Shown: positions 1 to 64,000 of the stretch, piece by piece | Layout of the letters: each line of letters opens with the position of its first letter | How positions within the stretch are numbered: position 1 is the stretch's first letter | Source: Candidatus Shapirobacteria bacterium | GTDB taxonomy: Bacteria; Patescibacteriota; Microgenomatia; PFEM01; JBDRBL01 | NCBI GenBank assembly: GCA_043822685.1 | Contig: JBDRBL010000003.1 | Span: 4,659 to 68,658, forward strand | Direction: 5' to 3' | DNA length: 64,000 nt | Notes under the pieces: generated by a model | What the model saw: only the letters and a program-made list of their open reading frames with translations | Told to the model about the DNA's origin: nothing | The model's database searches: none | Translations under genes and position numbers: made by a program

Positions 1-95
1 GAGAGATTTTTTCCGCCAAGCGAACCAGTTTTTGCGTCGAGAACAAGAGGATGGCAAGGCCGAGGCAAAACTTGAGGATAATTTCAGACATGTCG

Positions 96-437
96 CTATG
101 AGACGGTTTTCTTTTTGGGAGTTTTTGTTTCTTTGACTTCCGTTTTTGGTTTTGTCAAGATATCCAAAATCTTATCCAGTTTGTGGTTGATTGACTCCAG
201 TTGTTCGTTGTTTTGGGGGCGAGGGTTGTCCCGGCCACCGCTTTTTTCAAAACATTGACTGCAATAAACCGGCTTGTCGCCGGTGGGTCGAAAAGGTACT
301 TCGCAATCTTTGCCGCAGGTACTGCAAACGGCTTGATGCATCTCTCTTGGCCCGCGATCGCTAAAACTCCGTCGGCCAAAATCCCTCTGGCCGAAACTCC
401 TTCCTCCCGATCGATCATCCCGCCTAAAGTTACCCAT
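96..437 (-). CDS. small zinc-ribbon protein with a CxxC...CxxC motif, Arg/Gly-rich N-terminus and Lys-rich C-terminus; hypothetical nucleic-acid binding
   Basis: ORF track; CSTCGK...CSQC tetracysteine zinc-ribbon pattern read from the translation. Confidence 0.45.
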   Translation of the reverse strand: MGNFRRDDRSGGRSFGQRDFGRRSFSDRGPREMHQAVCSTCGKDCEVPFRPTGDKPVYCSQCFEKSGGRDNPRPQNNEQLESINHKLDKILDILTKPKTEVKETKTPKKKTVS

Positions 438-542
438 ATATTTATATCATAACACACTTTTGGACGAATAACGAGTAGCAGTTTGCTTTTGTATTCGTAT
501 CATTGGAAGAGAAGTTTTCATATTGCTCTATGATTATTTCTC

Positions 543-1193
543 TTGATTTGCTATAGTTGGCTGGTGGAAATTGTGGCGGGCATAATCAATTTTATCTTGC
601 ACATTGATACTCACTTGGGGGAGATTATTGCCCAATATGGCACGCTCTCTTATTTGATTTTATTTGTGATTATCTTTGCTGAGACGGGTTTTGTTTTTAC
701 CCCTTTTTTGCCGGGCGATTCACTTCTTTTTGCCGCCGGAGCATTTGCGGCGATTGGCTCTTTTAATTTGCCGGTCGTACTCTTGGTTCTTTGGTTGGCG
801 GCTTTTTTGGGTGACACGGCCAATTATTGGATCGGGCATTTTTTTGGTCAGAAATTAATCAACCACCCCAAAGTACCCATTAATCAGGAACATGTTGATA
901 GAACCCAGGCTTTTTATCAAAAACATGGCGGCAAGACGATTTTTTTAGCTCGCTTTATCCCGATTATCCGTACCTTTGCCCCTTTTGTGGCCGGTATTGG
1001 CCGGATGCAGTATCGAAAGTTTGTTTATTTCAATGCTACCGGTGGCTTGGTTTGGGTTTTTGGCTTTACGCTTTTGGGTTATTTTTTTGGCAACATTCCC
1101 GTGGTTAAAGAAAATTTTTCGTTGGCGATCATGGCCATTATTGTTATTTCTATTTTGCCGTTTTTTATTCAACTGATTAAAACTAAAAAATGA
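543..1193 (+). CDS. DedA/SNARE-associated family membrane protein
   Basis: LPGDSLLFAAGAFAA and ARFIPIIRTFAPFVAG motifs typical of the DedA family; multiple TM segments. Confidence 0.75.
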   Translation: MICYSWLVEIVAGIINFILHIDTHLGEIIAQYGTLSYLILFVIIFAETGFVFTPFLPGDSLLFAAGAFAAIGSFNLPVVLLVLWLAAFLGDTANYWIGHFFGQKLINHPKVPINQEHVDRTQAFYQKHGGKTIFLARFIPIIRTFAPFVAGIGRMQYRKFVYFNATGGLVWVFGFTLLGYFFGNIPVVKENFSLAIMAIIVISILPFFIQLIKTKK

Positions 1194-1936
1194 CCGTTTT
1201 ACTTTATATTGTGGTAGCTAACTTGGTGGTTAGTCTTGGTTCGTTGGTGGGAATTTTAACTTTGGGAATAAAACCAAAACAACTTGATCGGATTTTGCTT
1301 TTTTTAGTTTCTCTTTCGGCGGGAAGTTTGATGGGCGGGGCATTTTTACATCTTTTGCCCGAAGCCTCGGAGAAGCTGTCTCCGACTCAAGTTTATACTA
1401 CGGTTTTAGTCTCTTTCCTGCTTTTTTTTCTCATTGAGAGGTTGCTGCATTGGCGGCATTGCCACAAAGGACATTGTGATATTCACGCTTTTGGTTATCT
1501 GAATTTGTTTGGCGATGGTATACACAACTTTCTTGACGGACTGGTGATTGCCGCTGCTTTTCTCACCGATTTTCGTTTGGGGGTTACAACAACTATCGCT
1601 GTTTCTTTACACGAAATACCGCAGGAAATTGGTGATTTTGGGGTACTTTTATACTCTGGTTTTAGTCGGCAAAAAGCTCTGGCTGCTAATTTTTTGATTG
1701 CTTTAACGGCGGTGATTGGGGGAGTAGCCGGCTATTATTTTTCTTTTTCGCTGGCGGATTATTTGCCCTATTTACTTCCTTTTGCCGCCGGTGGTTTTTT
1801 GTACATTGCCGCCTCGGATTTAATGCCCGAAATTCGCAAAGAGGAGAGCCTGAAAAAGTCTTTTTTCCTTTTTGCGACCTTTGTTTTAGGCATTTTGATA
1901 ATTTTAGCGGCAAAATTCTTTCTGCCCGAGTCATGA
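1190..1936 (+). CDS. ZIP family metal (zinc) transporter, ZupT-like
   Basis: HEIPQEIGDFGVL motif and His-rich loop HWRHCHKGHCDIH; polytopic membrane protein; start overlaps the DedA stop by 4 nt. Confidence 0.75.
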   Translation: MTVLLYIVVANLVVSLGSLVGILTLGIKPKQLDRILLFLVSLSAGSLMGGAFLHLLPEASEKLSPTQVYTTVLVSFLLFFLIERLLHWRHCHKGHCDIHAFGYLNLFGDGIHNFLDGLVIAAAFLTDFRLGVTTTIAVSLHEIPQEIGDFGVLLYSGFSRQKALAANFLIALTAVIGGVAGYYFSFSLADYLPYLLPFAAGGFLYIAASDLMPEIRKEESLKKSFFLFATFVLGILIILAAKFFLPES

Positions 1937-1957
1937 TCTTTTTTGAGTCGTTAAGTA

Positions 1958-1986
1958 TTGACAAGTTGCCTAACTTGTGTTAAGTT
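1958..1986 (+). promoter_or_regulatory. sigma70-like promoter (TTGACA -35) overlapping an 18-bp palindrome ACAAGTTgcctAACTTGT; likely autoregulatory operator for the HTH-Doc pair; transcript near-leaderless
   Basis: TTGACA at 1958-1963; inverted repeat 1961-1978; TGTTAAGTT -10-like element ending 7 nt before the ATG at 1993. Confidence 0.4.
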
Positions 1987-1992
1987 ACTGAT

Positions 1993-2271
1993 ATGAACTT
2001 AACTAACTTTCTTTCTACTCCCCAGTTGGCCAAATTATTGGGTATCAGCCGCGTGGCTGTTTATCAAAAGATCAAAGCCGGTCAAATTCCCGCTGTTAAG
2101 ATTGGTCGTAATTTTGTGATTGCCAAAAGCGAACTTGGTAGTTTGACGGGGGACAGTTTGACCGACAAAGAGGATCGATTGATTCGCCAAGCCGTTAAAA
2201 AAACCATTGCCGATTATGGCGAAACCCTCAAGTTACTAGCCGCCTATGACCAAAGCCATCCGTCTGATTGA
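1993..2271 (+). CDS. HTH DNA-binding protein (excisionase/MerR-type HTH), putative antitoxin partner of the Doc toxin
   Basis: LAKLLGISRVAVYQKIKAGQIPAVKIGRNFVI helix-turn-helix motif; 26-nt overlap with the downstream Doc gene. Confidence 0.55.
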   Translation: MNLTNFLSTPQLAKLLGISRVAVYQKIKAGQIPAVKIGRNFVIAKSELGSLTGDSLTDKEDRLIRQAVKKTIADYGETLKLLAAYDQSHPSD

Positions 2272-2665
2272 GGTTAAACGAATCACTTTTTATTTAGCTC
2301 GGGAATTCCTGAGTTTTAATGAAGCTATTCCAGATTTTGACACCCGTTTTTCTGATGTTTTGGAGAGTTGTTTGGCGGTTCCTTTCCAACGCTTCGCCCG
2401 TCATTCACTTTATCCTGACCTAGTCAGTCAAGCCGCCATGCTTTTTTACCTTTTAGTTAAAAATCATCCCTTTCAAAACGGTAATAAAAGAATTGCAATG
2501 ACGACTTTGTTGTATTTTTTGTTTAAAAACCAAAAATGGCTTGAAATTGACGCGAAAAGACTTTACAATTTTGCTGTTTGGGTGGCCGAAAGCCCGGCCG
2601 AACTCAAAGACGACACTCTCTCCGCCGCCAGAAAATTTATCAAAAGATATTTAGTTGAATTGTAA
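2246..2665 (+). CDS. doc: Doc (death-on-curing) / Fic-fold family toxin
   Basis: HPFQNGNKR matches the Doc variant (HxFx[D/N]GNKR) of the Fic motif; about 140 aa; overlaps the upstream HTH gene. Confidence 0.7.
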   Translation: MTKAIRLIEVKRITFYLAREFLSFNEAIPDFDTRFSDVLESCLAVPFQRFARHSLYPDLVSQAAMLFYLLVKNHPFQNGNKRIAMTTLLYFLFKNQKWLEIDAKRLYNFAVWVAESPAELKDDTLSAARKFIKRYLVEL

Positions 2666-2666
2666 C

Positions 2667-3047
2667 TTACTTCACCTCAAACCATTCGATTGGCGTGCGG
2701 TCGTCGGGTTCGCCGTTGTAATTGACGGTAATTTCCTCACCTTTTTTAATATTTTTAATGGCGCGATAGACCATGGTCACGGTGCGAAAGTTTTGTTTCC
2801 AGTCGGCGTTGGGCTCAAAGGAATGATTGTAAATGGAGCCGTAGCCTAGAACCATACAAGCGCCGCGAGTGGAACGCCAGGGATAAATGTACTGATCTAA
2901 AACTGTGTTTTCGCAGCGTTTCCGTTCCTTTGGGGTCAGAGGGATGATAGGGCAAACCTCGACGATTTCTCTCTTTTTAAAATTCTTTAAAGCGATTATT
3001 CCCCGGCCCTTGTTTTTAAAATTTTTGAGCTTAACATCTTTGATCAT
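2667..3047 (-). CDS. SET-domain protein methyltransferase (126 aa)
   Basis: GRGIIALKNF (GxG), YNHSFEPN (NHSCxPN-like) and EEITVNYN motifs; start reassigned to the MIKDVK ATG at 3047, because the longer 248-aa ORF runs over the divergent gene at 3093. Confidence 0.7.
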   Translation of the reverse strand: MIKDVKLKNFKNKGRGIIALKNFKKREIVEVCPIIPLTPKERKRCENTVLDQYIYPWRSTRGACMVLGYGSIYNHSFEPNADWKQNFRTVTMVYRAIKNIKKGEEITVNYNGEPDDRTPIEWFEVK

Positions 3048-3092
3048 GGGTTGAGTATAGCAAAAAACTCTCCTTTTTGGTAAGATAATTTT

Positions 3093-4151
3093 ATGGCTGA
3101 ATCGACGACCACCGGTGAAACAAAGCTGCCCAAAATTGTCCTGCAGATTGACAGAGACGCTCTTAAAAGACTTAATTTCGTGACGGTAGCTTACTCTCAT
3201 GTTGAACCGGAGATGTTTCCCACCAAAGATGCTTACGAAGCGGAGGTGGAGGTGGAGGAGCGGGCTAAAGAAGTGGCAGAAGCGGTTAAAAAACTGGGAA
3301 TTGAGTGTAAAACTTCTCCCGGTAATCAATACTTTTTGACCAACTTGCTGGTGGACAAGCCCGATCTGGTCGTTAATTTGGTTGATACTCTCAAGGGAAA
3401 AGATAGTCTGCAAACTTCAGTACCGGCGGCTTTGGAGCTATCCAACATTCCTTATACCGGAGCAGGCATGGAAGGCATGGTCATTGGTAATAATCGCAAT
3501 ATTACTAAAAGAATGTTGGTGGCCTACGATATTCCCACTCCCGCCTTTCAATTTATTCGTCGGGTGGGAACCAAAGTAGACGAGACTCTGGGTTTGCCCC
3601 TGATTGTCAAACTTAACGAGGGTGGTGGCAGCGTTGGTGTCGACAACAAGGCCGTTAAAGAGACCTTTCGTGAAGCCCAGCAAAAAGTTGACAAAATGAT
3701 TTCCCGCTATAAGTTGCCGGTGATCATGGAACAGTTTGTGGATGGGCCGGAAATTACGGCCTGTGTTTTTGATGACGGCAGTAAGAAACATGTTTTTATG
3801 GGCCAAAAGATTTTTCGTAAAAAACCCGATGGCAAGCATTTTTTTACCAGTCTTGAATCTTATGATGACGCGCGGGCCTATCGTTATGTTTATGTGGCTG
3901 AACCGTTGAGAAGCAAAATTGCCAAACTAACTATTAGGGCTTTTCGCGGTCTTCACCACGAGGATTATGCCAAATTTGATATTCGTTACGACGAACATAC
4001 CAATACGCCTTATTTTACCGACTCCAACCCCAATACCGCTTTTGGTCCCGATCTTGGCCTGCCTTTCACCGAAGTGGCGGCGATGCACAACATCAGCTTT
4101 GATGATTTGATTGCCAGCCTGCTTTCCAAATATGGTAAAGAAATCCGCTAA
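3093..4151 (+). CDS. ATP-grasp ligase of the D-Ala-D-Ala ligase (Ddl) fold family, non-canonical N-terminus
   Basis: MEQFVDGPEITACVF (Ddl-like EEFIxGxExT core); C-terminal FTDSNPNTAFGPD analogous to the Ddl EVNTxPG; lacks the canonical N-terminal GGxSxE motif. Confidence 0.65.
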   Translation: MAESTTTGETKLPKIVLQIDRDALKRLNFVTVAYSHVEPEMFPTKDAYEAEVEVEERAKEVAEAVKKLGIECKTSPGNQYFLTNLLVDKPDLVVNLVDTLKGKDSLQTSVPAALELSNIPYTGAGMEGMVIGNNRNITKRMLVAYDIPTPAFQFIRRVGTKVDETLGLPLIVKLNEGGGSVGVDNKAVKETFREAQQKVDKMISRYKLPVIMEQFVDGPEITACVFDDGSKKHVFMGQKIFRKKPDGKHFFTSLESYDDARAYRYVYVAEPLRSKIAKLTIRAFRGLHHEDYAKFDIRYDEHTNTPYFTDSNPNTAFGPDLGLPFTEVAAMHNISFDDLIASLLSKYGKEIR

Positions 4152-4749
4152 TTTTTATTTTCCCGACCTGCCCCGGGTAGTTCAAAAGAACAATGTCTAT
4201 TGCGGCCCGGCTTGCCTGGAGATGCTTACCGGTTTTCAGAATGTTCATCTTGATCAGGAGGATTTTGTTCAGGCCCTTGGTTTAGAGAAAAAAATTTACC
4301 AACGGGGTCTGTTTGTGGAGGAAATGGCACTGACGATAAACAAATTATTGCCCGAGTTGTGCTTTTGGTTTAAGGAGTGCGCCACAATTAAGGAATTGTC
4401 GCAATTGGTTAATGTTTTTAAACATCCGGTCGGGGTGGAGTGGCAGGGAGTTTTTCGCTACGCGACCCGGCAGGAGGCAGAAGACGATGATCCGGGTCAC
4501 TACAGCTTGATAACGGCCTTAGAGACGAAAAAGAACTTGATTATGATGGCCGATCCCTACAAGGATTATGCCGGCAAAGATCGAAAATTTACGGTTTTGG
4601 AGTTTGAACGGCGGTGGTGGGATATCAACAAAGTGGTTGATTCAAAAAGAGGAAAAACCAAAGAAGTTTATGACTATCGCGTTATGTTTATTGTCACGCC
4701 GCAAAAAGCGACTTTTCCCTTGCGTTTGGAAATGACCAAGATTAGTTAG
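4111..4749 (+). CDS. papain-like cysteine peptidase, C39 / BtrH-like family (start uncertain)
   Basis: N-terminal Q..VYCGPACLEM catalytic Cys motif and downstream GHYSLI His motif, typical of C39-like peptidases; overlaps the upstream ATP-grasp gene by about 40 nt. Confidence 0.5.
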   Translation: MPACFPNMVKKSANFYFPDLPRVVQKNNVYCGPACLEMLTGFQNVHLDQEDFVQALGLEKKIYQRGLFVEEMALTINKLLPELCFWFKECATIKELSQLVNVFKHPVGVEWQGVFRYATRQEAEDDDPGHYSLITALETKKNLIMMADPYKDYAGKDRKFTVLEFERRWWDINKVVDSKRGKTKEVYDYRVMFIVTPQKATFPLRLEMTKIS

Positions 4750-5038
4750 TACAGTTGCAATTGCGGTCGAAGGGGCAGGCGGCTTGGTAGCAGCGAAGCA
4801 ATTTGCCGCAACTGCTTCCCGGCGGGCACCAGTTTTTGCCGCAGATCAGTCCTTCACATTCGGTATCCTCGCCGCAGGGCCGATAACACTTCGTGTCCGC
4901 CGCCGCCGCCCTTTTTTGGTACAACTGCTTTTTGCTTATTTGCTGAAAAGATAAAGCCAGCGCCAAAATTAAAAATATTAAAAAAAACAAGGAACGTACG
5001 GTTGGTTGCCTTAAATTTCGCTTAAACTCCTCCCACAT
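4742..5038 (-). CDS. small secreted/anchored cysteine-rich protein: N-terminal hydrophobic signal/anchor plus a 10-Cys C-terminal domain of about 50 aa
   Basis: SLFFLIFLILALALSF hydrophobic segment; DTKCYRPCGEDTECEGLICGKNWCPPGSSCGKLLRCYQAACPFDRNCNC; convergent with the C39-like peptidase. Confidence 0.45.
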   Translation of the reverse strand: MWEEFKRNLRQPTVRSLFFLIFLILALALSFQQISKKQLYQKRAAAADTKCYRPCGEDTECEGLICGKNWCPPGSSCGKLLRCYQAACPFDRNCNCTN

Positions 5039-5066
5039 ACTTCTAATCTAACACATTTTTTCCTTC

Positions 5067-5096
5067 TTGACAAATTTATCAATCTAATACTATACT
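5067..5096 (+). promoter_or_regulatory. sigma70-like promoter of the iscRSU operon, leaderless-type
   Basis: TTGACA (5067-5072), 18-nt spacer, TATACT (5091-5096), ATG at 5107 with no SD in between. Confidence 0.45.
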
Positions 5097-5106
5097 TGTC
5101 ATAGTT

Positions 5107-5490
5107 ATGTTGAGTTTTACCAAGAAGGTTGATTACGGTTTGGAACTAATGCTTGCCTTGGCGAGAAGCGATGGTCAGCCCCTCTCTTTGCGTCAAGTTT
5201 CTCGTCAAAGTCGCCTGCCTTATGCTTTTTTAACTCAAGTGGCGGTTGAATTGCGCCGCGCTGGTTTGATTGAAGCCAAAGAAGGGGCAACTGGGGGTTA
5301 TTTTTTGGCCTGTCCGCCCGAAAAGATCAATTTGGCCGAGATTGTGGCTGCGCTCAATGGAGATAGCGCCGAAAACTGCGAGGTTTGCGAGCGAGAAGGG
5401 ATTTGCCGGCCGCGGCAAATTTGGGCAGAGATCGAAGATGAATTGGCACAAAAGTTTAAAAACCGAACTTTAAAAGATTTAATTAAATGA
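5107..5490 (+). CDS. iscR: Rrf2 family transcriptional regulator (IscR-like)
   Basis: Rrf2 HTH region SLRQVSRQSRLPYAFLTQVAVELRRAGLI; C-terminal CEVCEREGIC cysteine cluster; upstream of iscS/iscU. Confidence 0.75.
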   Translation: MLSFTKKVDYGLELMLALARSDGQPLSLRQVSRQSRLPYAFLTQVAVELRRAGLIEAKEGATGGYFLACPPEKINLAEIVAALNGDSAENCEVCEREGICRPRQIWAEIEDELAQKFKNRTLKDLIK

Positions 5491-6641
5491 AAAAAACGAT
5501 CTATTTAGATAACGCGGCCACTACACCGGTAACCGAGGAGGTAGTTAAGGCGATGTTGCCTTATTTTACTGCCCAATACGGCAACGCTTCCGAGTTTCAT
5601 TATTGGGGTCAGCAGGCGCGCGCGGCGATTGAAACCAGTCGAGCAACTTTGGCTGATTTTTTAGGCGCCAAGCCGGAAGAAATTATCTTTACTTCCGGGG
5701 CCACCGAATCAATTAACTTAGCTCACAAAGGGTTGATAGAGGGTTTAAAGGTTCAAAAGTTCAAAAATTCTCCGCATATCATCACTTCGCAAATTGAGCA
5801 CAAGGCGGTGCTGGAGACTTGTAAACATTTGGAGAAGCTTGGTTGGGCGACAGTCACTTATCTCCCTGTTGATCAATATGGCCTGATCAATCTTAGTGAT
5901 TTAGAAAAAGCGATCAAACCAGAAACAGTTTTGGCGAGCATTATGTATGTTAATAACGAAGTCGGGACGATTGAGCCGTTGATCGAAATCGGTCAATTGT
6001 TGAAAAAAATGGATCATAAAATTTATTTTCACACCGACGCCACCCAAGCGATTCAATGTTTGGATTGCAATATCGACAGATTGGGCGTTGATCTTTTGTC
6101 TTTAACTGGCCATAAATTTGGCGCGCCTAAAGGAGTAGGAGCCTTGTATGTTCGCCGAGGTACACCTCTGGTCCGTCAACAGGATGGCGGCAGTCAGGAA
6201 TCAGGATTGCGTGCGGGTACGGAGAACGTGCCGTATATCGTTGCCTTAGGAAAAGCAACGGATTTAATTAGTAAATTACGAATTTTAAGAGATGAATTGA
6301 TTAGTGGTGTTTTAAAAATTTCGGGGGTTAAATTGACCGGTCATCCGGTTAAGCGAGCACCGCATGTTGCTTCTTTTGTTGTTGATGGGGTGGAAGGTGA
6401 AGCAATTTTATTGCATTTATCCGATGCGGGCGTGGCGGCTTCAACCGGCTCCGCCTGTAATAGTAGTAATTTGGAGGCCTCGCATGTTTTGAAAGCGATG
6501 GGGCTGTCGGAGGAGACCTCTCACGGTTCCTTGCGTTTGTCCTTAGGACCGCAAACGACCAAAAAGGAAATTGATTATGTTTTAGAGATTTTACCTAAAA
6601 TTATTAGTGATTTAAGGAGGATGGCGCCCAAAAATGTTTAA
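5487..6641 (+). CDS. iscS: cysteine desulfurase IscS/NifS
   Basis: class V aminotransferase fold; PLP-lysine motif SLTGHKFGAPKGVGALYVR; C-terminal GSAC active-site cysteine. Confidence 0.85.
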   Translation: MKKTIYLDNAATTPVTEEVVKAMLPYFTAQYGNASEFHYWGQQARAAIETSRATLADFLGAKPEEIIFTSGATESINLAHKGLIEGLKVQKFKNSPHIITSQIEHKAVLETCKHLEKLGWATVTYLPVDQYGLINLSDLEKAIKPETVLASIMYVNNEVGTIEPLIEIGQLLKKMDHKIYFHTDATQAIQCLDCNIDRLGVDLLSLTGHKFGAPKGVGALYVRRGTPLVRQQDGGSQESGLRAGTENVPYIVALGKATDLISKLRILRDELISGVLKISGVKLTGHPVKRAPHVASFVVDGVEGEAILLHLSDAGVAASTGSACNSSNLEASHVLKAMGLSEETSHGSLRLSLGPQTTKKEIDYVLEILPKIISDLRRMAPKNV

Positions 6642-7032
6642 ACAATTATATTCCGAAAAAGTTTTACAACATGTTCGGCACCCCCAAAATATGGGCGAGA
6701 TTAAAAATCCCGATGGCGTGGCCACGGTGGGCAACAAACAGTGCGGGGACATTATGAGAATGTTTATCAAGGTTAAAAATAAAGACGGAGTTGAGTATCT
6801 CGATAGCGTCAAATTTCAAACTTTGGGATGCGGCGCCGCGATTGCTACCTCTTCCATTGCCACGACGATGATTAAAGGGAAGCCCTTGGTCGAGGCAGAA
6901 AAATTGACCAATCAGGCAATTGTCGATAATTTGGGCGGTTTGCCCGCGGCCAAACTCCACTGTTCTGTTTTGGCCGCGCAAGCCCTCCAAAAGGCAATCC
7001 AGAACTATCGGGAAAAGAACGTAAGGGCTTAA
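6634..7032 (+). CDS. iscU: Fe-S cluster assembly scaffold IscU/NifU
   Basis: three conserved Cys: NKQCGD, LGCGAAIATS, KLHCSVLA. Confidence 0.85.
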   Translation: MFKQLYSEKVLQHVRHPQNMGEIKNPDGVATVGNKQCGDIMRMFIKVKNKDGVEYLDSVKFQTLGCGAAIATSSIATTMIKGKPLVEAEKLTNQAIVDNLGGLPAAKLHCSVLAAQALQKAIQNYREKNVRA

Positions 7033-7038
7033 AGAAAG

Positions 7039-7066
7039 TAGGGGCGCAATTTATCACGCCCCTACA
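7039..7066 (+). terminator. GC-rich hairpin after iscU; possible terminator, weak U-tract
   Basis: GTAGGGGCG-loop-CGCCCCTAC 9-bp stem read from the sequence. Confidence 0.3.
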
Positions 7067-7165
7067 ACAGGAGAGGAAATAACCCTCGAGACTGAGTTAG
7101 CAAAAATTCGCGAATACATCTATACTAATCCCTGGAACTGGGAAAAAGATGAATATTTTTAGCAC

Positions 7166-7693
7166 ATGATCTTTGTTAATTTTAAAGATTATCCAAACGG
7201 CAAAAGAGAGAAGGGTCAACAATTGGTTGAAATTTGCCGTCAGGTGCAAAAGCAAAGCGGCGTGCCGATTTATCCGGTTATTGATGGTCGCTTTGAAGGT
7301 GGAGTACTTCTCAATCATTCCAGCCGACCAATGACTTTAATTCAGGTAAAAAATTTTTTGACTCAATTTTCGGCTTTGAAAACTTTAGTGTGTTGTTCTA
7401 CAATAGAAGAGGGGAAAAGTTTAGCGGCGCTTAAGCCCTGTTATTTGGCCTATGAAGTGCCGGAGTTGGTTGGCGGTCGAGTGGCGGTTTCGATGGCTCA
7501 ACCAAGGGCAATTCGCGATCTGGTCGAGTCGGTTCGGCCTCTGCCGGTTTTGGCCGGAGCCGGAGTTCATCAAAAAGAAGATGTAATTCGGGCGGTGCAA
7601 ACGGGGGCGGTGGGAGTGTTAGTTTCAGCCGCAGTGATGACCGCGCTTGAACCAGAGAAAGTTTTAAAAGACTTAGCAGAGGGTTTTAAATGA
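7166..7693 (+). CDS. tpiA: triosephosphate isomerase, archaeal-type, unusually short (175 aa)
   Basis: VNFKDY (catalytic Lys region), GGVLLNHSSRPM, AYEVPELVGG (catalytic Glu), AGAGVHQKEDV...GVLVSAAV match archaeal-type TIM; an in-frame stop at 7160-7162 precludes a longer N-terminus. Confidence 0.55.
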   Translation: MIFVNFKDYPNGKREKGQQLVEICRQVQKQSGVPIYPVIDGRFEGGVLLNHSSRPMTLIQVKNFLTQFSALKTLVCCSTIEEGKSLAALKPCYLAYEVPELVGGRVAVSMAQPRAIRDLVESVRPLPVLAGAGVHQKEDVIRAVQTGAVGVLVSAAVMTALEPEKVLKDLAEGFK

Positions 7694-8271
7694 AAAAACT
7701 AAAGATTTGCGTTTCCGGCTCGGCGGGCGGGTACACTCAAGAGGCGGCTTCGATTGCCAAAGTGGTGGGGGCGGAGATTGCCCGTCGGGGGCATGCGATT
7801 GTTACCGGCGCAACTCACGGTATTCCCCATTTGGCGGCGGCGGCGGCTAAAAAAGCCGGTGGGGTGAGTATCGGCATTTCGCCGGCGGCTTCAGAGGCGG
7901 AGCATGTTGGCAAGTATCTTTTGCCCGGGGACAAGATTTTTGATTACGTTATTTATACTAAAGCCGGCTACACCGGTCGTAATTTATTGATGGTCAGAAG
8001 CTGTGATGCCACGATTGTGATTAACGGGCGAATGGGAACATTAAACGAATTTACCTGTGCTTTTGAAGAAAACGAAATTGTTTGTGTAATGAAAAATACC
8101 GGCGGTATTGCCGCTATTGTTCGCACGATTTTGCGGGTAGCCAACAAAGGCACGCGTAAAGTTTTTTATGAGACCGATCCGATCAAAGCAGTGGAAGAGG
8201 TGATTCGTCGTGTTAATCAGGAGAAAAAAAACGAAAAGAAGTTTCATTTGGAGTTTGAGGATATCGGCTGA
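7690..8271 (+). CDS. LOG / TIGR00725-type Rossmann-fold nucleotide-binding protein
   Basis: ICVSGSAGG...VTGATHGIPHLAAAAA...RNLLMVRSCDATIVINGRMGTLNEF pattern of the LOG/YgdH-like family. Confidence 0.5.
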   Translation: MKKLKICVSGSAGGYTQEAASIAKVVGAEIARRGHAIVTGATHGIPHLAAAAAKKAGGVSIGISPAASEAEHVGKYLLPGDKIFDYVIYTKAGYTGRNLLMVRSCDATIVINGRMGTLNEFTCAFEENEIVCVMKNTGGIAAIVRTILRVANKGTRKVFYETDPIKAVEEVIRRVNQEKKNEKKFHLEFEDIG

Positions 8272-9198
8272 ATGAAGTTACCGAGCATTAAAGATTTGGC
8301 GATCAAAAATAAGCGAGTTTTGCTCCGGGTCAATTATGATTTGCCTTCTTTAAGTGATACTTCTCGAGTTGATGAGTCTTTGCCCACGATTAAATATCTT
8401 TTGAGACAAAATGCAAAAATTACTTTGATTTCTCATTCGAAGTCTAGCCTAAAACCGGTTGCCGCCTATTTATCTAAACTTCTTCCCGGAGTGAAAGATT
8501 GTTATTTGCGGGAAAATCTGCGTTTTGACCCGCGCGAGGAGGCCAATGATCCTAGTTTTGCTAAAGAAATAGCTTGTGACAAAGATTTTTTTATCAATGA
8601 TGCCTTTGCGGTTTCCCACCGGAAGCATGCCTCCATTGTGGGTTTACCGAAAATTTTACCCACAGCCTTTGGTTTTGATTTTTTGGAGGAGATTGAAAAT
8701 TTATCTAAAATTTTAGAGAATCCAGCTCGACCAAATGTTTTAATTATCGGTGGAGCAAAAGAAGATAAATTGGCGGATTTAACTAAATTGGCGGCAAAAT
8801 TCGATCAAGTTTTAATTGGCGGCCGGTTGCCAGTCCTTGTTAGCAATCAACTATCAATCATGAATAATCTTGTCATTGCTAAACTAAATTCAAGGGGAAA
8901 AGATATCTCAAGAGACTCAATCGAGCAGTTTAAAAAAATTATTGTTGGAGCACGAACGGTTGTTTTATCCGGACCGATGGGTTGCTATGAAGAAGAAGGT
9001 TCGGAAACAGGGACGAAAGCGGTTTTTGAGACAATTGCTCGAGGCCCTGCTTTTAGTGTGGCTGGCGGCGGAGATACAGAAATGGCGTTGGTAAAATTTG
9101 CTCTCAAGGACAAAATCGGTTATATTTCTTCTGGAGGGGGAGCAATGTTAGCTTTTTTAGCTAACGGCACTTTGCCGGGAATTGAGGCGGTTTTATGA
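8272..9198 (+). CDS. pgk: phosphoglycerate kinase (short form)
   Basis: N-terminal KRVLLRVNYDLP and C-terminal GGGAMLAFLANGTLPGIEAV PGK signatures. Confidence 0.75.
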   Translation: MKLPSIKDLAIKNKRVLLRVNYDLPSLSDTSRVDESLPTIKYLLRQNAKITLISHSKSSLKPVAAYLSKLLPGVKDCYLRENLRFDPREEANDPSFAKEIACDKDFFINDAFAVSHRKHASIVGLPKILPTAFGFDFLEEIENLSKILENPARPNVLIIGGAKEDKLADLTKLAAKFDQVLIGGRLPVLVSNQLSIMNNLVIAKLNSRGKDISRDSIEQFKKIIVGARTVVLSGPMGCYEEEGSETGTKAVFETIARGPAFSVAGGGDTEMALVKFALKDKIGYISSGGGAMLAFLANGTLPGIEAVL

Positions 9199-10169
9199 TT
9201 AAGATTGGCATTAATGGCTTTGGGCGGATCGGTCGAGTCGTGCTCCGCGCGATTTTGGAGCGTTATTCTGATCAAATTGAAGTTGTGCTGATCAATGCCT
9301 CCGATTCGATGACTCAAGCCGGCTGGTTACATCTTTTAAAACATGATTCGGTTTATGGTCTTTTTTCCAAAGGGGTAGCGATTCCTTTTTCTTTTCAACG
9401 TGATCCGGCTCTGATTCCCTGGCAGGATTTCGGAGTTCAGGTGGTTTTGGAATGTACCGGGGCCTTCCGTAATAAAGAGGCCTTGGAAGCCCATCTTCGC
9501 GGCAACAATCTTAAGGTTGTTGTTTCTGCTCCGGCCAAGGGAGTAGAAACTTATGTTTTGGGAGTCAATGATCAAAATTATCAAGGGGCTAAAATTATCA
9601 GTAACGCCTCCTGTACTACTAACTGTATTGCCCCGATCACTAAAATTGTCTGGGATAATTTAGGGATTCAAAAAGCGATTATGAGCACGGCACACGCGGT
9701 TACGGCCGATCAGGAATTGGTGGACGGTTCAAATAAAGATTGGCGTCGGGCTCGATCAGCTTTGACCAACGTTGTTCCGACTTCGACCGGGGCGGCAATT
9801 GCTGTCACCGAGGTGTTACCCATGCTAAAAGGTCTTTTTGGCGGGTTGGCTTATCGAGTTCCCGTTAGTTGTGGTTCTTTGGCCGATTTAACTCTTGTTA
9901 CCACCAAACGGACAACCTCAGAGCAGATCAATGAGATTTTTACCATGGCAGCCAAGAATCAATACAAAAATTTGGTTCAGGTAACAGAAGAACAACTGGT
10001 TTCGCATGATATTATTGGTAATCCCGCCTCCGCCATTGTCGATTTAAATTTAACTCAAGTGATTGATGGTGATTTAGTCAAGATAGTTGCTTGGTACGAT
10101 AACGAGTATGGTTATTCTTGCCGTTTAGTCGAAATGGCATTAATGGTAATCGAAAATGACGCGAAGTAA
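9195..10169 (+). CDS. gap: glyceraldehyde-3-phosphate dehydrogenase
   Basis: INGFGRIGR NAD-binding motif; SNASCTTNC active site; WYDNEYGYS. Confidence 0.9.
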   Translation: MIKIGINGFGRIGRVVLRAILERYSDQIEVVLINASDSMTQAGWLHLLKHDSVYGLFSKGVAIPFSFQRDPALIPWQDFGVQVVLECTGAFRNKEALEAHLRGNNLKVVVSAPAKGVETYVLGVNDQNYQGAKIISNASCTTNCIAPITKIVWDNLGIQKAIMSTAHAVTADQELVDGSNKDWRRARSALTNVVPTSTGAAIAVTEVLPMLKGLFGGLAYRVPVSCGSLADLTLVTTKRTTSEQINEIFTMAAKNQYKNLVQVTEEQLVSHDIIGNPASAIVDLNLTQVIDGDLVKIVAWYDNEYGYSCRLVEMALMVIENDAK

Positions 10170-10839
10170 ACTGGCCAGTTATCTTGATTTGGCGAATCAT
10201 CATGCCAATGCTGTCCCTGACGACATTAAAAAGCTTTGTGATGATGTTAAAAAATTTGGTTTTCACACTGCCTTTGTTAATCCTTGTTATATTGGTTTGG
10301 TTCGCGAGTGCCTTTTTGACAGCAGAAGCAAGATTGGAACGGTTATTGCCTTTCCTTTGGGCCAAGAAACGAGTGAGATCAAAAATATTGCTACTCTTGG
10401 CGCGGTTAACGAAGGCGCTGATGAGTTGGATATCTGTATGAATGTTGGTCTTTTTAAAGCCGGCAAGTTTACTGTGGTCAGAAACGAAATGCGCAAACTT
10501 GTAGATACCGCCAAAAGCTTTAAACCCAAGACGGTCGTTAAGTTTATTATTGAAACCGGTTATCTGACCGGTGATGAAATTCGTAAAGCCTCTCAGTTGG
10601 TTGTTGAGTCAGGCGCCGATTTTGTTAAGACTTGTTCCGGGTTGGGGCCGCGTGGGGCCAAATTAGAAGACGTTTCTCTAATCAAGGGAGTGGTAGGAGA
10701 CAAAGTGAAGATCAAAGTCGCAGGGGGGATTACCACTCTCCAGCAGGTGAAGGATTTCCTCGATTGGGGTGCGGATAGGATCGGCACTTCTCATGCGGTG
10801 GAGATTTATAACGAATTCTTAAAAACAAGTCAAAAATAA
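10156..10839 (+). CDS. deoC: deoxyribose-phosphate aldolase (DeoC family)
   Basis: FVKTCSGLG Schiff-base lysine region, KVAGGITT, FVNPCYI. Confidence 0.7.
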   Translation: MTRSKLASYLDLANHHANAVPDDIKKLCDDVKKFGFHTAFVNPCYIGLVRECLFDSRSKIGTVIAFPLGQETSEIKNIATLGAVNEGADELDICMNVGLFKAGKFTVVRNEMRKLVDTAKSFKPKTVVKFIIETGYLTGDEIRKASQLVVESGADFVKTCSGLGPRGAKLEDVSLIKGVVGDKVKIKVAGGITTLQQVKDFLDWGADRIGTSHAVEIYNEFLKTSQK

Positions 10840-11700
10840 ATGATGAATACACGGGAGATTTTGGTAAAAGCTAGGGAGGAAAAACGAGCCATTGGGGCGT
10901 TTAATGCCGGCAATTTGGAAATTGCCAAGGCGGTTTTGCAAGCGGCGCAAGTTAAACAAACTCCGATTATTATTCAAACTTCAGCCAAGGAAGCGCTTCA
11001 TTTTGGGATGAAGAATTTTTTGGCGGTAGTTGATAATTTTCGGGAAGAAACCGGTTTGGCTATTTTAACTAATCTTGACCACGGTCCGGATTTGGAAACC
11101 TGTCAGAAAGCGATCGAGTTGGGTTACGACCTGATTCACTTTGATGGCTCGTGCTTAAGCTGGGAAGAAAATTTACGAATTACTCAAGATTTGGTCAAAT
11201 TAGCCCACGCACACGCTCTTTTGCTGGAAGGAGAGATTGATGCCATTATGGGAAGTGAAGAAGCGGGAGAGATTAATTATACCGATCCGCGTCAAGCGGC
11301 GGATTTTGTTGGCCAGACCGGTTGTGATTTGTTGGCGGTTTTTGTCGGCAATCGTCATGGTATTTGTCCGGAAGGAGAACCATTGGCTTTAAACCGCCTT
11401 GGCCAAATTGCCGCTCAAATTGATTGTTTTTTGACCTTGCATGGTGGTTCAGGGATTGCCTCTGATCAAATTCATCAGGCGATTAATTTGGGAGTGGTCA
11501 AAATCAACGTTAATACCGAATTGCGTTTGGCTTACAAGGAGACATTAGAGAACGTTTTGCGTGGTTCGGAAGAAGTCGCTGTGCATCAGCTGATGCCTCC
11601 CGTAATGGCCGCGGTGCAAAAAGTGGTCGAGGAAAAGATTGATTTGTTCAACAACCAATTTTCCCCCGGTGATATTCCTCACTTAAAACCAGAGATTTAA
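10840..11700 (+). CDS. fba: class II fructose-bisphosphate aldolase
   Basis: GAFN...IIQTS N-terminus, LDHG, LHGGSG motifs of class II ketose-bisphosphate aldolases. Confidence 0.8.
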   Translation: MMNTREILVKAREEKRAIGAFNAGNLEIAKAVLQAAQVKQTPIIIQTSAKEALHFGMKNFLAVVDNFREETGLAILTNLDHGPDLETCQKAIELGYDLIHFDGSCLSWEENLRITQDLVKLAHAHALLLEGEIDAIMGSEEAGEINYTDPRQAADFVGQTGCDLLAVFVGNRHGICPEGEPLALNRLGQIAAQIDCFLTLHGGSGIASDQIHQAINLGVVKINVNTELRLAYKETLENVLRGSEEVAVHQLMPPVMAAVQKVVEEKIDLFNNQFSPGDIPHLKPEI

Positions 11701-12022
11701 AAATGAAATTCTCTTTTAAAATTTCTCGACCGCAATTACGTGTTTTTTCGGCCGTTTGCTCCGATTTTGCCGTTTTCTGGCTTGGAGCAATGCTTGCTAC
11801 CAGAGACATTCCAACCTTGATTACCAATCTATTTTTTGCTACAGTATCAATAGATTTAGCAGTGAGAGCAGAAACGATTTTGGAGGAAATATGATTGATT
11901 TAACTCCGACAATTAATTTAGCGCAGATTGCCTTTGCTTTTGGTTTATTGTCCGTGGCGGTTCTGTATTACGTCTTTGCCAAAAAACCACTCGTCCCACC
12001 CAAAAAGTCCAAGAAATAACTT

Positions 12023-12403
12023 TTAGTGTTTTTCGGTCTCGGCGGCATCGGCTTCGGCTTTGGTTTTTTGGGCCCGATCGGCCGGGTGATTGGGTGGGCT
12101 GTAGATGGTATACAACTTTAATGGCCCTATACCGCTGTTAACAATGTTGTGTTGGGTGCCTCGAGGCACCACAATCGCAAAACCATCACTTACTAACGCT
12201 TCCTCACCGTTCATTATTACCTTGCCCTCGCCTTGTTCGATGCGGAAAAACTGATCAACGGTGTCGTGTACCTCCATACCAATTTCCTCATTGGGCTGCA
12301 AGCACATCAAAACTAACTGCTGACCAACACTTGTGTTAATCACTTTACGAAAATAATCGTTTTGCAGGGTCATCTCTTCGATTTTGCCAATAAATCCGAT
12401 CAT
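12023..12403 (-). CDS. cupin domain protein
   Basis: cupin beta-barrel motifs (GMEVHDTVDQFFRIEQGEG...VVPRGTQHNIVN); about 126 aa. Confidence 0.6.
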   Translation of the reverse strand: MIGFIGKIEEMTLQNDYFRKVINTSVGQQLVLMCLQPNEEIGMEVHDTVDQFFRIEQGEGKVIMNGEEALVSDGFAIVVPRGTQHNIVNSGIGPLKLYTIYSPPNHPADRAQKTKAEADAAETEKH

Positions 12404-12460
12404 GTATCCTCCTTATTTTTTAACATTTTTATTGTAGCAAAAATAGAGTAAAATAAAAAC

Positions 12461-13324
12461 ATGAAATTCGATGTTGTTTCTTTTGGCTCGGCCATTTGGG
12501 ATGTTTTTTTGTCGGTTGATAAAGTTGAATGGGGGAGTAAAAACGAAATTAAGGCCTTGGTTATGGGTAGTGGTGGCGGGAGTACCAATACGGCGGTAGG
12601 CATGGCGCGGTTGGGTTTAAAAACGGCGGTCGTGGGGCGGTGTGGTCAGGATGAGTTTGGTCGACGGATTGGTGACGAGTTAGAAAGAGAAAAAGTTAGT
12701 CTTCGTTTCTTGGTTGAATGCCGGGGAGAAGCGACCGATTACTCGACGATTTTGGTTGAAGCCAACGGCCGCTCAACCCCTTTAATTTATCGCGGCCCGA
12801 CTCGTTTGGAAGAAAAATTGATCAACTGGTCGGGTCTCAAAAAAACTTCTTGGTTTTGTCTTTCTTCTTTAGAGGGAAATTTGGGTCTGCTGGCGAAAAT
12901 TCTTTTTTTTGCTCGGCAAAACCGGATCAAAGTGGCAATCAATCCCGGCGCTCGCGAGCTTGCCCATGCGAGTCAACTTTTAGATTTGATCAAAGGAGTT
13001 GAGGTTCTGATTGTCAACGAAGAAGAGTCTCGCCAGTTAAAAAGCCAAAATGAGGGAATTTTTGTTATTACCAAAGGTGCTCGCGGTGCCGAACTTTATC
13101 AAACCGGTGAACATCTGTTTGAACCGGCGGCCAGAAAAGTAACCATGATTGACGCGACCGGTGCCGGTGATGCTTTTACCGCCGGCTTTTTGGTTGGCCT
13201 GATTAATGGCTCTGATCCCCGTCGTGCTTTGCGCTTGGGTTTGGCCAACGGCGCTTCGGTAGTGACCCAGGTTGGCGCAAAAACCGGTCTTTTGAGAGAA
13301 AATGAAATTGAGAAATGGATTTAG
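12461..13324 (+). CDS. PfkB-family carbohydrate kinase (ribokinase-like)
   Basis: C-terminal DATGAGDAFTAGFL PfkB signature; N-terminal Gly-rich loop. Confidence 0.75.
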   Translation: MKFDVVSFGSAIWDVFLSVDKVEWGSKNEIKALVMGSGGGSTNTAVGMARLGLKTAVVGRCGQDEFGRRIGDELEREKVSLRFLVECRGEATDYSTILVEANGRSTPLIYRGPTRLEEKLINWSGLKKTSWFCLSSLEGNLGLLAKILFFARQNRIKVAINPGARELAHASQLLDLIKGVEVLIVNEEESRQLKSQNEGIFVITKGARGAELYQTGEHLFEPAARKVTMIDATGAGDAFTAGFLVGLINGSDPRRALRLGLANGASVVTQVGAKTGLLRENEIEKWI

Positions 13325-13333
13325 TTTTTTATT

Positions 13334-14224
13334 ATGATTGATTTGCATACCCATACCACTATGTCGGACGGGGTTTTGTCACCGGAACAATTAGTAGAAA
13401 AAGCCAAAGAAAAAGGTCTATCCGCTTTAGGGATTGCTGATCATGATTCGGTTGAAGGCGTAGCCGCGGCTCAAGCGGCGAGTAAGGAATGTGCTTTGGA
13501 GATTGTTCCGTGCATGGAATTGTCCTGTTATTGGCTGGAACGAAACCGGAAAGAATTTCACCTTTTGGGTTATTATTGTAATCAGCAAAATGGGGAATTG
13601 ATCGAGAGATTGGAATTTTTTCGTCAAGAACGTTTGCGCCGCGCCCAAAAATCCTTAAAGCTCTTAAACGATTTAGGTTATTTTGGTGATTGGGATTATT
13701 TGATTAAAATGGCCGTTGGCACGGTTGGTCGACCTCATCTGGCTCGTACTGTTTTGGAAAATCCTCAAAATCGAGAGAAATTGGTTAAGGAGTTTGGTCA
13801 ACTTCCTCATCTTGGTCAATTTATCGAAAAATACCTTATTTTTGGCCAATCTGCCTATGTCGAAAAAGCCGGTTTTGAACCAGATAAGGCGATTAAATTA
13901 ATTCATCAGGCGGGTGGAGTGGCGATTTTGGCTCACCCGTGTTTTGACTTAGAAATGGAGGTAGAGGATACATTGAAAATTTTTAAAGAATGGGAACTCG
14001 ACGGCCTGGAAGCGATTGCTCCTTACAAAAATCCACCGGAAACCAAGATTAAAATCGATTTTTTTTTAAAAATGGCTCGAAAATTTAATTTTTTGGTTAC
14101 CGGCGGTTCCGATTATCACGGCTTGGATGGTGTTGGCGCTGGCCTTGGTCTGCTCGAGTGGGGCTTGAGTATTGATGACCAATATTTAGTTGACTTAAAA
14201 ACATGCCTGGAATCAAAAAGATAA
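13334..14224 (+). CDS. PHP-domain metal-dependent phosphoesterase
   Basis: MIDLHTHTTMSDG and GIADHD PHP motifs. Confidence 0.7.
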   Translation: MIDLHTHTTMSDGVLSPEQLVEKAKEKGLSALGIADHDSVEGVAAAQAASKECALEIVPCMELSCYWLERNRKEFHLLGYYCNQQNGELIERLEFFRQERLRRAQKSLKLLNDLGYFGDWDYLIKMAVGTVGRPHLARTVLENPQNREKLVKEFGQLPHLGQFIEKYLIFGQSAYVEKAGFEPDKAIKLIHQAGGVAILAHPCFDLEMEVEDTLKIFKEWELDGLEAIAPYKNPPETKIKIDFFLKMARKFNFLVTGGSDYHGLDGVGAGLGLLEWGLSIDDQYLVDLKTCLESKR

Positions 14225-14369
14225 TTCCCGGTAAAAAGAAGGGTCAATATTCCGGTAGTCGCCGTGGGGTTTTGCTGGTTTTTGCGCTTACTCTCCTTTT
14301 GGCCTTTTGTCTTTACCTTGTGCCGATGTTGCTGGCATTTTGGCAGCGTTTTACCGCTCCGGCTTTTGT

Positions 14370-16478
14370 TTAGAGCGATTGTGTCGGGGAGGGAGCAGGA
14401 GAGGGACAGTGATACTTTGGGGCGGTACCGGCCAAAAAGAGTTCTTTCTTCCTCGTGGGTGAACAAATCTCTGTTTCCTCCATCCCTTCCGGTCTTGGCC
14501 AGCCCCGGTTTTCTTTTAAAATCAGATTCATAATTTTGTTCCAAATCGGTGAAGCACCGGTAATTCCCGATGCCACATAGCTCATCGGCGAATTGTCATT
14601 ATTGCCTACCCATACCGCGGTCAAAAAGTCCGGCGTGTAGCCAATCGTCCAGTTGTCCCGGCGGTTTTGAGTTGTGCCGGTTTTAACGGCGACGTTAGGA
14701 AAGTCTTTGATGTTCAGCCACGAATGTATCCCAAACGCCGGTGACCGCGCTTCTGGATCAGCCAAAATATCGGTTAAAAGATAAGCAATTCGTTCGTCCA
14801 TCACCTTTTCTTTTTTAACGGTCATTTTTTCTAAACTCTGTCCACGCGCGTTTTTCACTTCCAAAATCGGGTTTAGTTCTACTTTTTGTCCCAGATTAGC
14901 TAAAGCGCCGTAAACTACGGCCATATCCGTCATTTTTACTTCGCCCCCGCCCAAAGTTAAGGATAAACCAAAACGTGATCGCTCTTTCCAAGTTGTAATT
15001 CCCATTTTTTCTCCCTGATCAATCATTCTGTTGACTCCCAGCGCGGCCAGCACTTTAACTGCCGGTACGTTATAGGATGAAGCTAGCGCTACCCGTAGCA
15101 CTACCTCGCCGTGAAACCGGTCGTCATAGTTGTTGGGTGAATACGGCGGCTGGCCGGCGACCTCGTAAGTGATGGGTGTGTCCGACAATAAGGTTGCGGC
15201 GGTAAAGCCATTGGCCAAAGCTACAGCGTAATTAATCGGTTTAATTGCCGAGCCTGGTTGGCGGGAGCGGGTTGTTACATTGACATTGCCGTCATTTTCC
15301 AAATCGAAATAGTCTTTTGATCCGACCATGGCCAGTATCTCTCCCGTTTCTGGCCTAGTTACCAAAGCCGCCCCGTTGCTGATTTTTAACGGTTCGATCT
15401 TGCCGATTTCCTCGCTGACAATTTTTTGTACTTTTTTTTGTAACTCCAGATCCAGCGAGGTGTAAACTTCCAGTCCGCCGCTTTCCACCATCGGCTGGCC
15501 ATATTTTTGCTCCAACAGCTCTCTAATGTACATCACGTAATGCGGCGCCTGAATTTCATTTCGCTGTGGCGCGAAATGCACCTCCTCCTTTTTGGTTGCT
15601 TCTTCCGCTTCCTTAGTAATAAACTTTTCTTCTCTCATTCGGCGAAGGACTTCTTCCTGCCTCTGTTTTGCCAATTCCGGGTTAGCGCCAAATGGTGAAT
15701 AAGTCGTTGGTGAAGCCGGTAATCCGGCCAGCAGTGCCGCTTCAGCCAAGTTTAGTTTCGCGGCTGGTTTATCAAAATAACTCCAGCTGGCCTCCTCAAT
15801 TCCGTAAGCCGTTCCGCCAAAGCCTACCTCGTTTAAATACATCTGCATAATTTCGTCCTTGGAAAATTGCCACTCTACCCTCAAGGCCAGTAAGATTTCC
15901 CTGATCTTGCGTGACCAGGTTTTTTCCGGAGTCAAGAGCGCATTTTTGACCAATTGTTGAGTAATCGTTGACCCGCCAACCAACTTTTGTTCCCGAATAT
16001 TTTTCCAAGCGGCTCGAAAAATTCCCTTTAAGGACAAGCCGCGGTGTCGATAAAACTCGGCATCTTCAATGGCGACCACTGCCTGCACTAGGTGAATCGG
16101 CAACTCGTTTATTTTGATCAGTGTTCGGCTTTGGCTGCGGTAAATTTTGTAGAGCAATTGACCGTTGCGATCATAAATTTTGGTTGTCAATAAAGGCTGT
16201 CGGTTTATCAATTGATTTGGATCCGGTAAATCCCTCAAAATTAAAAAATAAAAGTTAAAAAATAAAAACAAAAATCCAACTAAAAAAGCGGGGACTAAAA
16301 TCTTTTTAAAATTAAATTTAAGTTTAGCTGGAGGAAAAACGATAACAGTTTTTTTACGAAGATAGCGAGGTTTTTTTTGACTGGCTTTTTCCAGCAGCCA
16401 AACAAGAAGCCTAAAAAAGGGCTGGCCTATTTTTTGCAAAAACAAAGCTATCGGTGAGCCTGTCCTTCGCCGCTTCAT
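14370..16478 (-). CDS. class A penicillin-binding protein (transglycosylase + transpeptidase)
   Basis: GT51 motifs EDAEFYRHRG, GGSTITQQLVKN; transpeptidase SxxK/KTG regions; N-terminal TM. Confidence 0.85.
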   Translation of the reverse strand: MKRRRTGSPIALFLQKIGQPFFRLLVWLLEKASQKKPRYLRKKTVIVFPPAKLKFNFKKILVPAFLVGFLFLFFNFYFLILRDLPDPNQLINRQPLLTTKIYDRNGQLLYKIYRSQSRTLIKINELPIHLVQAVVAIEDAEFYRHRGLSLKGIFRAAWKNIREQKLVGGSTITQQLVKNALLTPEKTWSRKIREILLALRVEWQFSKDEIMQMYLNEVGFGGTAYGIEEASWSYFDKPAAKLNLAEAALLAGLPASPTTYSPFGANPELAKQRQEEVLRRMREEKFITKEAEEATKKEEVHFAPQRNEIQAPHYVMYIRELLEQKYGQPMVESGGLEVYTSLDLELQKKVQKIVSEEIGKIEPLKISNGAALVTRPETGEILAMVGSKDYFDLENDGNVNVTTRSRQPGSAIKPINYAVALANGFTAATLLSDTPITYEVAGQPPYSPNNYDDRFHGEVVLRVALASSYNVPAVKVLAALGVNRMIDQGEKMGITTWKERSRFGLSLTLGGGEVKMTDMAVVYGALANLGQKVELNPILEVKNARGQSLEKMTVKKEKVMDERIAYLLTDILADPEARSPAFGIHSWLNIKDFPNVAVKTGTTQNRRDNWTIGYTPDFLTAVWVGNNDNSPMSYVASGITGASPIWNKIMNLILKENRGWPRPEGMEETEICSPTRKKELFLAGTAPKYHCPSPAPSPTQSL

Positions 16479-16537
16479 AGCCGTATTTTAACAGAGAATT
16501 ATTTTCTGGCAACAAGAAGAGATGGCAGATGAACGAA

Positions 16538-18721
16538 TTATAATACTGGGGCGGGATGGATGATATTTTCGATTTTAATAATTTCGGCTTGAGCGGGGAA
16601 GGGGCAATCAAGACAAAATTTAGTACTCAATGGATCGGTAATGATATTTTTTTCTTGAATTTCTTTATTTTCCGGTAAAGTCTGTTCGTTGGCTAAAGCA
16701 CCGGTTGTTTTATCAATTTCCACGCCTTGTTTTAAGTTTTCCATTGGAGGGAGAGTGTCAGTCAAAAAATACTCAAATCGCGTTTGACAAGGTGCTGCCG
16801 GATTGGGAGAAAAACCCGAAGTGGCGCAAATTTCTGCTCCCACCAGGCCCTCCGGCAGGGAGGGCCACTGCTCTTTTTTGTCCTTTAGGGCGTAACTGAT
16901 AATCTTGTTCCAAATTGGTGAGGCCCCGGTAACTCCCGAAGCCACATAGCTCATGGGCGAATTGTCATTGTTGCCCACCCAAGCAACTACCAGAGTGCTT
17001 GGCGTCCAGCCAATTGTCCAATTATCCCGCAAATCGTTTGTTGTGCCTGTTTTGACCGATACTTCCGGATGGTTTTTAACTGCCAGCCATGAACTGGTTC
17101 CGAAAGCGGCCGACCTGGCGCCATTATCCAGCAAGATGTGATTGATTAAATAAGCCACTTCCATTGGCAGGGCCCGTTTGCCTTCTTGGTCCGGCTGGTC
17201 AAAAATCACTTTTCCGCTAATATCCTCTACTTTTTTGATTGCCCACAAATCTTGACGAATTCCTAAGTTGGCGAAGGTTGAATAGGCGGTTGCCAAATCA
17301 TACATGGTCACTTCGCCCCCGCCCAAAGTTAAGGATAAGCCGTAATTTACCGGCTCTTTCCAGGTCGTTAACCCCATCTCTTTACCTTTAGCCACCACTT
17401 CTTCCAGCGTATTTAAAGCGAGCACTTTTACCGCGGGGATGTTATAAGAATTTGCTAAGGCAAATCGCACGGTCACTGGTCCGTGAAATTGGCCATCGTA
17501 ATTCACTGGACAATAATTCTTTTGACCAGCGACTTGAAAGCAGGTCGCGACATCATTCAAAACTGTTGCCGGGGTAATTAATTTTTTTTCCAAGGCGGCA
17601 GCGTAATTAACAGGCTTAATTGCCGAGCCTGGCTGTCTGGGTCGAGTAACAACGTTAACGTTGCCGTCGATTTCTTGATTAAAGTAATCTCTTGATCCGA
17701 TCATGGCCAAGATTTCTCCCGTTTCCGGCTTGGTCACTAGAACCGCCCCGTTGCTGATTTTTTGCTTAACCAGTTTAGCGGTTTCGCTAGCCACGGTGGT
17801 TTGTGCCCAATCTTGCAAATCCAGATCTAGTGTTGTCGTGACGGTTAAGCCTCCTTGGGCGACCATCTTTTCGCCATATTTTTCTACCAGCAAATCTTTG
17901 ACGTACAAAACAAAATGCGGCGCTTTCATCCGATTGTCCGGTTCGGCATAAACAAGATCTTCTTTTAGAATTTTTTCCTTCTCTTCCGGTTTTAATTTGC
18001 CCATTTCTATCATTTGCTGTAACACCAGCGCCTGCCTCTGTTTAGCCAATTCCGGGTGTGCCCCAAAAGGGGAAAAACGTGTCGGCGATACCGGCAAGCC
18101 AGCTAATAAAGCCGCCTCCGCTAGGCTCAATTCCCGGGCATGCTTGCCAAAATACATCTCGGCGGCGGTCTCAATTCCCCAAGCTGTCCCCCCATAAGGC
18201 GCCTGATTTAAATACATCTCTAAGATTTGATCCTTGGAATAACTTATCTCGGTTGCCGCGGTTAAAAAGGCCTCTCTGATCTTTCGTTTAATTGTTCTTT
18301 CCGGGGTTAGCAGTGAGTTTTTTACCAGTTGTTGGGTCAAGGTTGATCCGCCCTGCAATGATTTTTTGAAAATGGTGTTGTAAGCTGCTCGAGTGATTCC
18401 TTTTAAATCGAAGCCGTGGTGCTGGTAAAAATTTTTATCTTCGGCGGCCAGTGTTGCCCAAGGGATGTATTCCGGCAATTCGCTTAACTTGACCGGCGTT
18501 CGGTTTTTCTCCGCATAGATCTCATAAAGTACTTCCCCGTTTCGATCTAAAATCCGGCTCGATGCCGGCATGTTATTGTCTGTTAGGCGAGCAGGGGAGG
18601 GGAGATCAATGAAAACATAAACCAAACCGCCGGCCGCGGCCAGCGCCAGAATTGCCAATCTCCTTTTGAACCTCACGTTGAATATTATAGCATTCTGGTT
18701 TATCATTGCTTCAGTGACCAA
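16538..18721 (-). CDS. class A penicillin-binding protein, paralog of the adjacent PBP
   Basis: EDKNFYQHHG, GGSTLTQQLVKN; tandem with 14370-16478; start may instead be the MINQ Met at 18706. Confidence 0.85.
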   Translation of the reverse strand: MVTEAMINQNAIIFNVRFKRRLAILALAAAGGLVYVFIDLPSPARLTDNNMPASSRILDRNGEVLYEIYAEKNRTPVKLSELPEYIPWATLAAEDKNFYQHHGFDLKGITRAAYNTIFKKSLQGGSTLTQQLVKNSLLTPERTIKRKIREAFLTAATEISYSKDQILEMYLNQAPYGGTAWGIETAAEMYFGKHARELSLAEAALLAGLPVSPTRFSPFGAHPELAKQRQALVLQQMIEMGKLKPEEKEKILKEDLVYAEPDNRMKAPHFVLYVKDLLVEKYGEKMVAQGGLTVTTTLDLDLQDWAQTTVASETAKLVKQKISNGAVLVTKPETGEILAMIGSRDYFNQEIDGNVNVVTRPRQPGSAIKPVNYAAALEKKLITPATVLNDVATCFQVAGQKNYCPVNYDGQFHGPVTVRFALANSYNIPAVKVLALNTLEEVVAKGKEMGLTTWKEPVNYGLSLTLGGGEVTMYDLATAYSTFANLGIRQDLWAIKKVEDISGKVIFDQPDQEGKRALPMEVAYLINHILLDNGARSAAFGTSSWLAVKNHPEVSVKTGTTNDLRDNWTIGWTPSTLVVAWVGNNDNSPMSYVASGVTGASPIWNKIISYALKDKKEQWPSLPEGLVGAEICATSGFSPNPAAPCQTRFEYFLTDTLPPMENLKQGVEIDKTTGALANEQTLPENKEIQEKNIITDPLSTKFCLDCPFPAQAEIIKIENIIHPAPVL

Positions 18722-19358
18722 AATCAGTTTAAAGCGCTCTCTTGCTCTTTTTTCCTGTATTTTTCTTTTTTGGTCTTTTTATCGTTATTTTCCGGAGTTT
18801 TTACCGACTTGGTTCGAAGAATTGGTATTTAAACCGGCTTTTTGGCTTTTGCCTACCTTCTGGCTGGTTTTGAACTTGGAAAAACAACCTCTCTCTTCTT
18901 TGGGTTTTACCTCCAAGAATAAGTCTAAAGTTTTTTACTGGAGCTTTGGCTTCGGAATTATTTTTTTTGTCGAGGGGTTTTTAACCAATATTCTTAAATA
19001 CCGCGGCTTGCAGATTAGTTTCCCTTCTTTGTCTTCGGCAGTTAATGTTTTTTTTCTCTCTCTGATGACCGCTTTTACCGAGGAAACTCTTTTTCGCGGC
19101 TACTTTTTTACTCGTTTTTCTCGTCTCTGGCATCATGAATTATGGGCCAACCTGGCTTCCTCCTTTCTCTTTGCTCTGATTCATCTCCCGATGGGGGTTT
19201 TTGTTTTGAGTTATGTGCCGGCGATGCTGTTAATTTATTTTTTCCTGGTTTTTATTTTTGCCTTTGCCTCAGCCTTTATTTTTGCCCGTACTCAAAACTT
19301 GTTCTCCAGCATCCTGCTTCATCTTTTCTGGTCCTGGCCGATTATGTTGTTTAAATAA
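18666..19358 (+). CDS. CPBP family intramembrane metalloprotease (CAAX protease/Abi-like)
   Basis: TAFTEETLFRGYFF and FALIHL motifs; polytopic; annotated start overlaps the divergent PBP start by about 56 nt, so one start is probably downstream. Confidence 0.7.
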   Translation: MNLTLNIIAFWFIIASVTKISLKRSLALFSCIFLFWSFYRYFPEFLPTWFEELVFKPAFWLLPTFWLVLNLEKQPLSSLGFTSKNKSKVFYWSFGFGIIFFVEGFLTNILKYRGLQISFPSLSSAVNVFFLSLMTAFTEETLFRGYFFTRFSRLWHHELWANLASSFLFALIHLPMGVFVLSYVPAMLLIYFFLVFIFAFASAFIFARTQNLFSSILLHLFWSWPIMLFK

Positions 19359-19462
19359 AAATTTATGAAAAAGTTAACCATTACTCAAAAAAGCCGGCTT
19401 TCCGAGATTCTTGGCAACATTGCTGTAGCTTGGTTTTCCGCTTAATTGCTTTTGGAATTTCG

Positions 19463-19491
19463 TTGACGATGAGCGTCTTCTCTGGTATGAT
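19463..19491 (+). promoter_or_regulatory. sigma70-like promoter for the small-peptide operon
   Basis: TTGACG (19463-19468), 17-nt spacer, TATGAT (19486-19491); strong GGGGAGG SD before the ATG at 19522. Confidence 0.5.
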
Positions 19492-19521
19492 GTCCTTAAA
19501 ATTATTGGGGAGGTTAACAAA

Positions 19522-19620
19522 ATGATTGAGTGGAATGTGGTTAATACTTATCTTTTTGCCGGTATTGTCAGTAGCTTGTTGCTTATTTTTAGCTGGTTTG
19601 CTTTTTTAAAGAAAAAATAA
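19522..19620 (+). CDS. small hydrophobic peptide (32 aa, single TM)
   Basis: MIEWNVVNTYLFAGIVSSLLLIFSWFAFLKKK; not in the ORF track (<60 aa); supported by promoter and SD. Confidence 0.4.
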   Translation: MIEWNVVNTYLFAGIVSSLLLIFSWFAFLKKK

Positions 19621-19621
19621 T

Positions 19622-19705
19622 ATGTTCGGTGAAGCCAATCCGACTTTGTTGATTATTGCCTTGATCCTTGTCGTTATTGTTGGTTATCTGGTGATTAAAA
19701 AATAA
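19622..19705 (+). CDS. small hydrophobic peptide (27 aa, single TM)
   Basis: MFGEANPTLLIIALILVVIVGYLVIKK; starts 1 nt after the previous stop. Confidence 0.35.
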   Translation: MFGEANPTLLIIALILVVIVGYLVIKK

Positions 19706-19707
19706 TT

Positions 19708-20157
19708 TTGAAGGTGTTCTCCAAAATTAAAAAATTGTTCTTCATTTTTTTGGTGCTGGCTTTTGGGGGGATAGTTTTAGTTCTGTCTTTAGAACGGGCG
19801 GCCGAGCAGATTATTTTCCTAGACTTTAATTACTCAATTAATGTTGTTAGGGACCGTTTTTCGATCTTTTTTACTTTTGACAAAAAGGCCCGTGCCGAGC
19901 TTTTTTTGGCCTTATCGGTCGAAAGACAAAAAAGCGCTTTAGAGCTGGCTGACAAAAGAGACTTGAAGGGTGTTTTAAATTTGGCTCAAAAAGCTCGTGG
20001 TTATTTGAGCTTGGCGGTTCTTTCTGGCCAGTTTGATCGCGATCTTCTCTCTCAAAAAGCCGAGCAATATAACTTCTTTATTAACAAACTGCAAGAAAAG
20101 ACAGGTGAGAAGGGGTATTTTAATGAGTTGAGAATTAAGGATCCCTTGGCCTTTTGA
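19708..20157 (+). CDS. hypothetical membrane-anchored protein (TTG start)
   Basis: N-terminal TM then a helical soluble domain; third gene of the small-peptide operon. Confidence 0.4.
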   Translation: MKVFSKIKKLFFIFLVLAFGGIVLVLSLERAAEQIIFLDFNYSINVVRDRFSIFFTFDKKARAELFLALSVERQKSALELADKRDLKGVLNLAQKARGYLSLAVLSGQFDRDLLSQKAEQYNFFINKLQEKTGEKGYFNELRIKDPLAF

Positions 20158-20189
20158 AAAACTGATCAGTTTTGATCTTTTTGTTGCCA

Positions 20190-20220
20190 ATTGACACCCT
20201 CCCGCCGTTTCTTGTTATGA
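20190..20220 (+). promoter_or_regulatory. sigma70-like promoter upstream of nrdD
   Basis: TTGACA (20190-20195) and TATGAT (20215-20220); GAGGGG SD before the ATG at 20251. Confidence 0.45.
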
Positions 20221-20250
20221 TGTTCTCACTTCTTTTGAGGGGCAAGGCAG

Positions 20251-22155
20251 ATGAAAAAAAATAAGACGGATGCGACCGATTTTGCTTTGGCGATAAATCA
20301 TAAGCCCGTAAATGGCAACGGTTTTGCTTTTAAGTATGCCGGTAAACGGGGCAATATCGAGATTGATGAAGACGAAGTTGATACCATTGTTGTTGGGGAA
20401 GGAAGCAAGGACGACGCTAATAAAATTAATTCACCCGAGGCGACTAGTTTCACTCTGGCCGAGTACGTCAAAAAAGAATACGCTCTTAAACGTGTTTTTT
20501 CTCCAGATGTTGCGGAGGCTCATAAAAATGGCGATATCCATTTACAAAAATTAGGTTTTATTGATCGACCGTATTGTTCTGGTCAATCAGTGGAGTATGT
20601 TAAAAAATTTGGTTTGGAACGGCACTCGTCTTTTGCGGCGGTCAAACCAGCTGCGCACGCCGACGCTTTAATTGATCATTTACATCGTATGACCATGGCT
20701 TTGCGGGCGCAATTTGGTGGGGCCATTGGTTGGGATGCCGTCAATATGTATGTGGCCCCGTATTTGGTCGGCATGTCAGACGGAGAGATTTACCAAGTTG
20801 CTCAAAAACTGATCTACAGTTTTAATGAAACGACTGGTCCGCATGGGGCACAACCGGTTTTTTCGGATATCAATTTGTATTGGGAAATTCCTGCTCACTT
20901 TGCTGCTGTACCTGCCATTGGTCCGCGCGGCGAATTTACCGGGAAAGTTTATCAGGATTACGAAAAAGAAGCCCAAGCTCTAGTCTGGCAAATCTTTAAT
21001 GTTTATCATCACGGTGACGCTAATGGCGCGCCTTTTTTCTGGCCCAAACCCAACTTACATATTACTAAAAAATTTTGGCAAACACCGCAGCACGAGGCCT
21101 TTCTCGAACATGTTTGTAATGTAGCTGCAACCATGGGTAATCCCTATTTTATTATCGATCGCTCCGATGTGGCCAAAATTTCCGAGTGTTGTCGGATTTC
21201 TTTTGAACTTTCACCGGAAGATTTACAAGATGCTCTAAAACCATGGAAGATGCGCTATGCCGCTTGTCCGTATCTTTCGCCTAATTTACCGCGGTTGGCT
21301 TATCGAGCTAAGCACGATGATCAGAAATTTTTTCGCTATTTAGACGCAACTCTGGCCTTGCTTTTTAAAGCTCATTTGCAAAAACGAAGTTTTTTGAAAC
21401 GTATTTTTGATTTGGGAGAATTGGGCCCCTTATCGATGTTAGCTTATCGGGCGCCCGGCGATGACGAACCCTATTTGCGTTTTGATAAGATGGCCTATTT
21501 GATTGCCTTGGTGGGAGTTGATGACGCGGTGCGTTTTCATTTGGGCAAGGCGATTAACGAATCGGCTGAGGCGTTAAAATTAGCGCTCAAAATTGTCGCT
21601 CATATTCGGTTGCGGTGCCATGAATTTGGTCAAAAACATCATTTAAAAATGGTGGCTGACCAGGCACCATCAGAGTCAACGTGTTATCGTTTGGCTCGTT
21701 TAGATTTAGAATACTATCCAGATCAGGCAAAAAAGATTGTTCATGGCAATTTCAAGACGGGTGAAGTTTACTACACTAACTCTACTCAAGTGGCGGTTGA
21801 TGTGCCGATGGATCCTCTGGAAAGAATTGAATTGGAAGGTCGTTTCCACCCTCTGATGGAAGGGGGTTGCATGACGCATATTTGGATTGGCGAAAAAATG
21901 CCCTCGCCCGCTTCATTGGCTAATGTAGTGAAAAAAACTTTTTACGAAACGCAAAATGTTCAGATTGCTTTCTCGCCCGAGTTTACCGTGTGTTTTAATT
22001 GTGGCCAGACCTCGCGCGGTTTGCATAAGATGTGTTCTTATTGTCATAGTCGACGGGTAGACGGGATTACGCGCATTACTGGTTATTACTCTTTTATTAG
22101 TGCGTGGAATAAAGGCAAAAAGGGTGAATTGAGAGATCGTTATAAAGTCTTTTGA
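20251..22155 (+). CDS. nrdD: anaerobic ribonucleoside-triphosphate reductase (class III RNR) catalytic subunit
   Basis: AHKNGDIHLQKL motif; C-terminal CxxC...CxxC zinc ribbon (CFNCGQ...CSYCHS) and glycyl-radical RITGYYS. Confidence 0.8.
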   Translation: MKKNKTDATDFALAINHKPVNGNGFAFKYAGKRGNIEIDEDEVDTIVVGEGSKDDANKINSPEATSFTLAEYVKKEYALKRVFSPDVAEAHKNGDIHLQKLGFIDRPYCSGQSVEYVKKFGLERHSSFAAVKPAAHADALIDHLHRMTMALRAQFGGAIGWDAVNMYVAPYLVGMSDGEIYQVAQKLIYSFNETTGPHGAQPVFSDINLYWEIPAHFAAVPAIGPRGEFTGKVYQDYEKEAQALVWQIFNVYHHGDANGAPFFWPKPNLHITKKFWQTPQHEAFLEHVCNVAATMGNPYFIIDRSDVAKISECCRISFELSPEDLQDALKPWKMRYAACPYLSPNLPRLAYRAKHDDQKFFRYLDATLALLFKAHLQKRSFLKRIFDLGELGPLSMLAYRAPGDDEPYLRFDKMAYLIALVGVDDAVRFHLGKAINESAEALKLALKIVAHIRLRCHEFGQKHHLKMVADQAPSESTCYRLARLDLEYYPDQAKKIVHGNFKTGEVYYTNSTQVAVDVPMDPLERIELEGRFHPLMEGGCMTHIWIGEKMPSPASLANVVKKTFYETQNVQIAFSPEFTVCFNCGQTSRGLHKMCSYCHSRRVDGITRITGYYSFISAWNKGKKGELRDRYKVF

Positions 22156-22159
22156 AAAT

Positions 22160-24256
22160 ATGACCATTGACGAAGTTAGAAAAAGACGAGATGAGGTTTT
22201 TGAGCGGGCGTATAATGTCCGCCGGTCGGATGAAATCATAAAAAATTGGGACCGGCAGGCGATCATTAAGTCACTGAAGAAAGAATTGGGCGATAAAGAC
22301 GGCTTAACGGAAGAAATTGCCGAAGCGGTTGAGAAAAAGATCTTTAAGATGGATTTGTCGGTGATTACCGGACCATTAGTTCGCGAGACGGTCTGTATTG
22401 AATTATTGTTGCGGGGAATGGAGGAAGAGTATCGGAGATATCAGCGATTAGGGTTACCGATTTATGATGTCCGCAATATTATGATGACGCACAACGAGGC
22501 GGTTTCTTCTAATAATCCTCACACTCCGGAGACAACTAATATGACGATTGCCGGGTCGATCAAAAAAGATTACGCCATGGCGGAAATCTTTTCGCGTGAA
22601 GTCACCGAAGCTCATCTGAAAGGGGATCTTCATCTACACAAGTTGGATTTTCCTGACCGGCCATATTGTTGCGGCAATAGCTTGGAGTACGTTAAAAAAT
22701 ACGGCCTTAATTTGAGCTCGTCTTTGGCGATTGCTCGCCCAGCCAAACACGCCGGTGTTTTGATTTTGCATATGATTAAGTTTTCCTGTATGCTGCAAAT
22801 TCATTTTTCCGGAGCAATTGGCTGGGAAGCGGTTAATATTTTTTTGGCACCGTATTTAGTCGGTTTATCAGAAAAAGAGATTTATGATTTGGCGCAGTTG
22901 TTAGTCTATGAATTTAATACTCAAAACGTGGCCAAGGGCGGGCAGGCGGTTTTTTCCGATATTAATCTCTACTGGGAAGTGCCGGAACACTATCGCCAAA
23001 CGCCGGCGATTGGTCCTGGCGGCAAATATACCGGCAAGACTTATGCTGACTACGAAAAAGAAGCGCAGTTGTTTTTAACCCAATTAATGCAGGTTTATCT
23101 CAAAGGCGATGGCTCCGGCCGGCCTTTTTTTTGGCCTAAGCCCGATTTTCATATGACCGAGCGTTTTTGGCAAACACCGGGGCATAAAGAATTTTTAAAT
23201 TTGGCTTGTCAAGTGGCGAGTAAAATGGGCAATACCGAGTTTTTCTTTGACCGGGGCCAAGCCTCGCGGATTTCCCAATGCTGTCGCTTGTCGTTTAAAC
23301 TCGACAAAAAAGACTTGGAAGAAACCAAAAAACCAGAATTAATGCGCCATTCGGCTACCTCTTGGGTGACGCTTAATCTACCGCGAATCGCTTATGAAGC
23401 TAATCACAATGATGACAAATTATTTTTGTTGTTGAAAAAACGGATGAATTTGGCGGCCAAGGCTCATGTCCAAAAACGACGTTTTATACAAAAAATCCTG
23501 AACTTGAGGACTAATGGTCCCTTATCAGCGTTGTGTACCCGCCAAGTTGATGATCCCTATCCTTTTTACCGTTTTGACCGATCGGTCGAGTTGACCACGA
23601 TTTACGGCGTTAATGAGATGGTTCAATATCATTTGGGTCAACAATTGCATGAATCAGACGACGCGTTAAAGCTAGGGCTTAAAATTGTTTCGATGATGAA
23701 TTTGTACACCAAAGAGCAAAGCCAAAAGTTAAAGTTGCGAATTTGTACCGAGCAAACCCCGGCTGAAGGCACTTCATATCGCCTGGCGCGTTTGGATTTG
23801 CAATGGTTTTCGGACGAAGCAAAACAAGTGGTTAAGGGCAATCAAAAGACCGAAGCGGTTTACTATACCAATTCTTCGCAGTTAAATAATTCGGCGGCAG
23901 TTGATCCGATTGAAAGAATCAAAAAAGAGGGCTTGTTTCACCCTTTAATCGATGCCGGCGCGATGACTCACCTTTGGCTGGGAGAGCAGGAGCCACCGGC
24001 GAACTCTTTAGCTAATTTTATCAAAAAAATTTTTCAGGAAACCAAGTGTGAGTTGGTCGCTTTTTCACCGGAGTTTACTTTATGTTCTGATTGCCGCCAG
24101 ACTACCCGGGGATTAAAAGATGTTTGTTCTTATTGTAATTCAAGAAATATTGACCATATGACCCGTGTTTCCGGTTTCTACTCGCTTACCAGCCGGTGGA
24201 ATAAGGGCAAGATGCAAGAGTTAAAAGACAGATACCGGAACGATAATAAATTTTAA
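22160..24256 (+). CDS. nrdD: class III RNR catalytic subunit, second paralog, with an N-terminal ATP-cone-like extension
   Basis: about 55% identity to the upstream paralog over the core; CSDCRQ...CSYCNS and RVSGFYS; N-terminal roughly 100 aa resembles an ATP-cone. Confidence 0.8.
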   Translation: MTIDEVRKRRDEVFERAYNVRRSDEIIKNWDRQAIIKSLKKELGDKDGLTEEIAEAVEKKIFKMDLSVITGPLVRETVCIELLLRGMEEEYRRYQRLGLPIYDVRNIMMTHNEAVSSNNPHTPETTNMTIAGSIKKDYAMAEIFSREVTEAHLKGDLHLHKLDFPDRPYCCGNSLEYVKKYGLNLSSSLAIARPAKHAGVLILHMIKFSCMLQIHFSGAIGWEAVNIFLAPYLVGLSEKEIYDLAQLLVYEFNTQNVAKGGQAVFSDINLYWEVPEHYRQTPAIGPGGKYTGKTYADYEKEAQLFLTQLMQVYLKGDGSGRPFFWPKPDFHMTERFWQTPGHKEFLNLACQVASKMGNTEFFFDRGQASRISQCCRLSFKLDKKDLEETKKPELMRHSATSWVTLNLPRIAYEANHNDDKLFLLLKKRMNLAAKAHVQKRRFIQKILNLRTNGPLSALCTRQVDDPYPFYRFDRSVELTTIYGVNEMVQYHLGQQLHESDDALKLGLKIVSMMNLYTKEQSQKLKLRICTEQTPAEGTSYRLARLDLQWFSDEAKQVVKGNQKTEAVYYTNSSQLNNSAAVDPIERIKKEGLFHPLIDAGAMTHLWLGEQEPPANSLANFIKKIFQETKCELVAFSPEFTLCSDCRQTTRGLKDVCSYCNSRNIDHMTRVSGFYSLTSRWNKGKMQELKDRYRNDNKF

Positions 24257-24517
24257 ATGACACTCAAACTTTTTACTCAACCAAATTGTTCGAAGTGCCC
24301 AACTGCGCATGCGCTCGTGCACCAGTTAACAGTTAACAGTGAACAGTTAATAGTCGAAGAGTACAACGTCACTACTGCTGACGGCTTGGCGGAGGCAAGT
24401 TTTTACTCGGTGATGGCGACTCCCAGTTTGGTTTTACTGGATGATTCCGGTAAAGAAATCCACACCTGGCGCGCCGAAACACCGAGTTTGACAGAGATCA
24501 ATGCTTTACTACGATAA
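24257..24517 (+). CDS. small thioredoxin/glutaredoxin-fold protein with CxxC (NrdH-like candidate reductant); contains a heptamer-repeat insert
   Basis: TQPNCSKCP redox motif near the N-terminus; sits between nrdD and nrdG. Confidence 0.5.
   Translation: MTLKLFTQPNCSKCPTAHALVHQLTVNSEQLIVEEYNVTTADGLAEASFYSVMATPSLVLLDDSGKEIHTWRAETPSLTEINALLR
24323..24357. repeat. heptanucleotide tandem repeat (CAGTTAA)x5 embedded in-frame in the thioredoxin-like CDS
   Basis: cagttaa cagttaa cagtgaa cagttaa tagtcga read directly; encodes QLTVNSEQLIVE. Confidence 0.55.
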
Positions 24518-24532
24518 TACGTATCATTATAG
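24509..24532. repeat. degenerate copy of the dispersed palindromic element, immediately upstream of nrdG
   Basis: CTACGATAATACGTATCATTATAG compared with the consensus CTATGATGATACGnATCATCGTAG. Confidence 0.45.
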
Positions 24533-24538
24533 CAAGAG

Positions 24539-25231
24539 ATGAGAATTGCTGGGTATTTAAGAACTTCGCTCATTGAGTGGCCGGGGAAGATCAGCAGTGT
24601 CATTTTTACGCCCGGGTGTAATTTTGCCTGTCCCTTTTGTCATAACGCGGATCTAGTGAGGAACAAGGGAACGCAGGAAATTAGTGAACAGTCGGTTTTG
24701 GAAGATTTGAAGAAGCGGAAAAAATGGATCGATGGCGTGGTGATTACCGGTGGAGAGCCGACGCTTCAGCCGGATCTGCCTGAATTTATCGCCAAAGTAA
24801 AAAAATTGGGTTTTGAAATAATGCTGGAGACAAATGGCAGTTTACCCCAAAACCTTCAAAAAACGCTTCCACTTCTTGATTATTTATCGCTGGATTTTAA
24901 GACAAGATTTGAGGACTACTCCAAAGTGGTCAGAAATAAAAATTTTGATGTTAGAGATTGGCAAAAAAGTCTGCGCTTAATAATTGCGGCCCAAATCCCT
25001 TTTGAAATCCGTACGACAGTTGTACCAACAATTCACAATCAGCAAGTTTTAGTCGCCATGGCCCAAGAATTATCTAAACAACTAGCTTGTTCTACTTGGT
25101 TCTGGCAATCTTTTGTTCCCCAAAACTGTTTGGACAAATCTTTTCTCAAAATCAAACCCCATCCCGTGACCGAGTTAGAAACTCTTGCCCGCCAAGCGAA
25201 AAATTTTTACTCCGAAATTAAAATTAAATAA
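24539..25231 (+). CDS. nrdG: anaerobic RNR activating protein (radical SAM)
   Basis: CNFACPFCHN radical-SAM cysteine motif; position downstream of nrdD. Confidence 0.8.
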   Translation: MRIAGYLRTSLIEWPGKISSVIFTPGCNFACPFCHNADLVRNKGTQEISEQSVLEDLKKRKKWIDGVVITGGEPTLQPDLPEFIAKVKKLGFEIMLETNGSLPQNLQKTLPLLDYLSLDFKTRFEDYSKVVRNKNFDVRDWQKSLRLIIAAQIPFEIRTTVVPTIHNQQVLVAMAQELSKQLACSTWFWQSFVPQNCLDKSFLKIKPHPVTELETLARQAKNFYSEIKIK

Positions 25232-25257
25232 TTTTCGGTTTGTGCTATCATTGAGTT

Positions 25258-25605
25258 ATGGTGAGTGATGAGCGCAAGGATATTCCCAGTGTTGAACCAG
25301 AAACAGTTAAATATACCGAAGTTGAGACGACTCCGGAAATTGGTCCGGAGGTTAAGGATTGGTTGACCCAGCTGGAGCAAGGCGAGGAAATTAAACTGCC
25401 CCAGCCGGTGACCGATGATCAAGGTCAGATTTTGGTGAGCAATGTGGCTCCACAGCAAGTAACGATCACTTTACCTTTAACCGAAGCGGAGATGAGGCGC
25501 GCTCTGCATTTAAAACTAGTTTATGCCGCTCGTTGGTTGGGGGAGCAGATGAACCGGCTGTCGCAAATTATGGGAGGAAGGCTTGTTTATAAATTCAAAA
25601 GTTGA
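25258..25605 (+). CDS. hypothetical protein, acidic
   Basis: ORF track; stop/start overlap with the downstream ATPase gene. Confidence 0.35.
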   Translation: MVSDERKDIPSVEPETVKYTEVETTPEIGPEVKDWLTQLEQGEEIKLPQPVTDDQGQILVSNVAPQQVTITLPLTEAEMRRALHLKLVYAARWLGEQMNRLSQIMGGRLVYKFKS

Positions 25606-27944
25606 ATATGGAATTGATTGACAATTTTCTTAATCGTTTGCTTTCTTGGCTGGTGATTTTAGCGACGGTGGCGCTGGTTGCCGGGGCGTTGGCCTTGGTT
25701 TTTTACGCTTTTTTTGTCTGGTGGAAATATCGTCGTCGCGAAAAACAATCCCTAGAATATTTGATACTTCAAATTGCCGTACCTCATGATAATGAGATTA
25801 AAATTGATGCCGCCGAGCAGATGTTTGCTTCCCTGGCTTCCATAAAAAAAGGTGGCTGGTTTTCTTTTTTACGCCCCCAGCCGCACCTTGCTTTTGAAAT
25901 TTTGGCTAAACACGAGGATATTTGTTTTTATCTTTCGGTTCATCGCAAGATGCGCGATTTGGTGGAAAAACAAATTTATGGTGCCTATCCCGATGCCAAA
26001 TTGCTCGAAGTTGAGGAGCCCACGATTTTTACTCAAAACGGCAAAGTTGCTTTTGCCGAGATGCAGTTTCGCTCGAGTGCCTACCTTCCCCTCAAGGTTT
26101 ACAAAGATCTTCCTACTGACCCTCTTTCGGCGATTACCGCGGTGATGGCCAAGATGGGTGAGGAGGAGGGGGCGGTGATTCAAATTTTAATCTCTCCCGC
26201 CGACGGTAAGTGGAGAAACAAGGGCCATGCTTATGTTTCTCGTATCAAGAAGAACGAAAGTAATCCGGAGAAGGCTAAATTTGCTGTTGACCCCAAGGAT
26301 TTGGAGGCGATTGAGAATAAGTGTTCCAAGCCCGGTTTCAAAACTTACCTGCGTTTTGTTGTCTGCGCCCCCGATTTAGAGCAGGCTAATGCTCATTTAG
26401 GCAATCTTAAAAGCGCCTTTTCTCAATTTGATTCTCATCTTAACAGCTTCAAAAGCAAAAAAACATGGCTTAAGAAATCCTTTATGCTCGACTTTATTTA
26501 TCGCTATCAGCCGCGCTGGACATGGCGTACCAATAGCGCTATTTTAAATTCAGAGGAGTTGGCCACGGTTTTTCACTTGCCTAACAAACAAGTGGAAACG
26601 CCCCACCTGCGCTGGGTTTATTCCAAACGTTCCCCGGCACCGATTAATATTCCCACCGGCGGTTTATTGCTGGGTCGTAATGTTTTTCGCGGGGTTACCC
26701 GGCCGGTCTATCTCACCGACTCCGATCGCCGCCGGCACATCTATATTATTGGCCGTACCGGCGTCGGCAAAACAGAACTAATGCGCGATCTGATTTTGCA
26801 GGATATTCGTTCGGGTAAGGGAGTTTGCCTGATTGATCCTCATGATATTGCCGAGGATATTCTTAATTTTATCCCGCCGGAGAGAGCCGAAGACGTGATT
26901 TATTTTGATCCTTCCGACGAAGAGCGGCCGCTAGGTTTAAATTTACTCGAAGCGCACACTGAACAACAAAAGCACTTTGTGACCACCGGTATTATTAATT
27001 TAATGTATAAGCTTTTTGATCCTTATAAAACAGGAATTGTCGGGCCGCGCTTTGAACACGGAGTGAGAAACGCAATGTTGACGGTCATGTCCGAGCCGGG
27101 GGCTACTTTTATCGAGGTCGTTCGGATTATGACCGATTCCCGTCTGGTCCAGGAATACCTGCCTAAAGTTACCGACGCTATGGTGCGCCGCTATTGGACT
27201 GATCAAATTGCCCAAACCTCTGATTTTCACAAGTCCGAGGTTTTGGACTACACCGTTTCCAAGTTCGGTCGTTTCGTTACCAATAAAATGATGCGGAATA
27301 TCATTGGTCAATCAGAGTCTTCTTTTGATTTCCGCAAAGTTACGGATGAGGGAAAAATCTTGATTATTAATTTGGCTAAAGGTAAATTGGGGGAGGAAAA
27401 TTCTAATTTTTTGGGCCCGATTTTGGTGCCGAAGATTCTTATGGCGGCGATGTCGCGCCAAGACACTCCCGAGGAACAGCGGAAAGACTTTTATTTATAT
27501 GTGGATGAGTTTCAAAACTTTGCCACGCCTGATTTTGCCCAAATTTTGTCCGAGGCGCGCAAGTATCGGCTTAATTTGTGCGTTGCCAACCAATTTATTG
27601 GTCAAATGGAGGAGGAAGTTAAAAACGCGGTTTTTGGCAACGTTGGAACATTGATTTCTTTTAATATTGGGGTCACGGATGCCAACTTTTTGCAGCATTG
27701 GTTTGCACCTACCTTCGGGGAGGATGACCTGATTAACATCGAAAAATATAACGCCTATATCAAAACAATCGTTAAGAGCGAGCCTCAACCGCCTTTCTCG
27801 ATGGATTTATCTAAAGATATGGCGGAACTTAATCGCCAGCGCAATCCACGCGTTTCGGAGATGATCAAACAGCTTTCCCGGCTCAAGTATGGCCGCGCCA
27901 GAGAGGTTGTTGAGGCGCAAATTACCCAGCGGGCAAGATTATAG
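25602..27944 (+). CDS. membrane-anchored P-loop ATPase of the type IV secretion type (VirD4/TraD coupling-protein or VirB4-like; FtsK/HerA superfamily)
   Basis: N-terminal TM; Walker A IGRTGVGKT; Walker B-like YLYVDEFQNF; 780 aa. Confidence 0.5.
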   Translation: MNMELIDNFLNRLLSWLVILATVALVAGALALVFYAFFVWWKYRRREKQSLEYLILQIAVPHDNEIKIDAAEQMFASLASIKKGGWFSFLRPQPHLAFEILAKHEDICFYLSVHRKMRDLVEKQIYGAYPDAKLLEVEEPTIFTQNGKVAFAEMQFRSSAYLPLKVYKDLPTDPLSAITAVMAKMGEEEGAVIQILISPADGKWRNKGHAYVSRIKKNESNPEKAKFAVDPKDLEAIENKCSKPGFKTYLRFVVCAPDLEQANAHLGNLKSAFSQFDSHLNSFKSKKTWLKKSFMLDFIYRYQPRWTWRTNSAILNSEELATVFHLPNKQVETPHLRWVYSKRSPAPINIPTGGLLLGRNVFRGVTRPVYLTDSDRRRHIYIIGRTGVGKTELMRDLILQDIRSGKGVCLIDPHDIAEDILNFIPPERAEDVIYFDPSDEERPLGLNLLEAHTEQQKHFVTTGIINLMYKLFDPYKTGIVGPRFEHGVRNAMLTVMSEPGATFIEVVRIMTDSRLVQEYLPKVTDAMVRRYWTDQIAQTSDFHKSEVLDYTVSKFGRFVTNKMMRNIIGQSESSFDFRKVTDEGKILIINLAKGKLGEENSNFLGPILVPKILMAAMSRQDTPEEQRKDFYLYVDEFQNFATPDFAQILSEARKYRLNLCVANQFIGQMEEEVKNAVFGNVGTLISFNIGVTDANFLQHWFAPTFGEDDLINIEKYNAYIKTIVKSEPQPPFSMDLSKDMAELNRQRNPRVSEMIKQLSRLKYGRAREVVEAQITQRARL

Positions 27945-27962
27945 AACAATTTTTAATCAATT

Positions 27963-27979
27963 CCTGCCTTGCTGGCAGG
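27963..27979 (+). terminator. hairpin CCTGCC-ttgct-GGCAGG after the ATPase gene; possible terminator (U-tract displaced)
   Basis: inverted repeat read from the sequence, followed by an AT-rich region. Confidence 0.3.
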
Positions 27980-28275
27980 CAGGTTAAATATCAAATTTTT
28001 AAACTGTCCGAATAATTTTTAATTCTTTCATAATTTGGTTTGTCATTGTAAAAAACTCATTTTTGGAGAGCAAAGATTTGGATTTTTCGTCTAATTTTTT
28101 CTCAAAATTTTCTCCGATTTTATCAAGATCATGTTTGGTGATGATCATGATTTAATTGAAAGATAATCTCTGGGAGAAGTCAAGATAATTTGTTGCCACT
28201 TTGACAAAGTAGTCATTAGTTGATAAACTGAACAGTAGTAGATAGTTTTTATGGGTTTAGTTTTATTGTTCGATA

Positions 28276-28956
28276 ATGACTCGAGTAATTGATCGGCGTA
28301 AAGCCATCTATTTTCGTCAGCAGGGTAAGACTTACAGTGAAATTAAAAAAGAATTAAATCTTTCCAAAAGCACTCTTTCTGGTTGGTTAAGTAAATATCC
28401 ACTCACTCGAGAACAACTTGAGAAGGTAAAATCTAGAATTAATTTTAAAAAGAATTTGGCTGTTGAAAAATGTCGTCTTACTAAACTAAACAAATGGAAA
28501 AATCGACTTAAACAAACTTATGAAAACGAAAAAAATAGGTTGTTGAATCTGACGGAAAAAGAGTTATATATTGCTGGTTTGTTCTTATATTGGGGAGAAG
28601 GATCAAAAGCAATAAAAAATGCTATTTCTCTTAATAACACTGATCCCAAAGTGGTTAAATTTTATTTATTTTGGCTGACCAAAATTCTCCACTTTGATAG
28701 AAACAAAATTAGAGTTCAAGTTCATCTCTACGATGATATGAATATCAAGCGTTCTTTAGATTACTGGAGCAGGGAATTGAGGATGCCTATGAACCAATTT
28801 GCTAGACCATATATAAAAAAGAGCAAAAGAATTGAGGTTGACCAAAAGGGTTTTGGGCACGGCACTTGTACCTTAAGAATAGGCAACGTTCTTCTTAAGG
28901 AGAAGATTCTTATGGGGATAGAAGCGATTGCTGATCATTATAACCAAAAAATTTGA
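28276..28956 (+). CDS. HTH-domain protein with a C-terminal region weakly resembling a LAGLIDADG endonuclease fold; hypothetical, low GC
   Basis: N-terminal GKTYSEIKKELNLSKSTLSGWL HTH; YIAGLFLYWGEGSK resembles a LAGLIDADG motif with an insertion; AT-rich codon usage. Confidence 0.35.
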   Translation: MTRVIDRRKAIYFRQQGKTYSEIKKELNLSKSTLSGWLSKYPLTREQLEKVKSRINFKKNLAVEKCRLTKLNKWKNRLKQTYENEKNRLLNLTEKELYIAGLFLYWGEGSKAIKNAISLNNTDPKVVKFYLFWLTKILHFDRNKIRVQVHLYDDMNIKRSLDYWSRELRMPMNQFARPYIKKSKRIEVDQKGFGHGTCTLRIGNVLLKEKILMGIEAIADHYNQKI

Positions 28957-28971
28957 TAAAATACGCTTTAG

Positions 28972-29044
28972 GGGGCGGTAGCTCAATGGTGGAGCGGCAT
29001 CCTTATAAGATGAAGGCTTGATGGTTCGAATCCATCCCGCCCCA
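28972..29044 (+). tRNA. tRNA with UAU anticodon (reads AUA; Ile)
   Basis: manual cloverleaf fold: 7-bp acceptor GGGGCGG/CCGCCCC, D-stem GCTC/GAGC, anticodon loop CUUAUAA, T-arm GATGG-TTCGAAT-CCATC, discriminator A; a G27-A43 mismatch and a 6-nt variable loop make the fold imperfect. Confidence 0.65.
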
Positions 29045-29056
29045 CAGAAATGGATT

Positions 29057-29135
29057 TTTCGGCGAGTCAGAGATGGCGCTCGCCGCGCCCGCTCCCGCCC
29101 CCCCCCACACGCAGCGCTACCTTCACGCTCGGCCT
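29057..29135. repeat. GC-rich element A with an internal hairpin; imperfect direct repeat of element B at 30075-30125
   Basis: shares GGCGAG-N4-5-AGATGGCGC, TCGCCGCGC and GCGCTACCTT blocks with element B; GC-rich in an otherwise AT-rich stretch. Confidence 0.4.
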
Positions 29136-29404
29136 TCAGTCTCGTAAAAAGTCGGCTCGGTCAGTCCTTTCTTAAAAAGAAATGATCTCAAAGAAAAACG
29201 CAAAAATTTTAAAGAACTAAATCGATAAACTTTAAAGGCGCAACCGGTGGAACCAACTAAGAATCGCTTCTTGTTGTCCGATTGCGCCATTGAAAAAGCG
29301 ATTCCCTAAAAGTTGGTTCCAAATATCAATATACCAAATTCCTAAGGATTTTGGTATACTCATTTCAATATAAGTACAAGTTTAGAAAGAGAGGAGGTGA
29401 AAAT

Positions 29405-29986
29405 ATGCAAGAAGCTAGCAATAAAGAGCCTGTCAACAGTAATTTAGGCGATATTTTACAAAGGTCGCGTGGCGAGACCGATGCTGCTTTGAATGCAAAG
29501 GAGGTAGCAGAACAAGCTGAGCGAGATAGACAATCGGCAATTGATCAAGCATTGAGAAATATGGTTAGCAATAAGGACTTATTAAAATTTCTCAAGGCAA
29601 GAGATAAAGCGGTTACCTTGGTAGAGGGTAAACAGAAAACAGTTAATGCAGGAAAACCACTTGTAGAAATTACTGGTAATGGAAGAATAATAATTTCCCA
29701 CAGGAATTGGAAGGACGGAAGTGTCAGGGCAACTGATAGTTATGGGCTTGTCGATGTCAACGACCCAAATAGTAGAGTAAACTCTGACCAAATGGAGTAT
29801 CTTAATAGATTTGTTGTGGATGGAAAAGCGTTTATATTAAAATCTACAAGCAGTGCAATTAGTCCTAAAGTAGGTGATTTCCTTGCAGCAACCTATTTAG
29901 GTAATGATGTTTTGGGAACAAATATAACTGCAGACCATATAAGCCGATCGCTGACAGCAGGGGTTACAGAGCTCGCTAATAAGTAA
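29405..29986 (+). CDS. hypothetical protein (193 aa), low-GC, apparently strongly expressed orphan
   Basis: start reassigned to the ATG at 29405 preceded by a very strong SD AGAGGAGGTGA and a TG-extended -10 TGGTATACT; no signal peptide; flanked by elements A and B. Confidence 0.5.
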   Translation: MQEASNKEPVNSNLGDILQRSRGETDAALNAKEVAEQAERDRQSAIDQALRNMVSNKDLLKFLKARDKAVTLVEGKQKTVNAGKPLVEITGNGRIIISHRNWKDGSVRATDSYGLVDVNDPNSRVNSDQMEYLNRFVVDGKAFILKSTSSAISPKVGDFLAATYLGNDVLGTNITADHISRSLTAGVTELANK

Positions 29987-30074
29987 GTGAAATTATTAAA
30001 ACTCGGCGGAGCCGAGCAAAAATCGCGCGCGAAACATAAGCGAGGCCGAAGGCCCCTCCAGAGGCGGGCAGGCG

Positions 30075-30125
30075 AGCGTGAAGATGGCGCGGCGAGTGGG
30101 CGGCGGCACTCGCCGCGCTACCTTT
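30075..30125. repeat. GC-rich element B with a perfect 10-bp hairpin (GCGCGGCGAG...CTCGCCGCGC); partner of element A
   Basis: direct sequence comparison with 29057-29135. Confidence 0.4.
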
Positions 30126-30166
30126 GAAACTCAGTTCGAATTTTTTCGTAAAGAGTCCACTCCGTT

Positions 30167-31036
30167 TTACAACTCTTCCAATTTGACGTTTTCTTTGACC
30201 TTGTTCTCCACCAGTTTTAAGTATTTTTCGGTGGTGGAAAGCCTTTTGTGGCCAACCAGTTGCTGCAAAGTTACCACTGGGGCTCCGGCCGCCAACTGGT
30301 GAGCAATAAAAGTGTGCCGCAAGTCATTAACCGTGGCATTTTTGACTTCTGCGATTCGGAAGTAGCGATCAATGGCGGCTCTGATATTGCGCACCAGCAA
30401 TTGTTTGCCGGTTTTGGTTACAAAGATACTCTGACACTTTGCCATCGACCGATGGTTTAAGTATTTTTCCAGCGCTTTTTTGACTGAATCGTTTAATGGG
30501 ACGAGCCTTTCTTGGTGTCCTTCAAACGGCCGAACTCTCAAGCGATTTTCTTGCACATCAGCCAATTCCAGCCTCGCCAGCTCACTGATTCGTAAACCTG
30601 TTTGCAGTAAAATTTCAATTACGGCGGCTATTCGGACATCTCCTCGTGCCGCATCTCGTAAGGCTCGATATTCCATTTTGGATAACACTCTGGGTGCTTT
30701 TGATTCATAGCGCGGATAGGCCACCGTCTGGGTTGGATTTTCGCGAATTACTCCTTGTTGGGTTAAAAATCGAAAAAAAGTTTTGATTGAATTTAACTTT
30801 CGAGAAATTGATTTGGCAATGTATTTCTTTTGCGTGAGATCTTTTTTAAACTCTTCGATTGTTGCCGCGGTTACCTGGTCGACCTTGTCGATTTCTTTAG
30901 CCGCCAGAAATTTATTCAACTGCTCAACATCTTTTCCGTATGCTAAAATAGTTGCTGAAGCGCGGCCCTGTTTTTTTAGTTCGCTAACAAAGTTATTTTG
31001 GGCAACTATTAATAATACTTTCTCGTTTTCGTTCAT
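30167..31036 (-). CDS. tyrosine site-specific recombinase (XerC/XerD / phage-integrase family)
   Basis: C-terminal catalytic LRHTFIAHQL...GHKRLSTTEKY (R..HxxR..Y) and an N-terminal SAM-like domain. Confidence 0.8.
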   Translation of the reverse strand: MNENEKVLLIVAQNNFVSELKKQGRASATILAYGKDVEQLNKFLAAKEIDKVDQVTAATIEEFKKDLTQKKYIAKSISRKLNSIKTFFRFLTQQGVIRENPTQTVAYPRYESKAPRVLSKMEYRALRDAARGDVRIAAVIEILLQTGLRISELARLELADVQENRLRVRPFEGHQERLVPLNDSVKKALEKYLNHRSMAKCQSIFVTKTGKQLLVRNIRAAIDRYFRIAEVKNATVNDLRHTFIAHQLAAGAPVVTLQQLVGHKRLSTTEKYLKLVENKVKENVKLEEL

Positions 31037-31095
31037 GAAGTTGCAAGCAGTTGGCCCATAATAACACCGAGAGGGTTGGCTGTCAATTGGAAAAA

Positions 31096-31434
31096 ATGAA
31101 GCGTTTGATCAAATATATTATTTTTTTTGGCGGTATTGTCGTAATTATTGGCTTGTCAAAAGATATTCTGCGCTTGCTTAAAGTGGGAGACGAAGTTAAA
31201 ATTGCCGAGCAAAAAGTTTTTGACTTAAAGCAAAAAAATCAGGAACTCAAAGCGCAACTGGACTACTACCAGTCTGATGAGTTTGTGGAAAAAGAAGCTC
31301 GCAATAAGCTCAACTTGGTTCGTCCGGGTGAAACGATTATTGTTTTACCTCTTGATTACGGCGGAAAAGCCTCTTCCTTTGAACATCCTGACCCGCCCAA
31401 TTATCTCAAATGGTGGCGATTGTTTTTTGAGTAG
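31096..31434 (+). CDS. septum formation initiator FtsB/DivIC family
   Basis: TM + coiled coil + EARNKLNLVRPGE motif; start taken at the internal ATG 31096 (MKRLIKY). Confidence 0.6.
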   Translation: MKRLIKYIIFFGGIVVIIGLSKDILRLLKVGDEVKIAEQKVFDLKQKNQELKAQLDYYQSDEFVEKEARNKLNLVRPGETIIVLPLDYGGKASSFEHPDPPNYLKWWRLFFE

Positions 31435-31505
31435 CAGGGGAGGGAATCGAACCCTCGACCTCGGCGTTATGAATGCCGCGCTCTTACCAACTGAGCTACC
31501 CTGCC
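31432..31505 (-). tRNA. tRNA-Met (CAU anticodon; elongator-type, could be Ile2/lysidine)
   Basis: manual cloverleaf on the minus strand: acceptor GGCAGGG with a G1-U72 wobble, anticodon loop UUCAUAA, T-loop TTCGATT. Confidence 0.7.
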
Positions 31506-31534
31506 AAATTAGTCGTTAGTCAGAATCAAGGCTG

Positions 31535-31563
31535 ATTATAGCAATAAAAAAATCCCGAAACAA
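31535..31563 (-). promoter_or_regulatory. promoter for tRNA-Met (minus strand)
   Basis: TATAAT about 29 nt upstream of the mature 5-prime end, TTGTTT -35 with a 17-nt spacer (read on the minus strand). Confidence 0.45.
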
Positions 31564-31579
31564 TTTCGAGGTGAATGTG

Positions 31580-31649
31580 TTGCGGGGCCGGGAGTCGCAC
31601 CCGGTCTGCGAGATTATGAGCCTCGCGTGCAACGGTACACTACCCCGCG
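31580..31649 (-). tRNA. tRNA with CAU anticodon, initiator-like (C1:A72 mismatch)
   Basis: manual cloverleaf: acceptor CGCGGGG/CCCCGCA with C1-A72 unpaired, anticodon loop CUCAUAA, unusual T-loop TGCGACT, 70 nt. Confidence 0.55.
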
Positions 31650-31674
31650 CGTCAGTCTTTAGTCAGACAAGGGG

Positions 31675-31703
31675 ATTATACCTTTTGACTGGGGATTTGA
31701 CAA
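31675..31703 (-). promoter_or_regulatory. consensus sigma70 promoter for the initiator-like tRNA
   Basis: TTGTCA -35, 17-nt spacer, TATAAT -10 about 25 nt upstream of the tRNA 5-prime end (minus strand). Confidence 0.55.
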
Positions 31704-31885
31704 GAGCAGGGGAAGGGAGTTAAAATAAAGCAATTGAAAATTGAGTAAAAGCTTTGAGAGAGCGGGTTGGAGCTCTTGAATAGCTGTTGGGAGGAAATGC
31801 CCGGCCGGAAGCGAAACCGTACAAATCTCGCTGCGTGTGTCGTAAGCCAACGGAGCACGAAGGAAATAAATGATTTTCTTTGCGT

Positions 31886-31907
31886 CCCCGTTGAGGGGAT
31901 TTTTTTG
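31886..31907 (+). terminator. rho-independent terminator (plus strand)
   Basis: TCCCC-gttga-GGGGA hairpin followed by TTTTTTT. Confidence 0.55.
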
Positions 31908-31910
31908 TGA

Positions 31911-31984
31911 GGGGGTGTGGTTAAGTGGTATAACACGGGTCTCCAAAACCTGTATCGGGAGTTCGATTCTCTCCACCCCCGCCA
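31911..31984 (+). tRNA. tRNA-Trp (CCA anticodon) with encoded 3-prime CCA
   Basis: manual cloverleaf: acceptor GGGGGTG/CACCCCC, anticodon loop CUCCAAA, T-loop TTCGATT, discriminator G then CCA. Confidence 0.85.
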
Positions 31985-31997
31985 AGAAAGGAAAAAA

Positions 31998-32999
31998 ATG
32001 ATTAAAATTAAAAAACGGATTCTTACCGGCGATACGCCGACGGGGAAATTGCATCTTGGTCATTATGTGGGCACGTTGGAAAATCGGGTTAAATTGCAAC
32101 ACGAGTACGAAACCTATATTTTATTGGCCAATGTTCACGCTTTTGACAATTTTTATAACGATCCTGAGCGGATCAATCGGGATGTTTATAATGTTTTTTT
32201 AGACAATTTGGCCGTGGGTATTGATCCCAATATTGCTACGATTTATTTGGAATCAGGGATCCCGGAAACCTACGAACTTTACAGTTTGTTTTTGGCCATG
32301 GTCAAGCATTCTGTAGTAATTCGCAACCCCTCGGTTAAGGACGAAATTAAATATAAAAAACTCGATCCCTCCATTGGTTTTGTCGTGTATCCCGTTTTAC
32401 AAGCGGCCGATATTTTGGGTTTTAATGCCGATCTAGTGCCGGTTGGGGAGGATCAGTTGCCCATTATTGAGCAAACTCGCGAAATTGCTCGCGCTTTTAA
32501 TCGGACTTTTGGGGAAACTTTTGTAGTGCCTCAAGCCAAGGTTGGTCGGGTAGCTCGACTGGTTGGCACTGACGGTCAAACCAAGATGAGCAAGGGTGGC
32601 GGCAACGCGATTCTTTTATCTGATGATGAAAAGACTTTAAAGCAGAAGATTATGGCCTGTTATACCGATCCCAACAGAATTCATGCTTCTGATCTGGGAA
32701 AAGTGGAAGGTAACCCTATTTTTGTTTATCATCAAGCCTTTAATCCCAATAAAGATGAAGTAGCCGATTTGGAGGCACGATATCGAACTGGCAAGGTTGG
32801 CGATGTTGAGGTCAAAGAAAAATTGTTTACTGCTCTAAATAATTTTCTCATGCCGATCAGAGAAAAAAGAAAATATTACGAAGACAGACCTCGCTTGGCC
32901 AAAGAAATTTTGGTTGAAGGAACCAAGCGCGCTCGGAAAGTTGTCCAAGCGACTTTGGAACGAGTCAGAGAGAAGACTCAAATAAACAAGCTTATTTAG
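31998..32999 (+). CDS. trpS: tryptophanyl-tRNA synthetase
   Basis: class I HIGH-type motif TGKLHLGHY, KMSKGG (KMSKS); start moved to the ATG at 31998, because the track ORF starts inside the tRNA-Trp gene. Confidence 0.85.
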   Translation: MIKIKKRILTGDTPTGKLHLGHYVGTLENRVKLQHEYETYILLANVHAFDNFYNDPERINRDVYNVFLDNLAVGIDPNIATIYLESGIPETYELYSLFLAMVKHSVVIRNPSVKDEIKYKKLDPSIGFVVYPVLQAADILGFNADLVPVGEDQLPIIEQTREIARAFNRTFGETFVVPQAKVGRVARLVGTDGQTKMSKGGGNAILLSDDEKTLKQKIMACYTDPNRIHASDLGKVEGNPIFVYHQAFNPNKDEVADLEARYRTGKVGDVEVKEKLFTALNNFLMPIREKRKYYEDRPRLAKEILVEGTKRARKVVQATLERVREKTQINKLI

Positions 33000-33000
33000 A

Positions 33001-33029
33001 TTGGCAAAAAAGCCTTGTTTGTGCTAAAA
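33001..33029 (+). promoter_or_regulatory. sigma70-like promoter upstream of ftsH
   Basis: TTGGCA, 18-nt spacer, TAAAAT; the ATG at 33040 follows within about 10 nt (leaderless-type). Confidence 0.4.
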
Positions 33030-33039
33030 TGACTTCCTA

Positions 33040-34926
33040 ATGGCCAGGAAAAATCACCCTAAAATTAAGCCTAAAGTTCTCAAGAAGTTTGAATTTCGCC
33101 TGCGTTTTAATCTTAAAAACTTATTAACTTGGGGTTTGGTGGCTTTTTTAGTGCTTTCCTTTTTGGCCTCGGCTTCGAGCATGCCCTCGGCGCCAAAAAT
33201 TCCTCTGTCGCAGGCCCTGCAGGATATTAAGGATCAGAAGATCGAAAAGATTGAAGTCGAAGATGGCAGATTGAACCTAACTTATAAGGATGGTCAAACC
33301 TTGGTGGCCCAGAAGGAAACCGGCGTGGCTTTTACTGAAGTTCTTAAATCAGTGGAGATCTCGCCGGAGACGGTTAATTTTACGATTAAAGACATTGGCC
33401 TTTCTAAACTTTGGCTGGATTTGATCTCCAATGTTTTACCGATTATCTTGATGGTGCTATTTTTCTTTTTTATTTATCGTCAGGCACGGGGAGCGCAAGA
33501 TTCAATCTTTTCTTTTGGCCGCTCGCCGGCGCGGATGTTTATCCGCAACGGGAAACAACCCAAAATTACCTTTAAAGATGTCGCCGGAGTGGATGAGGCG
33601 AAAAAGGAGTTAACCGAAGTAGTCGATTTTTTGAAGAATACGGAGAAATACAAGAAGCTGGGCGCGCGCACTCCCAAAGGGGTTTTGTTGGTAGGTCCGT
33701 CGGGAACAGGTAAAACTTTGCTGGCCAAAGCGGTAGCGGGTGAGGCGAATGTACCCTTTTTTAGCATGGCCGGCTCGGAATTTATGGAGATGTTGGTGGG
33801 GGTTGGCGCCAGCAGGGTGCGCGATCTGTTTAATACCGCCAAAAAAGCCGCCCCTTCAATTATTTTTATTGATGAGATCGATGCGATTGGCCGTCAGCGG
33901 GCGACCGGTGTTTTTTCCGGTGGTCATGATGAGCGAGAGCAGACTCTTAACCAAATTTTGGTGTAGATGGATGGTTTTACCACTCAAGATAATGTCATGG
34001 TAGTGGCGGCTACCAATCGCGGCGATCTTTTGGATTCGGCTCTTTTGCGTCCCGGCCGCTTTGACCGACGGGTGGTTTTGGATTTGCCGGATGTTGAAGG
34101 CAGGCAGGCGATTTTGAAAATTCATGGTCAAGGGAAGGTTTTTGCTCAAGACATTAATTGGGGTTCAATCGCTAAACAAACAGTGGGTTTTTCCGGGGCG
34201 GATTTGGAAAACATGCTTAATGAGGCGGCTATTTTTGCGGCGGGGGCCAATAAAACGGCCATCGAGGAAAAAGATATTCGCGAGGCTTCGGTTAAGGTTA
34301 AACTGGGACCGGAACGCAAACGCCTGCAATCGGTTGATGATCGAAAAATGACGGCTTACCACGAGGCCGGTCATGCTCTAGTGAGTTTTTGTTCGCCGCA
34401 GACTGACCCGGTGCGCCGGGTTTCCATTGTGGCGCGGGGTATGAGTTTGGGGCACACCATGATGTCCCCAATCAAAGATCGGACCCATGAGACCAAGACT
34501 CGATTGGAAGAGCAGATTAGCGTGATGATGGGTGGCCGGGCTGCCGAGCAATTAATTTTCAAAGAGATGACTACCGGAGCGGCTAATGATATTGCGAGCG
34601 CAACGAAGTTGGCGCGGGCGATGGTGGTTAATTTTGGCATGAGTCATTTGGGACCGGTTTATTTGGGGTCACAGAGTGAAGAAGGGGAGATGGGCCGGAT
34701 GTTGTGGTATGAGCCGGCCAATCTTTCCCCACAAATGCAGGCTAAGATTGATGCAGAGATTAAAAAAATTACCGATACCGCTTATCGGCGCGCCGTGACG
34801 ATTTTAAAATCGCATCGAATACAAATGGATACTCTGGCCAAAGCCTTGTTGGAAAAAGAAACGCTGGAAGAAGAAGAGTTTGAGAAAATAATGAAAGTCG
34901 AGAATGAAGCGCTTGGTTCTCATTGA
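33040..34926 (+). pseudogene. ftsH: ATP-dependent zinc metalloprotease FtsH interrupted by an in-frame TAG at the conserved Glu of LLVEMDGF (two ORFs, 33040-33966 and 33967-34926)
   Basis: both ORFs are in the same frame; ...[25 protein letters not shown]...; Walker [19 protein letters not shown] zinc motif. Confidence 0.6.
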
Positions 34927-35803
34927 TGGCCATGCGATTTTGCATCGGGCTTATCATGCTTTTCCGCTGACCTTGACGACCAGAAAGGGCGAATTGGTCA
35001 ACGCTGTTTATGGTTTTACCCGGATTTTGCTTTCCGTAATTGAAGAATTGCGACCAGAGTATTTGGCGGTGACTTTTGATACCGGCAAACCCAATTTTCG
35101 CCACAAGGAGTTTGTCGGTTATCAGGTCCAGCGGCCGCATATGGATGAAGAATTAAAAGATCAGATCGCGCGCGTAATGCAAGTGGTGCAGTCCCTAAAT
35201 CTGCCGATTTTTTCACTGGAAGGTTTTGAGGCGGATGATGTGATTGGCACGCTGGCAAAACAGTCTAAAGTAGAGACGATTATCGTCACCGGAGATAAGG
35301 ATATTCTGCAACTGGTCAACAGCTCAACCCAAGTCTATATGCCCGGGCGGGGAAGTGGACCCGCGACGCTTTATGATGAGGAAAAAGTGAAAAATTTCTT
35401 GGGAGTTTTGCCGACACAAATCATTGACTACAAAGCCTTGGTGGGCGACTCCTCCGATAATTATCCCGGGGTGCATGGCATTGGTCCGAAGACCGCTACA
35501 AAACTTTTAAGTAGCTATCAAAATTTGGATAATATCTATACTCATTTAGATGATTTAGAGCCATTATTAAGGAAAAAATTAATCGAAGGAAAAGAGGCGG
35601 CCTACCTTTCGCAAAAGCTGGCGCGGATTGTGATCGACTCGCCGGTAACGCTTGATTTGCCAGCTTGTCGAGTGAGTGATTATGATCAAACCAAAGTAAC
35701 CCAGTTGTTTGAAGAATTGGAATTTAAGTCGCTTTTGAAAAAACTTCCTGGAGTTAAAGCGCAAGATGATAAAATTAAGAGCGAGCAAATCGGGCTATTT
35801 TGA
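34904..35803 (+). CDS. 5-prime to 3-prime exonuclease (Pol I N-terminal domain / FEN-like)
   Basis: LVLIDGHAILHRAYHAF start and acidic metal-binding motifs; about 299 aa with no polymerase domain. Confidence 0.75.
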   Translation: MKRLVLIDGHAILHRAYHAFPLTLTTRKGELVNAVYGFTRILLSVIEELRPEYLAVTFDTGKPNFRHKEFVGYQVQRPHMDEELKDQIARVMQVVQSLNLPIFSLEGFEADDVIGTLAKQSKVETIIVTGDKDILQLVNSSTQVYMPGRGSGPATLYDEEKVKNFLGVLPTQIIDYKALVGDSSDNYPGVHGIGPKTATKLLSSYQNLDNIYTHLDDLEPLLRKKLIEGKEAAYLSQKLARIVIDSPVTLDLPACRVSDYDQTKVTQLFEELEFKSLLKKLPGVKAQDDKIKSEQIGLF

Positions 35804-36906
35804 AAATGAAAATTGCTTTGGTGCATGATTATCTCAAGGGTGAGGGCGGGGCGGAACAGGTGCTGTTGGCTTTGCACGAACTTTTTCCTCAAGCGCCGAT
35901 TTACACCCTGTTTGCCGATTTTAAAAGAGACGCTAATTTTGGGCAAAAATATGCGCGGGCGAAAATAGTCGAGAGCTGGTTTGCTTGTTTGCCTTTGCAC
36001 GCACGATTAATTTCGCCTCTGCGTTTTTTACTGCCGATGCTTTGGCGGAGCTTTAATTTTTCTTCTTATGACTTGGTGATTTCTTCGGCTTCCTGGGCGA
36101 TAACTAAAGGCTTTGCTCAAGGTAAAACCAAAGAAATCTGTTATTGCCACACGCCCCCACGGTCGCTGTATGGCTATGATACCTCGCGAGATTGGCGCAA
36201 AAATTGGTTAACCCGGACTTATGGCTTGATTGTCAACCATTTTTTGCGTTTGTATGATTTTGAGCAGGCGCAAAAAGTGACTCAATTTGTCGCTAATAGC
36301 CGCGAGGTACAAAAGAGAATTAAAAAATTTTATCGCCGCGAAAGCGTGATTATCTCTCCGCCAGTTGATGTTTTTAATATCAAGGGTAAAGTGCAAAACT
36401 ATTTCTTGACCGGCGGTCGATTGGAAAAACCGAAAAATTTTGACTTAATTATTAAAGCTTGCGACCGGTTGAAAGTAAATTTAAAAATTTACGGCGTTGG
36501 TCCGCAGGAAAAATATTTGCGGTCTTTGGCCGGACCAACTATTAAATTTGTGGGGGGAGTGAACGATCAGGAAAAAGCGCGACTGTATGCCGATTGCAGG
36601 GCTTACATTGTGGCGCAAAGAGACGAAGATTTTGGCATTACACCGGTGGAGGCGATGGCGGCGGGACGACCGGTGATTGCTTATCGGGGAGGGGGCTATC
36701 TGGAAACGGTGGTGGAGGGGGAGACGGGCGAGTTTTTCGACAAATTAACGGTTGAAAGTCTAGTGGAAACTCTTCGTCACTATGATGATACGAATCATCG
36801 TAGTATAAAACCGGAAGATTGCCGAGCACAGGCGGAAAAGTTTAGTAAAAAAAAGTTTAAAAAGGCGATCTTAGAATTGGTGGCTCACTATGCCCGAACT
36901 TCCTGA
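35800..36906 (+). CDS. glycosyltransferase family 4 (GT1/GT-B fold)
   Basis: C-terminal EDFGITPVEAMAAGRPVIA motif. Confidence 0.7.
   Translation: MKMKIALVHDYLKGEGGAEQVLLALHELFPQAPIYTLFADFKRDANFGQKYARAKIVESWFACLPLHARLISPLRFLLPMLWRSFNFSSYDLVISSASWAITKGFAQGKTKEICYCHTPPRSLYGYDTSRDWRKNWLTRTYGLIVNHFLRLYDFEQAQKVTQFVANSREVQKRIKKFYRRESVIISPPVDVFNIKGKVQNYFLTGGRLEKPKNFDLIIKACDRLKVNLKIYGVGPQEKYLRSLAGPTIKFVGGVNDQEKARLYADCRAYIVAQRDEDFGITPVEAMAAGRPVIAYRGGGYLETVVEGETGEFFDKLTVESLVETLRHYDDTNHRSIKPEDCRAQAEKFSKKKFKKAILELVAHYARTS
36780..36804. repeat. copy of the dispersed palindromic element inside the glycosyltransferase CDS (encodes HYDDTNHRS)
   Basis: CTATGATGATACGAATCATCGTAGT. Confidence 0.4.
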
Positions 36907-37687
36907 AGTAGAAACGATTAGATTACAACTGGATAAGGCGATTAGGGGTCGGCGAATTGTGGGGGTGGAAGTTTTGACTCCAAAAAGTTTTCTTGGTGAC
37001 CCTAAAAAAATAATCGGCAAAAAAGTTTTAGGTGTAGAGCGACGGGCAAAAATTACGTTGATCAGACTGAAAGACGGTTTTTGCTTAGCAATTCACCTAA
37101 AACTTACTGGTCAGCTAATTTTTGATGCTGATTTTGATCGGAAATATATTCGGGTAATAATTACTTTTGATAATGGAAAAAGGTTGTTTTTCAATGATTT
37201 GCGTATTTTTGGTTGGATTAAGATTGTTAAAAATAATTTGGATTTGGAAAAATTAGGGCCGGAGGCGATAGATGAGCAAACTTTTAATTTAAAATATTTT
37301 CAAGACGTTTTGGCCAAGACTAATCGAGCTATAAAGCTGGTAATTTTAGATCAAAAGATCTTGGCGGGTGTGGGCAATATTTATGCTAACGAAGCTTTGT
37401 TTGCGGCCAAAATTGATCCCCGTCGGCCAGCCAAAAGTCTTAAATTCGAAGAAATTAAATTTCTGCGGCAAGAAATTATAACAGTTTTACGCGAGGCAAT
37501 TACACACCACGGCACTTCCGACAAAGATGAGGCCTATCGCCAGCTGAATGGCCGAAAGGGCCAGTATCAGCGCTATCTACAAGTTTATGGGCGGACGGGT
37601 CAAGTCTGCCCCAAATGCGGCACGGTGATTAGAAGAATTAAAATTGGGGGACGAGGAACGTTTTTTTGCCAGAAATGTCAAATATAG
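36890..37687 (+). CDS. mutM: formamidopyrimidine-DNA glycosylase
   Basis: MPELPEVE N-terminus (catalytic Pro2/Glu3); C-terminal zinc finger CPKCG...CQKCQ. Confidence 0.85.
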   Translation: MPELPEVETIRLQLDKAIRGRRIVGVEVLTPKSFLGDPKKIIGKKVLGVERRAKITLIRLKDGFCLAIHLKLTGQLIFDADFDRKYIRVIITFDNGKRLFFNDLRIFGWIKIVKNNLDLEKLGPEAIDEQTFNLKYFQDVLAKTNRAIKLVILDQKILAGVGNIYANEALFAAKIDPRRPAKSLKFEEIKFLRQEIITVLREAITHHGTSDKDEAYRQLNGRKGQYQRYLQVYGRTGQVCPKCGTVIRRIKIGGRGTFFCQKCQI

Positions 37688-37689
37688 CC

Positions 37690-37710
37690 AATAGTTAACA
37701 GTTAATGGTT
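37690..37710. repeat. heptamer repeat (AATAGTT AACAGTT AATGGTT) at the fpg-recF junction, overlapping the recF start
   Basis: read directly. Confidence 0.45.
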
Positions 37711-38793
37711 TTAAAATCAACTACTCTTCAGGATTTTCGTAATTACACTCAAAAACAATTTGAGTTTGCTTTGGGTTTGAATTTGGTGGCTGGTCGTAAC
37801 GCGACGGGTAAGTCTAATCTTTTGGAGGCGCTTTATTTGCTGGCCACCGGCACTTCCCGTCGAGCAGATTTGGGGGAGGAGATGATTCGTTACAAACAAG
37901 ATTTGGCTCGGGTTAAAGGCCAAATCATCCCGTCTGAGTCCTCTGAGTTTTCTGAACTAGAAGTCATTTTGACCCGTGGCTTACTTTTGGGGGAAAAAGT
38001 CGCCAAGAAGAAGTTTTTAATCAACGGGGTAGCTAAGCGCCGTCTGGATTTTGTCGGCTCTTTCAAGGCCGTTTATTTTGGCCCGGAAAATTTGGCAATT
38101 ATTATCGATGGTCCATCGATTCGCCGCGATTATTTAGATTTGGTTTTGACGCAAACCGATCATGATTATACTCGGGCGCTGCTTTCTTATCACAAGGGCT
38201 TGCGTCAACGCAACCGCCTATTGGAACAAATTCGTGATCAGCACCGGCCACGGACCAGTTTATATTTTTGGGACCGTCTGCTCATCGAAAATGGCCGGAT
38301 TTTGACGGAAAAACGGGCCGAAATGGTAGATTTCGTTAATCAGAATTCAGAAAAATATGGCTATTTGTCACTACTTTATCAGCGCAATTTAATTTCGGTT
38401 GAACGGCTGACACAATACCAAGCGGCGGAAACAGCGGCCGCTAAAACCTTGATTGGACCACATCGGGATGATTTTGAAATCGGGACACGGGACATGAAGC
38501 ACGAAACCCACCAATTCGACGGGCAGGCACGAAATTTGCATTTGTACGGCTCGCGCGGGGAGCAGCGGACGGCGATTTTTTATTTGAAATTAGCCGAACT
38601 GGATTTTATTCGGCAAAAAACCGAGCAAACACCCGTTTTGCTTTTGGATGATATCTTTTCGGAGCTGGACCAGTCTCATCGGGAGTTGATTTTGCACTCT
38701 TTGCCCGATTTGCAAGTAGTTTTAACCACGACCGATGTGAATTTAGTTAAGGCCAAATATCAATCTCAAGCAAAAATAATTTCCCTGGGGTGA
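37705..38793 (+). CDS. recF: DNA replication and repair protein RecF
   Basis: Walker A GRNATGKSNLLEA; SMC-like architecture; about 362 aa. Confidence 0.85.
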   Translation: MVLKSTTLQDFRNYTQKQFEFALGLNLVAGRNATGKSNLLEALYLLATGTSRRADLGEEMIRYKQDLARVKGQIIPSESSEFSELEVILTRGLLLGEKVAKKKFLINGVAKRRLDFVGSFKAVYFGPENLAIIIDGPSIRRDYLDLVLTQTDHDYTRALLSYHKGLRQRNRLLEQIRDQHRPRTSLYFWDRLLIENGRILTEKRAEMVDFVNQNSEKYGYLSLLYQRNLISVERLTQYQAAETAAAKTLIGPHRDDFEIGTRDMKHETHQFDGQARNLHLYGSRGEQRTAIFYLKLAELDFIRQKTEQTPVLLLDDIFSELDQSHRELILHSLPDLQVVLTTTDVNLVKAKYQSQAKIISLG

Positions 38794-38805
38794 TAAAATC
38801 AAAAT

Positions 38806-39198
38806 ATGATTACTTTCAAACAAAAGCAACTTTTAGCTCAAGAAAATTTTGCGCTGGCGACGTGCGATAAAAATGGCCAACCAAACGCAATTGCGGTTGG
38901 TTGCGCCGAGACGGTAGGGGGGGATCTTATTTTAATTACGGATAATTTTATGAATAAAACTAAGAAAAATATTCTGGAAAATAATAAAGTTGCTTTGGCA
39001 GTTTGGTCGAAAAATGGGGATGAGGGCTATCAATTTAAAGGTAAAGCTGATTATCTAACTTCTGGAGAATACAAAGAGCGAGTTGATAATGATCCGGACA
39101 ATCAAGGTCTGGCCCACAAGGCGGCGATGTTGGTGCATGTTGAGGAAATTTACGACTTGGCTAACCCGAAACTTCTTTGGCAAAAACCCAAAAAATAA
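38806..39198 (+). CDS. pyridoxamine 5-prime-phosphate oxidase-like FMN-binding split-barrel protein
   Basis: length and pattern of the PNPOx-like family (LATCDKNGQPNAIAVG...). Confidence 0.55.
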   Translation: MITFKQKQLLAQENFALATCDKNGQPNAIAVGCAETVGGDLILITDNFMNKTKKNILENNKVALAVWSKNGDEGYQFKGKADYLTSGEYKERVDNDPDNQGLAHKAAMLVHVEEIYDLANPKLLWQKPKK

Positions 39199-39204
39199 CC
39201 ACGA

Positions 39205-39239
39205 TTGACATTTGATATGATGATACGTATCATCATATC
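39205..39239 (+). promoter_or_regulatory. promoter (TTGACA, 17-nt spacer, TATCAT) overlapped by a perfect 26-bp palindrome GATATGATGATACGTATCATCATATC; candidate operator
   Basis: palindrome 39214-39239 verified by reverse complement; GGAGGG SD and the ATG at 39251 follow. Confidence 0.5.
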
Positions 39240-39250
39240 AAGGAGGGAAG

Positions 39251-39691
39251 ATGACACAGATTTCTAAGCGTCCATTAGATAAGAAAATTGAGAGCGAGTT
39301 GTTTCAACTTCTAGTTAAAGCCATTGCCGACTTAAGAAATTCCGAAGAGATCGAAGAATTTTTAGCTGATTTTTTGTCACCGGTGGAAAAAATTATGCTG
39401 GCCAAAAGATTGGGAATTGCCGTCTTGATGGGAAAAAATTATGACTATCGGCAGGTGAAAGAAGTTTTAAAAGTTACTCCGGGAACGATTGCGGCCGTAA
39501 ATTTGAAGTACAAATATGCCAATCGAGGCTATAAAAAAGTGGTCGAGAAGATTCTCAAACAAGAAAAAACAGGGGAGTTGTTCAATAGAATTGGCGATTT
39601 TTTGACCTCGGTTCCTCCCAAAGGTGGCGATTGGTCGGTTTGGCGCCGGCGCAAAGAACAGGCCAAAGTCGCCCGCCAAAAAATACTCTGA
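39251..39691 (+). CDS. TrpR-like YerC/YecD family DNA-binding protein
   Basis: ELFQLLVKAI...EEIEEFLADFLSPVEKIMLAKRLGIAVL...TPGTIAAVNLKYKYANRGY mirrors the YerC/YecD pattern. Confidence 0.6.
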   Translation: MTQISKRPLDKKIESELFQLLVKAIADLRNSEEIEEFLADFLSPVEKIMLAKRLGIAVLMGKNYDYRQVKEVLKVTPGTIAAVNLKYKYANRGYKKVVEKILKQEKTGELFNRIGDFLTSVPPKGGDWSVWRRRKEQAKVARQKIL

Positions 39692-39710
39692 TGATACGAA
39701 TCATCGTAGT
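39688..39710. repeat. copy of the palindromic element between the convergent yerC-like and flavodoxin genes
   Basis: CTGATGATACGAATCATCGTAGT overlapping both 3-prime ends. Confidence 0.45.
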
Positions 39711-40192
39711 AAGGTGAATTGACTTAAGGTTTTGATAAAACAACTAATTTTTTCTTCAAATTTTTCCTGCCAGACTTTGGGGGCGGTGAGAGCTAGGGTG
39801 GCGATTGGTTTTTGATCGATGATTTTGGCCATGTCGGTAAAAGTTTTGTCCACGCCCGAGCTATGATAAGTGACAAAAAAAGCCACTTTGTTAAATTTCT
39901 TTTTATTTTGAGTTAAAAAAGTTTTTATGGGTGAAGAGAGAGTAAAGGCCCAAATAGGGGTACCGATTATAACGAGGGAGTAGTTAGTCAGGACACGGTC
40001 TTTAGTCGAAAACTGAATTGGAACAAAAATTTTTAACATCGTGGAACGGCCGGCTTTGAGATAACCTACTGGTCCCAAGCCAATCGACGGGCAAAGAATT
40101 TCCAAAATATCCGCCTTTAATTTTTCTGCCAGTTTCAAAGCGATTTTTTTGGTGGTTCCTGTTCGAGAGTAAAAAGCGACTAAAATCCTCAC
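39701..40192 (-). CDS. flavodoxin-like protein
   Basis: MRILVAFYSRTGTTKKIA flavodoxin phosphate-binding loop. Confidence 0.65.
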   Translation of the reverse strand: MRILVAFYSRTGTTKKIALKLAEKLKADILEILCPSIGLGPVGYLKAGRSTMLKIFVPIQFSTKDRVLTNYSLVIIGTPIWAFTLSSPIKTFLTQNKKKFNKVAFFVTYHSSGVDKTFTDMAKIIDQKPIATLALTAPKVWQEKFEEKISCFIKTLSQFTLLR

Positions 40193-40245
40193 TAAAACGA
40201 TTATACCACCTTGTTTTTTTCCTCAAAATTTGCGAAAATTAAAGC

Positions 40246-41325
40246 GTGTACGAACCGGAGTTTACGATTACCCAAGAGATTCTTAGCAATATTGGTCGGA
40301 TTGAGGCGGCTAAAGAGGTGATCGAAAATGCGCCCTTGGTGCCGATTTACGAGGCGCGTTTTGTTTCCGATGCCCTTAACCGAACCGTCCACCACAGCAC
40401 CCATTTGGAAGGCAACGATTTGACCCTGCAGGAGGCAAAAAAGATTATTGAGGGGGAAAACATTGTTGCCCGTACCCGCGATGTCCAAGAGGTAATTAAT
40501 TATCGCAATGTCCTTAAACACCTTGACGGTTTGGAAAAAGATCTGCGCGAAGGCTGGCAGTATGATCCCGACGTTCTGGGAAAGATTAACGAAATCGTTT
40601 GTGATCGTTTGATTGATCCCGGCCAATTAGGCGTTTTTCGCTCTGTCCAAGCGATCTTAAAAGATGATCAAAGCGGCGAAATCGTTTTTCGTCCGCCGCC
40701 GGCAGTGGAGGTCCCTTATCTTTTGGAAGACTTTTTTGCTTGGCTTAATTCTGTTGAGGGTAAAAAAATCCATCCGGTTCTGCGCGCCGGCATTGCTCAT
40801 TATTATCTCGTGGCGGTTCACCCTTTTGTCGAGGGCAACGGCCGCTCCGCTCGCACCTTTGCCACTCTTGTCCTGTTTGCTGAAAATTATGACATTAAAA
40901 AGTTTTTCTCTTTGGAAGAATATTTTGACAAAGACTCCGCTCAATATTATCAGGCCCTTTTTGATGTTGACACTTCCCATTCCGATTCCGATATTGGCAG
41001 TCGCGATCTAACTCCCTGGCTGGAATATTTTACCCAAGCGATGGCGATTGAACTGACTCGCATTAAAGAAAAAGTTAAACAACTTTCTTTGGATGTCAAG
41101 ATCAAGCGGCAGATTGGCCATCAGGTGCCTCTCAAGGAGCGGCAGATGAAAATTATGGAGTATCTGGAGGCCAATGGTTCAATGACGACCGCAGAGGCGC
41201 GGGTGGCGGTGCCGGGTTATTCTGATGATAGTTTAGTGCGCGATTTTAATTATCTTTTAAATAAGGGCTTGCTTCGAAAAGTGGGCAAAACTAAATCTGC
41301 CCGGTATTGTTTGAAAAAATCATGA
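40246..41325 (+). CDS. Fic family protein (AMPylator type) with a C-terminal winged-HTH region
   Basis: HPFVEGNGRSAR canonical Fic motif. Confidence 0.75.
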   Translation: MYEPEFTITQEILSNIGRIEAAKEVIENAPLVPIYEARFVSDALNRTVHHSTHLEGNDLTLQEAKKIIEGENIVARTRDVQEVINYRNVLKHLDGLEKDLREGWQYDPDVLGKINEIVCDRLIDPGQLGVFRSVQAILKDDQSGEIVFRPPPAVEVPYLLEDFFAWLNSVEGKKIHPVLRAGIAHYYLVAVHPFVEGNGRSARTFATLVLFAENYDIKKFFSLEEYFDKDSAQYYQALFDVDTSHSDSDIGSRDLTPWLEYFTQAMAIELTRIKEKVKQLSLDVKIKRQIGHQVPLKERQMKIMEYLEANGSMTTAEARVAVPGYSDDSLVRDFNYLLNKGLLRKVGKTKSARYCLKKS

Positions 41326-43040
41326 CCTTTTTTGAATTGGCGCAGTTTTTGGCTCGTCTGGAGGCAACTTCTTCTCGTCTGCAAATTACGCAAATTTTGG
41401 CGGAACTGTTTGCTAAGACCAATCAAGAAGAGATTGATAAGGTTTGCTATCTAACTCAAGGTTGTTTGGCGCCGTCTTATGAAGGCTTGGAATTTAATTT
41501 GGCGGAAAAATTATTAATTCGAGCTGTAGCCCGGGCAGCCGATACCACTGAGACAGAAGTGAAAAAACTTTATCAGCAAAAAGGCGATCTTGGTGATGTG
41601 GTCAAAGAATTAAGAATTAAGTCCCGCCGCAGCGGGATAAAACTAACTGAAGTTTATGGGCTTTTAAGGAGAATTGCCCGAGAGAGCGGCGAGGGATCGG
41701 TGGAAAGAAAGATTGATTTGATGGCTGATTTACTCCGCCGGCTTGATTCTTTGAGCGCCAAATATGTGGCCCGTATTCCTTTGGGGAAATTGCGTTTGGG
41801 TTTTTCCGAATTAACAATTTTGGACGCATTATCTTGGTTAATGAGTGGCGATAAACGTCATCGGGAAGAAATTGAGAGAGCTTATGAGGTTAGAGCTGAC
41901 ATTGGAGCAATTGCCAAATTGGTTAAAACTTCCGGCCTGCAGGGCTTGAAGACCATCGAACCGGAGGTGGGGGTGCCGATTTTGTCTGCCTTGTGTCAAC
42001 GTCTGCCGGCTTTTGAAGAAATGATTGAGAAAATGGGCGAGGTGGCAGTGGAGCCAAAATATGACGGCAGCCGGGTCCAAATTCACTACCGACGCAAATT
42101 GCCGATTTTAAGAATTTTTACCAGGAATTTGGAAAATGTGACTCATATGTATCCGGATTTAGTCAGGGCAGTTAAGGGAGAAATTAAAGCTGATGAGGTG
42201 ATTTTAGATGGTGAAGCGGTTGGTTTTGACCCCCGAACTGATCGGATTTTACCTTTTCAGGAGACAATCAAACGCAAACGCAAGTATGAAATTGCCCTTT
42301 TTAGCCAGAGTATTCCGCTAAAATGTTTTGTTTTTGATATTTTGGTTTACAACGGTCGGAATATGATGACGAGACCTCTAAATGAGCGGAGAAAAATTCT
42401 TGAGCGAGTTGTGCTTGGTGGCACACTGGTTTTAACACCGCAAATTGTGACACAAAAAATTGATGAGTTAAAAAGATTTTACGATCGGCAAATTGCTCGT
42501 GGCTTGGAGGGGGTAGTGGCCAAAAAATGGGACTCGGTTTATGATCCGGGCCGGCGAGGTTTTAACTGGGTGAAGCTCAAAAGCGAAACGAGTAAAAAAG
42601 GCGCGGGGTTGGCTGACACTTTGGATTGTGCGGTCATGGGCTTGTATCGGGGCAAGGGCAAGCGCACCGGTTTTGGCGTCGGGGCTTTTTTGGTGGGGGT
42701 TCGCCGAAGCGAAAATATTGACAACTTTCTTTCGGTTTCCAAAATCGGTACTGGACTTACAGATGAACAGTTTCGTGAGTTAAAGGCTCGAAGTGAACAG
42801 TTAATAGCTAATAGTAAACAGTCAAGCTATCAAGTTGATAAGAACCTGGAACCGGATGTTTGGTTGAAGCCGGGTTTGGTAGTGGAGATTCAGGCGGATA
42901 ATATTACCGTTTCACCCATTCACACTGCCGGTTATGCGCTGCGTTTTCCGCGTTTGGTGCGGTTTCGCGACGATAAAAAGGCTTCCCAAGCTACAACACT
43001 GGCAGAGTTGAAAAAACTTTACCAACTCCAAAAACGGTAA
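41307..43040 (+). CDS. ATP-dependent DNA ligase
   Basis: KxDG adenylation motif in EPKYDGSRVQIH; OB-fold C-terminus; contains a heptamer-repeat insert at 42795-42822. Confidence 0.8.
   Translation: MFEKIMTFFELAQFLARLEATSSRLQITQILAELFAKTNQEEIDKVCYLTQGCLAPSYEGLEFNLAEKLLIRAVARAADTTETEVKKLYQQKGDLGDVVKELRIKSRRSGIKLTEVYGLLRRIARESGEGSVERKIDLMADLLRRLDSLSAKYVARIPLGKLRLGFSELTILDALSWLMSGDKRHREEIERAYEVRADIGAIAKLVKTSGLQGLKTIEPEVGVPILSALCQRLPAFEEMIEKMGEVAVEPKYDGSRVQIHYRRKLPILRIFTRNLENVTHMYPDLVRAVKGEIKADEVILDGEAVGFDPRTDRILPFQETIKRKRKYEIALFSQSIPLKCFVFDILVYNGRNMMTRPLNERRKILERVVLGGTLVLTPQIVTQKIDELKRFYDRQIARGLEGVVAKKWDSVYDPGRRGFNWVKLKSETSKKGAGLADTLDCAVMGLYRGKGKRTGFGVGAFLVGVRRSENIDNFLSVSKIGTGLTDEQFRELKARSEQLIANSKQSSYQVDKNLEPDVWLKPGLVVEIQADNITVSPIHTAGYALRFPRLVRFRDDKKASQATTLAELKKLYQLQKR
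42795..42822. repeat. heptamer repeat (GAACAGT TAATAGC TAATAGT AAACAGT) inside the DNA ligase CDS
   Basis: read directly; encodes SEQLIANSKQS. Confidence 0.5.
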
Positions 43041-43044
43041 CGGT

Positions 43045-44604
43045 ATGATCAAAAATTTTTTTGTATTTTTGTTTTGTTTGTTTTTCAGTTCTTCATCTGT
43101 CTTTGCCTCGGAATTACCTAATAACAAATTTGGCATTCATTTGGCAGTGCCGAACAAGGACGATCTAATCGCCGCGGCTAAACTGGTTAATTCCAATGGC
43201 GGCGATTGGGGCTACGTAACTTTGGTAATTCAAGACAATGATTTGGATCAAAATAAGTGGCAGGGAATTTTTGATCACCTGCGTGAGCTGCATGTGATTC
43301 CCTTGATTCGCCTGGCGACTCATCCGGAAAACGAGGGTTGGGCAAGGCCAACGGTTGACCAAGCAGAAAAATGGGCCATTTTTCTGGATTCTTTAAATTG
43401 GGTGGTTAAAAACCGCTACGTGATTTTGTTTAATGAGCCCAATCATGCCACCGAGTGGGGTGGAGAGGTGGATCCGGCAAATTATCAGGCGGTAGCGCAA
43501 GCTTTTATTACGGCTTTAAAAAACAAAAACCCGGACTTTTTTGTCATGCTTGCTGCGTTTGACGCCGCCGCGCCTCATCAGCCGCCGCGCTATGAAAGTG
43601 AAGCCGTTTTTTTGCGTGCTATTAGAGATTTATTTCCCTTAATTGACGGTTGGGCGTCGCATAGTTATCAGGGAGAGGAGTACCTAAAATCACCTCCAAA
43701 TCTTCCTGTCTTTATCACCGAAACCGGGTTTCGGCACGCTGAAGGGATTGGCTACGACCGCAAGCTGCCGACTGCGGCCAAAACAGCCACTCTGACCGTT
43801 AACTTGTTGCAGAAATTGATTCGCGATCCGCATGTAACTGCGGTGACCCCCTTTCTTTTAAATTATCAAGCCGAGCCGTTTGATCATTTTTCCTGGCAAA
43901 AATTTAACTCGAGTGAGTTTTATCCACAATACGGGGCAATACAAGATTTAGCCAAAGTTGCCGGTGAACCACGGCAAGAGCAAAAACTAGTCGTGGAACC
44001 AACTTTATCTCATCGCTTGCTAGCGGATTCGACTTATCAAATTCCGATTAAAATTAAAAATGAAGGTCAGGCAATTTGGTCTAAAGATGAAGGTTATCAA
44101 GTGCAATTGCAATTTCCTGACCAGCCGGAGTGGGAGTATTTTTTTACCGATTTTACCAACTTAAAACCTTTTCAAAGCGAAACTTTGTGGCTACATCTTA
44201 AAACCGAAGGTCAAACTGATCCGGCGACTTTAAAAATCGCTGTTGCCAAAAATGGCGAAACCATCTCCAATTTGGTTGAGTGGCCGGTGGAAGTTTTGCC
44301 GCCGATTAATTTAGAGCTAAAAGTCCCGCGGCTATTCTCTCGTTTTACGGCACCAACTGGCTTTAAACTGGTAATCTATGATTCTCAGGAGCAAGTGGTT
44401 TATGTTAGAGAAAAATTAACGGCGGTTAACGGCCGAATTAGAGTTGAGGGAGTGAATAATTTGACGCTGGATCAGCCATATCGCTTGGTGATGGTCAAAG
44501 ACGGCTACTTGCCCCGCCAGACTTTTTTGACGCCTGACGCGGGTGACAACAGCGTTGTTTTTAAACTAATGCTTTTGGACCTGCAAGCTTTACTTTCACT
44601 ATGA
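43045..44604 (+). CDS. secreted glycoside hydrolase, clan GH-A (GH5-like TIM barrel) with an extra C-terminal domain
   Basis: signal peptide MIKNFFVFLFCLFFSSSSVFA; LFNEPNH (acid/base NEP) and FITETG (nucleophile) motifs. Confidence 0.5.
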   Translation: MIKNFFVFLFCLFFSSSSVFASELPNNKFGIHLAVPNKDDLIAAAKLVNSNGGDWGYVTLVIQDNDLDQNKWQGIFDHLRELHVIPLIRLATHPENEGWARPTVDQAEKWAIFLDSLNWVVKNRYVILFNEPNHATEWGGEVDPANYQAVAQAFITALKNKNPDFFVMLAAFDAAAPHQPPRYESEAVFLRAIRDLFPLIDGWASHSYQGEEYLKSPPNLPVFITETGFRHAEGIGYDRKLPTAAKTATLTVNLLQKLIRDPHVTAVTPFLLNYQAEPFDHFSWQKFNSSEFYPQYGAIQDLAKVAGEPRQEQKLVVEPTLSHRLLADSTYQIPIKIKNEGQAIWSKDEGYQVQLQFPDQPEWEYFFTDFTNLKPFQSETLWLHLKTEGQTDPATLKIAVAKNGETISNLVEWPVEVLPPINLELKVPRLFSRFTAPTGFKLVIYDSQEQVVYVREKLTAVNGRIRVEGVNNLTLDQPYRLVMVKDGYLPRQTFLTPDAGDNSVVFKLMLLDLQALLSL

Positions 44605-44625
44605 TGATACGTATTATCGTAGTGA
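44598..44625. repeat. copy of the palindromic element at the 3-prime end of the GH gene
   Basis: CACTATGATGATACGTATTATCGTAGTG. Confidence 0.45.
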
Positions 44626-44977
44626 AAAAACAGATGACGGTTGAGATACTAACAAATCTTGGCCCGGACGATCCGTATCCGAAGACGGATTATGAGCCTA
44701 CGGCCGCAGAGAGAGATTAGAAAAAGTATGGACGGGTTGTTTGTATTTTTCATATATTTACAAGGTAATCCTTATCCGGGGAAAGGCTTTTCTCTTCAAA
44801 AAGGTCAGGAATTTTTGGAATTAGCCAGATTGCAACCAACTTGGACAGCGGAAAATTTGCGGCCTCTTTGGCAAGAACTTTATGATTTTTTGAAGCCGCA
44901 GACGGGCGTGATAAATCACGCCCCTACACAAGATTAATCAAATTTTTTTGTTTAATTTTTTGTGCTAAACTGGAGAG

Positions 44978-47317
44978 GTGCAAGGATTAAGCGGCCAAGA
45001 AGCTAGGCAAAAACTTCAGCAATTTGGTTTTAATGAATTACAAGCAGTCAGGGGAGTTTCTTTTGGCGAGTTGTTGGTGTCGCAATTTCGCTCGCCCTTG
45101 GTTTACGTTTTGCTCGCCTCGGCTCTAATTACTTTGTACTTAAAAGATTGGACCGATTCCTTGGTGATCTTTATTGCTGTTTTGGCCACGGGATTTTTTG
45201 GCTACTGGCAGGAGAGTCGAGCGCAAAAAGCCCTCGTTGCCTTGCGAAAAACAATTGTTTCTCAAGCTAAAGTGATACGCGAAGGCAAGCAAAGATTCAT
45301 TCCTGTCCGCGAGTTGGTTCCCGGCGACGTGGTGATTTTAACTATTGGTGATCAGGTTCCCGCCGACGGGGTTTTGTTTGAATCAACTGACCTTTTAATT
45401 AACGAAGCCATTCTAACCGGCGAGTCGCTGCCGGTGAAAAAGAAAACCGGCGAGACCGCTTTTATGGGAACGATTATCAGTCATGGGATTGCCCGCATGA
45501 AGGTTTCAATTACTGGTCGTCAAACCAAAATGGGGCGAATTGGCCAATTGGTGAGCCAGATTGATGACCAGAAAACACCTCTGCAGCTTCAATTGTCTCG
45601 ATTGGTGGGCCAAATAAGCTTGATTTCTTTAGCGGTGGGTGGAGTAATTTTTGTCTTAAGTGGCAATTTCCCTTTGGCAGTAGCCGTGGTCGTGGCGGCA
45701 ATTCCCGAGGGCTTGGTGGTGTCATTGACAATTATTTTAGCTTTGGGCATGAAGCGTTTGTTTAAACGCAAGGCCTTGGTGCGGCGTTTTATTGGCGCCG
45801 AGACGTTGGGGTCGATCTCAACTTTGTGTTTGGATAAAACAGGTACGCTTACCGAGGGAAAAATGAGCGTGGTTGATTTTTTAACTGACGATAAAGAGTT
45901 GTTGGTTAAGGCGGCGCTATGGTGTAACGATATGCGCGATCCCCTCGAGATCGCTATGACGGAATGGGGGAAGAAAGAAGCAAAGAGCAAAGAGCAAATG
46001 GCAAATAGCCAGAGATTGGATGAGATCCCGTTTTCTCCGCAGGCAAAATTGATTGCTACCCTGCACCAGGGCGGCTTGCTTTTAGTTTCCGGCGCGCCGG
46101 AGGCAATTTTGGCTAAATGTTCTCATCCACCTAATTTGGACAAGCAATTCGAAATTTTTGCCCAACAAGGTTTACGTCTTGTTGGTTTTGCCTCAAAGCA
46201 GGTTAGCAATAAGCAATTAGCAATTAGCAATTCTGATCTTAGTGATCTTTCCTGGCTCGGAATTCTCGTTTTTGAGGATCCGATCCGAGAGGGCGTGGCT
46301 CAGATGATCCAACAATGCTATCAAGCGGGTTTAAAAATCAAAGTGATTACCGGTGATTATCCGGAAACGGCCAAGGCGATTATTAATAAATTAAAAATTG
46401 TCGGAGATGGTGTGATTACCGGTGAGGAGTTGAAAGAACTTTCTTTTGAGGAGTTAAAGGAGGTGATCGATCAGATTGTTCTGTTTGCCCGGACGGCTCC
46501 GGATCAAAAATTAAAAATTGTTCAGGCTCTGAAAGCCAAGGGTGAAGTGGTGGGGATGATGGGAGATGGCGTGAATGATGCCCCGGCGCTGGCCGCGGCC
46601 GATGTTGGCATCGTGATGGATAATGCGGTTGATGTGGCCAAACAAACCGCGCAACTGGTTTTGCTTGATTCCAATTTTGCCACCATTTTGGCGGCGATTG
46701 AAGGCGGCCGGAGTATTTTTGACAATATTCGCAAGACGGTTATTTATTTGCTTTCGGATAGCTTGATCGAGGTTACTTTTGTAGTGGGGGCGCTTTTGCT
46801 GGGCTTTCCGGCGCCTTTAGCGGCCGCGCAAATTATCTGGCTCAATCTGGTGGAGGATATTTTGCCCGGAATTGCCTTGGCTTTTGAACAAGGGGAGGCG
46901 GGTATTCTGTTGCGATCACCCCGTTTGCCGGGTACGGGGATTTTTACTTCTCGTTTTCGTTTTTTCACTTTGGCAATAGTTGTTGTTACCAACTTGCTTT
47001 TATGGCTAGTTCTTGTCTTTGGAGCTAGTCAAACTTTTATCTTTGCGGCGACCGGTTTACACTCGCTTCTGGCGGTTTTTGTTTTGCGTTCTTTTCACCG
47101 GCCTTTTTGGCGAAGTAAAATTTTTGCCAATCGGGCAATAAATTTGGCGGTGGGGATGGGGTTGTTTTTGCTCGTGCTGGCCATTTATTGGCCGCCCTTA
47201 CAGTTTTTACTTAAAACTCAGCCTTTGACCGCTTTTCAATGGCTGGCGCTTTTGGTGCTAGGCTTGATTAATTTGTTTTCACTTGAAGGGGTCAAAAAAT
47301 TGGCAAGGCTGGTATAA
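44978..47317 (+). CDS. P-type cation-transporting ATPase (type II/III-like)
   Basis: DKTGTLT phosphorylation motif, GDGVNDAPAL, PEGL in TM4; contains two heptamer-repeat inserts. Confidence 0.8.
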   Translation: MQGLSGQEARQKLQQFGFNELQAVRGVSFGELLVSQFRSPLVYVLLASALITLYLKDWTDSLVIFIAVLATGFFGYWQESRAQKALVALRKTIVSQAKVIREGKQRFIPVRELVPGDVVILTIGDQVPADGVLFESTDLLINEAILTGESLPVKKKTGETAFMGTIISHGIARMKVSITGRQTKMGRIGQLVSQIDDQKTPLQLQLSRLVGQISLISLAVGGVIFVLSGNFPLAVAVVVAAIPEGLVVSLTIILALGMKRLFKRKALVRRFIGAETLGSISTLCLDKTGTLTEGKMSVVDFLTDDKELLVKAALWCNDMRDPLEIAMTEWGKKEAKSKEQMANSQRLDEIPFSPQAKLIATLHQGGLLLVSGAPEAILAKCSHPPNLDKQFEIFAQQGLRLVGFASKQVSNKQLAISNSDLSDLSWLGILVFEDPIREGVAQMIQQCYQAGLKIKVITGDYPETAKAIINKLKIVGDGVITGEELKELSFEELKEVIDQIVLFARTAPDQKLKIVQALKAKGEVVGMMGDGVNDAPALAAADVGIVMDNAVDVAKQTAQLVLLDSNFATILAAIEGGRSIFDNIRKTVIYLLSDSLIEVTFVVGALLLGFPAPLAAAQIIWLNLVEDILPGIALAFEQGEAGILLRSPRLPGTGIFTSRFRFFTLAIVVVTNLLLWLVLVFGASQTFIFAATGLHSLLAVFVLRSFHRPFWRSKIFANRAINLAVGMGLFLLVLAIYWPPLQFLLKTQPLTAFQWLALLVLGLINLFSLEGVKKLARLV
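45980..46007. repeat. heptamer repeat (GCAAAGA x2, GCAAATG, GCAAATA) inside the P-type ATPase CDS
   Basis: read directly; encodes AKSKEQMANSQ. Confidence 0.5.
46203..46230. repeat. heptamer repeat (TTAGCAA TAAGCAA TTAGCAA TTAGCAA) inside the P-type ATPase CDS
   Basis: read directly; encodes VSNKQLAISNS. Confidence 0.55.
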
Positions 47318-47331
47318 TAAAATAGGGTTAA

Positions 47332-47844
47332 ATGATTTTAATTGTCGGTCTCGGCAATCCGGGCGAGCGGTATCAACATACCCGACATAATTTGGGGTTT
47401 GGAGTTGTTGACGAATTAATTAAAAATTATCCTTCCGTTGGAAAACAATTTATTTTTCTAAAACCACAAACTTTTGTGAATGCTTCCGGTTTTGCAGTTG
47501 CCAAAGCGGCCAATTTTTACAAAATTGCCCCCAAAGACATTTGGGTAATTCACGACGAGGTGGATCTGCCGCCGGGTAAAATTAAGATTCGTTTAGGCGG
47601 CGGGTCGGCTGGTCATCGGGGAGTGAGTTCGATTATCGAGAAACTGGGAACGGAGCGTTTTGTTCGTTTTCGCTTGGGAATTGGTCACCCCAAAGAATTG
47701 GACGACAAGCATTTATCAGTCGAAAAATATGTTTTGCAAAGTGACGCGCGTTTGACTAAAAAACTAATCAAAAAAGCCACCCAAGCAGTGATTTTTGCCT
47801 TGGAAAAAGGTCTGGAAAAAGCCATGAATCGTTTTAATTCCTGA
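47332..47844 (+). CDS. pth: peptidyl-tRNA hydrolase
   Basis: LIVGLGNPG...RHNLGF N-terminal signature. Confidence 0.85.
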   Translation: MILIVGLGNPGERYQHTRHNLGFGVVDELIKNYPSVGKQFIFLKPQTFVNASGFAVAKAANFYKIAPKDIWVIHDEVDLPPGKIKIRLGGGSAGHRGVSSIIEKLGTERFVRFRLGIGHPKELDDKHLSVEKYVLQSDARLTKKLIKKATQAVIFALEKGLEKAMNRFNS

Positions 47845-48107
47845 TGCAATCACTCAAGGATCTACTCAAACATCATCATAATGACGCCAACAAATATGTG
47901 AGCCGGGAGTTTCAAGACTACGGCTATCGATTGGCGGTGGAGCTAGACGATTTGGCACATAAATCACTTTATATTAAACTAGCCAAAACTTTGCCCCGCG
48001 CGATTTTGGAACAAGCCCGCTCTTTTGTCAAAGACGCCAATGCCCGATCAAGGGGGAAGTTATTTATGTGGAAAGTGGGGGAGTTATCTCACGCCCGTTC
48101 GACGTAG
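47844..48107 (+). CDS. hypothetical small protein
   Basis: ORF track only; overlaps the efp 3-prime end by 19 nt. Confidence 0.3.
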   Translation: MQSLKDLLKHHHNDANKYVSREFQDYGYRLAVELDDLAHKSLYIKLAKTLPRAILEQARSFVKDANARSRGKLFMWKVGELSHARST

Positions 48108-48652
48108 TTGCCGTTAGCAACATTGATGACAATTATTTCGCCTTCTTTGATAAATAAGGGCACTTGGAGTTTGTAGCCGGTTTCCACTTCAGCCTCTTTG
48201 GTGGCGCCGGTGACGGTGTTGCCCCGCACGCCCGGATCGGTGCGAGTAACTTTAAGACGGACTTTGAGAGGCGGGCGCATGGAGACAGCCTGATCATTCA
48301 GGGTAAAAATTTGATAAATATCGCCTTCTTTCATCAATTCGGCAAAATTAGCGACAATTTCTTTGTTTAAGCGATATTGTTCGTAGTTGCGTGGGTTCAT
48401 TAAGACCAATTCCTCGCCTTCGGGATAAAGATATTGCATTTCCACCGTTTCCACCAGCGCTTCTTCTACCATTTCATTGGACTTAAAAGTAAATTCCAAA
48501 ACTGCGCCAGTGGCTAAATTTTTAAGCTTGGTACGATAAAAAGCCGAGCCCTTGCCCGGCGAGACAAAAAATTTATCGGTAATCAGATGCGGTGAATCGC
48601 GAAAAACCAAACACTCGCCTTTTTTGAGATCAGCAATCCCCGTCTTGGCCAT
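48089..48652 (-). CDS. efp: elongation factor P
   Basis: N-terminal KKGECLVFRDSPHLITDKFFVSPGKGSAFYRTKLKNL with the conserved modified Lys loop. Confidence 0.85.
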   Translation of the reverse strand: MAKTGIADLKKGECLVFRDSPHLITDKFFVSPGKGSAFYRTKLKNLATGAVLEFTFKSNEMVEEALVETVEMQYLYPEGEELVLMNPRNYEQYRLNKEIVANFAELMKEGDIYQIFTLNDQAVSMRPPLKVRLKVTRTDPGVRGNTVTGATKEAEVETGYKLQVPLFIKEGEIIVINVANGNYVERA

Positions 48653-48694
48653 GAGGGGTATTTTACCCGATGGTTAAGCGTATGGCAATATGCC

Positions 48695-49651
48695 CTACAA
48701 AGAAGATAGTGTTATTTGGTGAATGTCTTTGGTGCCAGTGAGGGCCATAACTAGGCGATCAACACCGAGAGCCATGCCGGCGGTAGGGGGTAGACCACGT
48801 TTGAGAGCGGCAATAAATTTGCGATCATAATCGAAAACTTTCATCCCGCGTTTTTTTCTTTCTTGTATATCAATTTGGAATCTTTTTTTTTGTTCTTGGG
48901 CATCGGTTAACTCGGTATAGCCGTTGGCAATTTCCAAACCCTTTAGATGAAACTCAACTCTTTCGGCCCAGTGAGGCGGTTCTTTTTTAGTTTGCGCCAA
49001 CTCGGCCAAAAGGGGTGGATAATCAAGCAGAAAAAAGGCCGGTAAAGTGCAAAGCTTCGGTTCGACTTCGTTTAGAAAAATCTGGTGATAGAGCTGCTCC
49101 CAAGTGGTTACTTTTTCTACTCGATAACCTTTTTTCTGGGCGATTTGGCGGGCTTTGTTAATGTCAAGAAATTCGATTAAATTAACACCGGCGTAACGCT
49201 GAAAAACTTCCTGGCAGGTTAGTTGAGGATAGGGCGGCGAGGGTGATTTTAGGGCTGTTTTTTGGCTAATAAGAGCAACTAAATTTTGACAATCGGCGAT
49301 TAAATCTGAATAGTTAGCGCCATCACGATACCATTCCAAAATTGTAAATTCGCGTAAATGCAAACAATCGTTTTCTTCGTTTTCGCGAAAAGATTTAGTG
49401 ATCTGATAAATATTTCTGGCGCCCTCACTAATGAGTTTTTTAAGGTAAATTTCCGGAGAGGGGGAGAGATAATATGTCTCTTGGCCAGATTTAACTTCAA
49501 AGACTTCATGATACAAACTGGGATCCGGATGTTTGACCAACAACGGCGTGTCCGCTTCCGAAAAACCCTTTTGGGTAAAAAATTCCCGAATGGCGGCAAA
49601 AATCTGGGCTTTGAGTTGGAAATCCATCGGTAAAAGTTGACTTGTCGACAA
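48695..49651 (-). CDS. epmA: EF-P beta-lysine ligase EpmA (truncated LysRS class II paralog)
   Basis: class II aaRS core motifs; about 318 aa; adjacent to efp. Confidence 0.7.
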   Translation of the reverse strand: MSTSQLLPMDFQLKAQIFAAIREFFTQKGFSEADTPLLVKHPDPSLYHEVFEVKSGQETYYLSPSPEIYLKKLISEGARNIYQITKSFRENEENDCLHLREFTILEWYRDGANYSDLIADCQNLVALISQKTALKSPSPPYPQLTCQEVFQRYAGVNLIEFLDINKARQIAQKKGYRVEKVTTWEQLYHQIFLNEVEPKLCTLPAFFLLDYPPLLAELAQTKKEPPHWAERVEFHLKGLEIANGYTELTDAQEQKKRFQIDIQERKKRGMKVFDYDRKFIAALKRGLPPTAGMALGVDRLVMALTGTKDIHQITLSSL

Positions 49652-50061
49652 ATTATACTACAATAAGTAGTATTATGGAAACAAGAATTTTGAGTACCTT
49701 GGAGCAGAAGGTGATGTCTTTGATTTGGGATTGCACGCCCTGTTCGATTAAGGAAATCAAGAGCCGGCTGGACAAAAAAAAGAAGCTGGCGTATACCACA
49801 GTGGCCACGTTAGTTCAGCGTCTTGAGAACAAGGGGATGCTAAAGCGAGTTGCTGATGCCTCTTCGGGGAGTTGTTTTAGATATGCTCCCAAAATGAGTC
49901 GAGAGGCCTACTCGTCGCTGGTGGCTCAATCGTTTATTAGCAACTTTCAACACTCGTTTGGCGACTTGGCGATCGCTTCATTTGCTAACTCCATCAATTC
50001 TCTTAAGAAAGCCAAGCGGGAATATTTCTTAAAGCTTCTCTCAAAGCATGCTAAAAAATAA
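49642..50061 (+). CDS. BlaI/MecI/CopY family transcriptional repressor
   Basis: winged-helix N-terminus EQKVMSLIW...SIKEIKSRL...AYTTVATLVQRLENKGMLKR; possible alternative start at 49675. Confidence 0.7.
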   Translation: MSTNYTTISSIMETRILSTLEQKVMSLIWDCTPCSIKEIKSRLDKKKKLAYTTVATLVQRLENKGMLKRVADASSGSCFRYAPKMSREAYSSLVAQSFISNFQHSFGDLAIASFANSINSLKKAKREYFLKLLSKHAKK

Positions 50062-51010
50062 ACCGCTGGTTCTTTTGTTTTTGTTTTTGCTTTTTGTCAG
50101 TCTGCTTTTGGGATTTATTTTTGCTAAATATTTTCCCTTTTTGTTTCGTGTGCCGGTGTACTACTGTCAACACCGGCTGTGTTCCACTCTGATTAAGATC
50201 TCCAGTTTTTTGGGAACGACTCTTTTTAGGCTTCTGGTAATCACTCTTCTGATCACTTTGACCAAGACATTTCTGGATTTTTGGCGTGTTGCCGCCCTAC
50301 GTCGTCATCTGACTCCGTTGGCGCTAAGCACCAAATCAAAAAAAATCATGCACGAGCTCAAGTTGGATAAACAAGTAATGATGGTTAAACATGTCGCCCC
50401 TTTTGTTTTTTGTCTGGGCTTTTTCCGTACCAAGATTATCATCTCCGATACTTTTTTAAAACTGCTTACTCCTCGACAATTAAAAGCGGTTTTGTATCAC
50501 GAAAAATATCATCAAGATCATTTTGATGCTTTGATTATGTATCTTGGCCGTTTTTGGCAATCGCTTTTGCCCTTTTTCCCCCTATTAAAAGACCAGTTAA
50601 ACCATTTATCTTTAGACCGGGAAATTAACGCCGATCATCAAGCGATGGTAAAATTGGGGAGCAATCGGCCGCTCGTTTCTACCTTAAAAAAGTTATTGGC
50701 TTACGAGGTTATACCGGCTTATCGAACCTTTCCCTCGTTTTTGGATTCGGAGAAAAATTTGGAGATGCGGATTAAGGCTCTTCTGCATCAAAGTTTCGCC
50801 TCGTCTTCCTTTTCTCGAAAAAATGCGACCTTGAGTTTGATCGTTTTGGTTATTCTTTTAAGTCTACTTTTTCTGCCGCTTAATACGGTCAATATTAATG
50901 CGGCTGGTACCAAAGAGGTGGTGGCCTGTCTGAATGATGAGTCTTGTATCCAAGCATGTCGGCAAGAGGAACATGAGGACGGGGCGCTTTTTGACCAGCT
51001 TCACCCTTGA
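50048..51010 (+). CDS. M56 family (BlaR1/MecR1-like) membrane metallopeptidase, sensor/anti-repressor
   Basis: HEKYH HExxH zinc motif in a TM context; overlaps the repressor gene. Confidence 0.65.
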   Translation: MLKNKPLVLLFLFLLFVSLLLGFIFAKYFPFLFRVPVYYCQHRLCSTLIKISSFLGTTLFRLLVITLLITLTKTFLDFWRVAALRRHLTPLALSTKSKKIMHELKLDKQVMMVKHVAPFVFCLGFFRTKIIISDTFLKLLTPRQLKAVLYHEKYHQDHFDALIMYLGRFWQSLLPFFPLLKDQLNHLSLDREINADHQAMVKLGSNRPLVSTLKKLLAYEVIPAYRTFPSFLDSEKNLEMRIKALLHQSFASSSFSRKNATLSLIVLVILLSLLFLPLNTVNINAAGTKEVVACLNDESCIQACRQEEHEDGALFDQLHP

Positions 51011-51049
51011 CATCCAATCGATTAACTACTACACTTCGTAGTAACCTTT

Positions 51050-51547
51050 ATGAAAAAGTTTGTTGTTGGAGTGATTGTTTTTAGCTTGGTGATTGTTGCT
51101 TTGGGGGTATATCTGCTTTCCCGAGCGCCCGCGAGAGTGGCTCTTTTTCCGGAAAATGAGGCAAGGATTGGCCTTGAAAGCCGACGATATGACTTTGGAT
51201 CGGTAAGGCTAAATTCCGGTTTGATTGTTCATCGTTATGTGATTAGAAATCTGGGTAAGATTGATTTAAAAATTGCCAATCTAGCCAGTTCTTGTGCCTG
51301 TATCAAAGTGTATTTTAAGTCAGCCAATCAGGAAAGTCCGCGCGCCGGCATGAAAGGCATGACCAAAATAAGCGAGTGGATTGGTGTTTTGCAACCGGAA
51401 GAGAGCGGCGAGGTGATTATTGAATTTGATCCCAACTTTCACGGTCCTCAAGGAGTGGGGAAGATCACCCGCGCTGTCAGTTTTGAAACTAACGATCCGC
51501 AAAATCGGTACGTTGAATTAAGTTTTAATGGAGAAGTGACCAAATAA
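51050..51547 (+). CDS. membrane-anchored DUF1573-like beta-sandwich protein
   Basis: N-terminal TM; YDFGSV...HRYVIRNLGKIDLKI pattern of DUF1573. Confidence 0.4.
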   Translation: MKKFVVGVIVFSLVIVALGVYLLSRAPARVALFPENEARIGLESRRYDFGSVRLNSGLIVHRYVIRNLGKIDLKIANLASSCACIKVYFKSANQESPRAGMKGMTKISEWIGVLQPEESGEVIIEFDPNFHGPQGVGKITRAVSFETNDPQNRYVELSFNGEVTK

Positions 51548-51550
51548 AAT

Positions 51551-52396
51551 ATGGGAGAGATACTTTTTCAAACTTCTTTGATCGCCGCTTTCGTTGCCGG
51601 CATGGTGGCTCTTTTTGCTCCTTGTTGTATCACCTTTTTACTGCCAGCTTATTTAGGCAGCGTCTTTAAAGAAAAAGAAAAAGTTTTAGTGATGACTTTA
51701 GTTTTTGGGGCCGGTATTTTTGTGGTTCTTCTGCCGGCAGTAGTGGGAGTGGCCTTTATTTCTCAAGCGCTCTTTCGATACCACAATCTGGTCTATTATC
51801 TGAGCGGAAGTATGATGCTCCTTGTTTCCCTGGTAACGCTTGTGGGTATCAAATTGCCCCTGCCTTATTTTTCGCGCCAAGCCTCGGCTCAAAAAACCGA
51901 CGTTGGCTCAATTTTTATGCTGGGGATGTTTTCCGGTATTACCAGCGCTTGTTGTGCTCCGGTTTTAATTGGGATACTTACTCTGACTTTTTTGTCGCCG
52001 AGTTTTTTGGGGGCGTTGGCGGTAGGGGGTATGTATGTTTTGGGCATGGTAACCCCTTTATTGTTGATCTCTTTATTTTTGGACAACAAAGTACCCAACA
52101 TGGCGATATTGCGTCGGCCAATAATTGCTTTTAAAATTGGAAAAAAGTCTTTTTTTGTCAGTCTAAGCAATCTTGTTGGTGCGGTGATTTTTTTTGTAAC
52201 GGGATTCTTTACTCTTATTTTTACTTACACCGGTATTTTGACGGAAAAGAGTATGGAAAAATTTACCCAAATAATTGGCCGGGCAGCGGTTGCGGCCGAC
52301 GGTTATCTTGGCAATAATCTCGTTCTCAACGGTCTATTCTTTTTCGGAGTGATTCTTTTTATTTACTGGATTATCAGAAAGGCAAAAAAAGAATGA
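51551..52396 (+). CDS. CcdA/DsbD-family membrane thiol-disulfide transporter-like protein
   Basis: polytopic; FAPCCITFLLP cysteine pair in TM1 and a second Cys pair TSACCAPV. Confidence 0.5.
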   Translation: MGEILFQTSLIAAFVAGMVALFAPCCITFLLPAYLGSVFKEKEKVLVMTLVFGAGIFVVLLPAVVGVAFISQALFRYHNLVYYLSGSMMLLVSLVTLVGIKLPLPYFSRQASAQKTDVGSIFMLGMFSGITSACCAPVLIGILTLTFLSPSFLGALAVGGMYVLGMVTPLLLISLFLDNKVPNMAILRRPIIAFKIGKKSFFVSLSNLVGAVIFFVTGFFTLIFTYTGILTEKSMEKFTQIIGRAAVAADGYLGNNLVLNGLFFFGVILFIYWIIRKAKKE

Positions 52397-52484
52397 CCAA
52401 GGCAATTGCTAAGAAACTCCCTCTTGACAAGATTTTGTCACCGTACTACACTCTGTAGTATTATAAAAAGTAACCGGTGACCAA

Positions 52485-53282
52485 ATGCTAACTAAGACAG
52501 AGTTTAATCAAAGAAATCAGTTAGAAAAAAAGACAACTCAAGTTTTTGAGAAAACTCAACCTCCTAAAGATTATTTGAGGGTTGTTTTGATTGCTCTTTT
52601 GGTTATTGCTTCTTTTCTTTTGGGAAAGATGTCTACAGGACCGGAACAAAAGACGGTGGCCAATCTGCCTGCTGCTAATAATCTGCCTGTTGCTACTCCC
52701 CAGCCGACGATTGATCCCAGTAAAGTTGATAAACTGGCGGTGACTGATCACCTGCGGGGTGACAAGAATGCCCGATTTCAGTTAATTGTTTATTCTGATT
52801 TAGAATGTCCCTTTAGTAAGAAATTTCAGACGACGATTAAGCAGGCGAGTGATCAGTACAAAAATCAGGTTGCGGTTGTTTATCGGCACTTTCCTTTGGA
52901 TCAGATTCACTCCAAAACTCGAAAAGAGGCTCAAGCAACCGAGTGCGCGGCCAAGTTGGCCGGTAATGAGGGTTTTTGGCGATTGACCGATAAAATCTAC
53001 GAGACGACAAACTCCAATAACAGTTTGGATTTAACGACCTTGCCGACTTTGGCAGTCCAAGTTGGTCTGGACAAAGTTGCTTTTCAAAGTTGCTTAGACA
53101 GTGACAGTGTGGCTCAAACGGTTGAGGCTCAATATCAAAGCGGGGTTAGGGCGGGGGTAAGTGGCACTCCGGGGAGTTTCTTGGTTGATAGCCGAACCGG
53201 AACGGTAAAGTTTATCTCTGGCGCCCAACCCCTTGAACAGTTAAAATCATTAATTGATAGCGCTCTAAGTCAACAACAATGA
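52485..53282 (+). CDS. DsbA-like thioredoxin-domain protein (CxxS variant), membrane-anchored
   Basis: LECPFSKKF thioredoxin active-site region, N-terminal TM. Confidence 0.55.
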   Translation: MLTKTEFNQRNQLEKKTTQVFEKTQPPKDYLRVVLIALLVIASFLLGKMSTGPEQKTVANLPAANNLPVATPQPTIDPSKVDKLAVTDHLRGDKNARFQLIVYSDLECPFSKKFQTTIKQASDQYKNQVAVVYRHFPLDQIHSKTRKEAQATECAAKLAGNEGFWRLTDKIYETTNSNNSLDLTTLPTLAVQVGLDKVAFQSCLDSDSVAQTVEAQYQSGVRAGVSGTPGSFLVDSRTGTVKFISGAQPLEQLKSLIDSALSQQQ

Positions 53283-54736
53283 AACAACATATCTATAAGG
53301 TGCGGGGCATGCATTGTGCTTCCTGTGAACTTATAATTGAGAAAAAATTAATCCAACTTGAAGGTGTGGAAGCGGTAGATGCTTCTACAACCAAAGAAAC
53401 CGTGACTGTTTTTTATAAAGATGAACTTCCTTCAGAAAGTTTGATTAACAAAGTTTTAAAGGAAGACGGTTATTGTGCTTGTGAAAGTGACAGTAAATTT
53501 GAAAATGTTTCTGTTTCAGGTAAAGGTCTTTTTACCGCCATTGGTATGGCTCTCTTGGTCTTTTTTGGTTTCTTACTACTTAATCGTTTGGGGCTGGCCA
53601 GTTTAGTTAATGTGACGGCTTCTTTGTCCTTGCCAACCTTTCTCTTTTTTGGTTTGCTGGCCGGTGTTTCTACCTGTGCGGCTTTGACAGGGGGGATCGT
53701 TCTTTCGATGTCCAAATCTTGGGGTGGCCGGCGCGAACCACATATTTTATTTAATCTTGGTCGAGTGGTCTCGTATGCTTTGTTTGGTGCCATCTTGGGC
53801 ATAACTGGTAGTAAATTACAATTTTCACCGACTTTTAGCGCTTTTTTGGTGATCGCGGTTTCGATTTTTATGATTCTTACTGGCTTGAAAATGCTGGGAG
53901 TTAAAGCTTTGCGCGGTTTCCAAATTGCTTTACCCAAGTCGTGGACTCGCCAAGCGGTCAACGGCCAAAACTTTCAAGGTAGATACATGTCCTTGATAAT
54001 GGGCGCCTTGACGATTCTTCTTCCGTGTGGTTTTACGATTACCGTGGAAAGTTTAGCTTTATTATCCGGCAACCCGATGCAAGGTGCTTTGATTATGGCC
54101 GCTTTCGCTGTGGGGACGGCACCGGGGTTGTTGGCGATTGGCTTTTCGGCGGTTAAAATGGAAAATTCTTCCCGATCAGTGTTGTTTTCCCAAATTGCTG
54201 GGGCATTGATCTTGCTTTTTGCAATTTTTAACATCAACTCCCAACTTAATGTTTTGAGTTTACCCAGTCTGGACAACTTGAGTATTGGATCTTCGACCAA
54301 AGGGCAAATAATCGGGGCGAGTGATGCGAAAGACGGTTTGGCGCCTATTGTTAATGGTAAACAAGTGTTAAAAATGAACGCCAGCGCTTCCGGTTATTCG
54401 CCTAACTATTTCAAAGTACGCGCCGGCACGCCGGTTCGTTGGGAAATTACCGATACTGGCACCAGCGGTTGTACTAACGCGGTAATGTCCCAAAGTCTTT
54501 TTGAAGGTCAAATTCCTCTGACTCCGGGCCAGACGAGTGTCAAGGAATTCACTCCGGCCAAAGCCGGAAAATATAAATTTAGTTGTTGGATGGGTATGGT
54601 GACCGGAGTTATGGAAGTGATTAATCAAGATGGCTCTGGAGTTGTCAATACCGGCGCGACAGCCGAGATTCCTTCCGGAGCGAAAGGGTGTGGGTGCGGC
54701 GGTGGCGGTGGCAGTAGTTGCGGAGGCGGGAGGTAA
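53279..54736 (+). CDS. fusion protein: N-terminal HMA metal-binding domain + polytopic membrane domain + C-terminal cupredoxin-like domain with a Cys/Gly-rich tail
   Basis: GMHCASCE MxCxxC; about 8 TM; C-terminal GKYKFSCWMGMV cupredoxin-like ligands; tail GCGCGGGGGSSCGGG. Confidence 0.55.
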   Translation: MKQHIYKVRGMHCASCELIIEKKLIQLEGVEAVDASTTKETVTVFYKDELPSESLINKVLKEDGYCACESDSKFENVSVSGKGLFTAIGMALLVFFGFLLLNRLGLASLVNVTASLSLPTFLFFGLLAGVSTCAALTGGIVLSMSKSWGGRREPHILFNLGRVVSYALFGAILGITGSKLQFSPTFSAFLVIAVSIFMILTGLKMLGVKALRGFQIALPKSWTRQAVNGQNFQGRYMSLIMGALTILLPCGFTITVESLALLSGNPMQGALIMAAFAVGTAPGLLAIGFSAVKMENSSRSVLFSQIAGALILLFAIFNINSQLNVLSLPSLDNLSIGSSTKGQIIGASDAKDGLAPIVNGKQVLKMNASASGYSPNYFKVRAGTPVRWEITDTGTSGCTNAVMSQSLFEGQIPLTPGQTSVKEFTPAKAGKYKFSCWMGMVTGVMEVINQDGSGVVNTGATAEIPSGAKGCGCGGGGGSSCGGGR

Positions 54737-54737
54737 C

Positions 54738-54950
54738 ATGGCTAAAGTTATGTTAAATATTACCGGTATGCATTGCACTTCGTGTGCCAAGATAATTAAA
54801 ATGGAGCTTAATGATCACCACGGAGTCATTCGGGCGGAGGTTGACGATGTCAAAAAACAGGCTTTGATAGACATTGATCCCAGTCAGACGGATGTTTCTA
54901 AACTTAAAAAACTCATTAATGATTTGGGTTATCAGGCCGAGGAAGTCTGA
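54738..54950 (+). CDS. copZ: copper chaperone CopZ (HMA domain)
   Basis: GMHCTSCAK; 70 aa; start set at the ATG 54738 preceded by GGAGG. Confidence 0.75.
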   Translation: MAKVMLNITGMHCTSCAKIIKMELNDHHGVIRAEVDDVKKQALIDIDPSQTDVSKLKKLINDLGYQAEEV

Positions 54951-54959
54951 GAAAATTTC

Positions 54960-57383
54960 ATGGACAGTAATAAAATTAAAATAAACGCAATCGGGAATGA
55001 TCCGCTAAAAATTTTTCTGGAAATTAATGTTCATCAATCTGAGCCTGTTGATCAAGTTGAAAATGAACAAACCCAAAACGTTTCCTCAAGGAGGGTAAGT
55101 TTGGTCATTTCAGGTATGCACTGTTCGTCCTGTGCCTTGATTATTGAAAAGTCTCTTAAGAAAATTGCCGGAGTTAAAGAAGCAAATGTCAATTTTGCCG
55201 CCGAAAAAGCGACGATTCAAGTTGAAAACGGAGTTATCGATGAGGTTTTGATAGGGGCGGTTAAAAAAGCCGGGTATGGGGCAACGGTTTTGGATGCTTC
55301 AAATACTGAATTTGAAGCTCAAAAAAAACAACTGGAGATTGGTAGTTTGTTAAAAAGATTTCGCATCAGCTTTATTTTGAGTCTGCCCCTGCTTTATTTT
55401 ATGTTTTTTAATTTTTTTCCAACGCTTCCCGGAAACAAGTTGTTGTTGCCCTATATCGGTCTTATTTCCTTAATTTTGGCCACGCCTGTTCAATTTGTGG
55501 TTGGCGGGAGTTTTTATAAAGGTATGTGGTCGGCCTTGCGCATGAAAACTTTCAATATGGATTCATTAATTGCGATTGGCACTTCGGTGGCATATTTTTA
55601 TAGTTTGATTAACTATTTGACTAAAATTCCGGAGCTTTATTTTGAAACAGCGGCTTTTTTAATTACTTTCGTTACCTTGGGTAAATGGTTGGAAGCCCAA
55701 GCTAAAGGAAAAACTTCGGAAGCGATTAAAAAACTGATGGGGTTACAAGCCAAAACTGCCCGAGTAGTGCGCGATGGGATCACGCAAGATATTCCTTTAG
55801 ATCAAGTCGTTGAGGGCGACACGGTGATTGTTCGGCCCGGGGAAAAAATTCCGGTTGACGGGGTGATTACCAAGGGTTCATCAGCAGTAGACGAATCCAT
55901 GATTACCGGAGAGAGTTTGCCGGTGGAAAAGGTGGTTGAGAGTCGGGTTATCGGCGGGACGATTAATAAAAACGGCAGTTTTGAGTTTACAGCCGATCGT
56001 TTGGGGGCGCAATCAACTTTATCCCAAATTGTGCGTTTGATTGAAGAAGCGCAAGGGTCGAAGGCGCCGATTCAAGCGGTGGCTGATCGGATTTCCGCTT
56101 ACTTTGTGCCGATGGTGATTGGTTTGGCGGTGCTGACCTTTGCCGTGTGGTATTTTGTCTTGGGGGCAACTTTGGGTTTTGCTTTGATGACTTTTACCGC
56201 GGTGATTGTGATTGCCTGTCCGTGCGCTTTGGGTTTGGCCACCCCAACGGCCATTATGGTGGGTACTGGCAAGGGGGCGGAAAACGGGATTTTAATTAAA
56301 GGAGGGGAGCCGTTGGAGATGGCGGGTAAAATCGATACGCTTATTTTTGATAAAACCGGCACGCTGACTAATGGCCAGCCAGTCGTTACGGATGTTGTTG
56401 GTATCAATGATACTGATGATGATGAAGTAATGCAACGGGCCGCCAGTTTGGAAAAACAATCAGAACATCCTTTGGCCGAGGCGATCTATCGCTACGCGCA
56501 AGAAGAGGGCCTAAAGTTAAGCGCGGTGAAGGCTTTTAAGGCGATTCCCGGGCAAGGTGTTCAAGGAAAAATTGAAGATACTTTTTATTATTTTGGCAAC
56601 CGAAAATTAATGACCAACTTTCTTCACCTTGATTTGGAAAAAGTGGAGCGAAAACTGGAGCGTTTGGAGGAACAAGGTAAGACGGCGATGATTTTGGCGA
56701 CACCAAAAAATATTATTGGTCTTATTGCGGTGGCCGATACGATCAAAGCAACTACCCGGGAAGCGATAGAGAAATTAAAAGCCCAGGGCATGGAGCTATA
56801 CATGATTACCGGAGACAATCAGCGGACGGCAGCGGCGATTGCCCAGCAGGTGGGGATTACCAATGTTTTGGCGGAAGTCTTACCGGCCGATAAGGCTTTT
56901 GAAGTCAAAAAGCTTCAAGATTTGGGAAAAAAGGTGGCGATGGTGGGTGACGGTATTAATGACGCGCCGGCTTTGGCTCAAGCCGATTTGGGAATTGCGA
57001 TGGCTTCGGGAACGGATGTGGCGATGGAAACCGGTGGGATCGTGCTGATCAAAAATGATCTGCGCGATGTGGTTCACGCAATTCAACTGGCCAAGGAAAC
57101 GATGGCCAAAATCAGACAAAATTTGTTTTTTGCGCTGTTTTATAATGTCATGGGGATTCCGATTGCGGCGCGTGCTTTGATTGGCGTGGGGCTGGTTTTA
57201 AAGCCCGAGCTGGCCGGTTTGGCGATGGCTTTGAGCTCGATTTCGGTGGTTTCTAACTCTCTGCTTTTAAAATATTTTCGACCAGGCAAGAGAAACTATG
57301 CCTCGATCTTTGCTCCGGCAGTCATGATGTTGGTTTTTTCGCTGTTATTTTTCGAGTTTGCCCGTTTTTCCGCCGGCATGTGA
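54960..57383 (+). CDS. copA: copper-translocating P1B-type ATPase
   Basis: N-terminal [14 protein letters not shown] in TM6, [15 protein letters not shown]. Confidence 0.9.
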
Positions 57384-57395
57384 TAAAATCAAGGT

Positions 57396-57734
57396 ATGAA
57401 ATTGGTGGATGCGGTTTTGAGTCAAAAAGAAATCGTGGAGTTGCACAAACACTATGGCGGTTATGTAAAAATTACGGCAGAAATTGAAAAAGAAGAATTG
57501 ATTGTTGGAACGGAACTCCACGCCGACGGGGAAAAAGTTTTACTGACTCGTGGCGGCCAACAAGACAATATTTGGGGTGGGGGAATTGATTTGGAGGCCA
57601 AGATTGTGGATACTACAGCCGTTTTGAATTTGCGCCCGTGTTTGGGCAATGACAGTTTGGAAATTCTTTTACCGGAAAAAAGAGAAAAATTTATTAAGTT
57701 GGTCAAAAAATATTTTGTCAAGTTATGGTCTTAG
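57396..57734 (+). CDS. uncharacterized 112-aa protein, cassette copy A, gene 1
   Basis: paralog of 59744-60082, sharing H.HYGGY..IT, HADGEK.LL, NIWGGGI.LE, NLR. Confidence 0.5.
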   Translation: MKLVDAVLSQKEIVELHKHYGGYVKITAEIEKEELIVGTELHADGEKVLLTRGGQQDNIWGGGIDLEAKIVDTTAVLNLRPCLGNDSLEILLPEKREKFIKLVKKYFVKLWS

Positions 57735-57940
57735 ACAAAAAAAGTCTTAAAGCGGATGCTTTGGCCAATCTGTATCGGGCGGCGTATTATTTGGCTAAAG
57801 GTCAGACCTCAACCAGTCGGCTTTTATTGGCCCGCGCTCAAAAAATTTTAAATTTTAATTTGGATCTCGATGCTTCTCGATCCGATCTTTACTGGGCGGA
57901 AAAAATTCTCGATCAGTATCAAAAACAAAAAGTTCAATAG
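57725..57940 (+). CDS. uncharacterized 71-aa helical protein, cassette copy A, gene 2 (translationally coupled)
   Basis: 10-nt overlap with gene 1; paralog of 60075-60323 (shared L..L.RAA...A.AQKIL). Confidence 0.45.
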   Translation: MVLDKKSLKADALANLYRAAYYLAKGQTSTSRLLLARAQKILNFNLDLDASRSDLYWAEKILDQYQKQKVQ

Positions 57941-57966
57941 TTCGAATTATTGAAGTATTTATTTTA

Positions 57967-57992
57967 CTATGATGATATGAATCATCGTAGTG
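57967..57992. repeat. copy of the palindromic element between convergent genes
   Basis: CTATGATGATATGAATCATCGTAGTG. Confidence 0.45.
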
Positions 57993-58242
57993 ATTTTGTG
58001 AGGGTGATTCTTTTGTTGGGAAAGTCGAACTGTAATTCATAATCAGCAAAGAGTGAGGTGCCGGCCAAAGCCTCCGAACCGGCCGTCAAAGTTGCCGGGA
58101 CCGTTTTGGGATGATCTTTTTCATCCTCAATGGCTAAGTATTTACCCAAGTTCTTTTCTTCCATTTTGCTACTGATTTTCTGGTAAATAGCCAGACCTTT
58201 TTGAGAAAGCTCTTCAGGATAAACGGTTGGCAAGGAATTCAT
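57982..58242 (-). CDS. hypothetical protein
   Basis: ORF track only. Confidence 0.3.
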   Translation of the reverse strand: MNSLPTVYPEELSQKGLAIYQKISSKMEEKNLGKYLAIEDEKDHPKTVPATLTAGSEALAGTSLFADYELQFDFPNKRITLTKSLR

Positions 58243-58276
58243 GCTTTTAGTTTACCAAAATGGTATGATTATTTCA

Positions 58277-58951
58277 ATGCGTCAAATTACCGTTATCAAG
58301 TGGGATGGGCGGAAAGAGCCGTATGAGCAGAATAAGGTCGTTGCCTCGCTCGTGCGCTCTGGGGTTGGTCAAGCCGATTTGGGCAAACTTTTGGGCGAAA
58401 TTGAAGGCGAATTGACCGATCCGATCACCACCAAACGGCTTTTTGAAATTGTTGATAATATTTTGGGTCTGTACAAACTGGAAAAACCGCGAGAGCAATA
58501 TCATTTGCGGGACAAACTGGCGGTAATGGATCCGTTTGAGTTTGAAAAATTTATCCAAAAGATTTTGGAAGAAGAGGGTTATCAATGTGAAGGGAACGTA
58601 GTCGTGCCGGGTTTTTGGGTGGAACACCAGATAGATGTCGTGGCACAAAAGGGTGATAAGGTTGTGATGGTGGAGGTGAAGCATCATGACAATCCCCATC
58701 GACTGACCGGTTTGGGCGATGCCTGTGAGTTGTGGGCGAGGCTGGAAGATTTGGAGCATGGCTATCGGGAAAGCAAAAATCCTTATAATTTCAATCAGGC
58801 GTGGCTGGTGGTCAATACTAAATTTTCCGAACACGCGATCAGATATGCCAAGGGGAAAAATTTGTGGCTGACGGGCTGGCGGTATCAATTAAAAGATGGC
58901 ATTGAAGTCCGAGACGGGCTTGAAAAACAGATAGAAAAAGATTTAATTTAG
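58277..58951 (+). CDS. ATP-cone domain fused to an Mrr-like (PD-(D/E)xK) restriction endonuclease domain
   Basis: ITVIKWDGRKEPYEQNKVVASL...YHLRDK ATP-cone pattern; PFEFEKFIQKILEEEGYQ...DVVAQKGDKVVMVEVKHH Mrr_cat; start set at 58277 just after a TG-extended -10 GGTATGAT. Confidence 0.55.
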   Translation: MRQITVIKWDGRKEPYEQNKVVASLVRSGVGQADLGKLLGEIEGELTDPITTKRLFEIVDNILGLYKLEKPREQYHLRDKLAVMDPFEFEKFIQKILEEEGYQCEGNVVVPGFWVEHQIDVVAQKGDKVVMVEVKHHDNPHRLTGLGDACELWARLEDLEHGYRESKNPYNFNQAWLVVNTKFSEHAIRYAKGKNLWLTGWRYQLKDGIEVRDGLEKQIEKDLI

Positions 58952-58966
58952 TTTAAAGGAGGTTGT

Positions 58967-59725
58967 ATGTTTGATTTAACGGGCAAAAAGGCATTGGTGA
59001 CGGGGGGGTCAAGAGGGATTGGCCGGGGAATTGCTTTGGCGCTGGCCAAACAAGGAGCCGATGTGGCGGTCAATTATCGCTCTAATCAAGTCGCGGCTGA
59101 AGCGGTTGTTGGAGAGATTAAAGCGTTGGGTCGGCAATCTTTGGCTATCCAAGCCGATGTGGCGCAAAAAGCTTCGGTCGTGGCGATGTTTGAGCAAATA
59201 AAAAGCCAGTGGGGAAAATTGGATATTTTGGTCAACAACGCCGGGATTGTATTTTCCCTGCCGGTGGAGCAAACAACCGAGCAACAATGGGATCAGACTT
59301 TGGCGACCAACCTAAAAGGCCAATTTTTGTGTGTCCAAGAAGTCCTAAAAATGATGGGCCAAGGCGGTCGGATTATTAATTTAAGTTCGATTGCTTCCGG
59401 TGGAGTGGGAGCCGGTTTTGGCAACTCGTCGGCCTATGTGGCCTCCAAGGGCGGGGTAATCGGCTTGGTTGAGGATTTGGCCGTGGAGTTGGCGCCCAAA
59501 GGAATTAATATTAATGCCATTGCCCCAGGAATTATTGCCACCGATATGACGAAAGAGTTTTTGGGCGACGAACAGGTGAAAGCGGGCTTTTTGGCGAAAA
59601 TTCCCAAAAAACGCCTTGGCAAGCCGGAAGACATCGGCGCGGCGGCGGTTTATTTGGCCTCCGATGAGGCGGATTATGTCACCGGCACGGTTTTGTACGT
59701 CGACGGCGGCTGGCTGACGGGGTAA
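58967..59725 (+). CDS. fabG: SDR family 3-oxoacyl-ACP reductase-like oxidoreductase
   Basis: TGGSRGIGRGIA cofactor motif, NNAG, catalytic YVASK. Confidence 0.8.
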   Translation: MFDLTGKKALVTGGSRGIGRGIALALAKQGADVAVNYRSNQVAAEAVVGEIKALGRQSLAIQADVAQKASVVAMFEQIKSQWGKLDILVNNAGIVFSLPVEQTTEQQWDQTLATNLKGQFLCVQEVLKMMGQGGRIINLSSIASGGVGAGFGNSSAYVASKGGVIGLVEDLAVELAPKGININAIAPGIIATDMTKEFLGDEQVKAGFLAKIPKKRLGKPEDIGAAAVYLASDEADYVTGTVLYVDGGWLTG

Positions 59726-59743
59726 TGTGGTAAAATTGGTTCA

Positions 59744-60082
59744 ATGGCGATCGTTTTAACCAAAAACAATTTATCTTTGGCTGATTTTCGGAAGGCTTGT
59801 GGGGATTATGAAAGTTATCTGAAAATTACCATTGATATTGAGCAAGAAATTACAGCTCTGGGTGGTGAATATCACGCGGATGCGGAAAAGATTTTGCTGG
59901 AACAGGGTTCAAAGCAAAAAAACATTTGGGGTGGAGGGATTAATTTGGAAACCGGTCAATACGAAACGATGGCGATGGTTAATTTGCGCGCTGGTCGTAA
60001 CAACAGTACCGATATTTTAGATGCTCAAGCGAGAAATAAATTTTTAAAATTGGCCCAAAAGATTTTGCAAGCATATGTCTGA
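59744..60082 (+). CDS. uncharacterized 112-aa protein, cassette copy B, gene 1
   Basis: paralog of 57396-57734. Confidence 0.5.
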   Translation: MAIVLTKNNLSLADFRKACGDYESYLKITIDIEQEITALGGEYHADAEKILLEQGSKQKNIWGGGINLETGQYETMAMVNLRAGRNNSTDILDAQARNKFLKLAQKILQAYV

Positions 60083-60323
60083 TCGAGAGAAAAAAATCCT
60101 GAATTGTTTTACCGATTTGCAACGGGCGGCGGTGGCTTGCGCGACGCAAGGTTGGCAAACCGAAAAAATTTTTCTTGCTCATGCCCAGAAAATTTTGCAT
60201 GATTTGCGTTTGCCAGCGGTTTTGTGGGCCATTAGGCAGGCAGAGCAGATGACCAATTCTGTTTACCGTGCCGACAAACTCTTGACTCTTGGCTTAAGAT
60301 TAAAAGGTGGTTGGGAGGTTTAA
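60075..60323 (+). CDS. uncharacterized 82-aa helical protein, cassette copy B, gene 2
   Basis: 8-nt overlap with gene 1; paralog of 57725-57940. Confidence 0.45.
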   Translation: MSDREKKILNCFTDLQRAAVACATQGWQTEKIFLAHAQKILHDLRLPAVLWAIRQAEQMTNSVYRADKLLTLGLRLKGGWEV

Positions 60324-60628
60324 TGACCGATGCAGATTTTTTGAATTCGGACATACCGGTATTGGTGGATTTTTACGCTGACTGGTGCGGACCATGCCAG
60401 ATGGCCGGGCCGGTGCTGGAGAAGATCGCGGCTGATTACAAAGGCAAGATTAAGCTGGTAAAAATTAACGTAGATGAAAATCAGGCCTTGGCACAAAAAT
60501 ATGGCGTGGCGAGTATTCCGACGGTGATTTTGTTTAAAGAGGGCAAAGAAAAAGAGAGAGTTATGGGGTATCAGGGAGATGAGGGATATCGTAATTTAAT
60601 TTTGAAAAATTTAAAAATTAAAAATTAA
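60311..60628 (+). CDS. trxA: thioredoxin
   Basis: WCGPC active site. Confidence 0.85.
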   Translation: MGGLMTDADFLNSDIPVLVDFYADWCGPCQMAGPVLEKIAADYKGKIKLVKINVDENQALAQKYGVASIPTVILFKEGKEKERVMGYQGDEGYRNLILKNLKIKN

Positions 60629-60639
60629 AAATTGTTTTA

Positions 60640-61566
60640 GTGTTTATGTATGATTTAATTATTGTCGGCGCGGGACCGGCGGGCTTGACGGCCTCGATTT
60701 ACGCTTCGCGCTATCGCTTGTCCAATTTAGTTGTTGGTCAACAACTGGGCGGAACAATTACGTTGGCTCATAAGGTGGAAAATTTTCCCGGTTTTGAAAG
60801 TATTTCCGGTTTGGAGTTGGCGCAAAAAATGGCCAATCAAGCCAAAAAACTGGGAGGCGAGATTATTTTGGCGGGAGTGGATAGGATAGAAAAGGGAGAG
60901 AAGGGATATCGGGCGCATGAGGATGGTGGAGAAAATCGGGTTTGGAAGGCCAAAACGCTGATTATTACTACCGGGACTCGGAGACGTAAACTGGAAATTC
61001 CGGGCGAGAAAGAGTATCTGGGCCGGGGCGTTTCCTACTGCACTAATTGTGACGCGCCCTTTTTTAAAGATAAGGTCGTCGCGGTCGTGGGTGGTTCGGA
61101 TGCGGCCGTTTCCGGCGCTATTCATCTGTCTGGCTTCGCTGGGCTGGTCTACCTTATTTATCGCAAAGACCAATTGCGCGCCGAGCCGATGTGGAATCAG
61201 CAGGCCGTAGGTAATTCTAAGATCAAAGTGATTTACAAGACGAACGTAATTAGAATAATAGGAGAGGAAAGAGTTGGAAGTGTAGAGCTAGATAAAGAAT
61301 ATCTAGGGAAAAAAGAATTGGCGGTCGACGGCGTGTTTATTGAAATCGGCGGGACGCCGGGGAGTAATTTACTGGCACGTTTGGGCGGAAAAACTGACAA
61401 GGCGGGCTTTGTGATTGTCGATGAAAAAATGGCCACCAATTTACCCGGAGTTTTTGCCGCGGGCGACTTCACCAATCAAAGTAAATATTTATCTCAAGCG
61501 ATCATCGCTTGTGCCCAAGGCGCCACGGCGGCTTTTAGCGCTTTTAAATATGACCGATCCATTTGA
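60640..61566 (+). CDS. trxB: thioredoxin-disulfide reductase
   Basis: GAGPAGLTA FAD motif, redox-active CTNC, second Rossmann GGSDAAVSGA. Confidence 0.85.
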   Translation: MFMYDLIIVGAGPAGLTASIYASRYRLSNLVVGQQLGGTITLAHKVENFPGFESISGLELAQKMANQAKKLGGEIILAGVDRIEKGEKGYRAHEDGGENRVWKAKTLIITTGTRRRKLEIPGEKEYLGRGVSYCTNCDAPFFKDKVVAVVGGSDAAVSGAIHLSGFAGLVYLIYRKDQLRAEPMWNQQAVGNSKIKVIYKTNVIRIIGEERVGSVELDKEYLGKKELAVDGVFIEIGGTPGSNLLARLGGKTDKAGFVIVDEKMATNLPGVFAAGDFTNQSKYLSQAIIACAQGATAAFSAFKYDRSI

Positions 61567-62791
61567 CAATGCGCAAAAACAACTTGATAAACTGGCCGAA
61601 TATCTCCAAATTGCGCCGGAAGTTTTGGTTCGGTTAAAGACGCCCCAGCGAGTTTTGGAGGTGAATTTTCCGATTAAGATGGATGATGGGACGGTGCAAG
61701 TCTTTAGGGGTTTTCGGTCACAGCACAATAACGCTCGAGGACCCTACAAGGGTGGCATTCGTTTTCATCCCAATGTTACTCGCGAGGAGGTGACGGCGCT
61801 TTCGCTTTGGATGACCTGGAAATGCGCCATTGCTGATGTACCTTATGGGGGAGGAAAAGGGGGCGTGATTGTGGATCCCTCCAAACTTTCAAAACGAGAA
61901 TTAGAGCGCCTCTCGCGTGCCTATGCTCGAGCGATTGCGCCGATTATTGGCCCAAAAACCGATATTCCCGCCCCGGATGTCAACACCGACAGTCAAGTAA
62001 TGGCTTGGATGGTGGATGAGTACACAAGAAGTCAACAGTTAACAGTTAATAGTCAACAGTCAAAACTTTTAGCTGCCTTTACCGGCAAGCCGATTAACTT
62101 GGGGGGAAGTTTGGGGCGGGAGAAAGCCACTGGCCGTGGGGGGTTGTATGTTCTTCAGGCGTTGACAAAGCAATTAGCCATTAACAATCAACAATTAACT
62201 ATTGCCGTGCAGGGTTTTGGCAATGTCGGTTACTGGTTTGCCAAACTGGCCGAAGAAGCCGGATTCAAAATTGTTGCCGTTTCGGATTCCAGGGGCGGAG
62301 TGATAGGGGAGATCAGGGTGGATAGGTTGATGAGATGGAAAGAAAAAACGGGGTCAGTCATTGGTTTTGCGAAGACAAAAACAATTTCTAATAATGAATT
62401 ACTCCTGACTAAATGTGATATTTTAGTGCCGGCGGCGTTGGAAAATGTGATTACCGATAAGAATGCGGCTGGAATCAAGGCGAAAATTGTTTTGGAATTG
62501 GCCAATGGGCCAACCACGCCCAAGGCGGATGAAGTTTTATTCAAGAAGAAAATTATTGTGATTCCGGATGTTTTAGCTAATTCTGGTGGCGTGACCGTTT
62601 CCTATTTTGAATGGTTGCAGAATTTAAAAAGGGAGCGGTGGTCGGAAGATAAGGTCAATCGAAAATTAAAATTAAAGATGCTTCGGGCGTTTGGGGCGGT
62701 TTGGCAGACCATGCAGGAAAAAAAGCTGGATGGCCGCACCGCGGCTTATGTTTTAGCGATTGACAGAGTAATAAAGGCGATGTTAAAGTGA
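61550..62791 (+). CDS. gdhA: NAD(P)-glutamate dehydrogenase
   Basis: KGGIRFHP motif; start moved to the ATG at 61550 (MTDPFDNAQ), 17-nt overlap with trxB; contains a heptamer-repeat insert at 62034-62061. Confidence 0.85.
   Translation: MTDPFDNAQKQLDKLAEYLQIAPEVLVRLKTPQRVLEVNFPIKMDDGTVQVFRGFRSQHNNARGPYKGGIRFHPNVTREEVTALSLWMTWKCAIADVPYGGGKGGVIVDPSKLSKRELERLSRAYARAIAPIIGPKTDIPAPDVNTDSQVMAWMVDEYTRSQQLTVNSQQSKLLAAFTGKPINLGGSLGREKATGRGGLYVLQALTKQLAINNQQLTIAVQGFGNVGYWFAKLAEEAGFKIVAVSDSRGGVIGEIRVDRLMRWKEKTGSVIGFAKTKTISNNELLLTKCDILVPAALENVITDKNAAGIKAKIVLELANGPTTPKADEVLFKKKIIVIPDVLANSGGVTVSYFEWLQNLKRERWSEDKVNRKLKLKMLRAFGAVWQTMQEKKLDGRTAAYVLAIDRVIKAMLK
62034..62061. repeat. heptamer repeat (CAACAGT TAACAGT TAATAGT CAACAGT) inside the gdh CDS
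   Basis: read directly; encodes QQLTVNSQQS. Confidence 0.5.
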
Positions 62792-62985
62792 AAAGCATGA
62801 ATTTCGTGGTTGACCCAAAATTGTGTATTGGCTGTGGAACGTGTGTGGCGCTTGCCGGCAAGAGTTTTAAGATGAATGATCAGGGCAAAGCGGAGGCAAT
62901 TAATCCTCCCGGTGATGAAGAAAAAATAATTGGAGAAGTAATTGACAGCTGTCCGGTCGCGGCGATTGAGGAGGTTCATGGCTAA
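62788..62985 (+). CDS. small ferredoxin (single cluster)
   Basis: CIGCGTC...CP cluster motif. Confidence 0.7.
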   Translation: MKSMNFVVDPKLCIGCGTCVALAGKSFKMNDQGKAEAINPPGDEEKIIGEVIDSCPVAAIEEVHG

Positions 62986-63745
62986 AGAAAAAAATTATAC
63001 TAATATTGTCCTTATTGTTTTGTTGGTCGCGGCGGCGTTTTTGCTGGGAAAGATGTGGGATAAGAGTAAAATTACCGGTAGCGGCTCGACCGTTCCGACA
63101 GGCGGTGTTTCTCCTGCGGCAAAAGATCCTGATGCCGTTTTGGCCGGATATGCCGGTCAAATCGGCTTGGACGTTGATCAATTTAAAAGTTGCGTTTCTT
63201 CGGGCAAGTATGCCCAAGCAGTCAAAGATAATCTTGCTTTTAGTAACGAAATCGCCAAGACGGCCTGGGATTTGAACGTTATTGATCATAAAGAAATTCC
63301 TAGTCGTGACCAAGCCGGTTTTGGCACCCCAACTTTTTTTATCAATGGCCGAATTTTGGTAGGCGCTCAACCTTACGAGGTTTTCGACACGGCGATTAAA
63401 GAAGCTTTGAATGGTCAAGCTAAAGGACCGGCTTTGAAACAAGATACCCTAGATCAAATTGTGGCCAATGCGGCCGCCGTCAAGGGCGACAAAGAAATGA
63501 AAGTCGTTGTTGCCGAGTTTTCCGATTATGAGTGTCCCTTTTGCGGCCGATATGTTACCCAGACGATGCCGGAAATTTTGAAAAATTATGGAGACAAAAT
63601 TCTTTATGTTTTCTTGGATTATCCCCTGCCTTTTCACCAATCGGCCCAAAAGATGGCCGAGGCGGCCAGATGCGCGGGCGAGCAGGGCAAGTATTGGGAG
63701 CTGCACGATTTGATCTATGCCGGCCAGGCCGACTGGTCGGGGTAG
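62978..63745 (+). CDS. membrane-anchored DsbA-like thiol:disulfide oxidoreductase
   Basis: YECPFCGRY CxxC motif; N-terminal TM; start set at the ATG 62978. Confidence 0.65.
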   Translation: MAKEKNYTNIVLIVLLVAAAFLLGKMWDKSKITGSGSTVPTGGVSPAAKDPDAVLAGYAGQIGLDVDQFKSCVSSGKYAQAVKDNLAFSNEIAKTAWDLNVIDHKEIPSRDQAGFGTPTFFINGRILVGAQPYEVFDTAIKEALNGQAKGPALKQDTLDQIVANAAAVKGDKEMKVVVAEFSDYECPFCGRYVTQTMPEILKNYGDKILYVFLDYPLPFHQSAQKMAEAARCAGEQGKYWELHDLIYAGQADWSG

Positions 63746-63776
63746 CTTTTCTTCAAAAATGTTATAATCGCTTCAG

Positions 63777-64000
63777 ATGAATTTTAGCTTTTATTTTTTG
63801 CGTGAAGGAGTGGTTTTGGCGCGAGCCTCGGGTTTGTCCGATTCCGTTATTGCCGCCTTTTTGCTTTTGCCTTTGGCCGCAGCCTTTATTGCTGCCGCTC
63901 GTTATCTTCTCGGCCTGCGCGGCCTGGGTGTCTTTACGCCGATTATGCTCTCGGTTGTTTTTTTGATGATTGGTCTGCCCACCGGTTTAAGCCTTTTCTT
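63777..64000 (+). CDS. membrane protein, 5-prime partial (continues beyond the window)
   Basis: ATG at 63777 about 9 nt after an extended -10 TGTTATAAT; hydrophobic segments. Confidence 0.35.
   Translation, partial: MNFSFYFLREGVVLARASGLSDSVIAAFLLLPLAAAFIAAARYLLGLRGLGVFTPIMLSVVFLMIGLPTGLSLF

Follow-up and report, generated by a model that had tools for sequence, protein, structure and literature searches.

Does the DNA between a TraD-like ATPase gene (DUF8128) and an FtsB gene in a Candidatus Shapirobacteria (Patescibacteria) contig represent one mobile island, or did its unusual genes arrive separately? The window, the 64-kb stretch of DNA that we analysed, contains at this point a gene for a 226-residue protein, a tRNA(UAU) gene, an orphan gene bracketed by GC-rich elements and a gene for a tyrosine recombinase. 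An earlier note on this sequence read them as a single foreign island of low GC content, and all the features that it listed lie where it placed them. The explanation that we favour, with a probability of roughly 0.6, is that of a recombination-prone slot filled in layers (a homing endonuclease-like gene with its tRNA, and an orphan cassette), next to an Xer recombinase that is resident in the chromosome. The 226-residue protein is identical to one recorded from a Candidatus Shapirobacteria contig.

A variable slot and its neighbouring recombinase

The slot extends from the stop of the DUF8128 gene to that of the Xer gene (27945–30166), and its borders are two convergent, conserved genes that end at 27944 and 30167, respectively. 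The order DUF8128, 226-residue protein, tRNA-Ile(UAU), variable segment, Xer (minus strand) and FtsB recurs in about 30 genomes. Among relatives, the slot is either empty, occupied by tRNA-Ile(UAU) alone, or filled with the gene for the 226-residue protein, the tRNA and other cargo. Where it is empty (L116, L159 and L184), the stops of the DUF8128 and Xer genes directly adjoin each other. The spacer between tRNA and Xer varies from 14 to 2599 nt and measures merely 14–23 nt in several relatives. The synteny comparison proposed in the earlier note thus revealed differing slot occupancy rather than one gene order free of indels, and these several states bear out its view that the segment between the ATPase and recombinase genes is variable and prone to insertion.

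The GC content is 0.30–0.37 across 27750–28999, compared with 0.44 in the whole window. The proposed low GC content therefore holds for this part but not for the region as a whole, which also includes, in the elements L and R described below, the two 60-nt stretches with the highest GC content of the entire window (0.82 and 0.78). We conclude that separate insertions built up the region, which is not one island but a patchwork of at least three independent layers. One is an AT-rich spacer containing a small ORF, another the gene for the 226-residue protein together with the tRNA, and a third the orphan cassette. The AT-rich spacer (27945–28275, GC 0.29) lies between the DUF8128 stop and the gene for the 226-residue protein, and its counterpart in L001 is just 81 nt long. 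It contains a hairpin, CCTGCCTTGCTGGCAGGCAGG (27963–27983), a 49-residue ORF on the minus strand (27999–28148) that has a homolog in none of the loci compared, and a promoter-like site that reads TTGACA-17-TAAACT with a TG ahead of it (28201–28229). The palindrome CCTGCCTGCCGGCAGGCAGG is found again in other Microgenomates loci.

The 289-residue Xer-type tyrosine recombinase (30167–31036, minus strand) forms the right border of the slot, lies outside it and is divergent from the FtsB/DivIC-like gene (31051–31434, plus strand). It matches Pfam Phage_integrase (E = 6.6e-29) and Phage_int_SAM_1, the SAM-like N-terminal domain, and resembles XerC/XerD and the single recombinases XerA, XerH and XerS in its SAM-like and catalytic domains, its motifs and its position by a cell-division gene. 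It differs from XerC/XerD in scoring below every NCBIfam equivalog cut-off, even with the models that fit it best (XerD, 180 versus 330 bits; XerC, 179 versus 335; XerA, 166 versus 220) and in having Asn for the first His of H-x-x-R, a replacement that, in our own reading of the motif, occurs in at least 90% of orthologs. The motifs LQTG.RI.E, VNDLR and GHKR.STTE.Y are kept in 30 orthologs, with the catalytic Arg, Arg, His and Tyr motifs conserved. This is the one Xer gene in the 64-kb window, and about 30 genomes spanning several Microgenomates lineages share its location, in which it converges on the upstream genes and has ftsB as its next neighbour. The protein is a conserved resident chromosomal Xer next to ftsB and not an integrase or cargo of an island. 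The earlier note had counted it among the island's contents and offered a housekeeping Xer as the alternative; in view of the conserved position and motifs, the alternative is the better reading.

These data bear on a scenario in which a tRNA-linked island is moved by the adjacent tyrosine recombinase, with L and R serving as attL and attR or as dif-like sites of an Xer-using element. The recombinase does abut the variable slot, and remnants of the tRNA 3′ end are present downstream of tRNA-Ile(UAU) in relatives (L123, L016, L021 and L027), including a duplicate 3′ half about 155 nt downstream in L123 and two fragments in L016. Integrase-type events therefore do occur at this tRNA gene. However, the recombinase and ftsB stay put in the genomes compared whatever fills the slot, even when it is empty; the window holds no duplicate of the tRNA 3′ end at up to three mismatches, as the earlier note had also found; and the 14–23-nt spacers of relatives leave no room for a resident dif between tRNA and Xer. 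An integron had already been discounted from the gene order, and rightly so: the recombinase scores 84 bits with the IntI-type model TIGR02249 (cut-off 265) and 40 with PRK15417 (cut-off 435), and inspection of L and R by eye revealed no attC core sites (RYYYAAC or GTTRRRY). Movement by the adjacent recombinase appears very unlikely to us, and the arrangement of L and R, discussed below, also argues against it.

A predicted LAGLIDADG-like protein beside tRNA genes

The gene at 28276–28956 (plus strand), which is without annotation on record, encodes the 226-residue protein, here termed HTH226. An N-terminal homeodomain-like HTH is followed by a long helix and one predicted LAGLIDADG-like domain (motif GLFLYWGEGSK). 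In the AlphaFold2 model (pLDDT 87.5), the predicted core fold is alpha-beta-beta-alpha-beta-beta-alpha, the order required of a LAGLIDADG homing endonuclease, which agrees with the resemblance that the earlier note had seen in the C terminus. Within GLFLYWGEG, residues G107, E108 and G109 are invariant in 30 family sequences, and E108 is the last residue of helix 94–108 in the model, giving the expected acidic residue followed by Gly. Profile searches recognize the HTH: all 30 members scanned match HTH models alone, with no match to Pfam LAGLIDADG_1/2/3 or to the NCBIfam LAGLIDADG models, and searching PDB sequences with the family profile likewise returned HTH matches alone.

The LAGLIDADG homing endonucleases I-CreI, I-DmoI, I-CeuI and I-Tsp061I are encoded in introns or inteins. 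In contrast, the HTH226 gene is free-standing. Its product carries in addition an HTH and a long linker helix, escapes the Pfam LAGLIDADG models, and differs in a motif that is two residues longer and in an extra helix that the model places between the strands. The transcription factor WhiA (DUF199) of Gram-positive bacteria, which is of LAGLIDADG descent, is the product of a conserved core gene. Its two LAGLIDADG domains are degenerate, with the motif's acidic residue lost, and precede a C-terminal HTH. We ruled out that HTH226 is a WhiA because it has one domain, an N-terminal HTH, a retained acidic residue and a sporadic distribution.

The most informative feature of the region, absent from the earlier note, is the strict pairing of the HTH226 family with tRNA genes. 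In the window, the gene is followed by tRNA-Ile with anticodon UAU (28972–29045, plus strand), whose identification in that note is confirmed by ARAGORN and Rfam (64.4 bits). A same-strand tRNA-Ile(UAU) lies directly 3′ of the gene at 78 of the 80 genome loci carrying it, and one of the two exceptions is truncated where its contig stops. A median of 24 nt (range −3 to 109) separates the stop codon from the tRNA. Second, more distant family members in the same genome loci are located directly 5′ of tRNA-Met(CAU), tRNA-Gly(GCC) or tRNA-Arg(CCU) in eight of nine cases, and extra family copies on L125 and L155 are likewise directly upstream of a tRNA. Relatives on viral contigs share 24–38% identity with HTH226 over the best segment, and most are near full length with the same motifs. 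tRNA genes are found within 4 kb at 22 of 23 such viral loci and within about 110 nt of the relative's gene at some 16 of the 18 from which ORFs were extracted; distant relatives are encoded within tRNA arrays of huge phages. Both in these phages and in ultra-small bacteria, family members almost always adjoin a tRNA gene.

A known system with a similar arrangement is SegB of phage T4, a free-standing homing endonuclease that is encoded in the phage tRNA gene cluster and promotes preferred inheritance of the tRNA region (PMC2330249). Both are stand-alone, nuclease-type genes among or beside tRNA genes, present in some related genomes and absent in others, and preferred inheritance of this kind matches the sharp local divergence that we observe over the HTH226 gene and its tRNA. 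Unlike SegB, which is a GIY-YIG enzyme (PMC2330249), HTH226 combines a predicted LAGLIDADG-like domain with an N-terminal HTH, and its gene also occurs in cellular genomes (Patescibacteria), at a fixed address 5′ of tRNA-Ile(UAU). The tRNA genes of Patescibacteria attract other mobile insertions, as illustrated by group I introns at position 35/36 (PMC13011429). The tRNA-Ile(UAU) gene of L166 is interrupted at this same position, but the insert consists of a GC-rich stem and a second tRNA and is not a group I intron. The HTH226 gene lies outside the tRNA, unlike those introns, and no free-standing gene of its kind is reported in that study (PMC13011429).

Presence, absence and divergence of the HTH226 gene

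We compared 80 metagenome loci anchored on DUF8128: tRNA-Ile(UAU) stands without the HTH226 gene in 32, the gene lies directly upstream of the tRNA in 7 (6 distinct), and in none does the gene occur without a tRNA. About 80% of comparable loci carrying this tRNA lack the gene. L060 and L123, whose tRNAs are 97% identical, differ by an indel of about 750 nt that contains the gene, and the copies in L125 and L082 are broken. Collinear genomes thus display unpolarised presence and absence at one fixed site together with degenerate copies, which is how free-standing homing endonuclease genes behave. Divergence is equally local: between L030 and L040, DNA identity is 81–91% over DUF8128, Xer and FtsB and 50–67% exactly over the HTH226 gene and the tRNA, and HTH226 proteins are 0.54–0.68 identical where DUF8128 shows 0.86–0.95. 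At 81 of 82 loci, the GC content of the gene is below that of its flanks. Some distant genomes have closer copies of the gene in common, and HTH226 identity correlates weakly with that of the flanking proteins, for which fast local evolution is an alternative cause. HTH226 identity also tracks the tRNA sequence weakly (Spearman 0.13–0.18; in a test of T-arm classes, the observed value was reached in 26 of 500 permutations), so that gene and tRNA would not necessarily move strictly together. The tRNA-Ile(UAU) gene is variable even among loci without the HTH226 gene and is on average modestly more variable than tRNA-Met (0.72 versus 0.79, 9 pairs).

Fold prediction, conservation, tRNA linkage, presence and absence, local divergence, phage relatives and synteny together suggest that the HTH226 gene behaves like a free-standing LAGLIDADG-type homing endonuclease gene, and from sequence and model we infer nuclease activity of its product. 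The single LAGLIDADG-like domain, with the invariant Glu closing the motif helix, would presumably function as a homodimer, and the N-terminal HTH would add DNA recognition. Such an enzyme may cut gene-less alleles at the tRNA-Ile(UAU) gene or beside it, and repair would then copy the HTH226 gene into the cut chromosome at its fixed address, immediately 5′ of the tRNA gene and on the same strand, often with co-conversion of the adjacent tRNA allele. This cut-and-copy mechanism would rationalize the presence/absence pattern, the sharp divergence of the segment between close genomes and the degenerate copies.

HTH226 might instead be no nuclease but a domesticated DNA-binding regulator akin to WhiA, or else an RNA-binding maturase, that controls the transcription or maturation of the adjacent tRNA, in which case the linkage would reflect a shared function, perhaps a feedback loop via AUA codons. 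An HTH is present, and almost every copy is intact, of constant length and with about 45 invariant residues, as one would expect of a host function but equally of a selfish gene that is active. An extended −10-like element, TGaTAAAAT (28954–28962, plus strand), overlaps the HTH226 stop, ends 9 nt before the tRNA and, judging from its sequence, is likely the tRNA's own promoter; a TGnTAnnnT-like element is present about 12 nt (median) 5′ of tRNA-Ile(UAU) at 43 of 79 related loci. The overlap of this element with the end of the gene would suit a regulator, as would the gene's richness in AUA, the codon read by tRNA-Ile(UAU): AUA accounts for 0.385 of its Ile codons compared with 0.223 in flanking ORFs, and is higher at 72 of 78 loci. 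However, the AUA excess is not confined to certain codon positions, and part of it goes with the lower GC3 of the gene. A regulator or maturase is also difficult to reconcile with the many tRNA-Ile(UAU) loci that lack the gene, with its presence in only one of L060 and L123, and with the broken copies. Moreover, the gene is far more divergent than its flanks, with a similarity pattern that disagrees with theirs, the acidic residue of the motif is invariant in the family, and WhiA differs in domain order and number. We consider such a role unlikely and favour the homing endonuclease-like gene.

The orphan gene and its GC-rich borders

The 193-residue orphan ORF (29405–29986, plus strand) encodes a protein with a long N-terminal helix, a beta-sheet and a C-terminal helix. 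Its leader (29146–29404, plus strand) contains a long hairpin (29248–29321, z −2.9), a palindrome (29325–29363) that overlaps an extended −10, TG-n-TATACT (29352–29360), and a Shine–Dalgarno sequence, AGAGGAGGTGA (29390–29400). The strong Shine–Dalgarno sequence and extended −10 had been recognized previously, but the protein does not lack homology as had been proposed: five distant homologs with 31–38% identity were found among 1.84 billion representatives, and a word-indexed search returned no match but the protein itself. The homologs occupy unrelated intergenic sites among housekeeping genes (hflX/obg; rpsG/fusA beside a DUF559 endonuclease gene), where they are without inverted repeats. 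The orphan gene is a lineage-specific insertion. A hairpin, CTCGGCGGAGCCGAG (30002–30016, minus strand), is terminator-like for transcription of the Xer gene because a T-run follows it on the minus strand.

The left element L (29057–29145) is C-rich, with a GC content of 0.71 overall and 0.82 at its peak, and the right element R (30030–30137) is G-rich, with a 14-bp-stem hairpin at about 30085–30120. The relatedness of these elements is real: a 29-nt pattern is confined to the two sites in the window and has 0 matches in 100 shuffles. Yet they are not the direct repeats that had been described, but mainly complementary, and thus inverted, over about 85 nt; short collinear direct matches exist because parts of both elements are palindromic. 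These direct matches and the near-perfect 28-bp palindrome of R, with its 11-6-11 layout, are what the scenario of a recombinase-driven island could draw on. The predominantly inverted arrangement speaks against it, as does the finding that neither a second copy nor a counterpart of the elements exists in about 190 related loci.

The complementarity also invites the idea that the pair acts in RNA, as a processing or stabilizing L:R stem around the orphan mRNA, or that L and R are the arms of an older hairpin split by the orphan gene. Read-through from the strong tRNA promoter would give an L:R transcript, with a stem like those flanking rRNAs. The calculated L:R duplex energy of −94.5 kcal/mol, compared with −70 ± 6 for 300 mononucleotide shuffles (0/300 reach it), fits this idea, as do the poor folding of the C-rich L alone (z +1.9) next to a G-rich R, and the small hairpins that some relatives have between tRNA and Xer; so high a GC content, in a genome with 44% GC, suggests that stable pairing is under selection. 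However, the orphan promoter is downstream of L, so the main orphan transcript would be without it. No Rfam family matches, the single example of the pair offers no covariation to read, and long hairpins are absent from this site in the relatives. An RNA stem or a split hairpin therefore seems quite unlikely.

Within the layered slot that we favour, the segment of about 1.08 kb at 29062–30139, which carries the orphan gene with its own putative promoter and strong ribosome-binding site, would be a separate, nested insertion that resembles a transposon and lies between the tRNA gene and the stop of the Xer gene. Its bounds would be GC-rich inverted repeats of about 85 nt, imperfect but with the strong L:R pairing calculated above, and a possible 8–9-bp duplication. 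Inspection of the sequence revealed ATTTTT(T)CG on both sides of the cassette, as ATTTTTCG (29054–29061) and ATTTTTTCG (30140–30148); the pair is a possible target-site duplication, and could also have arisen by chance in T-rich DNA. Measured against transposons and MITEs, the cassette has the inverted repeats and perhaps the duplication, is present in a single copy, and contains no transposase gene that we could find. The sequences flanking the GC-rich core of R are contiguous in another genome (L124, 9926–9965), and removing the cassette in silico leaves a spacer of about 36 nt, compared with the 14–23 nt of several relatives.

A layered slot bordered by a resident Xer recombinase

The slot at 27945-30166 opens at the stop codon of a 780-aa DUF8128/TraD-like ATPase gene (25602-27944), itself preceded by a radical-SAM activase-like gene (24539-25231) and a 115-aa gene (25258-25605). 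It holds an AT-rich spacer (27945-28275), the gene for a 226-aa helix-turn-helix (HTH) protein (28276-28956, + strand), tRNA-Ile(UAU) (28972-29045), the GC-rich element L (29057-29145), a 193-aa orphan gene (29405-29986, + strand) and the GC-rich element R (30030-30137). It closes at the stop codon of an Xer-type recombinase gene (30167-31036, − strand), followed by the FtsB/DivIC gene (31051-31434, + strand) and, further downstream, two tRNA(CAU) genes, tRNA-Trp and TrpRS. All items listed in the earlier note are present in the window, and its impression of foreign gene content agrees with the variability of the slot among relatives. Its proposal of one island does not hold: the slot is genuinely variable and layered. 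Searches against Rfam, at gathering and at permissive thresholds, returned tRNAs as the sole matches, both for the window and for the surroundings of the orphan's homolog.

The evidence supports the recombinase being a resident Xer that borders the slot, rather than its engine or cargo. The gene order in L001, a locus from a Shapirobacteria relative, is DUF8128, 226-aa gene, tRNA-Ile(UAU), NUDIX gene, Xer (− strand), FtsB. An opposite-strand Xer gene downstream of the tRNA and followed by FtsB recurs in about 30 of 80 genome loci, from several Microgenomates lineages. The distance from tRNA to Xer stop ranges from 14 to 2599 nt among relatives. The active-site motifs are kept in 30 orthologs, and the 64-kb window contains one Xer. 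Because position, FtsB partner and motifs are conserved, and because integron integrase models clearly fail on the recombinase, we favour the alternative that the earlier note had allowed for, a housekeeping Xer adjoining ftsB. The same model failure rules out an integron, as the earlier note had concluded from the arrangement, and our search of the window for a duplicated tRNA 3′ end was likewise negative. A dif site between tRNA and Xer gene is unlikely, since several relatives have just 14-23 nt there. In annotation, the gene should be labelled a resident Xer rather than an island integrase.

The DUF8128 protein, whose P-loop motifs are TraD/VirD4-like, is matched by phrog_5156 (E 7e-92) and by the PADLOC model mad8 (E 2e-18), and is highly conserved across Microgenomates (74% mean column identity). 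The hairpin at 27963-27983, described earlier as terminator-like, is a variant of the 20-nt perfect palindrome CCTGCCTGCCGGCAGGCAGG. This palindrome recurs on several Microgenomates contigs (L013 at 301 and 1722, L121 at 4703, L128 at 3591 and L140 at 2038) and is therefore a repeated intergenic element.

A protein family positioned 5′ of tRNA genes

The notable result of the slot analysis is the tRNA-linked family of the 226-aa protein, which combines an HTH with a LAGLIDADG-like domain. More than 1000 homologs were returned; the best 120 of these measure 222-254 aa, at 52-62% identity, and a 30-sequence alignment has about 45 invariant columns. Curated libraries match the N-terminal HTH alone, and no curated protein model covers the C-terminal domain of the family. 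The single-motif LAGLIDADG domain proposed in the earlier note is backed by the predicted fold but not by sequence models. The motif GLFLYWGEG lies at the end of helix 94-108, and its invariant terminal Glu occupies what we take to be the expected spot of the LAGLIDADG catalytic acid. Our searches of the literature retrieved no description of the family, and it goes unmentioned in a recent survey of Patescibacteria tRNA introns (PMC13011429). Exact look-ups of the orphan, Xer and 226-aa proteins gave no record in the contig index. A 226-aa protein identical to that of the window is recorded from a 74.7-kb Candidatus Shapirobacteria contig. Apart from it, the closest 226-aa protein is 62% identical, and the collections contain no near-identical strain offering an empty site at base level.

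The family obeys a simple rule, which is its position directly 5′ of a tRNA gene. In 78 of the 80 genome loci, which include metagenome-assembled genomes (MAGs) labelled Microgenomates, Parcubacteria and Doudnabacteria, tRNA-Ile(UAU) lies downstream of the 226-aa gene on the same strand, with a median gap of 24 nt; a contig end explains one of the exceptions. Overall, at least 285 Patescibacteria species genomes, as well as huge phages, carry family members immediately upstream of a tRNA gene. The rule extends to second, more distant members, eight of nine being immediately upstream of tRNA-Met(CAU), tRNA-Gly(GCC) or tRNA-Arg(CCU). Such members, on the same contigs as the first copy, are at L027 9466-10167, L047 9614-10306, L021 9231-9935 (− strand), L032 8855-9568 (− strand), L045 9640-10404, L072 3160-3786 and L063 11591-12244. 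The extra copies at L155 12752-13447 and L125 11844-12604 (frameshifted) are likewise directly upstream of a tRNA gene. Relatives on viral contigs (mostly 84-527 kb) sit within tRNA arrays and share the architecture and the LYWGEG.K motif at 24-38% identity in the best segment.

Co-transcription is not the obvious cause of this linkage, since in many loci the short spacer between gene and tRNA contains a separate extended −10-like element. Co-variation of the 226-aa protein with the T-arm class of the tRNA is weak. The adjacent tRNA-Ile(UAU) reads AUA, a codon enriched in the 226-aa gene: its share of Ile codons is 0.385 there versus 0.223 in flanking ORFs, and it is higher than in the flanks in 72 of 78 loci. 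The window copy uses AUA for 4 of 17 Ile codons, compared with 6.8% in long ORFs. This excess tracks lower GC3 in part, and we found no conserved AUA positions in the gene. The orphan gene has AUA at 5 of 10 Ile codons.

Separately, L001 contains a 95-aa GIY-YIG gene (10104-10391) between two tRNA(CAU) genes whose window counterparts are 73 nt apart, a further nuclease-type gene lodged among tRNA genes.

Sporadic presence and a possible homing module

To survey presence independently of the 226-aa gene, we fetched 80 metagenome loci via DUF8128. Of these, 32 carry tRNA-Ile(UAU) but not the gene, in 7 (6 distinct) the gene lies immediately upstream of the tRNA, and in none does the gene occur without a tRNA. 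In L117, which lacks the gene, 20 nt separate the DUF8128 stop from the tRNA and 48 nt separate the tRNA from the Xer stop. In L116, L159 and L184 the entire slot is empty, the stops of DUF8128 and Xer touching or overlapping. The loci L060 and L123, whose tRNAs are 97% identical, are set apart by an indel of roughly 750 nt that contains the 226-aa gene, and L125 and L082 carry broken copies. Between L030 and L040, DNA identity is 81-91% over DUF8128, Xer and FtsB and falls to 50-67% exactly across the 226-aa gene and tRNA; the 226-aa proteins are 54% identical, compared with 92% for DUF8128. The L030 copy is nearer to that of L013 (73%), although L013 is more distant. GC content of the gene falls below that of the flanking sequence in 81 of 82 loci. 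Together, presence and absence, indel, broken copies, identity dip and low GC point to a free-standing homing endonuclease gene, of which sporadic presence and local hyper-divergence would be the expected marks. A known analogue of this behaviour is T4 SegB, in a phage tRNA cluster (PMC2330249). Some observations limit this reading: the tRNA is variable even among loci without the 226-aa gene, its variability is just modestly above that of tRNA-Met, and similarity of the 226-aa protein correlates weakly with that of the tRNA. If active as nucleases, these proteins would provide a new and compact scaffold of the LAGLIDADG type, equipped with an accessory HTH and directed naturally at tRNA loci. 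The tRNA genes of very small genomes would then be hot spots for selfish genes, in addition to the known rRNA and tRNA introns.

It is also conceivable, though we consider it improbable, that the tRNA itself is mobile cargo, the 226-aa gene and tRNA-Ile(UAU) forming a homing module that targets resident tRNA genes at their conserved anticodon region. Such a module would spread or replace the AUA-decoding tRNA among Patescibacteria and phages, and a selfish nuclease family would thereby shape the decoding-tRNA repertoire of reduced genomes. Its footprints would be a tRNA inside a tRNA and the stranded tRNA 3′ halves that follow many tRNA-Ile(UAU) genes. The former occurs in L166 (3601-3779; JGI metagenome contig Ga0172379_10039585), where 104 nt interrupt tRNA-Ile(UAU) within the anticodon, at CTTA|TAA (position 35/36). 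They consist of an 11-bp GC-rich inverted repeat (CCCGCCTGCCG / CGGCGGGCAGG) around a complete second tRNA-Ile(UAU) gene; when joined, the outer halves form a valid cloverleaf. Fragments resembling 3′ halves of other tRNA-Ile(UAU) alleles lie downstream of the intact tRNA, in the tRNA-to-Xer spacers, in L016, L021, L027, L012, L023, L013, L032 and L039; one example, CCCAAGCAGACGCAC, exactly matches the L075 tRNA at its 3′ end. A fragment at L123 4562-4592 resembles the 3′ half of another tRNA-Ile(UAU) allele. Independently of the module reading, the downstream fragments suggest repeated integration or replacement events at tRNA-Ile(UAU).

A further disrupted tRNA 5′ fragment apparently lies immediately upstream of the nested tRNA in L166, and GGCGGGCAGG of this locus is also found in R, at 30063 of the window.

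The orphan cassette and its GC-rich elements

The two GC-rich elements that the earlier note described as direct repeats are both present but mainly complementary: the L:R duplex energy is −94.5 kcal/mol versus −70 ± 6 for shuffles, and short direct matches arise because L and R are partly palindromic. The orphan gene is enclosed by imperfect inverted repeats, GC-rich and about 85 nt long, which are flanked in turn by the short repeat ATTTTTCG (29054-29061) and ATTTTTTCG (30140-30148); this repeat may be due to chance. With 29062-30139 taken out, the spacer measures about 36 nt, compared with 14-23 nt in several relatives. The AT-rich sequences flanking the GC-rich core of R are contiguous in L124 (9926-9965), and the core itself therefore looks inserted. 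We read the cassette, with limited confidence, as a transposon-like insertion in its own right that carries a passenger gene. Searches yielded no second cassette copy and no transposase, and neither the window nor about 190 loci contain a further L or R; the sole recurring part is the AT-rich outer flank of R, in L124 and L131. Alternatively, the complementarity of L and R could possibly reflect a long-range RNA stem or an older hairpin split in two.

The orphan protein has five distant homologs in all, located at unrelated sites: an hflX/obg gap, a toxin-antitoxin-rich stretch and an rpsG/fusA gap. Of the three homologs with DNA read, two possess a strong ribosome-binding site. The fold of the orphan protein is predicted confidently (pLDDT 86) but has no convincing structural match. 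At the rpsG/fusA site (L090 4542-5480), the homolog is accompanied by a DUF559 (Vsr-like endonuclease) gene, and the str operon is conserved apart from this insertion.

The AT-rich motif (T)TTGAAA..AGTCCGAATTTTTTCGTAAAGAGTCCAC just outside R (30121-30160) recurs on Microgenomates contigs beside unrelated genes (L124 9939-9962 and 10715-10754; L131 8382-8411), those in L124 having no relation to recombination. In L034 (4135-4248), from another Patescibacteria MAG, GC-rich hairpins downstream of tRNA-Ile(UAU) share the decamer CTCGCCGCGC with L and R. The contig stops there; contig ends at repeats are frequent. The stretch 29248-29363, upstream of the orphan gene, contains a stable long hairpin (z −2.9) and, across the −10 element, a 19+19-nt palindrome that may be an operator. 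Outside the slot, the ftsH frame is broken by an in-frame TAG (33964-33966, ...NQILV*MDGF...), a single G-to-T change from GAG at a position where a conserved Glu is presumably expected; possible explanations are a sequencing error, a pseudogene and read-through.

Follow-up and report, generated by a model that had tools for sequence, protein, structure and literature searches.

The bacterial AAA+ protease FtsH, as represented by the structures from Thermotoga maritima (7tdo) and E. coli (7vhp), is built from a transmembrane (TM) helix, the FtsH_ext domain, a second TM helix, the AAA module, its lid and the M41 protease domain, in this order. Within the AAA module the Thermotoga and E. coli proteins share a near-identical segment, NQLLVEMDGF and NQMLVEMDGF, respectively. 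We analysed a gene-dense 64-kb stretch of DNA (GC 44%; the whole of this stretch is referred to below as the window) from a Microgenomates bacterium of the Candidate Phyla Radiation (CPR), which codes for an FtsH with the same domain order and all of the catalytic motifs. It differs from the above proteins by one codon: a TAG occupies the position of the invariant Glu of NQ(I/L/M)LVEMDGF, and translation by the standard code stops after Val308, so that the product ends at residue 308. The features of the locus are as follows:

33040..33963, plus strand: 5' part of ftsH (308 codons), coding for the N-terminal TM helix, FtsH_ext, another TM helix and the portion of the AAA module that ends with the helix following Walker B
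33640..33642, plus strand: ACG codon (Thr201); Pro in 99% of relatives, including the nearest one, which has CCG
33694-33717, plus strand: Walker A motif GPSGTGKT, in the first ORF
33781-33807, plus strand: pore loop, in the first ORF
33859-33882, plus strand: Walker B motif IIFIDEID, in the first ORF
33964..33966, plus strand: in-frame TAG at residue 309, standing for the invariant Glu codon of NQILVEMDGF
33967..34926, plus strand: 3' part of ftsH, 319 codons and TGA; begins with the conserved Met of EMDGF and encodes sensor-1, the second region of homology (SRH), the AAA lid and the M41 protease
34000-34017, plus strand: sensor-1, in the second ORF
34012-34068, plus strand: SRH with the Arg fingers, in the second ORF
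34360-34377, plus strand: HEAGHA, the HEXXH motif of the M41 zinc protease, in the second ORF

The locus thus comprises two ORFs in the same frame on the plus strand (33040-34926), namely ORF1 (33040-33966; 308 aa followed by TAG) and ORF2 (33967-34926; 319 aa followed by TGA), whose sole separator is the TAG at 33964-33966. The DNA at the junction reads AAC CAA ATT TTG GTG TAG ATG GAT GGT TTT, i.e. NQILV*MDGF. Pfam profiles detect FtsH_ext (1.6e-08, residues 29-94) and the first part of AAA (4.7e-29, profile positions 1-89 of 131) in ORF1, and the remainder of AAA (profile positions 92-130), AAA_lid_3 (8.3e-12) and Peptidase_M41 (5.2e-64, profile positions 4-191 of 191) in ORF2. As the profile positions continue across the junction, the two ORFs are colinear, with no insertion or loss except one codon, and when read together they yield one complete AAA module with all its motifs in order. 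The membrane anchor is likewise present, in the form of hydrophobic segments at residues 28-45 and 128-146 around the extracytoplasmic FtsH_ext domain. With Glu placed at the TAG, the joined protein of 628 aa aligns end to end with both FtsH structures, the alignment to the full-length 7tdo starting at residue 22. The break itself falls within the α/β core of the AAA module, between Walker B (β3) and sensor-1 (β4), and not at a domain boundary. What the locus does not offer is the single uninterrupted polypeptide typical of the family, as the TAG breaks the frame at a point where 81 of 81 relatives are uninterrupted. Judged by its sequence, the locus is an ftsH gene with a nonsense codon and not an intact member of the family.

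To place this codon in context we compared 80 related ftsH loci from distinct genomes together with the nearest relative (81 in all). The latter, referred to here as the sister, comes from a JGI metagenome (fragment P0004, contig L001), shows 89% amino acid identity to the window protein and belongs to a different species; identities to the proteins of Shapirobacteria, Woesebacteria and Gottesmanbacteria (Microgenomates, CPR) are about 60-65%. All 81 relatives have a Glu codon at the position of the TAG (GAG in 45, GAA in 36) inside the motif NQ[I/M]LVEMDGF, and the sister reads GTA GAG ATG. Hence, the TAG is unique among 82 sequences in a column that is otherwise 100% Glu. It is one G-to-T transversion away from GAG and lies outside any homopolymer or repeat. 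The order DivIC-trpS-ftsH-5'-3' exonuclease-glycosyltransferase-Fpg is common to the window and the orthologous loci. The initial annotation had proposed a complete FtsH, with its TM, Walker A/B, SRH and HEAGH elements, spread over two same-frame ORFs and interrupted at a universally conserved Glu by a single-base change; the profile matches and the codon comparison bear this out in full. Look-ups of the exact products of both ftsH halves and of the neighbouring exonuclease returned no match in public protein collections, nor did a 53-mer (in genome contigs) and a 38-mer (in metagenome contigs) spanning the junction with N at the variable base. The C-terminal half, used by itself as a protein query, had a best match of 86%, and the public collections searched contained no independent assembly of the same species.

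The comparison also recovered a variant architecture of FtsH. Four proteins of 888-893 aa (P0001, P0002, P0003 and P0005) contain two complete tandem AAA modules before a single M41 protease, and each of these modules has its own Walker A/B, NQ(I/V)L(V/T)EMDGF, SRH and lid. In one contig the gene for such a protein (L085, 5001-7682) is found where ftsH usually lies, upstream of the 5'-3' exonuclease; the double-AAA form therefore looks like the ortholog of that lineage, and its interpretation as a spare paralog was rejected on account of this position. The best HMM matches of the window protein are about 890 aa long, which might be taken to mean that it lacks 260 aa; this idea was likewise rejected, as these matches are the tandem-AAA variants, which score higher for that reason only. 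Our full-text literature search found no description of double-AAA FtsH.

The occurrence, in a CPR bacterium, of a stop codon in frame at a position where a sense codon is conserved recalls known recoding systems, such as code 25 of the Absconditabacteria and Gracilibacteria (UGA=Gly), UAG=Pyl and the UAG-recoded phages. In these terms, full-length FtsH would be produced by programmed recoding of the UAG through a suppressor tRNA, insertion of the pyrrolysine type or a stimulated readthrough signal. Such an explanation is favored only by the position of the stop, in a gene expected to be needed, and by the A that follows it; in E. coli, UAG-A is considered to terminate relatively weakly. Unlike in the recoding systems, however, the window has a single instance of such a codon, TAG is a normal terminator there, no cognate tRNA is encoded within these 64 kb and the Microgenomates relatives use standard Glu codons. 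Among the 61 ORFs of the window with Pfam support or clear gene character, 27 end in TGA, 24 in TAA and 10 in TAG. The genes ended by TAG have complete Pfam domains before the stop, and they include, as had been pointed out previously, trpS directly upstream of ftsH (TAG at 32997-32999). Two pairs of same-frame genes separated by TAG, the PfkB kinase/PHP phosphoesterase and the Mrr nuclease/SDR reductase pairs, consist of complete and independent genes. Apart from ftsH, every pair of long same-frame ORFs split by one stop (at 4747, 13322, 58949, 63451, 8269, 10837 and others) was considered as a further case and rejected, all being separate genes. The short phosphoglycerate kinase (PGK; 308 aa) was also considered as a second broken gene and rejected, as it is colinear from the N- to the C-terminus with solved PGKs and has shortened loops. 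A search for other in-frame TAGs in conserved genes, a check proposed at the outset for the whole genome, found none in the window, and neither in-frame stops of any kind nor frameshifts were found in its other conserved genes (~60).

The window encodes four tRNAs, Ile(UAU), two Met(CAU) and Trp(CCA), with no CUA-anticodon (suppressor) tRNA among them, and an Rfam scan of the window detected only these four and no other element. The RNA past the stop folds no better than shuffled sequence (33955-34075: -33.3 kcal/mol, with shuffles averaging -34.7; z = +0.41), and the sequence 3' of the TAG is the same conserved coding sequence as in relatives with GAG. Reassignment of UAG would be expected to affect many genes, whereas we observe one in-frame TAG in about 61 genes and no depletion of TAG as a terminator. 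According to a large Codetta screen, UGA is the codon concerned in every stop reassignment known from bacteria, and the in-frame stops of pseudogenes are a recognised cause of false genetic-code calls (PMC8629427). A search of the full-text literature on stop-codon readthrough in Patescibacteria found nothing. Taken together, these observations indicate that the TAG is a genuine stop signal and not a recoded codon, and programmed recoding at this site is extremely improbable.

Several other features of the window deserve mention in their own right. The tRNA-Trp(CCA) gene (31911-31984) lies directly upstream of trpS and overlaps the GTG-started ORF at 31917-32999; trpS itself probably begins at the ATG near 31998. 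A gene for a TrpR-like repressor is present at 39251-39691. The region 25602-31036 includes a low-GC stretch (0.37 at 28-30 kb) and contains, besides an unannotated ORF, the following genes:

25602-27944: TraG/VirD4-like coupling ATPase
28276-28956: HTH protein
28972-29045: tRNA-Ile with the unusual UAU anticodon
30167-31036, minus strand: tyrosine recombinase

This region may be an integrated mobile element; against this reading, a recombinase next to DivIC is also found in one of the relatives (L083). The PGK gene mentioned above belongs to a glycolytic operon (7166-9198), in which the TIM-like ORF is just 175 aa long and matches only positions 150-237 of the 245-position TIM profile, and a SLOG/LOG-like gene lies between it and the compact PGK (308 aa). 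Tandem paralogs occur at 14370-18721 (minus strand; two class-A PBPs of 702 and 727 aa) and at 20251-24256 (plus strand; two anaerobic ribonucleotide reductases NrdD of 634 and 698 aa, followed by the NrdG activase), and both pairs represent an unexpected redundancy for a small CPR genome. Two DUF5674 paralogs (57396-57734 and 59744-60082) flank the following pair of genes:

58241-58951: Mrr-like nuclease with an ATP-cone
58967-59725: SDR reductase

Finally, a DsbA-like ORF (62942-63745, plus strand) shows the order TM anchor, C-terminal DsbA segment, N-terminal thioredoxin segment with CPFC, and stop; from this arrangement it looks like a circular permutation or tandem-duplication remnant of the intact paralog at 52485-53282 (plus strand).

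Comparison with the sister reveals no indels, and dN/dS is 0.012 upstream of the stop (171 shared codons) and 0.035 downstream of it (318 codons), values for which dS is saturated. With the 80 other relatives as outgroups, the downstream half shows 10 window-specific and 10 sister-specific changes, and window and sister lie equally far from the outgroups on average (0.380 versus 0.383). Of 195 columns with at least 97% conservation the window departs at three, namely the stop, the conservative K169R and P201T. The two departures other than the stop are typical, in that 38% of the relatives have at least two at columns of at least 97% conservation. Together, the low dN/dS, the lack of indels and the lack of a rate acceleration indicate that the downstream half was translated and under selection for nearly the whole time since the split from the sister. 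P201T (CCG>ACG) is the only other window-specific change at a site with at least 99% conservation; it is a C:G>A:T transversion, the same class of change as that of the TAG, which with two events is only a hint.

These data bear directly on the idea of an established pseudogene, according to which ftsH was lost long ago and its function moved to a second copy elsewhere in the genome. A dN/dS of 0.035 downstream of the stop, together with zero indels and no surplus of lineage-specific changes, is at odds with such a history, as is the retention of the gene in the conserved DivIC-trpS-ftsH-exonuclease-glycosyltransferase-Fpg neighborhood of the orthologous copy. The double-AAA forms of other lineages do not furnish a precedent for a spare copy, given that they occupy the same position and are orthologs rather than spare paralogs, and there is no second M41/FtsH gene within the 64-kb window. 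A long-standing loss of this kind has hardly any probability. As there is no secondary decay, the lesion is either very recent or not real; on the evidence of the sequence comparison an old pseudogene is excluded, and the lesion would have to be extremely recent if it is real at all. In having a single-base premature stop and no recoding signal, the locus resembles both ordinary nonsense alleles or nascent pseudogenes and consensus base errors. It differs from the common run of nonsense alleles and pseudogenes in that the gene affected is a highly conserved housekeeping gene with zero secondary decay, which places it at the youngest end of the spectrum, or else marks it as not real.

Other interrupted ftsH genes in related metagenome-assembled genomes (MAGs) provide a useful comparison. 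The search with the C-terminal half recovered several C-terminal-only FtsH products on long contigs, whose loci have the gene order of the window. In Woesebacteria GW2011_GWB1_38 (L082; GCA_000993085.1, LBVL01000018.1) an out-of-frame deletion of ~62 nt at 3806-3854, either real or a local misassembly, joins KTLLAR to LVGVGASR; the stretch linking Walker A to the pore loop is thereby lost, and the gene is annotated as two proteins. A second locus (L083; ENA ERZ25039477 contig_9861) has one additional T in a homopolymeric T-run, and a third (L084; GCA_001779035.1) is interrupted by a run of N, i.e. a gap. All three resemble the window in their synteny, and in that an ftsH located internally on a long contig is annotated in the form of two ORFs or of a C-terminal fragment. 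They differ in that their lesions lie ~65 codons upstream of the Glu, and all three retain GAG/GAA-ATG at the site of the window's TAG. One 315-aa product from a 55-kb contig (P0145) starts at MDGF and raised the prospect of a recurrent split at this motif; this was rejected, as the DNA reads an intact GTT GAG ATG and the Met start is the annotator's choice downstream of the ~62-nt deletion of L082. A shared break near residue 240 in the three loci was also rejected, since the three lesions described above are unrelated. Hence, at least two of these three interrupted ftsH genes are assembly artefacts, which makes artefacts a common source of split ftsH genes, and where an ftsH is called as interrupted in MAGs of this clade, the cause is usually technical.

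This record lends weight to the view that the TAG is either an error of the sequencing or the consensus or a minority variant picked by the assembler, with the organism itself having GAG and an ordinary, intact ftsH. The gene is otherwise flawless, with intact motifs, no indels, dN/dS of 0.01-0.04 and no rate acceleration, just as it would look if the stop were an error, and the complete lack of secondary decay is no less compatible with an error. None of the 81 relatives deviates from Glu here, and the second C>A change affects a 99%-conserved Pro codon of the same gene. G>T is the class of change that arises from oxidative DNA damage in library preparation. Conversely, errors of the damage type normally remain at a low read fraction and should reach the consensus only at low coverage; the lesion is not in a homopolymer or repeat; and ~60 other genes in the 64 kb have neither frameshift nor premature stop, which speaks for a low consensus error rate. 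On balance, we regard an error at this base as a serious, if tentative, possibility.

Our preferred reading, to which we assign a probability of roughly one half, is that the TAG is a real and very recent nonsense allele carried by the sequenced Microgenomates population. A single very recent G-to-T substitution would have created the stop in an ftsH that had until then been under strong purifying selection. In favor of this, about 55 kb of surrounding coding sequence, comprising ~60 other genes, has no detectable disruptive error; this speaks for a good consensus, in which a random substitution error at 33964 in particular is not especially likely. Against it stands the intact state of FtsH in all 80 related genomes sampled, from which it follows that loss of ftsH should normally be costly. 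That said, the bacteria that can dispense with ftsH include B. subtilis, L. lactis, C. crescentus and S. aureus, and several bacteria without LPS are among them (PMC8112672). A literature search on the essentiality of ftsH in Saccharibacteria found nothing. The description of the gene in the initial annotation as essential and single-copy therefore combined two assumptions, of which the single copy is borne out for the window, and essentiality is weakened by these dispensable cases. As to the four causes offered there, an error and a nonsense variant, the latter of very recent origin and perhaps polymorphic in the population, survive; programmed readthrough does not agree with the use of TAG in 10 of 61 genes and the lack of a suppressor tRNA, Rfam element or structure after the stop in the window, and pseudogenisation, if long-standing, does not agree with dN/dS of 0.01-0.04 on both sides of the stop, the absence of indels and the unaltered rate.

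If the allele is real, the truncated product would remain anchored in the membrane and would retain Walker A, Walker B and the pore loop between them; everything from sensor-1 onwards, including the arginine fingers, lid and protease, would be missing. As the stop abuts a conserved Met codon (TAGATG), re-initiation is conceivable, and ribosomes might in this way produce a C-terminal fragment of 319 aa. Rare near-cognate misreading of the UAG could additionally yield traces of the full-length protein. In that case the cell would be null or hypomorphic for ftsH, a state that some bacteria lacking LPS can tolerate, with an allele too young for secondary decay.

The junction raises the further prospect of a two-piece FtsH, in which the N-terminal and the re-initiated C-terminal fragments assemble non-covalently into an active protease, the split being tolerated or even maintained. 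A stop directly before an ATG is the normal junction of coupled operon genes in the window (e.g. 8269/8272 and 10837/10840), and here too the stop directly precedes an ATG, the conserved Met codon, with both halves still perfectly conserved. Split genes are known in other reduced-genome symbionts, e.g. Nanoarchaeum. Yet this ATG exists only as the Met of the conserved motif, and just a weak GGTG, too close to it, is found upstream; the conservation of both halves is fully explained by the recency of the lesion. Naturally split proteins would be expected to show a conserved split at a domain boundary, whereas the split occurs in 0 of 81 relatives, giving no evidence of maintenance, and the break lies inside the AAA core (β3/β4). 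Complementation of the two fragments is a priori unlikely, and a two-piece FtsH is accordingly an improbable account of the locus. The same low standing applies to the broader scenario in which the T is real and fixed, no other ftsH exists, and FtsH is made as two polypeptides, the C-terminal one by re-initiation, that reassemble across the break in the AAA+ core, or the cell survives on trace near-cognate readthrough, which we consider decidedly unlikely. If true, it would amount to natural fragment complementation or extreme dosage tolerance of a housekeeping AAA+ protease in a reduced-genome CPR bacterium.

In conclusion, the locus presents an ordinary kind of point lesion, a lone nonsense codon in an otherwise intact and strongly constrained ftsH, and is neither a case of recoding nor a conserved split gene nor an old pseudogene. 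For annotation, a single ftsH entry is appropriate rather than two genes, flagged for its internal stop as a possible sequencing error or pseudogene, and the TAG should not be read as a sign that this lineage uses an alternative genetic code. As the comparison further shows, most of the "split ftsH" genes called in related MAGs result from assembly artefacts. In biological terms, the finding represents at most one very young loss-of-function or hypomorphic ftsH allele in an uncultured Microgenomates bacterium; if this allele is real, it would be one more indication that not all bacteria depend on FtsH.

Follow-up and report, generated by a model that had tools for sequence, protein, structure and literature searches.

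The 64-kb stretch of DNA analyzed here (hereafter the window, with a G+C content of 44%) contains at 39251..39691 on the + strand a gene encoding a 146-aa regulator of the TrpR family, identified by a match to Pfam PF01371. The gene is preceded by a promoter-like site at 39205..39233 on the same strand, TTGACA(39205)-17-TATCAT(39233), which matches at 11 of 12 positions and ranks among the best matches in a 20-kb scan. Within the sequence at 39200-39260, cacgaTTGACAtt-TGATATGATGATACGTATCATCATATCA-aggagggaagATG, lies the upstream site (site 3, 39212..39241), a perfect palindrome with the halves TTGATATGATGATAC and GTATCATCATATCAA that ends 9 nt before the regulator ATG. It spans the spacer and the -10 of the regulator promoter, the -10 hexamer being located within its right arm. 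The initial annotation had described this copy as 26 bp long; the palindrome finder returned arms at 39212-39230 and 39223-39241 with a complementarity of 100%, and the perfect palindrome is 30 bp.

At the other end of the gene, the downstream site (site 4, 39684..39711, TACTCTGATGATACGAATCATCGTAGTA) overlaps the stop codons of two genes, the TGA of the regulator and that of a convergent flavodoxin gene. Among the closest relatives (L078-L081), an orthologue of the window's Fic gene comes 25 nt (119 nt in L078) after the downstream palindrome, and alignment of the window with these relatives places an insertion of ~550 nt with the flavodoxin gene between the palindrome of site 4 and Fic. Judged by this comparison, site 4 is ancestrally the palindrome in front of Fic. 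The earlier description of the 3' copy as lying between convergent genes therefore holds for the window, but this context is secondary, because the closest relatives have that copy 5' of Fic and the flavodoxin insertion has split the two. Helical phasing of the two flanking copies was used as a looping test, and their spacings of 471-521 bp showed no periodicity of 10-11.5 bp.

These flanking sites are part of a larger family. A search with TGATGATACGTATCATCA, allowing up to 3 mismatches, returned six matches in the window (24512, 36783, 39218, 39689, 44602, and 57970) and none elsewhere in it, against a chance expectation of 0.01 matches in dinucleotide-preserving shuffles. In a Hamming scan against 28-mer consensus sequences, matches with up to 8 mismatches were likewise practically absent from shuffled sequence. 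The palindrome family of the window is real, and all six copies are present at the positions first reported, with 28-mer frames at 24507-24534, 36778-36805, 39213-39240, 39684-39711, 44597-44624, and 57965-57992. When aligned on their centers, the copies have ACTATGATGATAC and GWATCATCGTAGT in common on the two sides. Five of the six lie outside coding sequence, against ~86% coding DNA, and three stop codons fall within palindrome arms, namely those of the regulator (39689-91), of the convergent flavodoxin gene (39701-03), and of an ORF at 43045-44604.

The four remaining copies are dispersed. Site 1 (24507..24534, TACTACGATAATACGTATCATTATAGCA) is the most degenerate copy and is located where an NrdH-like ORF meets nrdG, at a 21-nt junction preceded by two nrdD genes. 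It overlaps the stop of the unannotated NrdH-like redoxin ORF (24257-24517), and the distance from the end of the site to the nrdG ATG is 4 nt and not the 7 nt given initially. No equivalent of site 1 was found in the four nearest nrdG relatives examined, with NrdG identities of 71, 69, 59, and 51%. Site 2 (36778..36805, CACTATGATGATACGAATCATCGTAGTA) is in frame within the coding sequence of a GT4 glycosyltransferase, where it encodes HYDDTNHRS; fpg/mutM starts 84 nt 3' of it, followed by recF and a PNPOx gene. The GT4 gene of L006, whose product is 54% identical, has a site at the same codons (HYNNIYYHS), and each of these two copies is its own genome's motif variant. Site 5 (44597..44624, CACTATGATGATACGTATTATCGTAGTG) overlaps the stop of the 519-aa ORF at 43045-44604, carries TTTACT-17-TATTAT, and is positioned 9 nt 5' of a 28-codon ORF, with a P-type ATPase gene further downstream. 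Site 6 (57965..57992, TACTATGATGATATGAATCATCGTAGTG) is found in a 500-nt gap, probably between the convergent small ORFs 57725-57940 (+) and 57982-58242 (-). A -10 on the + strand was not found at sites 2, 4, and 6, which speaks against the operator reading.

The identity of the encoded protein can be defined from profile and structural comparisons. Residues 18-100 match the Trp_repressor family (PF01371) with 47.4 bits against a cut-off of 27, but the score for TIGR02531 (YerC/YecD), at 34.6 bits, is under the cut-off of 42.2, and that for TIGR01321 is 17 bits against a cut-off of 67. The homologues from L042, L076, and L146 are also under the TIGR02531 cut-off, and only the homologue from the MAG KR13 passes it, with 55.5 bits. 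Of the original designation as TrpR/YerC-like, the TrpR family is confirmed, and the protein stays under the curated YerC/YecD threshold. The nearest solved structures by sequence are 3FRW, 3G1C, and 3KOR, and the AlphaFold2 model, with a pLDDT of ~90 for residues 11-100, has TM scores of 0.8-0.86 to these three structures and ~0.7 to E. coli TrpR; PDB 1TRR also occurs among the fold matches. According to the model, residues 1 to ~105 are an all-helical TrpR fold with a helix-turn-helix, and extra C-terminal helices are predicted with lower confidence at residues 105-119 and 128-145. The window protein is a member of a distinct CPR subfamily ('YerC-like') and not a HisR/YerC equivalog. Its sequence is identical to that of a protein from a Candidatus Shapirobacteria MAG.

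When the locus is placed into the context of its relatives, additional insight is gained. All homologues of the regulator with 43-66% identity originate from Patescibacteria of the Microgenomates type. Each homologue in L001-L006 has a palindrome right behind an upstream TTGACA and a second copy just past the stop, with cores of TTTATTGATATATATCATTAAA in L001, TATGATGATACGTATCAT in L004, and TATAATAATATATATTATCA in L006. The same two-palindrome arrangement is present in Curtissbacteria (L042 and L026), in Levybacteria and other lineages (L075-L077), and at the 33%-identical homologue of KR13 (L012 for the upstream and L060 for the downstream side), so that 10 loci from at least 7 lineages combine a homologous gene with a palindrome just 5' and just 3' of it. 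The promoter layout of the window, with the palindrome beginning 2-3 nt after TTGACA, is found in L001, L004, L006, L075, L076, and L083.

A metagenome scan with the alignment of the regulator proteins extended this comparison to 271 relatives, from which 80 loci were kept and counts were made on 64 distinct proteins, with a palindrome defined as 12+4+12 with no more than 3 mismatched pairs. Among these homologues, 53 of 61 have an upstream palindrome whose end lies -1 to 18 nt ahead of the ATG, 51 of 62 have a downstream palindrome whose start is mostly within -8 to 8 nt of the stop and no more than 19 nt away, and 41 of 59 have palindromes at both ends. Of random 92-nt windows taken from these contigs, 6.6% contain such a palindrome. 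Absence of the motif from orthologous promoters had been named at the outset as evidence against an operator; the operator reading survives, because the motif occurs at these promoters in relatives. Several of the loci that fail the threshold are visible family members with 4-5 mismatches, and the two copies at one locus are closely alike. The family-wide half-site is YACTNYAATGATWY, with the highest information in T4 and AATGAT.

The genes around the regulator vary across lineages. Downstream neighbors include Fic, RecA (8/37 loci), RluA-like, TatD-like, and SufT-like proteins, and in at least 8 loci the downstream gene is convergent, with the palindrome kept there, a point against the operator reading. 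Upstream neighbors include RecF (in the window, L001, L004, and L006) and RecR (6/42 loci, together with L075-L077). Since the neighbors differ across lineages, the bracket belongs to the regulator gene and not to any neighbor, and bracketing of a regulator whatever its neighbors is a signature of autoregulation.

A second line of evidence comes from variation within the family. The cores ATGAT, ATGTT, ATGTA, and ATAGT are lineage specific, as are the outer parts CACT, TGCT, and TGTA, and when loci are sorted by half-site, the recognition-helix region (residues ~76-90 in the window protein) shifts in step. The ATGAT core is found with ...TP.TIA.VS... or ...SAPTITSVN..., CATGTT with VGLETV(S/N)KV, ATGTA with VSLSTINRV or VSTTTIVST, AATAGT with SRPTIMNV, and TGCTTT outer parts with SAPTITSVN.ARKYG. 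Although confounded by phylogeny, this pairing is what one would expect from a regulator and its operator. The GT4 site common to the window and L006 provides an independent case. Between KR13 and KR11, in which DNA is 75-89% identical, sites at orthologous positions are conserved 100%. The initial proposal of an operator for a TrpR-family regulator flanked by two copies is supported, with the motif variant following the protein lineage, and we consider it likely that the TrpR-family protein encoded at 39251-39691 binds the 28-bp palindromes. The overlap with one of the best promoter matches, the scarcity of copies outside the cassette, and the mostly intergenic placement of the sites also favor this reading.

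Any trans-acting factor would be expected to show co-variation along lineages, and it could be argued that the palindromes are sites of another DNA-binding protein (Fur-like or NrdR-like) with the TrpR-like gene merely a conserved member of its regulon. The A-type variant has the half-site TGATAAT, identical to the Bacillus Fur-box half-site, and one copy lies beside nrd genes while another is 5' of an ATP-cone protein. The spacing of the palindrome, however, is 7-4-7 and not the 7-1-7 of Fur, and together with the gene-bracketing pattern this rules against a Fur box. The NrdR box consists of tandem 16-bp palindromes, acaCwAtATaTwGtgt, upstream of nrd operons. An nrd regulon under NrdR was rejected, as the nrdG-junction site is missing in the four relatives and consists of a single 28-bp palindrome without tandem 16-bp boxes. 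The bracketing of both ends of one gene in nearly all lineages, regardless of neighbors, and the similarity of the outer half-sites to HisR and TrpR operators also argue against another factor, which we regard as extremely improbable.

Comparison with characterized regulators helps to place the proposed binding of the palindromes by the encoded protein in a functional frame. Its closest characterized relatives are the HisR/YerC repressors, which have the same TrpR family membership and fold. YerC of B. subtilis is HisR, a TrpR-family histidine repressor that is often autoregulated; HisR proteins are shorter than 100 aa, and their 20-bp operators, cacTTTAnnnnnnTAAAgtg, are palindromic and lineage variable, with the half-site cacTTTA...TAAAgtg (PMC9413887). 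Several CPR variants, such as CACTTTAATAATATATATTATTAAAGT, carry this half-site again at their outer ends, and several start with CACTTTA or TGTAC. In contrast to the HisR operator, the CPR site is 28 bp long with a conserved inner core, ATGAT-N4-ATCAT, and HisR is ~45 aa shorter than the window protein and without its two extra C-terminal helices. The CPR gene also differs in being bracketed on both sides and in having recF, recR, and recA as recurrent neighbors and no his genes; none were found beside any site. HisR operators are placed upstream of his or histidine-transport genes; assignment as a HisR equivalog is ruled out by the TIGR02531 score, the length of 146 aa, the 28-bp sites, and the neighbors (nrdG, GT4/fpg, Fic, a P-type ATPase, and others) without his genes. 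In the searchable literature, we found work on HisR/YerC and no description of the CPR subfamily, its palindromes, or its cassette.

E. coli TrpR, with its trpR, trp, and aroH operators, has the same fold, with ~20% identity to the window protein, and its repressor operator likewise overlies its own promoter; one CPR variant also starts with TGTAC as does the trp operator. The CPR regulator differs in having no trp genes and in its second site at the 3' end of the gene. TrpR dimers can bind in tandem with an 8-bp offset, an arrangement that would fit the 28-bp CPR site. By analogy with these systems, we infer that the window protein works like an autoregulated TrpR or HisR repressor and yet represents a separate CPR subfamily.

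TrpR-family dimers bind palindromic operators, usually together with a small-molecule corepressor. From the position and conservation of the palindromes, it can be hypothesized that a dimer of the regulator, or possibly two dimers given the 28-bp length, binds the palindrome over the -10 and spacer of its own promoter and, once bound, represses its own transcription, presumably in response to an effector. The copy at the stop codon could form a second operator of the same cassette, whose role may be at the promoter of the following gene (Fic in the closest relatives), as a roadblock or insulator, or in both capacities. The four dispersed window copies would be extra sites of the same protein, placed at short intergenic junctions and in one coding sequence. 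It is conceivable that such dispersed copies couple lineage-variable genes to one signal, these being fpg-recF, the nrdG junction, and the small ORF with the P-type ATPase.

The abundance of such extra copies bears on how the family is to be interpreted. Across 25 independent loci, each scanned with its own palindrome, 4 copies were detected beyond the flanking pairs in 295 kb, one of which lies behind a TTGACA and in front of the gene preceding the regulator. Most lineages thus have ~1 extra copy per 74 kb, where shuffles give 0, and no extra copies were found within 13-20 kb in L001, L004, and L075-L077. In the 64 kb of the window, 4 extra copies are present. When species-representative genomes were scanned with the pattern, KR13 gave at least 11 strict matches on 10 contigs, and KR11 and two 'Saccharibacteria'-labelled MAGs gave several copies each, with a near-invariant CACTATGATAATATGAATTATCATAGTG; KR13 and KR11 also carry a second symmetric variant, CAGTATGGTAAT...ATTACCATACTG. 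As a few MAGs have many copies and most lineages have few, the expansion is lineage specific.

Palindromes of this kind could alternatively be REP-like structural hairpins (in RNA or as DNA cruciforms) that function as terminators, mRNA 3' stabilizers, or punctuation, with an incidental link to the TrpR-like gene. Stable hairpins of -9 to -17 kcal/mol are possible, and the stop codons inside palindrome arms fit a REP or terminator reading, as do copies at gene ends or between convergent genes (sites 4 and 6 of the window, L050, L067, and L069) and the terminator-like A-run and T-run flanks in the two 'Saccharibacteria'-labelled MAGs (CAYPQL and CAZKGJ). Three tests, concerning strand bias, U-tracts, and copy density, lent no support to the REP or bidirectional-terminator alternative raised in the initial annotation. 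Hairpin energy, compared through the asymmetry of G.U and A.C pairs at 52 sites with unambiguous context, favored the sense strand at 17 and the antisense strand at 17, with 18 ties, and a strand-specific RNA role is therefore without support; within the window, the hairpins of sites 2, 5, and 6 are more stable on the + strand. The window copies have A+T-rich stems and lack a U-tract, with a short T-run at site 6 only, and the low density of copies in most lineages, at ~1 extra per 74 kb, speaks against REP. Regional matches in a terminator scan were not above chance and none fell on any palindrome copy, and Rfam gave no family match at any copy. The regulator gene of KR13 (L012) ends in an ordinary terminator with a GC stem and a T-run, and a hairpin would leave unexplained both the bracketing of one gene in >80% of homologous loci and the copy over the -10. 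A structural role of this kind is accordingly judged highly unlikely.

The multiplied copies suggest a further scenario, in which a copy-paste palindrome and its cognate binding protein form an analogue of REPIN-RAYT, with the cassette as source and the dispersed copies, spread or homogenized through recombination or gene conversion, mostly as nonregulatory passengers. As in REP/REPIN-RAYT systems, a single-copy gene is flanked by a palindrome that is also scattered through intergenic DNA, and some lineages have near-identical copies. An asymmetric 'haplotype' is common to window sites 2, 4, and 6 and to Curtissbacteria sites, across classes; other MAGs contain >20 copies with a common asymmetric ATGA center, and identical 28-mers with this type of center occur in many copies in several MAGs. 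This asymmetry looks like copying and not like convergence on a symmetric dimer site. In-frame palindromes within coding sequences (in GT4 and, as three copies spaced by 63 nt, in a DegT-like gene), an expansion confined to lineages such as KR13 and KR11, and the variable gene cassettes bounded by palindrome copies in L036 and L038 could be accommodated in the same way. Integron attC-like cassettes were considered for these variable genes and rejected, as the R'/R'' core is missing and no integrase is encoded close by.

Several features distinguish the CPR elements from such mobile palindromes. RAYT is an IS200/IS605-like HUH tyrosine transposase, whereas the flanked CPR gene encodes a 146-aa TrpR-family helix-turn-helix protein without a catalytic domain and with no HUH/Y1. 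REP sequences form doublets in a REPIN, whereas the CPR elements are single palindromes with one flanking copy over a promoter. REPINs number in the tens to hundreds of extragenic copies in a genome; the counts here are 4 extra copies in 295 kb across 25 lineages, 4 in the window, and at least 11 strict matches in KR13. Copy number is low in most lineages, copies at orthologous positions are conserved more strongly than their flanks, and the repeats end at 28-30 bp, with the exception of two local duplications. We consider this scenario unlikely as the explanation of the family; the shared asymmetric haplotype and the lineage expansions leave room for a copy-paste component as a secondary hypothesis. 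If true, such multiplication would distribute the binding site of a transcription factor over the genome.

With the palindromes read as operators, it may be asked which genes the dispersed copies could serve. Genes for repair and nucleotide functions near sites include recA, fpg, an HhH-GPD glycosylase, two NUDIX genes, nrdG, a YfbR-like 5'-deoxynucleotidase, and a 2-thiouracil desulfurase, while RuBisCO form III, MgtE, a P-type ATPase, and many unrelated genes are also found. This gene list leans toward DNA repair and nucleotide metabolism, and no conserved regulon was demonstrable across the genomes compared. The suggestion that the motif defines the regulon of the YerC-like protein finds partial agreement, in that the GT/fpg site is kept in the distant relative L006 but the nrdG site is absent in relatives.

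Position relative to gene starts and ends, the check proposed initially, was compared for the sites found. The sites are mostly intergenic, with 12 of 65 genic at 86% coding (some of the 12 being start-codon miscalls), but promoters are not favored over gene ends. With 28 spacers of each kind, 5 sites were counted in convergent and 3 in divergent spacers, and in tandem spacers 19 sites are closer to the upstream stop and 11 closer to the downstream start. As these counts do not discriminate, position alone is no proof of a promoter role for the dispersed copies.

Next to nothing is known about transcriptional regulation in Patescibacteria (CPR), which have few regulators and are difficult to culture. 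The cassette is conserved in many uncultured members of this group: in >80 loci, sequence alone identifies a regulator together with its likely operator and a conserved architecture, providing a testable protein-DNA pair whose lineage motif variants are suited to studying the evolution of TrpR-family specificity. The sites could also offer a handle on the genes that CPR cells co-regulate, and the multiplication of operators in certain lineages is relevant to the spread of binding sites. A broader proposal, which we advance tentatively and hold to be rather doubtful as a whole, is that the cassette, which appears widespread in CPR (Microgenomates-type), encodes a regulator of DNA-repair or replication stress in these reduced genomes, and that its operators have been multiplied in a REP-like manner in some lineages.

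As a separate observation, the regulator gene repeatedly adjoins recF, recR, or recA, and this recurring adjacency hints at a role in genome maintenance.

Three palindromes lie within a DegT-like aminotransferase gene of the metagenome-assembled genome (MAG) KR13 (contig L033, 2476 to 2631), all of them in frame, with a centre-to-centre spacing of exactly 63 nt and encoding the peptides HYDNMNYHS, YYHTLEYDS, and HFGNWDNQS. The first is retained in the orthologous DegT-like gene of two further MAGs, KR11 (L027) and CAZKGJ (L032). The arrangement is similar to the palindromic elements that occur in frame in Rickettsia.

In KR11 and KR13, palindromes also separate the genes of co-directional, accessory-type runs (L036, 796 to 4936; L038, 2387 to 5643), which encode a hydrolase, HATPase, HhH-GPD, LD-carboxypeptidase, APH, and 2-thiouracil desulfurase. 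The flanks of the two runs are conserved between these related genomes, whereas the intervening gene content differs. A second variant of the palindrome, CAGTATGGTAATATGTATTACCATACTG, is found here, often with an extended -10 element (TGnTATAAT) after it. KR13 additionally carries perfect palindromes of 38 to 40 nt unrelated to the family (L012, 4139 to 4178; L041, 4908 to 4945), as well as internal duplications of 250 to 300 nt, one of which involves the 5' region of a RuBisCO gene (L049).

In the closest relatives (L078 to L081), the Fic gene directly follows the palindrome downstream of the regulator. Judged against these relatives, the flavodoxin gene of the window (39701 to 40192, minus strand; taken together with 40246 to 41325) is an insertion.

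The nrd cluster of the window (20251 to 25231) comprises a tandem pair of nrdD genes (634 and 698 aa), an unannotated 86-aa NrdH/glutaredoxin-like open reading frame (ORF) with a CxxC motif (24257 to 24517), and nrdG, and its nrdD/NrdH-like ORF/nrdG order is identical in L160. Located 3' of these genes is one for a 780-aa TraG/VirD4-like coupling protein (25602 to 27944; domains TrwB_AAD_bind and TraG-D_C). As syntenic L160 also has the coupling protein gene, with a tyrosine integrase close by, the genes suggest a possible integrated conjugative remnant.

Elsewhere in the window, four tRNA genes are clustered (28972 to 31981), and no Rfam families were detected besides the tRNAs. One protein combines ATP-cone and Mrr-type restriction endonuclease domains (58241 to 58951); because its called start overlaps that of an opposite-strand 86-aa ORF, one or the other start has probably been miscalled. 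Finally, a Levybacteria contig (L076, 19385 to 20444) has a bAvd-like gene adjoining a reverse transcriptase, the two probably forming a diversity-generating retroelement.

Follow-up and report, generated by a model that had tools for sequence, protein, structure and literature searches.

The window studied here, a 64,000-nucleotide stretch of Candidatus Shapirobacteria DNA, carries two short cassettes of two overlapping genes each, separated by a gene for a putative nuclease and a gene for a short-chain dehydrogenase (SDR). It had been proposed from the letters alone that the cassettes are products of a local duplication, that they resemble toxin-antitoxin or small defence modules, and that the whole 3-kb stretch may be a defence island. 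The question is thus what the two-gene unit is, and whether its neighbours have anything to do with it.

Two pairs of overlapping genes

All four open reading frames of the original prediction are present on the forward strand. Cassette A consists of A-large (57396–57734, 112 aa) and A-small (57725–57940, 71 aa), and cassette B of B-large (59744–60082, 112 aa) and B-small (60075–60323, 82 aa). The description of them as two paralogous, coupled cassettes with start/stop overlaps also holds: the end of A-large and the start of A-small share 10 nt (ATGGTCTTAG), and those of B-large and B-small share 8 nt (ATGTCTGA). The stop codon of B-small in turn overlaps the ATG of a thioredoxin gene (TAATG). 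Promoter and terminator scans gave counts at the level of shuffled sequence and were uninformative.

Both large proteins belong to the Pfam family DUF5674 (PF18924, a profile of 109 positions with a gathering score of 27 bits), with A-large reaching 61.5 bits over profile positions 2–108 and B-large 69.3 bits over positions 5–108. All 97 homologues of B-large are likewise PF18924 members, and the NCBI name for the B copy is already "DUF5674 family protein". In Pfam, NCBIfam, PADLOC and PHROGs the large proteins match nothing other than DUF5674, and A-small and B-small match no family at all. The statement that neither family could be recognised was therefore sound, the large protein being an uncharacterised Pfam family without described function or structure (DUF5674 or PF18924 appears in no paper) and the small one being without any family. 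The motif H.HYGGY..IT.EIE, said to be common to the large proteins, survives in part: Y..Y.KIT..IE is shared, and the rest of the motif is not.

The two copies are old paralogues

The large proteins of the two cassettes share 50% identity over 86 aa (E 3e-27) and the small ones 39% over 33 aa (E 1e-5). When partner orthologues are used as a profile, A-small and B-small match it with E values of 1.6e-25 and 6.9e-14, which are circular since both proteins are rows of that alignment. At the DNA level, a blastn comparison found similarity between the cassettes over 35 nt only, which rules out a recent duplication. A-large is 52–63% identical to its A-type orthologues and 45–50% identical to B; A and B are each closer to orthologues in other genomes than to each other, and the nearest relative of A is the same locus for the large and the small gene. 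A and B are thus old paralogues of distinct subfamilies (A-type and B-type), each with cognate orthologous pairs elsewhere, so that the idea of a recent or local duplication has to be given up. No second copy of the pair was found within 5–6 kb in the 158 other DUF5674 loci examined, and the two cassettes simply happen to be neighbours, 2 kb from each other, in this genome.

DUF5674 occurs with a downstream partner

DUF5674 is distributed over CPR bacteria, Acidobacteriota, Planctomycetota, other phyla and cyanobacterial megaplasmids. An overlapping or abutting downstream partner follows 151 of the 159 DUF5674 genes examined, and the eight genes without one comprise seven contig ends and one truncated gene. 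In the reference set of 81 genes (80 reference-genome loci plus the two copies in the window), with the partner defined as a protein of at least 60 aa starting between −45 and +25 nt from the stop of the large gene, 79 have a partner and the two exceptions are contig ends; 37 of these 79 pairs overlap through ATGA. The corresponding figure for metagenome loci is 72 of 78; of the other six, five are contig ends and one is a truncated gene. A separate look at Nostocales megaplasmids showed the pair there too, and an apparent natural fusion of the large and small proteins is found in one locus (L052). Each cassette thus represents a two-gene module that is widespread and self-contained.

The identity matrices of the large and small proteins are correlated (r = 0.63, Mantel p = 2e-4), and DUF5674 and its partner co-diverge as cognate pairs. 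On average the large proteins are 50.6% identical and the small ones 34.5%, the partner being the faster-evolving of the two.

For B-small, the AlphaFold2 model (pLDDT 94) is a four-helix bundle with helices at residues 3–23, 27–43, 47–57 and 62–78. Such a partner is absent from every family model, and a word-indexed database search retrieved only two homologues of B-small. Since partners of the A type naturally span 63–92 aa, a reading of A-small as a truncated pseudogene was rejected; A-small aligns with these partners, which have the signature NLYRAA...LYWAEKILDQY, and the 10-nt overlap seen in cassette A is kept in 11 of 16 A-type loci. The partners of the type seen in the window (g1) and the more widespread ones (g2) align in the same register in two hhalign runs, with P values (0.004–0.012) that are not significant; the two groups are treated as positional equivalents, probably very divergent ones. 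A role of the HPt type was also considered for the partner and rejected, because the histidine of its helix 2 is not conserved.

Genomic neighbourhood and the defence-island proposal

The protein encoded between the cassettes at 58241–58951 does combine an ATP-cone with an Mrr_cat restriction-endonuclease domain (E 7e-11), as had been noted, and it shows weak domain-level PADLOC matches, for example to the nuclease domain of ZorD (E 4e-6). These matches are what could speak for a defence island in which both cassettes act with the nuclease. The adjacent gene at 58967–59725 encodes an SDR that scores above the NCBIfam cut-offs of two subfamilies (glucose 1-dehydrogenase and FabG) and below the cut-off of the FabG equivalog; its earlier label, fabG, is thus not secure. 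The genes around the cassettes are otherwise housekeeping genes, namely, together with this SDR, those for a P-type ATPase, thioredoxin and thioredoxin reductase, which does not suit a defence island.

Comparison across the family points the same way. The ATP-cone-Mrr, thioredoxin and TrxB neighbours recur in none of the 158 other DUF5674 loci. The 142 immediate neighbours collected from 79 genomes fall into 125 Pfam families with no enrichment in defence or mobile-element functions; few of them match any PADLOC model, and those that do are mostly candidate PDC families. None of the four cassette proteins matches a PADLOC model and neither type of cassette protein matches PHROGs. A phage or viral origin was also looked for, and INPHARED, IMG/VR and PHROGs contain no copies. 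Because of the missing PADLOC and PHROGs matches, the lack of viral copies and the absence of the nuclease from all 158 other loci, the defence island is unsupported; these comparative data already largely refute it, and we regard it as scarcely credible. The surrounding genes are unrelated to the module, and the labels "defence island" and "local duplication" should be dropped for this window. Nor did the family prove to be a housekeeping one kept in synteny with fabG, the alternative against which the original prediction had been set, as only 9 of the 158 other loci have an SDR gene near the pair.

No conserved third gene stands beside the pair. Several contexts do recur on a small scale: secA lies directly upstream of six A-type cassettes, with proS and serS nearby too; genes for PPDK_N and PEP-utilizers swivel domains surround the pair in six CPR loci, and Sat-CysC/CysQ/SLC13 clusters contain it in seven loci, in both cases with differing gene order. 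The PPDK-like and PAPS contexts together make up only about 13 of the 158 loci, and they may reflect shared ancestry within subclades. His_Phos_1 genes occur near the pair in six loci, and in one genome an OmpR/HisKA two-component pair adjoins it. HicAB or Fic-like genes are seen beside some copies, in a few loci.

A predicted active site in DUF5674

DUF5674 is a compact alpha/beta protein (AlphaFold2 model of B-large, pLDDT 93.5). In 119 sequences from more than 10 phyla, 18 residues are near-invariant, each being conserved in at least 87%: K27, D31, G40-G41-E42, H44-A45-D46-A47-E48, L51, G55-S56, W62-G63, E74, N80 and N86. B-large has all 18, and A-large has them save for the conservative variations G41T, A47G and S56G. 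The invariant H44 lies in the motif E-[YL]-H-A-D at the start of helix 44–53, as judged from the alignment and the model. So strict a conservation over so many phyla looks enzyme-like, and the constellation of His44, carboxylates and Lys27 is the predicted active site.

Our preferred reading, to which we assign a probability of roughly 45%, is that DUF5674 may be a small enzyme, similar to hydrolases, whose cognate partner is obligate, and that it serves a non-toxic resident function. Translational coupling would allow the partner to be made in fixed proportion to DUF5674, to which it is predicted to bind as an obligate subunit that regulates, targets or inhibits it. Instead of an enzyme, the pair could be non-enzymatic, with DUF5674 as a ligand-, metal- or protein-binding adaptor that holds a cofactor or client through its invariant residues, and with the four-helix bundle as a structural or chaperone-like partner. 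We consider this improbable, as 18 near-invariant residues in 112 aa, including the G-G-E-x-H-A-D-A-E run and the G-S turn, would more commonly mark a site of catalysis or substrate binding, and the operon contexts are enzymatic.

As for the chemistry of the putative enzyme, it probably acts on phosphoryl groups, the likeliest reaction being the hydrolysis or transfer of a phosphoryl-type group (from phosphohistidine, another P–N bond, or a pyrophosphate or anhydride). This suggestion is made because of a weak structural and motif resemblance to PHPT1 and because of the PPDK-like and PAPS-synthesis operons in two subclades. PHPT1 is the janus/Ocnus phosphohistidine phosphatase (PF05005; PDB 2nmm, 2ai6 and 2hw4); its catalytic histidine, His53, belongs to an aromatic-H-x-D motif where a helix begins. 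Foldseek returned nothing for the DUF5674 model in the PDB at E ≤ 0.001, Pfam Ocnus gave no match to DUF5674 proteins at E ≤ 1, cross HMM searches between DUF5674 and janus gave E ≥ 0.3, and hhalign against a diverse janus profile gave a probability of 1.6%. Against a vertebrate-only janus profile, the DUF5674 score was reached by 17 of 200 block shuffles. Y43 and G64/G65, which form part of the resemblance, are not conserved across the DUF5674 family. Homology between DUF5674 and PHPT1/janus is thus not supported statistically.

The sites themselves also differ. Of the PHPT1 residues K21, R45, R78, S94 and H102, only a lysine (K27) is colinear in DUF5674, and R45, R78, S94 and H102 have no evident counterparts. 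The conserved set of DUF5674 contains no arginine and no second histidine, and its site is acidic (D31, E42, D46, E48 and E74), in contrast to the basic pocket of PHPT1. PHPT1 furthermore works by itself, whereas a partner accompanies DUF5674 in every case. A more specific proposal would make the pair an unrecognised, widespread prokaryotic phosphohistidine (or other N-phosphoryl or anhydride) hydrolase system, a distant or convergent counterpart of eukaryotic PHPT1 that is gated or targeted by its partner and resets split-PPDK-like swivel carriers or histidine kinases; this we hold to be a long shot.

Comparison with toxin-antitoxin systems

Like type II toxin-antitoxin modules, both cassettes consist of two small, adjacent, co-directional and overlapping genes, and a new addiction or abortive module, in which one protein is toxic and its cognate partner neutralises it, is a serious rival, even if on balance a somewhat less likely one. 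The toxin could be the conserved DUF5674 enzyme, in the reversed gene order known from higBA and hicAB; alternatively, the four-helix bundle could be the toxin and its antitoxin an enzyme, as in HepT-MntA, a type VII system. Much of the genomics suits such a module: an autonomous unit with highly variable neighbours, a patchy distribution across phyla, two divergent copies in this genome, and a partner that evolves much faster than the large protein while co-diverging with it as a cognate pair. To this can be added that the module is found among IS elements on 31 conjugative or mobilizable megaplasmids of Nostocales, that one Nostocales plasmid copy is split by TnpB, and that some copies adjoin the HicAB or Fic-like genes mentioned above. 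However, searches of Pfam, NCBIfam, PADLOC and PHROGs matched neither protein to a model of a toxin, an antitoxin or a defence system, viral copies are lacking, and conservation of the large protein between phyla is unusually strong. The module is usually present once per locus, keeps a stable synteny with secA and tRNA synthetase genes in several loci, and is embedded in PAPS and PPDK-like operons with rearranged gene order, all of which argue against addiction.

Among known systems, HepT-MntA is similar in that the upstream gene encodes an alpha/beta protein and the downstream gene a helical bundle, each of about 110 aa, in that the genes overlap, and in being distributed widely but patchily, with cyanobacteria and CPR bacteria among the hosts. 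The proteins nevertheless differ: there is no NTP_transf_2, HEPN or DUF86 match in the large proteins or in 63 partners (searched for HEPN/DUF86 at E ≤ 1), and, in a consensus read by eye, the partner lacks Rx4-6H and DUF5674 lacks the GSx(n)DxD nucleotidyltransferase motif. Membership in the HEPN-MNT group was rejected on these grounds. With higBA, hicAB and mqsRA the pair shares overlapping small genes, a conserved protein encoded first and a faster-evolving cognate second, as well as some plasmid-borne copies. It differs from them in showing no homology and in a second protein without a recognisable DNA-binding domain (HTH, RHH or other), a further point against a toxin-antitoxin role. A non-toxic resident function is favoured over an addiction module only narrowly.

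Implications for the DUF5674 family

Three points are new here. DUF5674 is never alone, being half of an obligate, co-evolving and coupled pair with a four-helix-bundle protein that no family model describes, and it has an enzyme-like invariant constellation of histidine, carboxylates and lysine. Third, some Nostocales that can be cultured and manipulated genetically have it, among them Trichormus variabilis ATCC 29413 and Tolypothrix PCC 7712, so that the function of DUF5674 is directly testable. If the pair turned out to be a toxin-antitoxin system, both its family and its fold would be new; a proven role in hydrolysing phosphohistidine or other phosphoryl groups would close a gap in how bacteria turn over phosphohistidine.

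Two diverged DUF5674 cassettes in the window

All four ORFs of the original prediction, from a metagenome-assembled genome (MAG) of Candidatus Shapirobacteria (CPR/Microgenomates), were found in place on the plus strand: A-large (57396-57734, 112 aa) and A-small (57725-57940, 71 aa) form cassette A, and B-large (59744-60082, 112 aa) and B-small (60075-60323, 82 aa) form cassette B. Both large proteins are members of DUF5674 (PF18924), a family that is already catalogued and uncharacterised. The genes overlap by 10 nt in cassette A (...TTATGGTCTTAG) and by 8 nt in cassette B (...CATATGTCTGA). The two large proteins share 50% of 86 aligned residues (E 3e-27), and the two small proteins 39% of 33 (E 1e-5). 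A profile built from orthologues of the partner also matches the small proteins (E 1.6e-25 and 6.9e-14), values that are circular since both proteins are rows of the profile alignment.

The proposed local duplication is not borne out as a recent event: the DNA similarity between the cassettes amounts to only 35 nt in the IWGGG-coding segment. A-large is 52-63% identical to A-type orthologues elsewhere (at least 17) and 45-50% identical to B, and B-large reaches up to 87% identity with its own orthologues; the small proteins divide along the same A/B lines. The A-type partners carry a common signature, NLYRAA...LYWAEKILDQY. Since their lengths span 63-92 aa and the 10-nt overlap is kept in 11 of 16 A-type loci, A-small, at 71 aa, is a short but normal member of this type. 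No other locus examined showed a second copy within 5-6 kb, and a search of the window for a third copy found none. A and B are not products of a recent duplication.

A gene for a P-type (HMA-domain) ATPase lies 12 nt upstream of cassette A, which is followed by a weak, AT-rich 13-bp hairpin and a T-run (57964-57993). Next comes a convergent minus-strand ORF of 86 aa (57982-58242), for which no family match was found and whose start codon overlaps that of the opposite-strand nuclease gene by 2 nt. The nuclease and fabG genes proposed to lie between the cassettes are present, the second in a more general form. The 236-aa product of the first (58241-58951, plus strand) combines an N-terminal ATP-cone (E 3e-4, short of the Pfam cut-off) with a C-terminal Mrr_cat restriction-endonuclease domain (E 7e-11), matches PADLOC defence-system models and PHROGs weakly at the domain level only, and would be a nucleotide-sensing nuclease. 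The second (58967-59725, plus strand) exceeds the NCBIfam subfamily cut-offs for glucose 1-dehydrogenase and FabG and falls below the FabG equivalog cut-off (237 vs 298 bits), so that the name fabG is insecure and the predicted product is a generic SDR. Cassette B sits inside a tight string of nuclease, SDR, B-large, B-small, thioredoxin and thioredoxin reductase genes. The B-small stop overlaps the thioredoxin ATG as TAATG (60300-60325 region), with a Shine-Dalgarno GGGAGG within the last codons of B-small; the TTG at 60311, listed as the thioredoxin start, is probably not the true one. Along window positions 1-64000, GC skew is positive in nearly all 2-kb bins and cumulative skew climbs steadily, which fits a single replichore with a strong plus-strand gene bias.

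DUF5674 and its partner form an obligate pair

We have collected 80 reference-genome loci which, with the two copies in the window, comprise 81 DUF5674 genes from CPR lineages, Acidobacteriota, Planctomycetota, Gemmatimonadota, Methylomirabilota, Omnitrophota, Elusimicrobiota, Myxococcota, KSB1 and others. We counted as a partner any ORF on the same strand that is 60 aa or longer and starts -45 to +25 nt from the DUF5674 stop. Such a partner follows 79 of the 81 genes, the two exceptions being contig ends, and 37 of the 79 pairs have the classic ATGA overlap. Among 78 further metagenomic genes, 72 are paired; five of the others lie at contig ends and one is truncated. The two proteins diverge together, as their identity matrices correlate (r = 0.63, Mantel p = 2e-4), with mean identities of 50.6% for the large and 34.5% for the small protein; in an identical word-indexed database search, B-large had 97 homologues and B-small two. 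DUF5674, a conserved alpha/beta protein, and its partner, a four-helix bundle, are an obligate, co-evolving and translationally coupled pair.

The partners split into two groups, g1 (63-93 aa, Microgenomates and relatives, including A-small and B-small) and g2 (100-125 aa, all other lineages), the latter with the consensus RW..F...QQ.LMI.NE..RA...ER.L.L.DLT...RRELLRWR. Profile comparison of g1 with g2 gave an identical register in both runs and was not significant (P 0.004-0.012). The g2 partners matched no recurrent Pfam family and are annotated in RefSeq as hypothetical proteins. In one Acidobacteriota long-read MAG (L052:4923-5630), DUF5674 and a g2-type partner form a single 235-aa ORF, which may be a genuine fusion or a frameshift/indel artefact.

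Genomic neighbourhoods of the pair

The 142 immediate neighbours of the pair in 79 genomes include no conserved third gene and represent 125 Pfam families, each found in at most four loci. A defence island had been proposed for the 3-kb stretch in which the nuclease gene lies between the cassettes. Few of these neighbours match PADLOC, and ATP-cone-Mrr, thioredoxin and TrxB adjoin the pair in no other locus, so that this reading is now highly improbable. Searches of phage genomes and IMG/VR found no DUF5674 matches.

Four contexts recur, each within subclades. In six CPR loci, the pair lies among split PPDK-like genes in variable order, comprising a PPDK_N ATP-grasp protein and as many as four paralogues with a terminal PEP-utilizers swivel domain, a phosphohistidine carrier. 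Arrays of such swivel proteins, up to four paralogues that vary at the N-terminus and share a C-terminal PEP-utilizers domain, enclose the pair in L016:289-9819, L059:47-4578 and L067:4069-8859; L059 and L067 have an additional, separate PPDK_N ATP-grasp protein, and KilA-N and Bro-N genes are interspersed in L016. Seven loci place the pair within a rearranged Sat-CysC/CysQ/SLC13 sulfate-activation cluster. These loci (L010, L011, L021, L024, L037, L039 and L066) belong to one DUF5674 subclade with partners starting MKNWYK..., and contain a Sat-CysC fusion, CysQ and an SLC13/CitMHS transporter in several gene orders, with sugar epimerases nearby.

Among close relatives, six A-type cassettes have SecA immediately upstream, and other recurrent neighbours of the pair are ProS, SerS and a His_Phos_1 protein. 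The gene for the last (histidine phosphatase superfamily branch 1) was seen in six loci from metagenomes: it follows the pair in L125, L126, L140, L142 and L150 and lies two genes upstream in L164. HicAB or Fic-like genes adjoin a few copies, and an OmpR/HisKA two-component pair lies directly downstream in one genome.

Thirty-one conjugative or mobilizable Nostocales megaplasmids bear the pair among IS elements; the two genes overlap as ATGA, and the partner is 124 aa long. On plasmid pNsp_b of Nostoc sp. ATCC 53789 (L087:5998-8254), an RNA-guided endonuclease TnpB gene splits the pair; the 124-aa hypothetical protein there is partner-like by size and position, and 4 kb upstream are two genes with the annotation 'four helix bundle protein'. 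L059 (a Curtissbacteria MAG) and L060 (an Uhrbacteria MAG) are assigned to different candidate phyla and have partner N-termini identical over the 60 residues compared, with matching gene lengths and order and coordinates offset by 12 nt, which suggests mis-binning or very recent transfer.

A possible function for the pair

We infer that DUF5674 and the four-helix bundle form a complex, in which DUF5674 would be the active component and the bundle would regulate, target or inhibit it. The PEP-utilizers swivel proteins, the HisKA kinase and ATP sulfurylase/APS kinase are phosphohistidine or anhydride contexts that fit a phosphoryl or pyrophosphoryl hydrolase, and make up a small minority of loci. 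Our tentative reading, at a probability of roughly 0.45, is that the pair consists of a small hydrolase-type enzyme and an obligate cognate four-helix-bundle subunit, probably with a phosphoryl-group substrate. A non-enzymatic binding pair we consider doubtful.

A relation of DUF5674 to the phosphohistidine phosphatase family PHPT1/janus does not reach significance. A Foldseek search gave no match, hhalign against a vertebrate PHPT1 profile gave P 0.004 (equalled by 1 of 200 column shuffles and 17 of 200 block shuffles), the alignment was lost against a diverse janus profile (probability 1.6%), and HMM cross-searches with janus were null. Unlike PHPT1, DUF5674 has an acidic rather than a basic site, and its Y43 and G64/G65 vary across the family. 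Within the hydrolase reading, a phosphohistidine phosphatase specifically is thus improbable.

In architecture, the module most resembles two-gene units of an enzyme and its cognate partner, as in toxin-antitoxin or type VII systems. Defining features of characterised toxin-antitoxin families, HEPN-MNT, janus/PHPT1, HPt domains and PADLOC systems were looked for and are absent, so the module lies outside them; a toxin-antitoxin-like pair is somewhat unlikely, and we retain the enzyme with its cognate subunit as the preferred reading. No description of the obligate partner, of the co-divergence, of the invariant constellation or of the carriage by tractable cyanobacteria was found in the searchable literature. 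Taken together, the DUF5674 pair is a solid, testable 'conserved unknown'.
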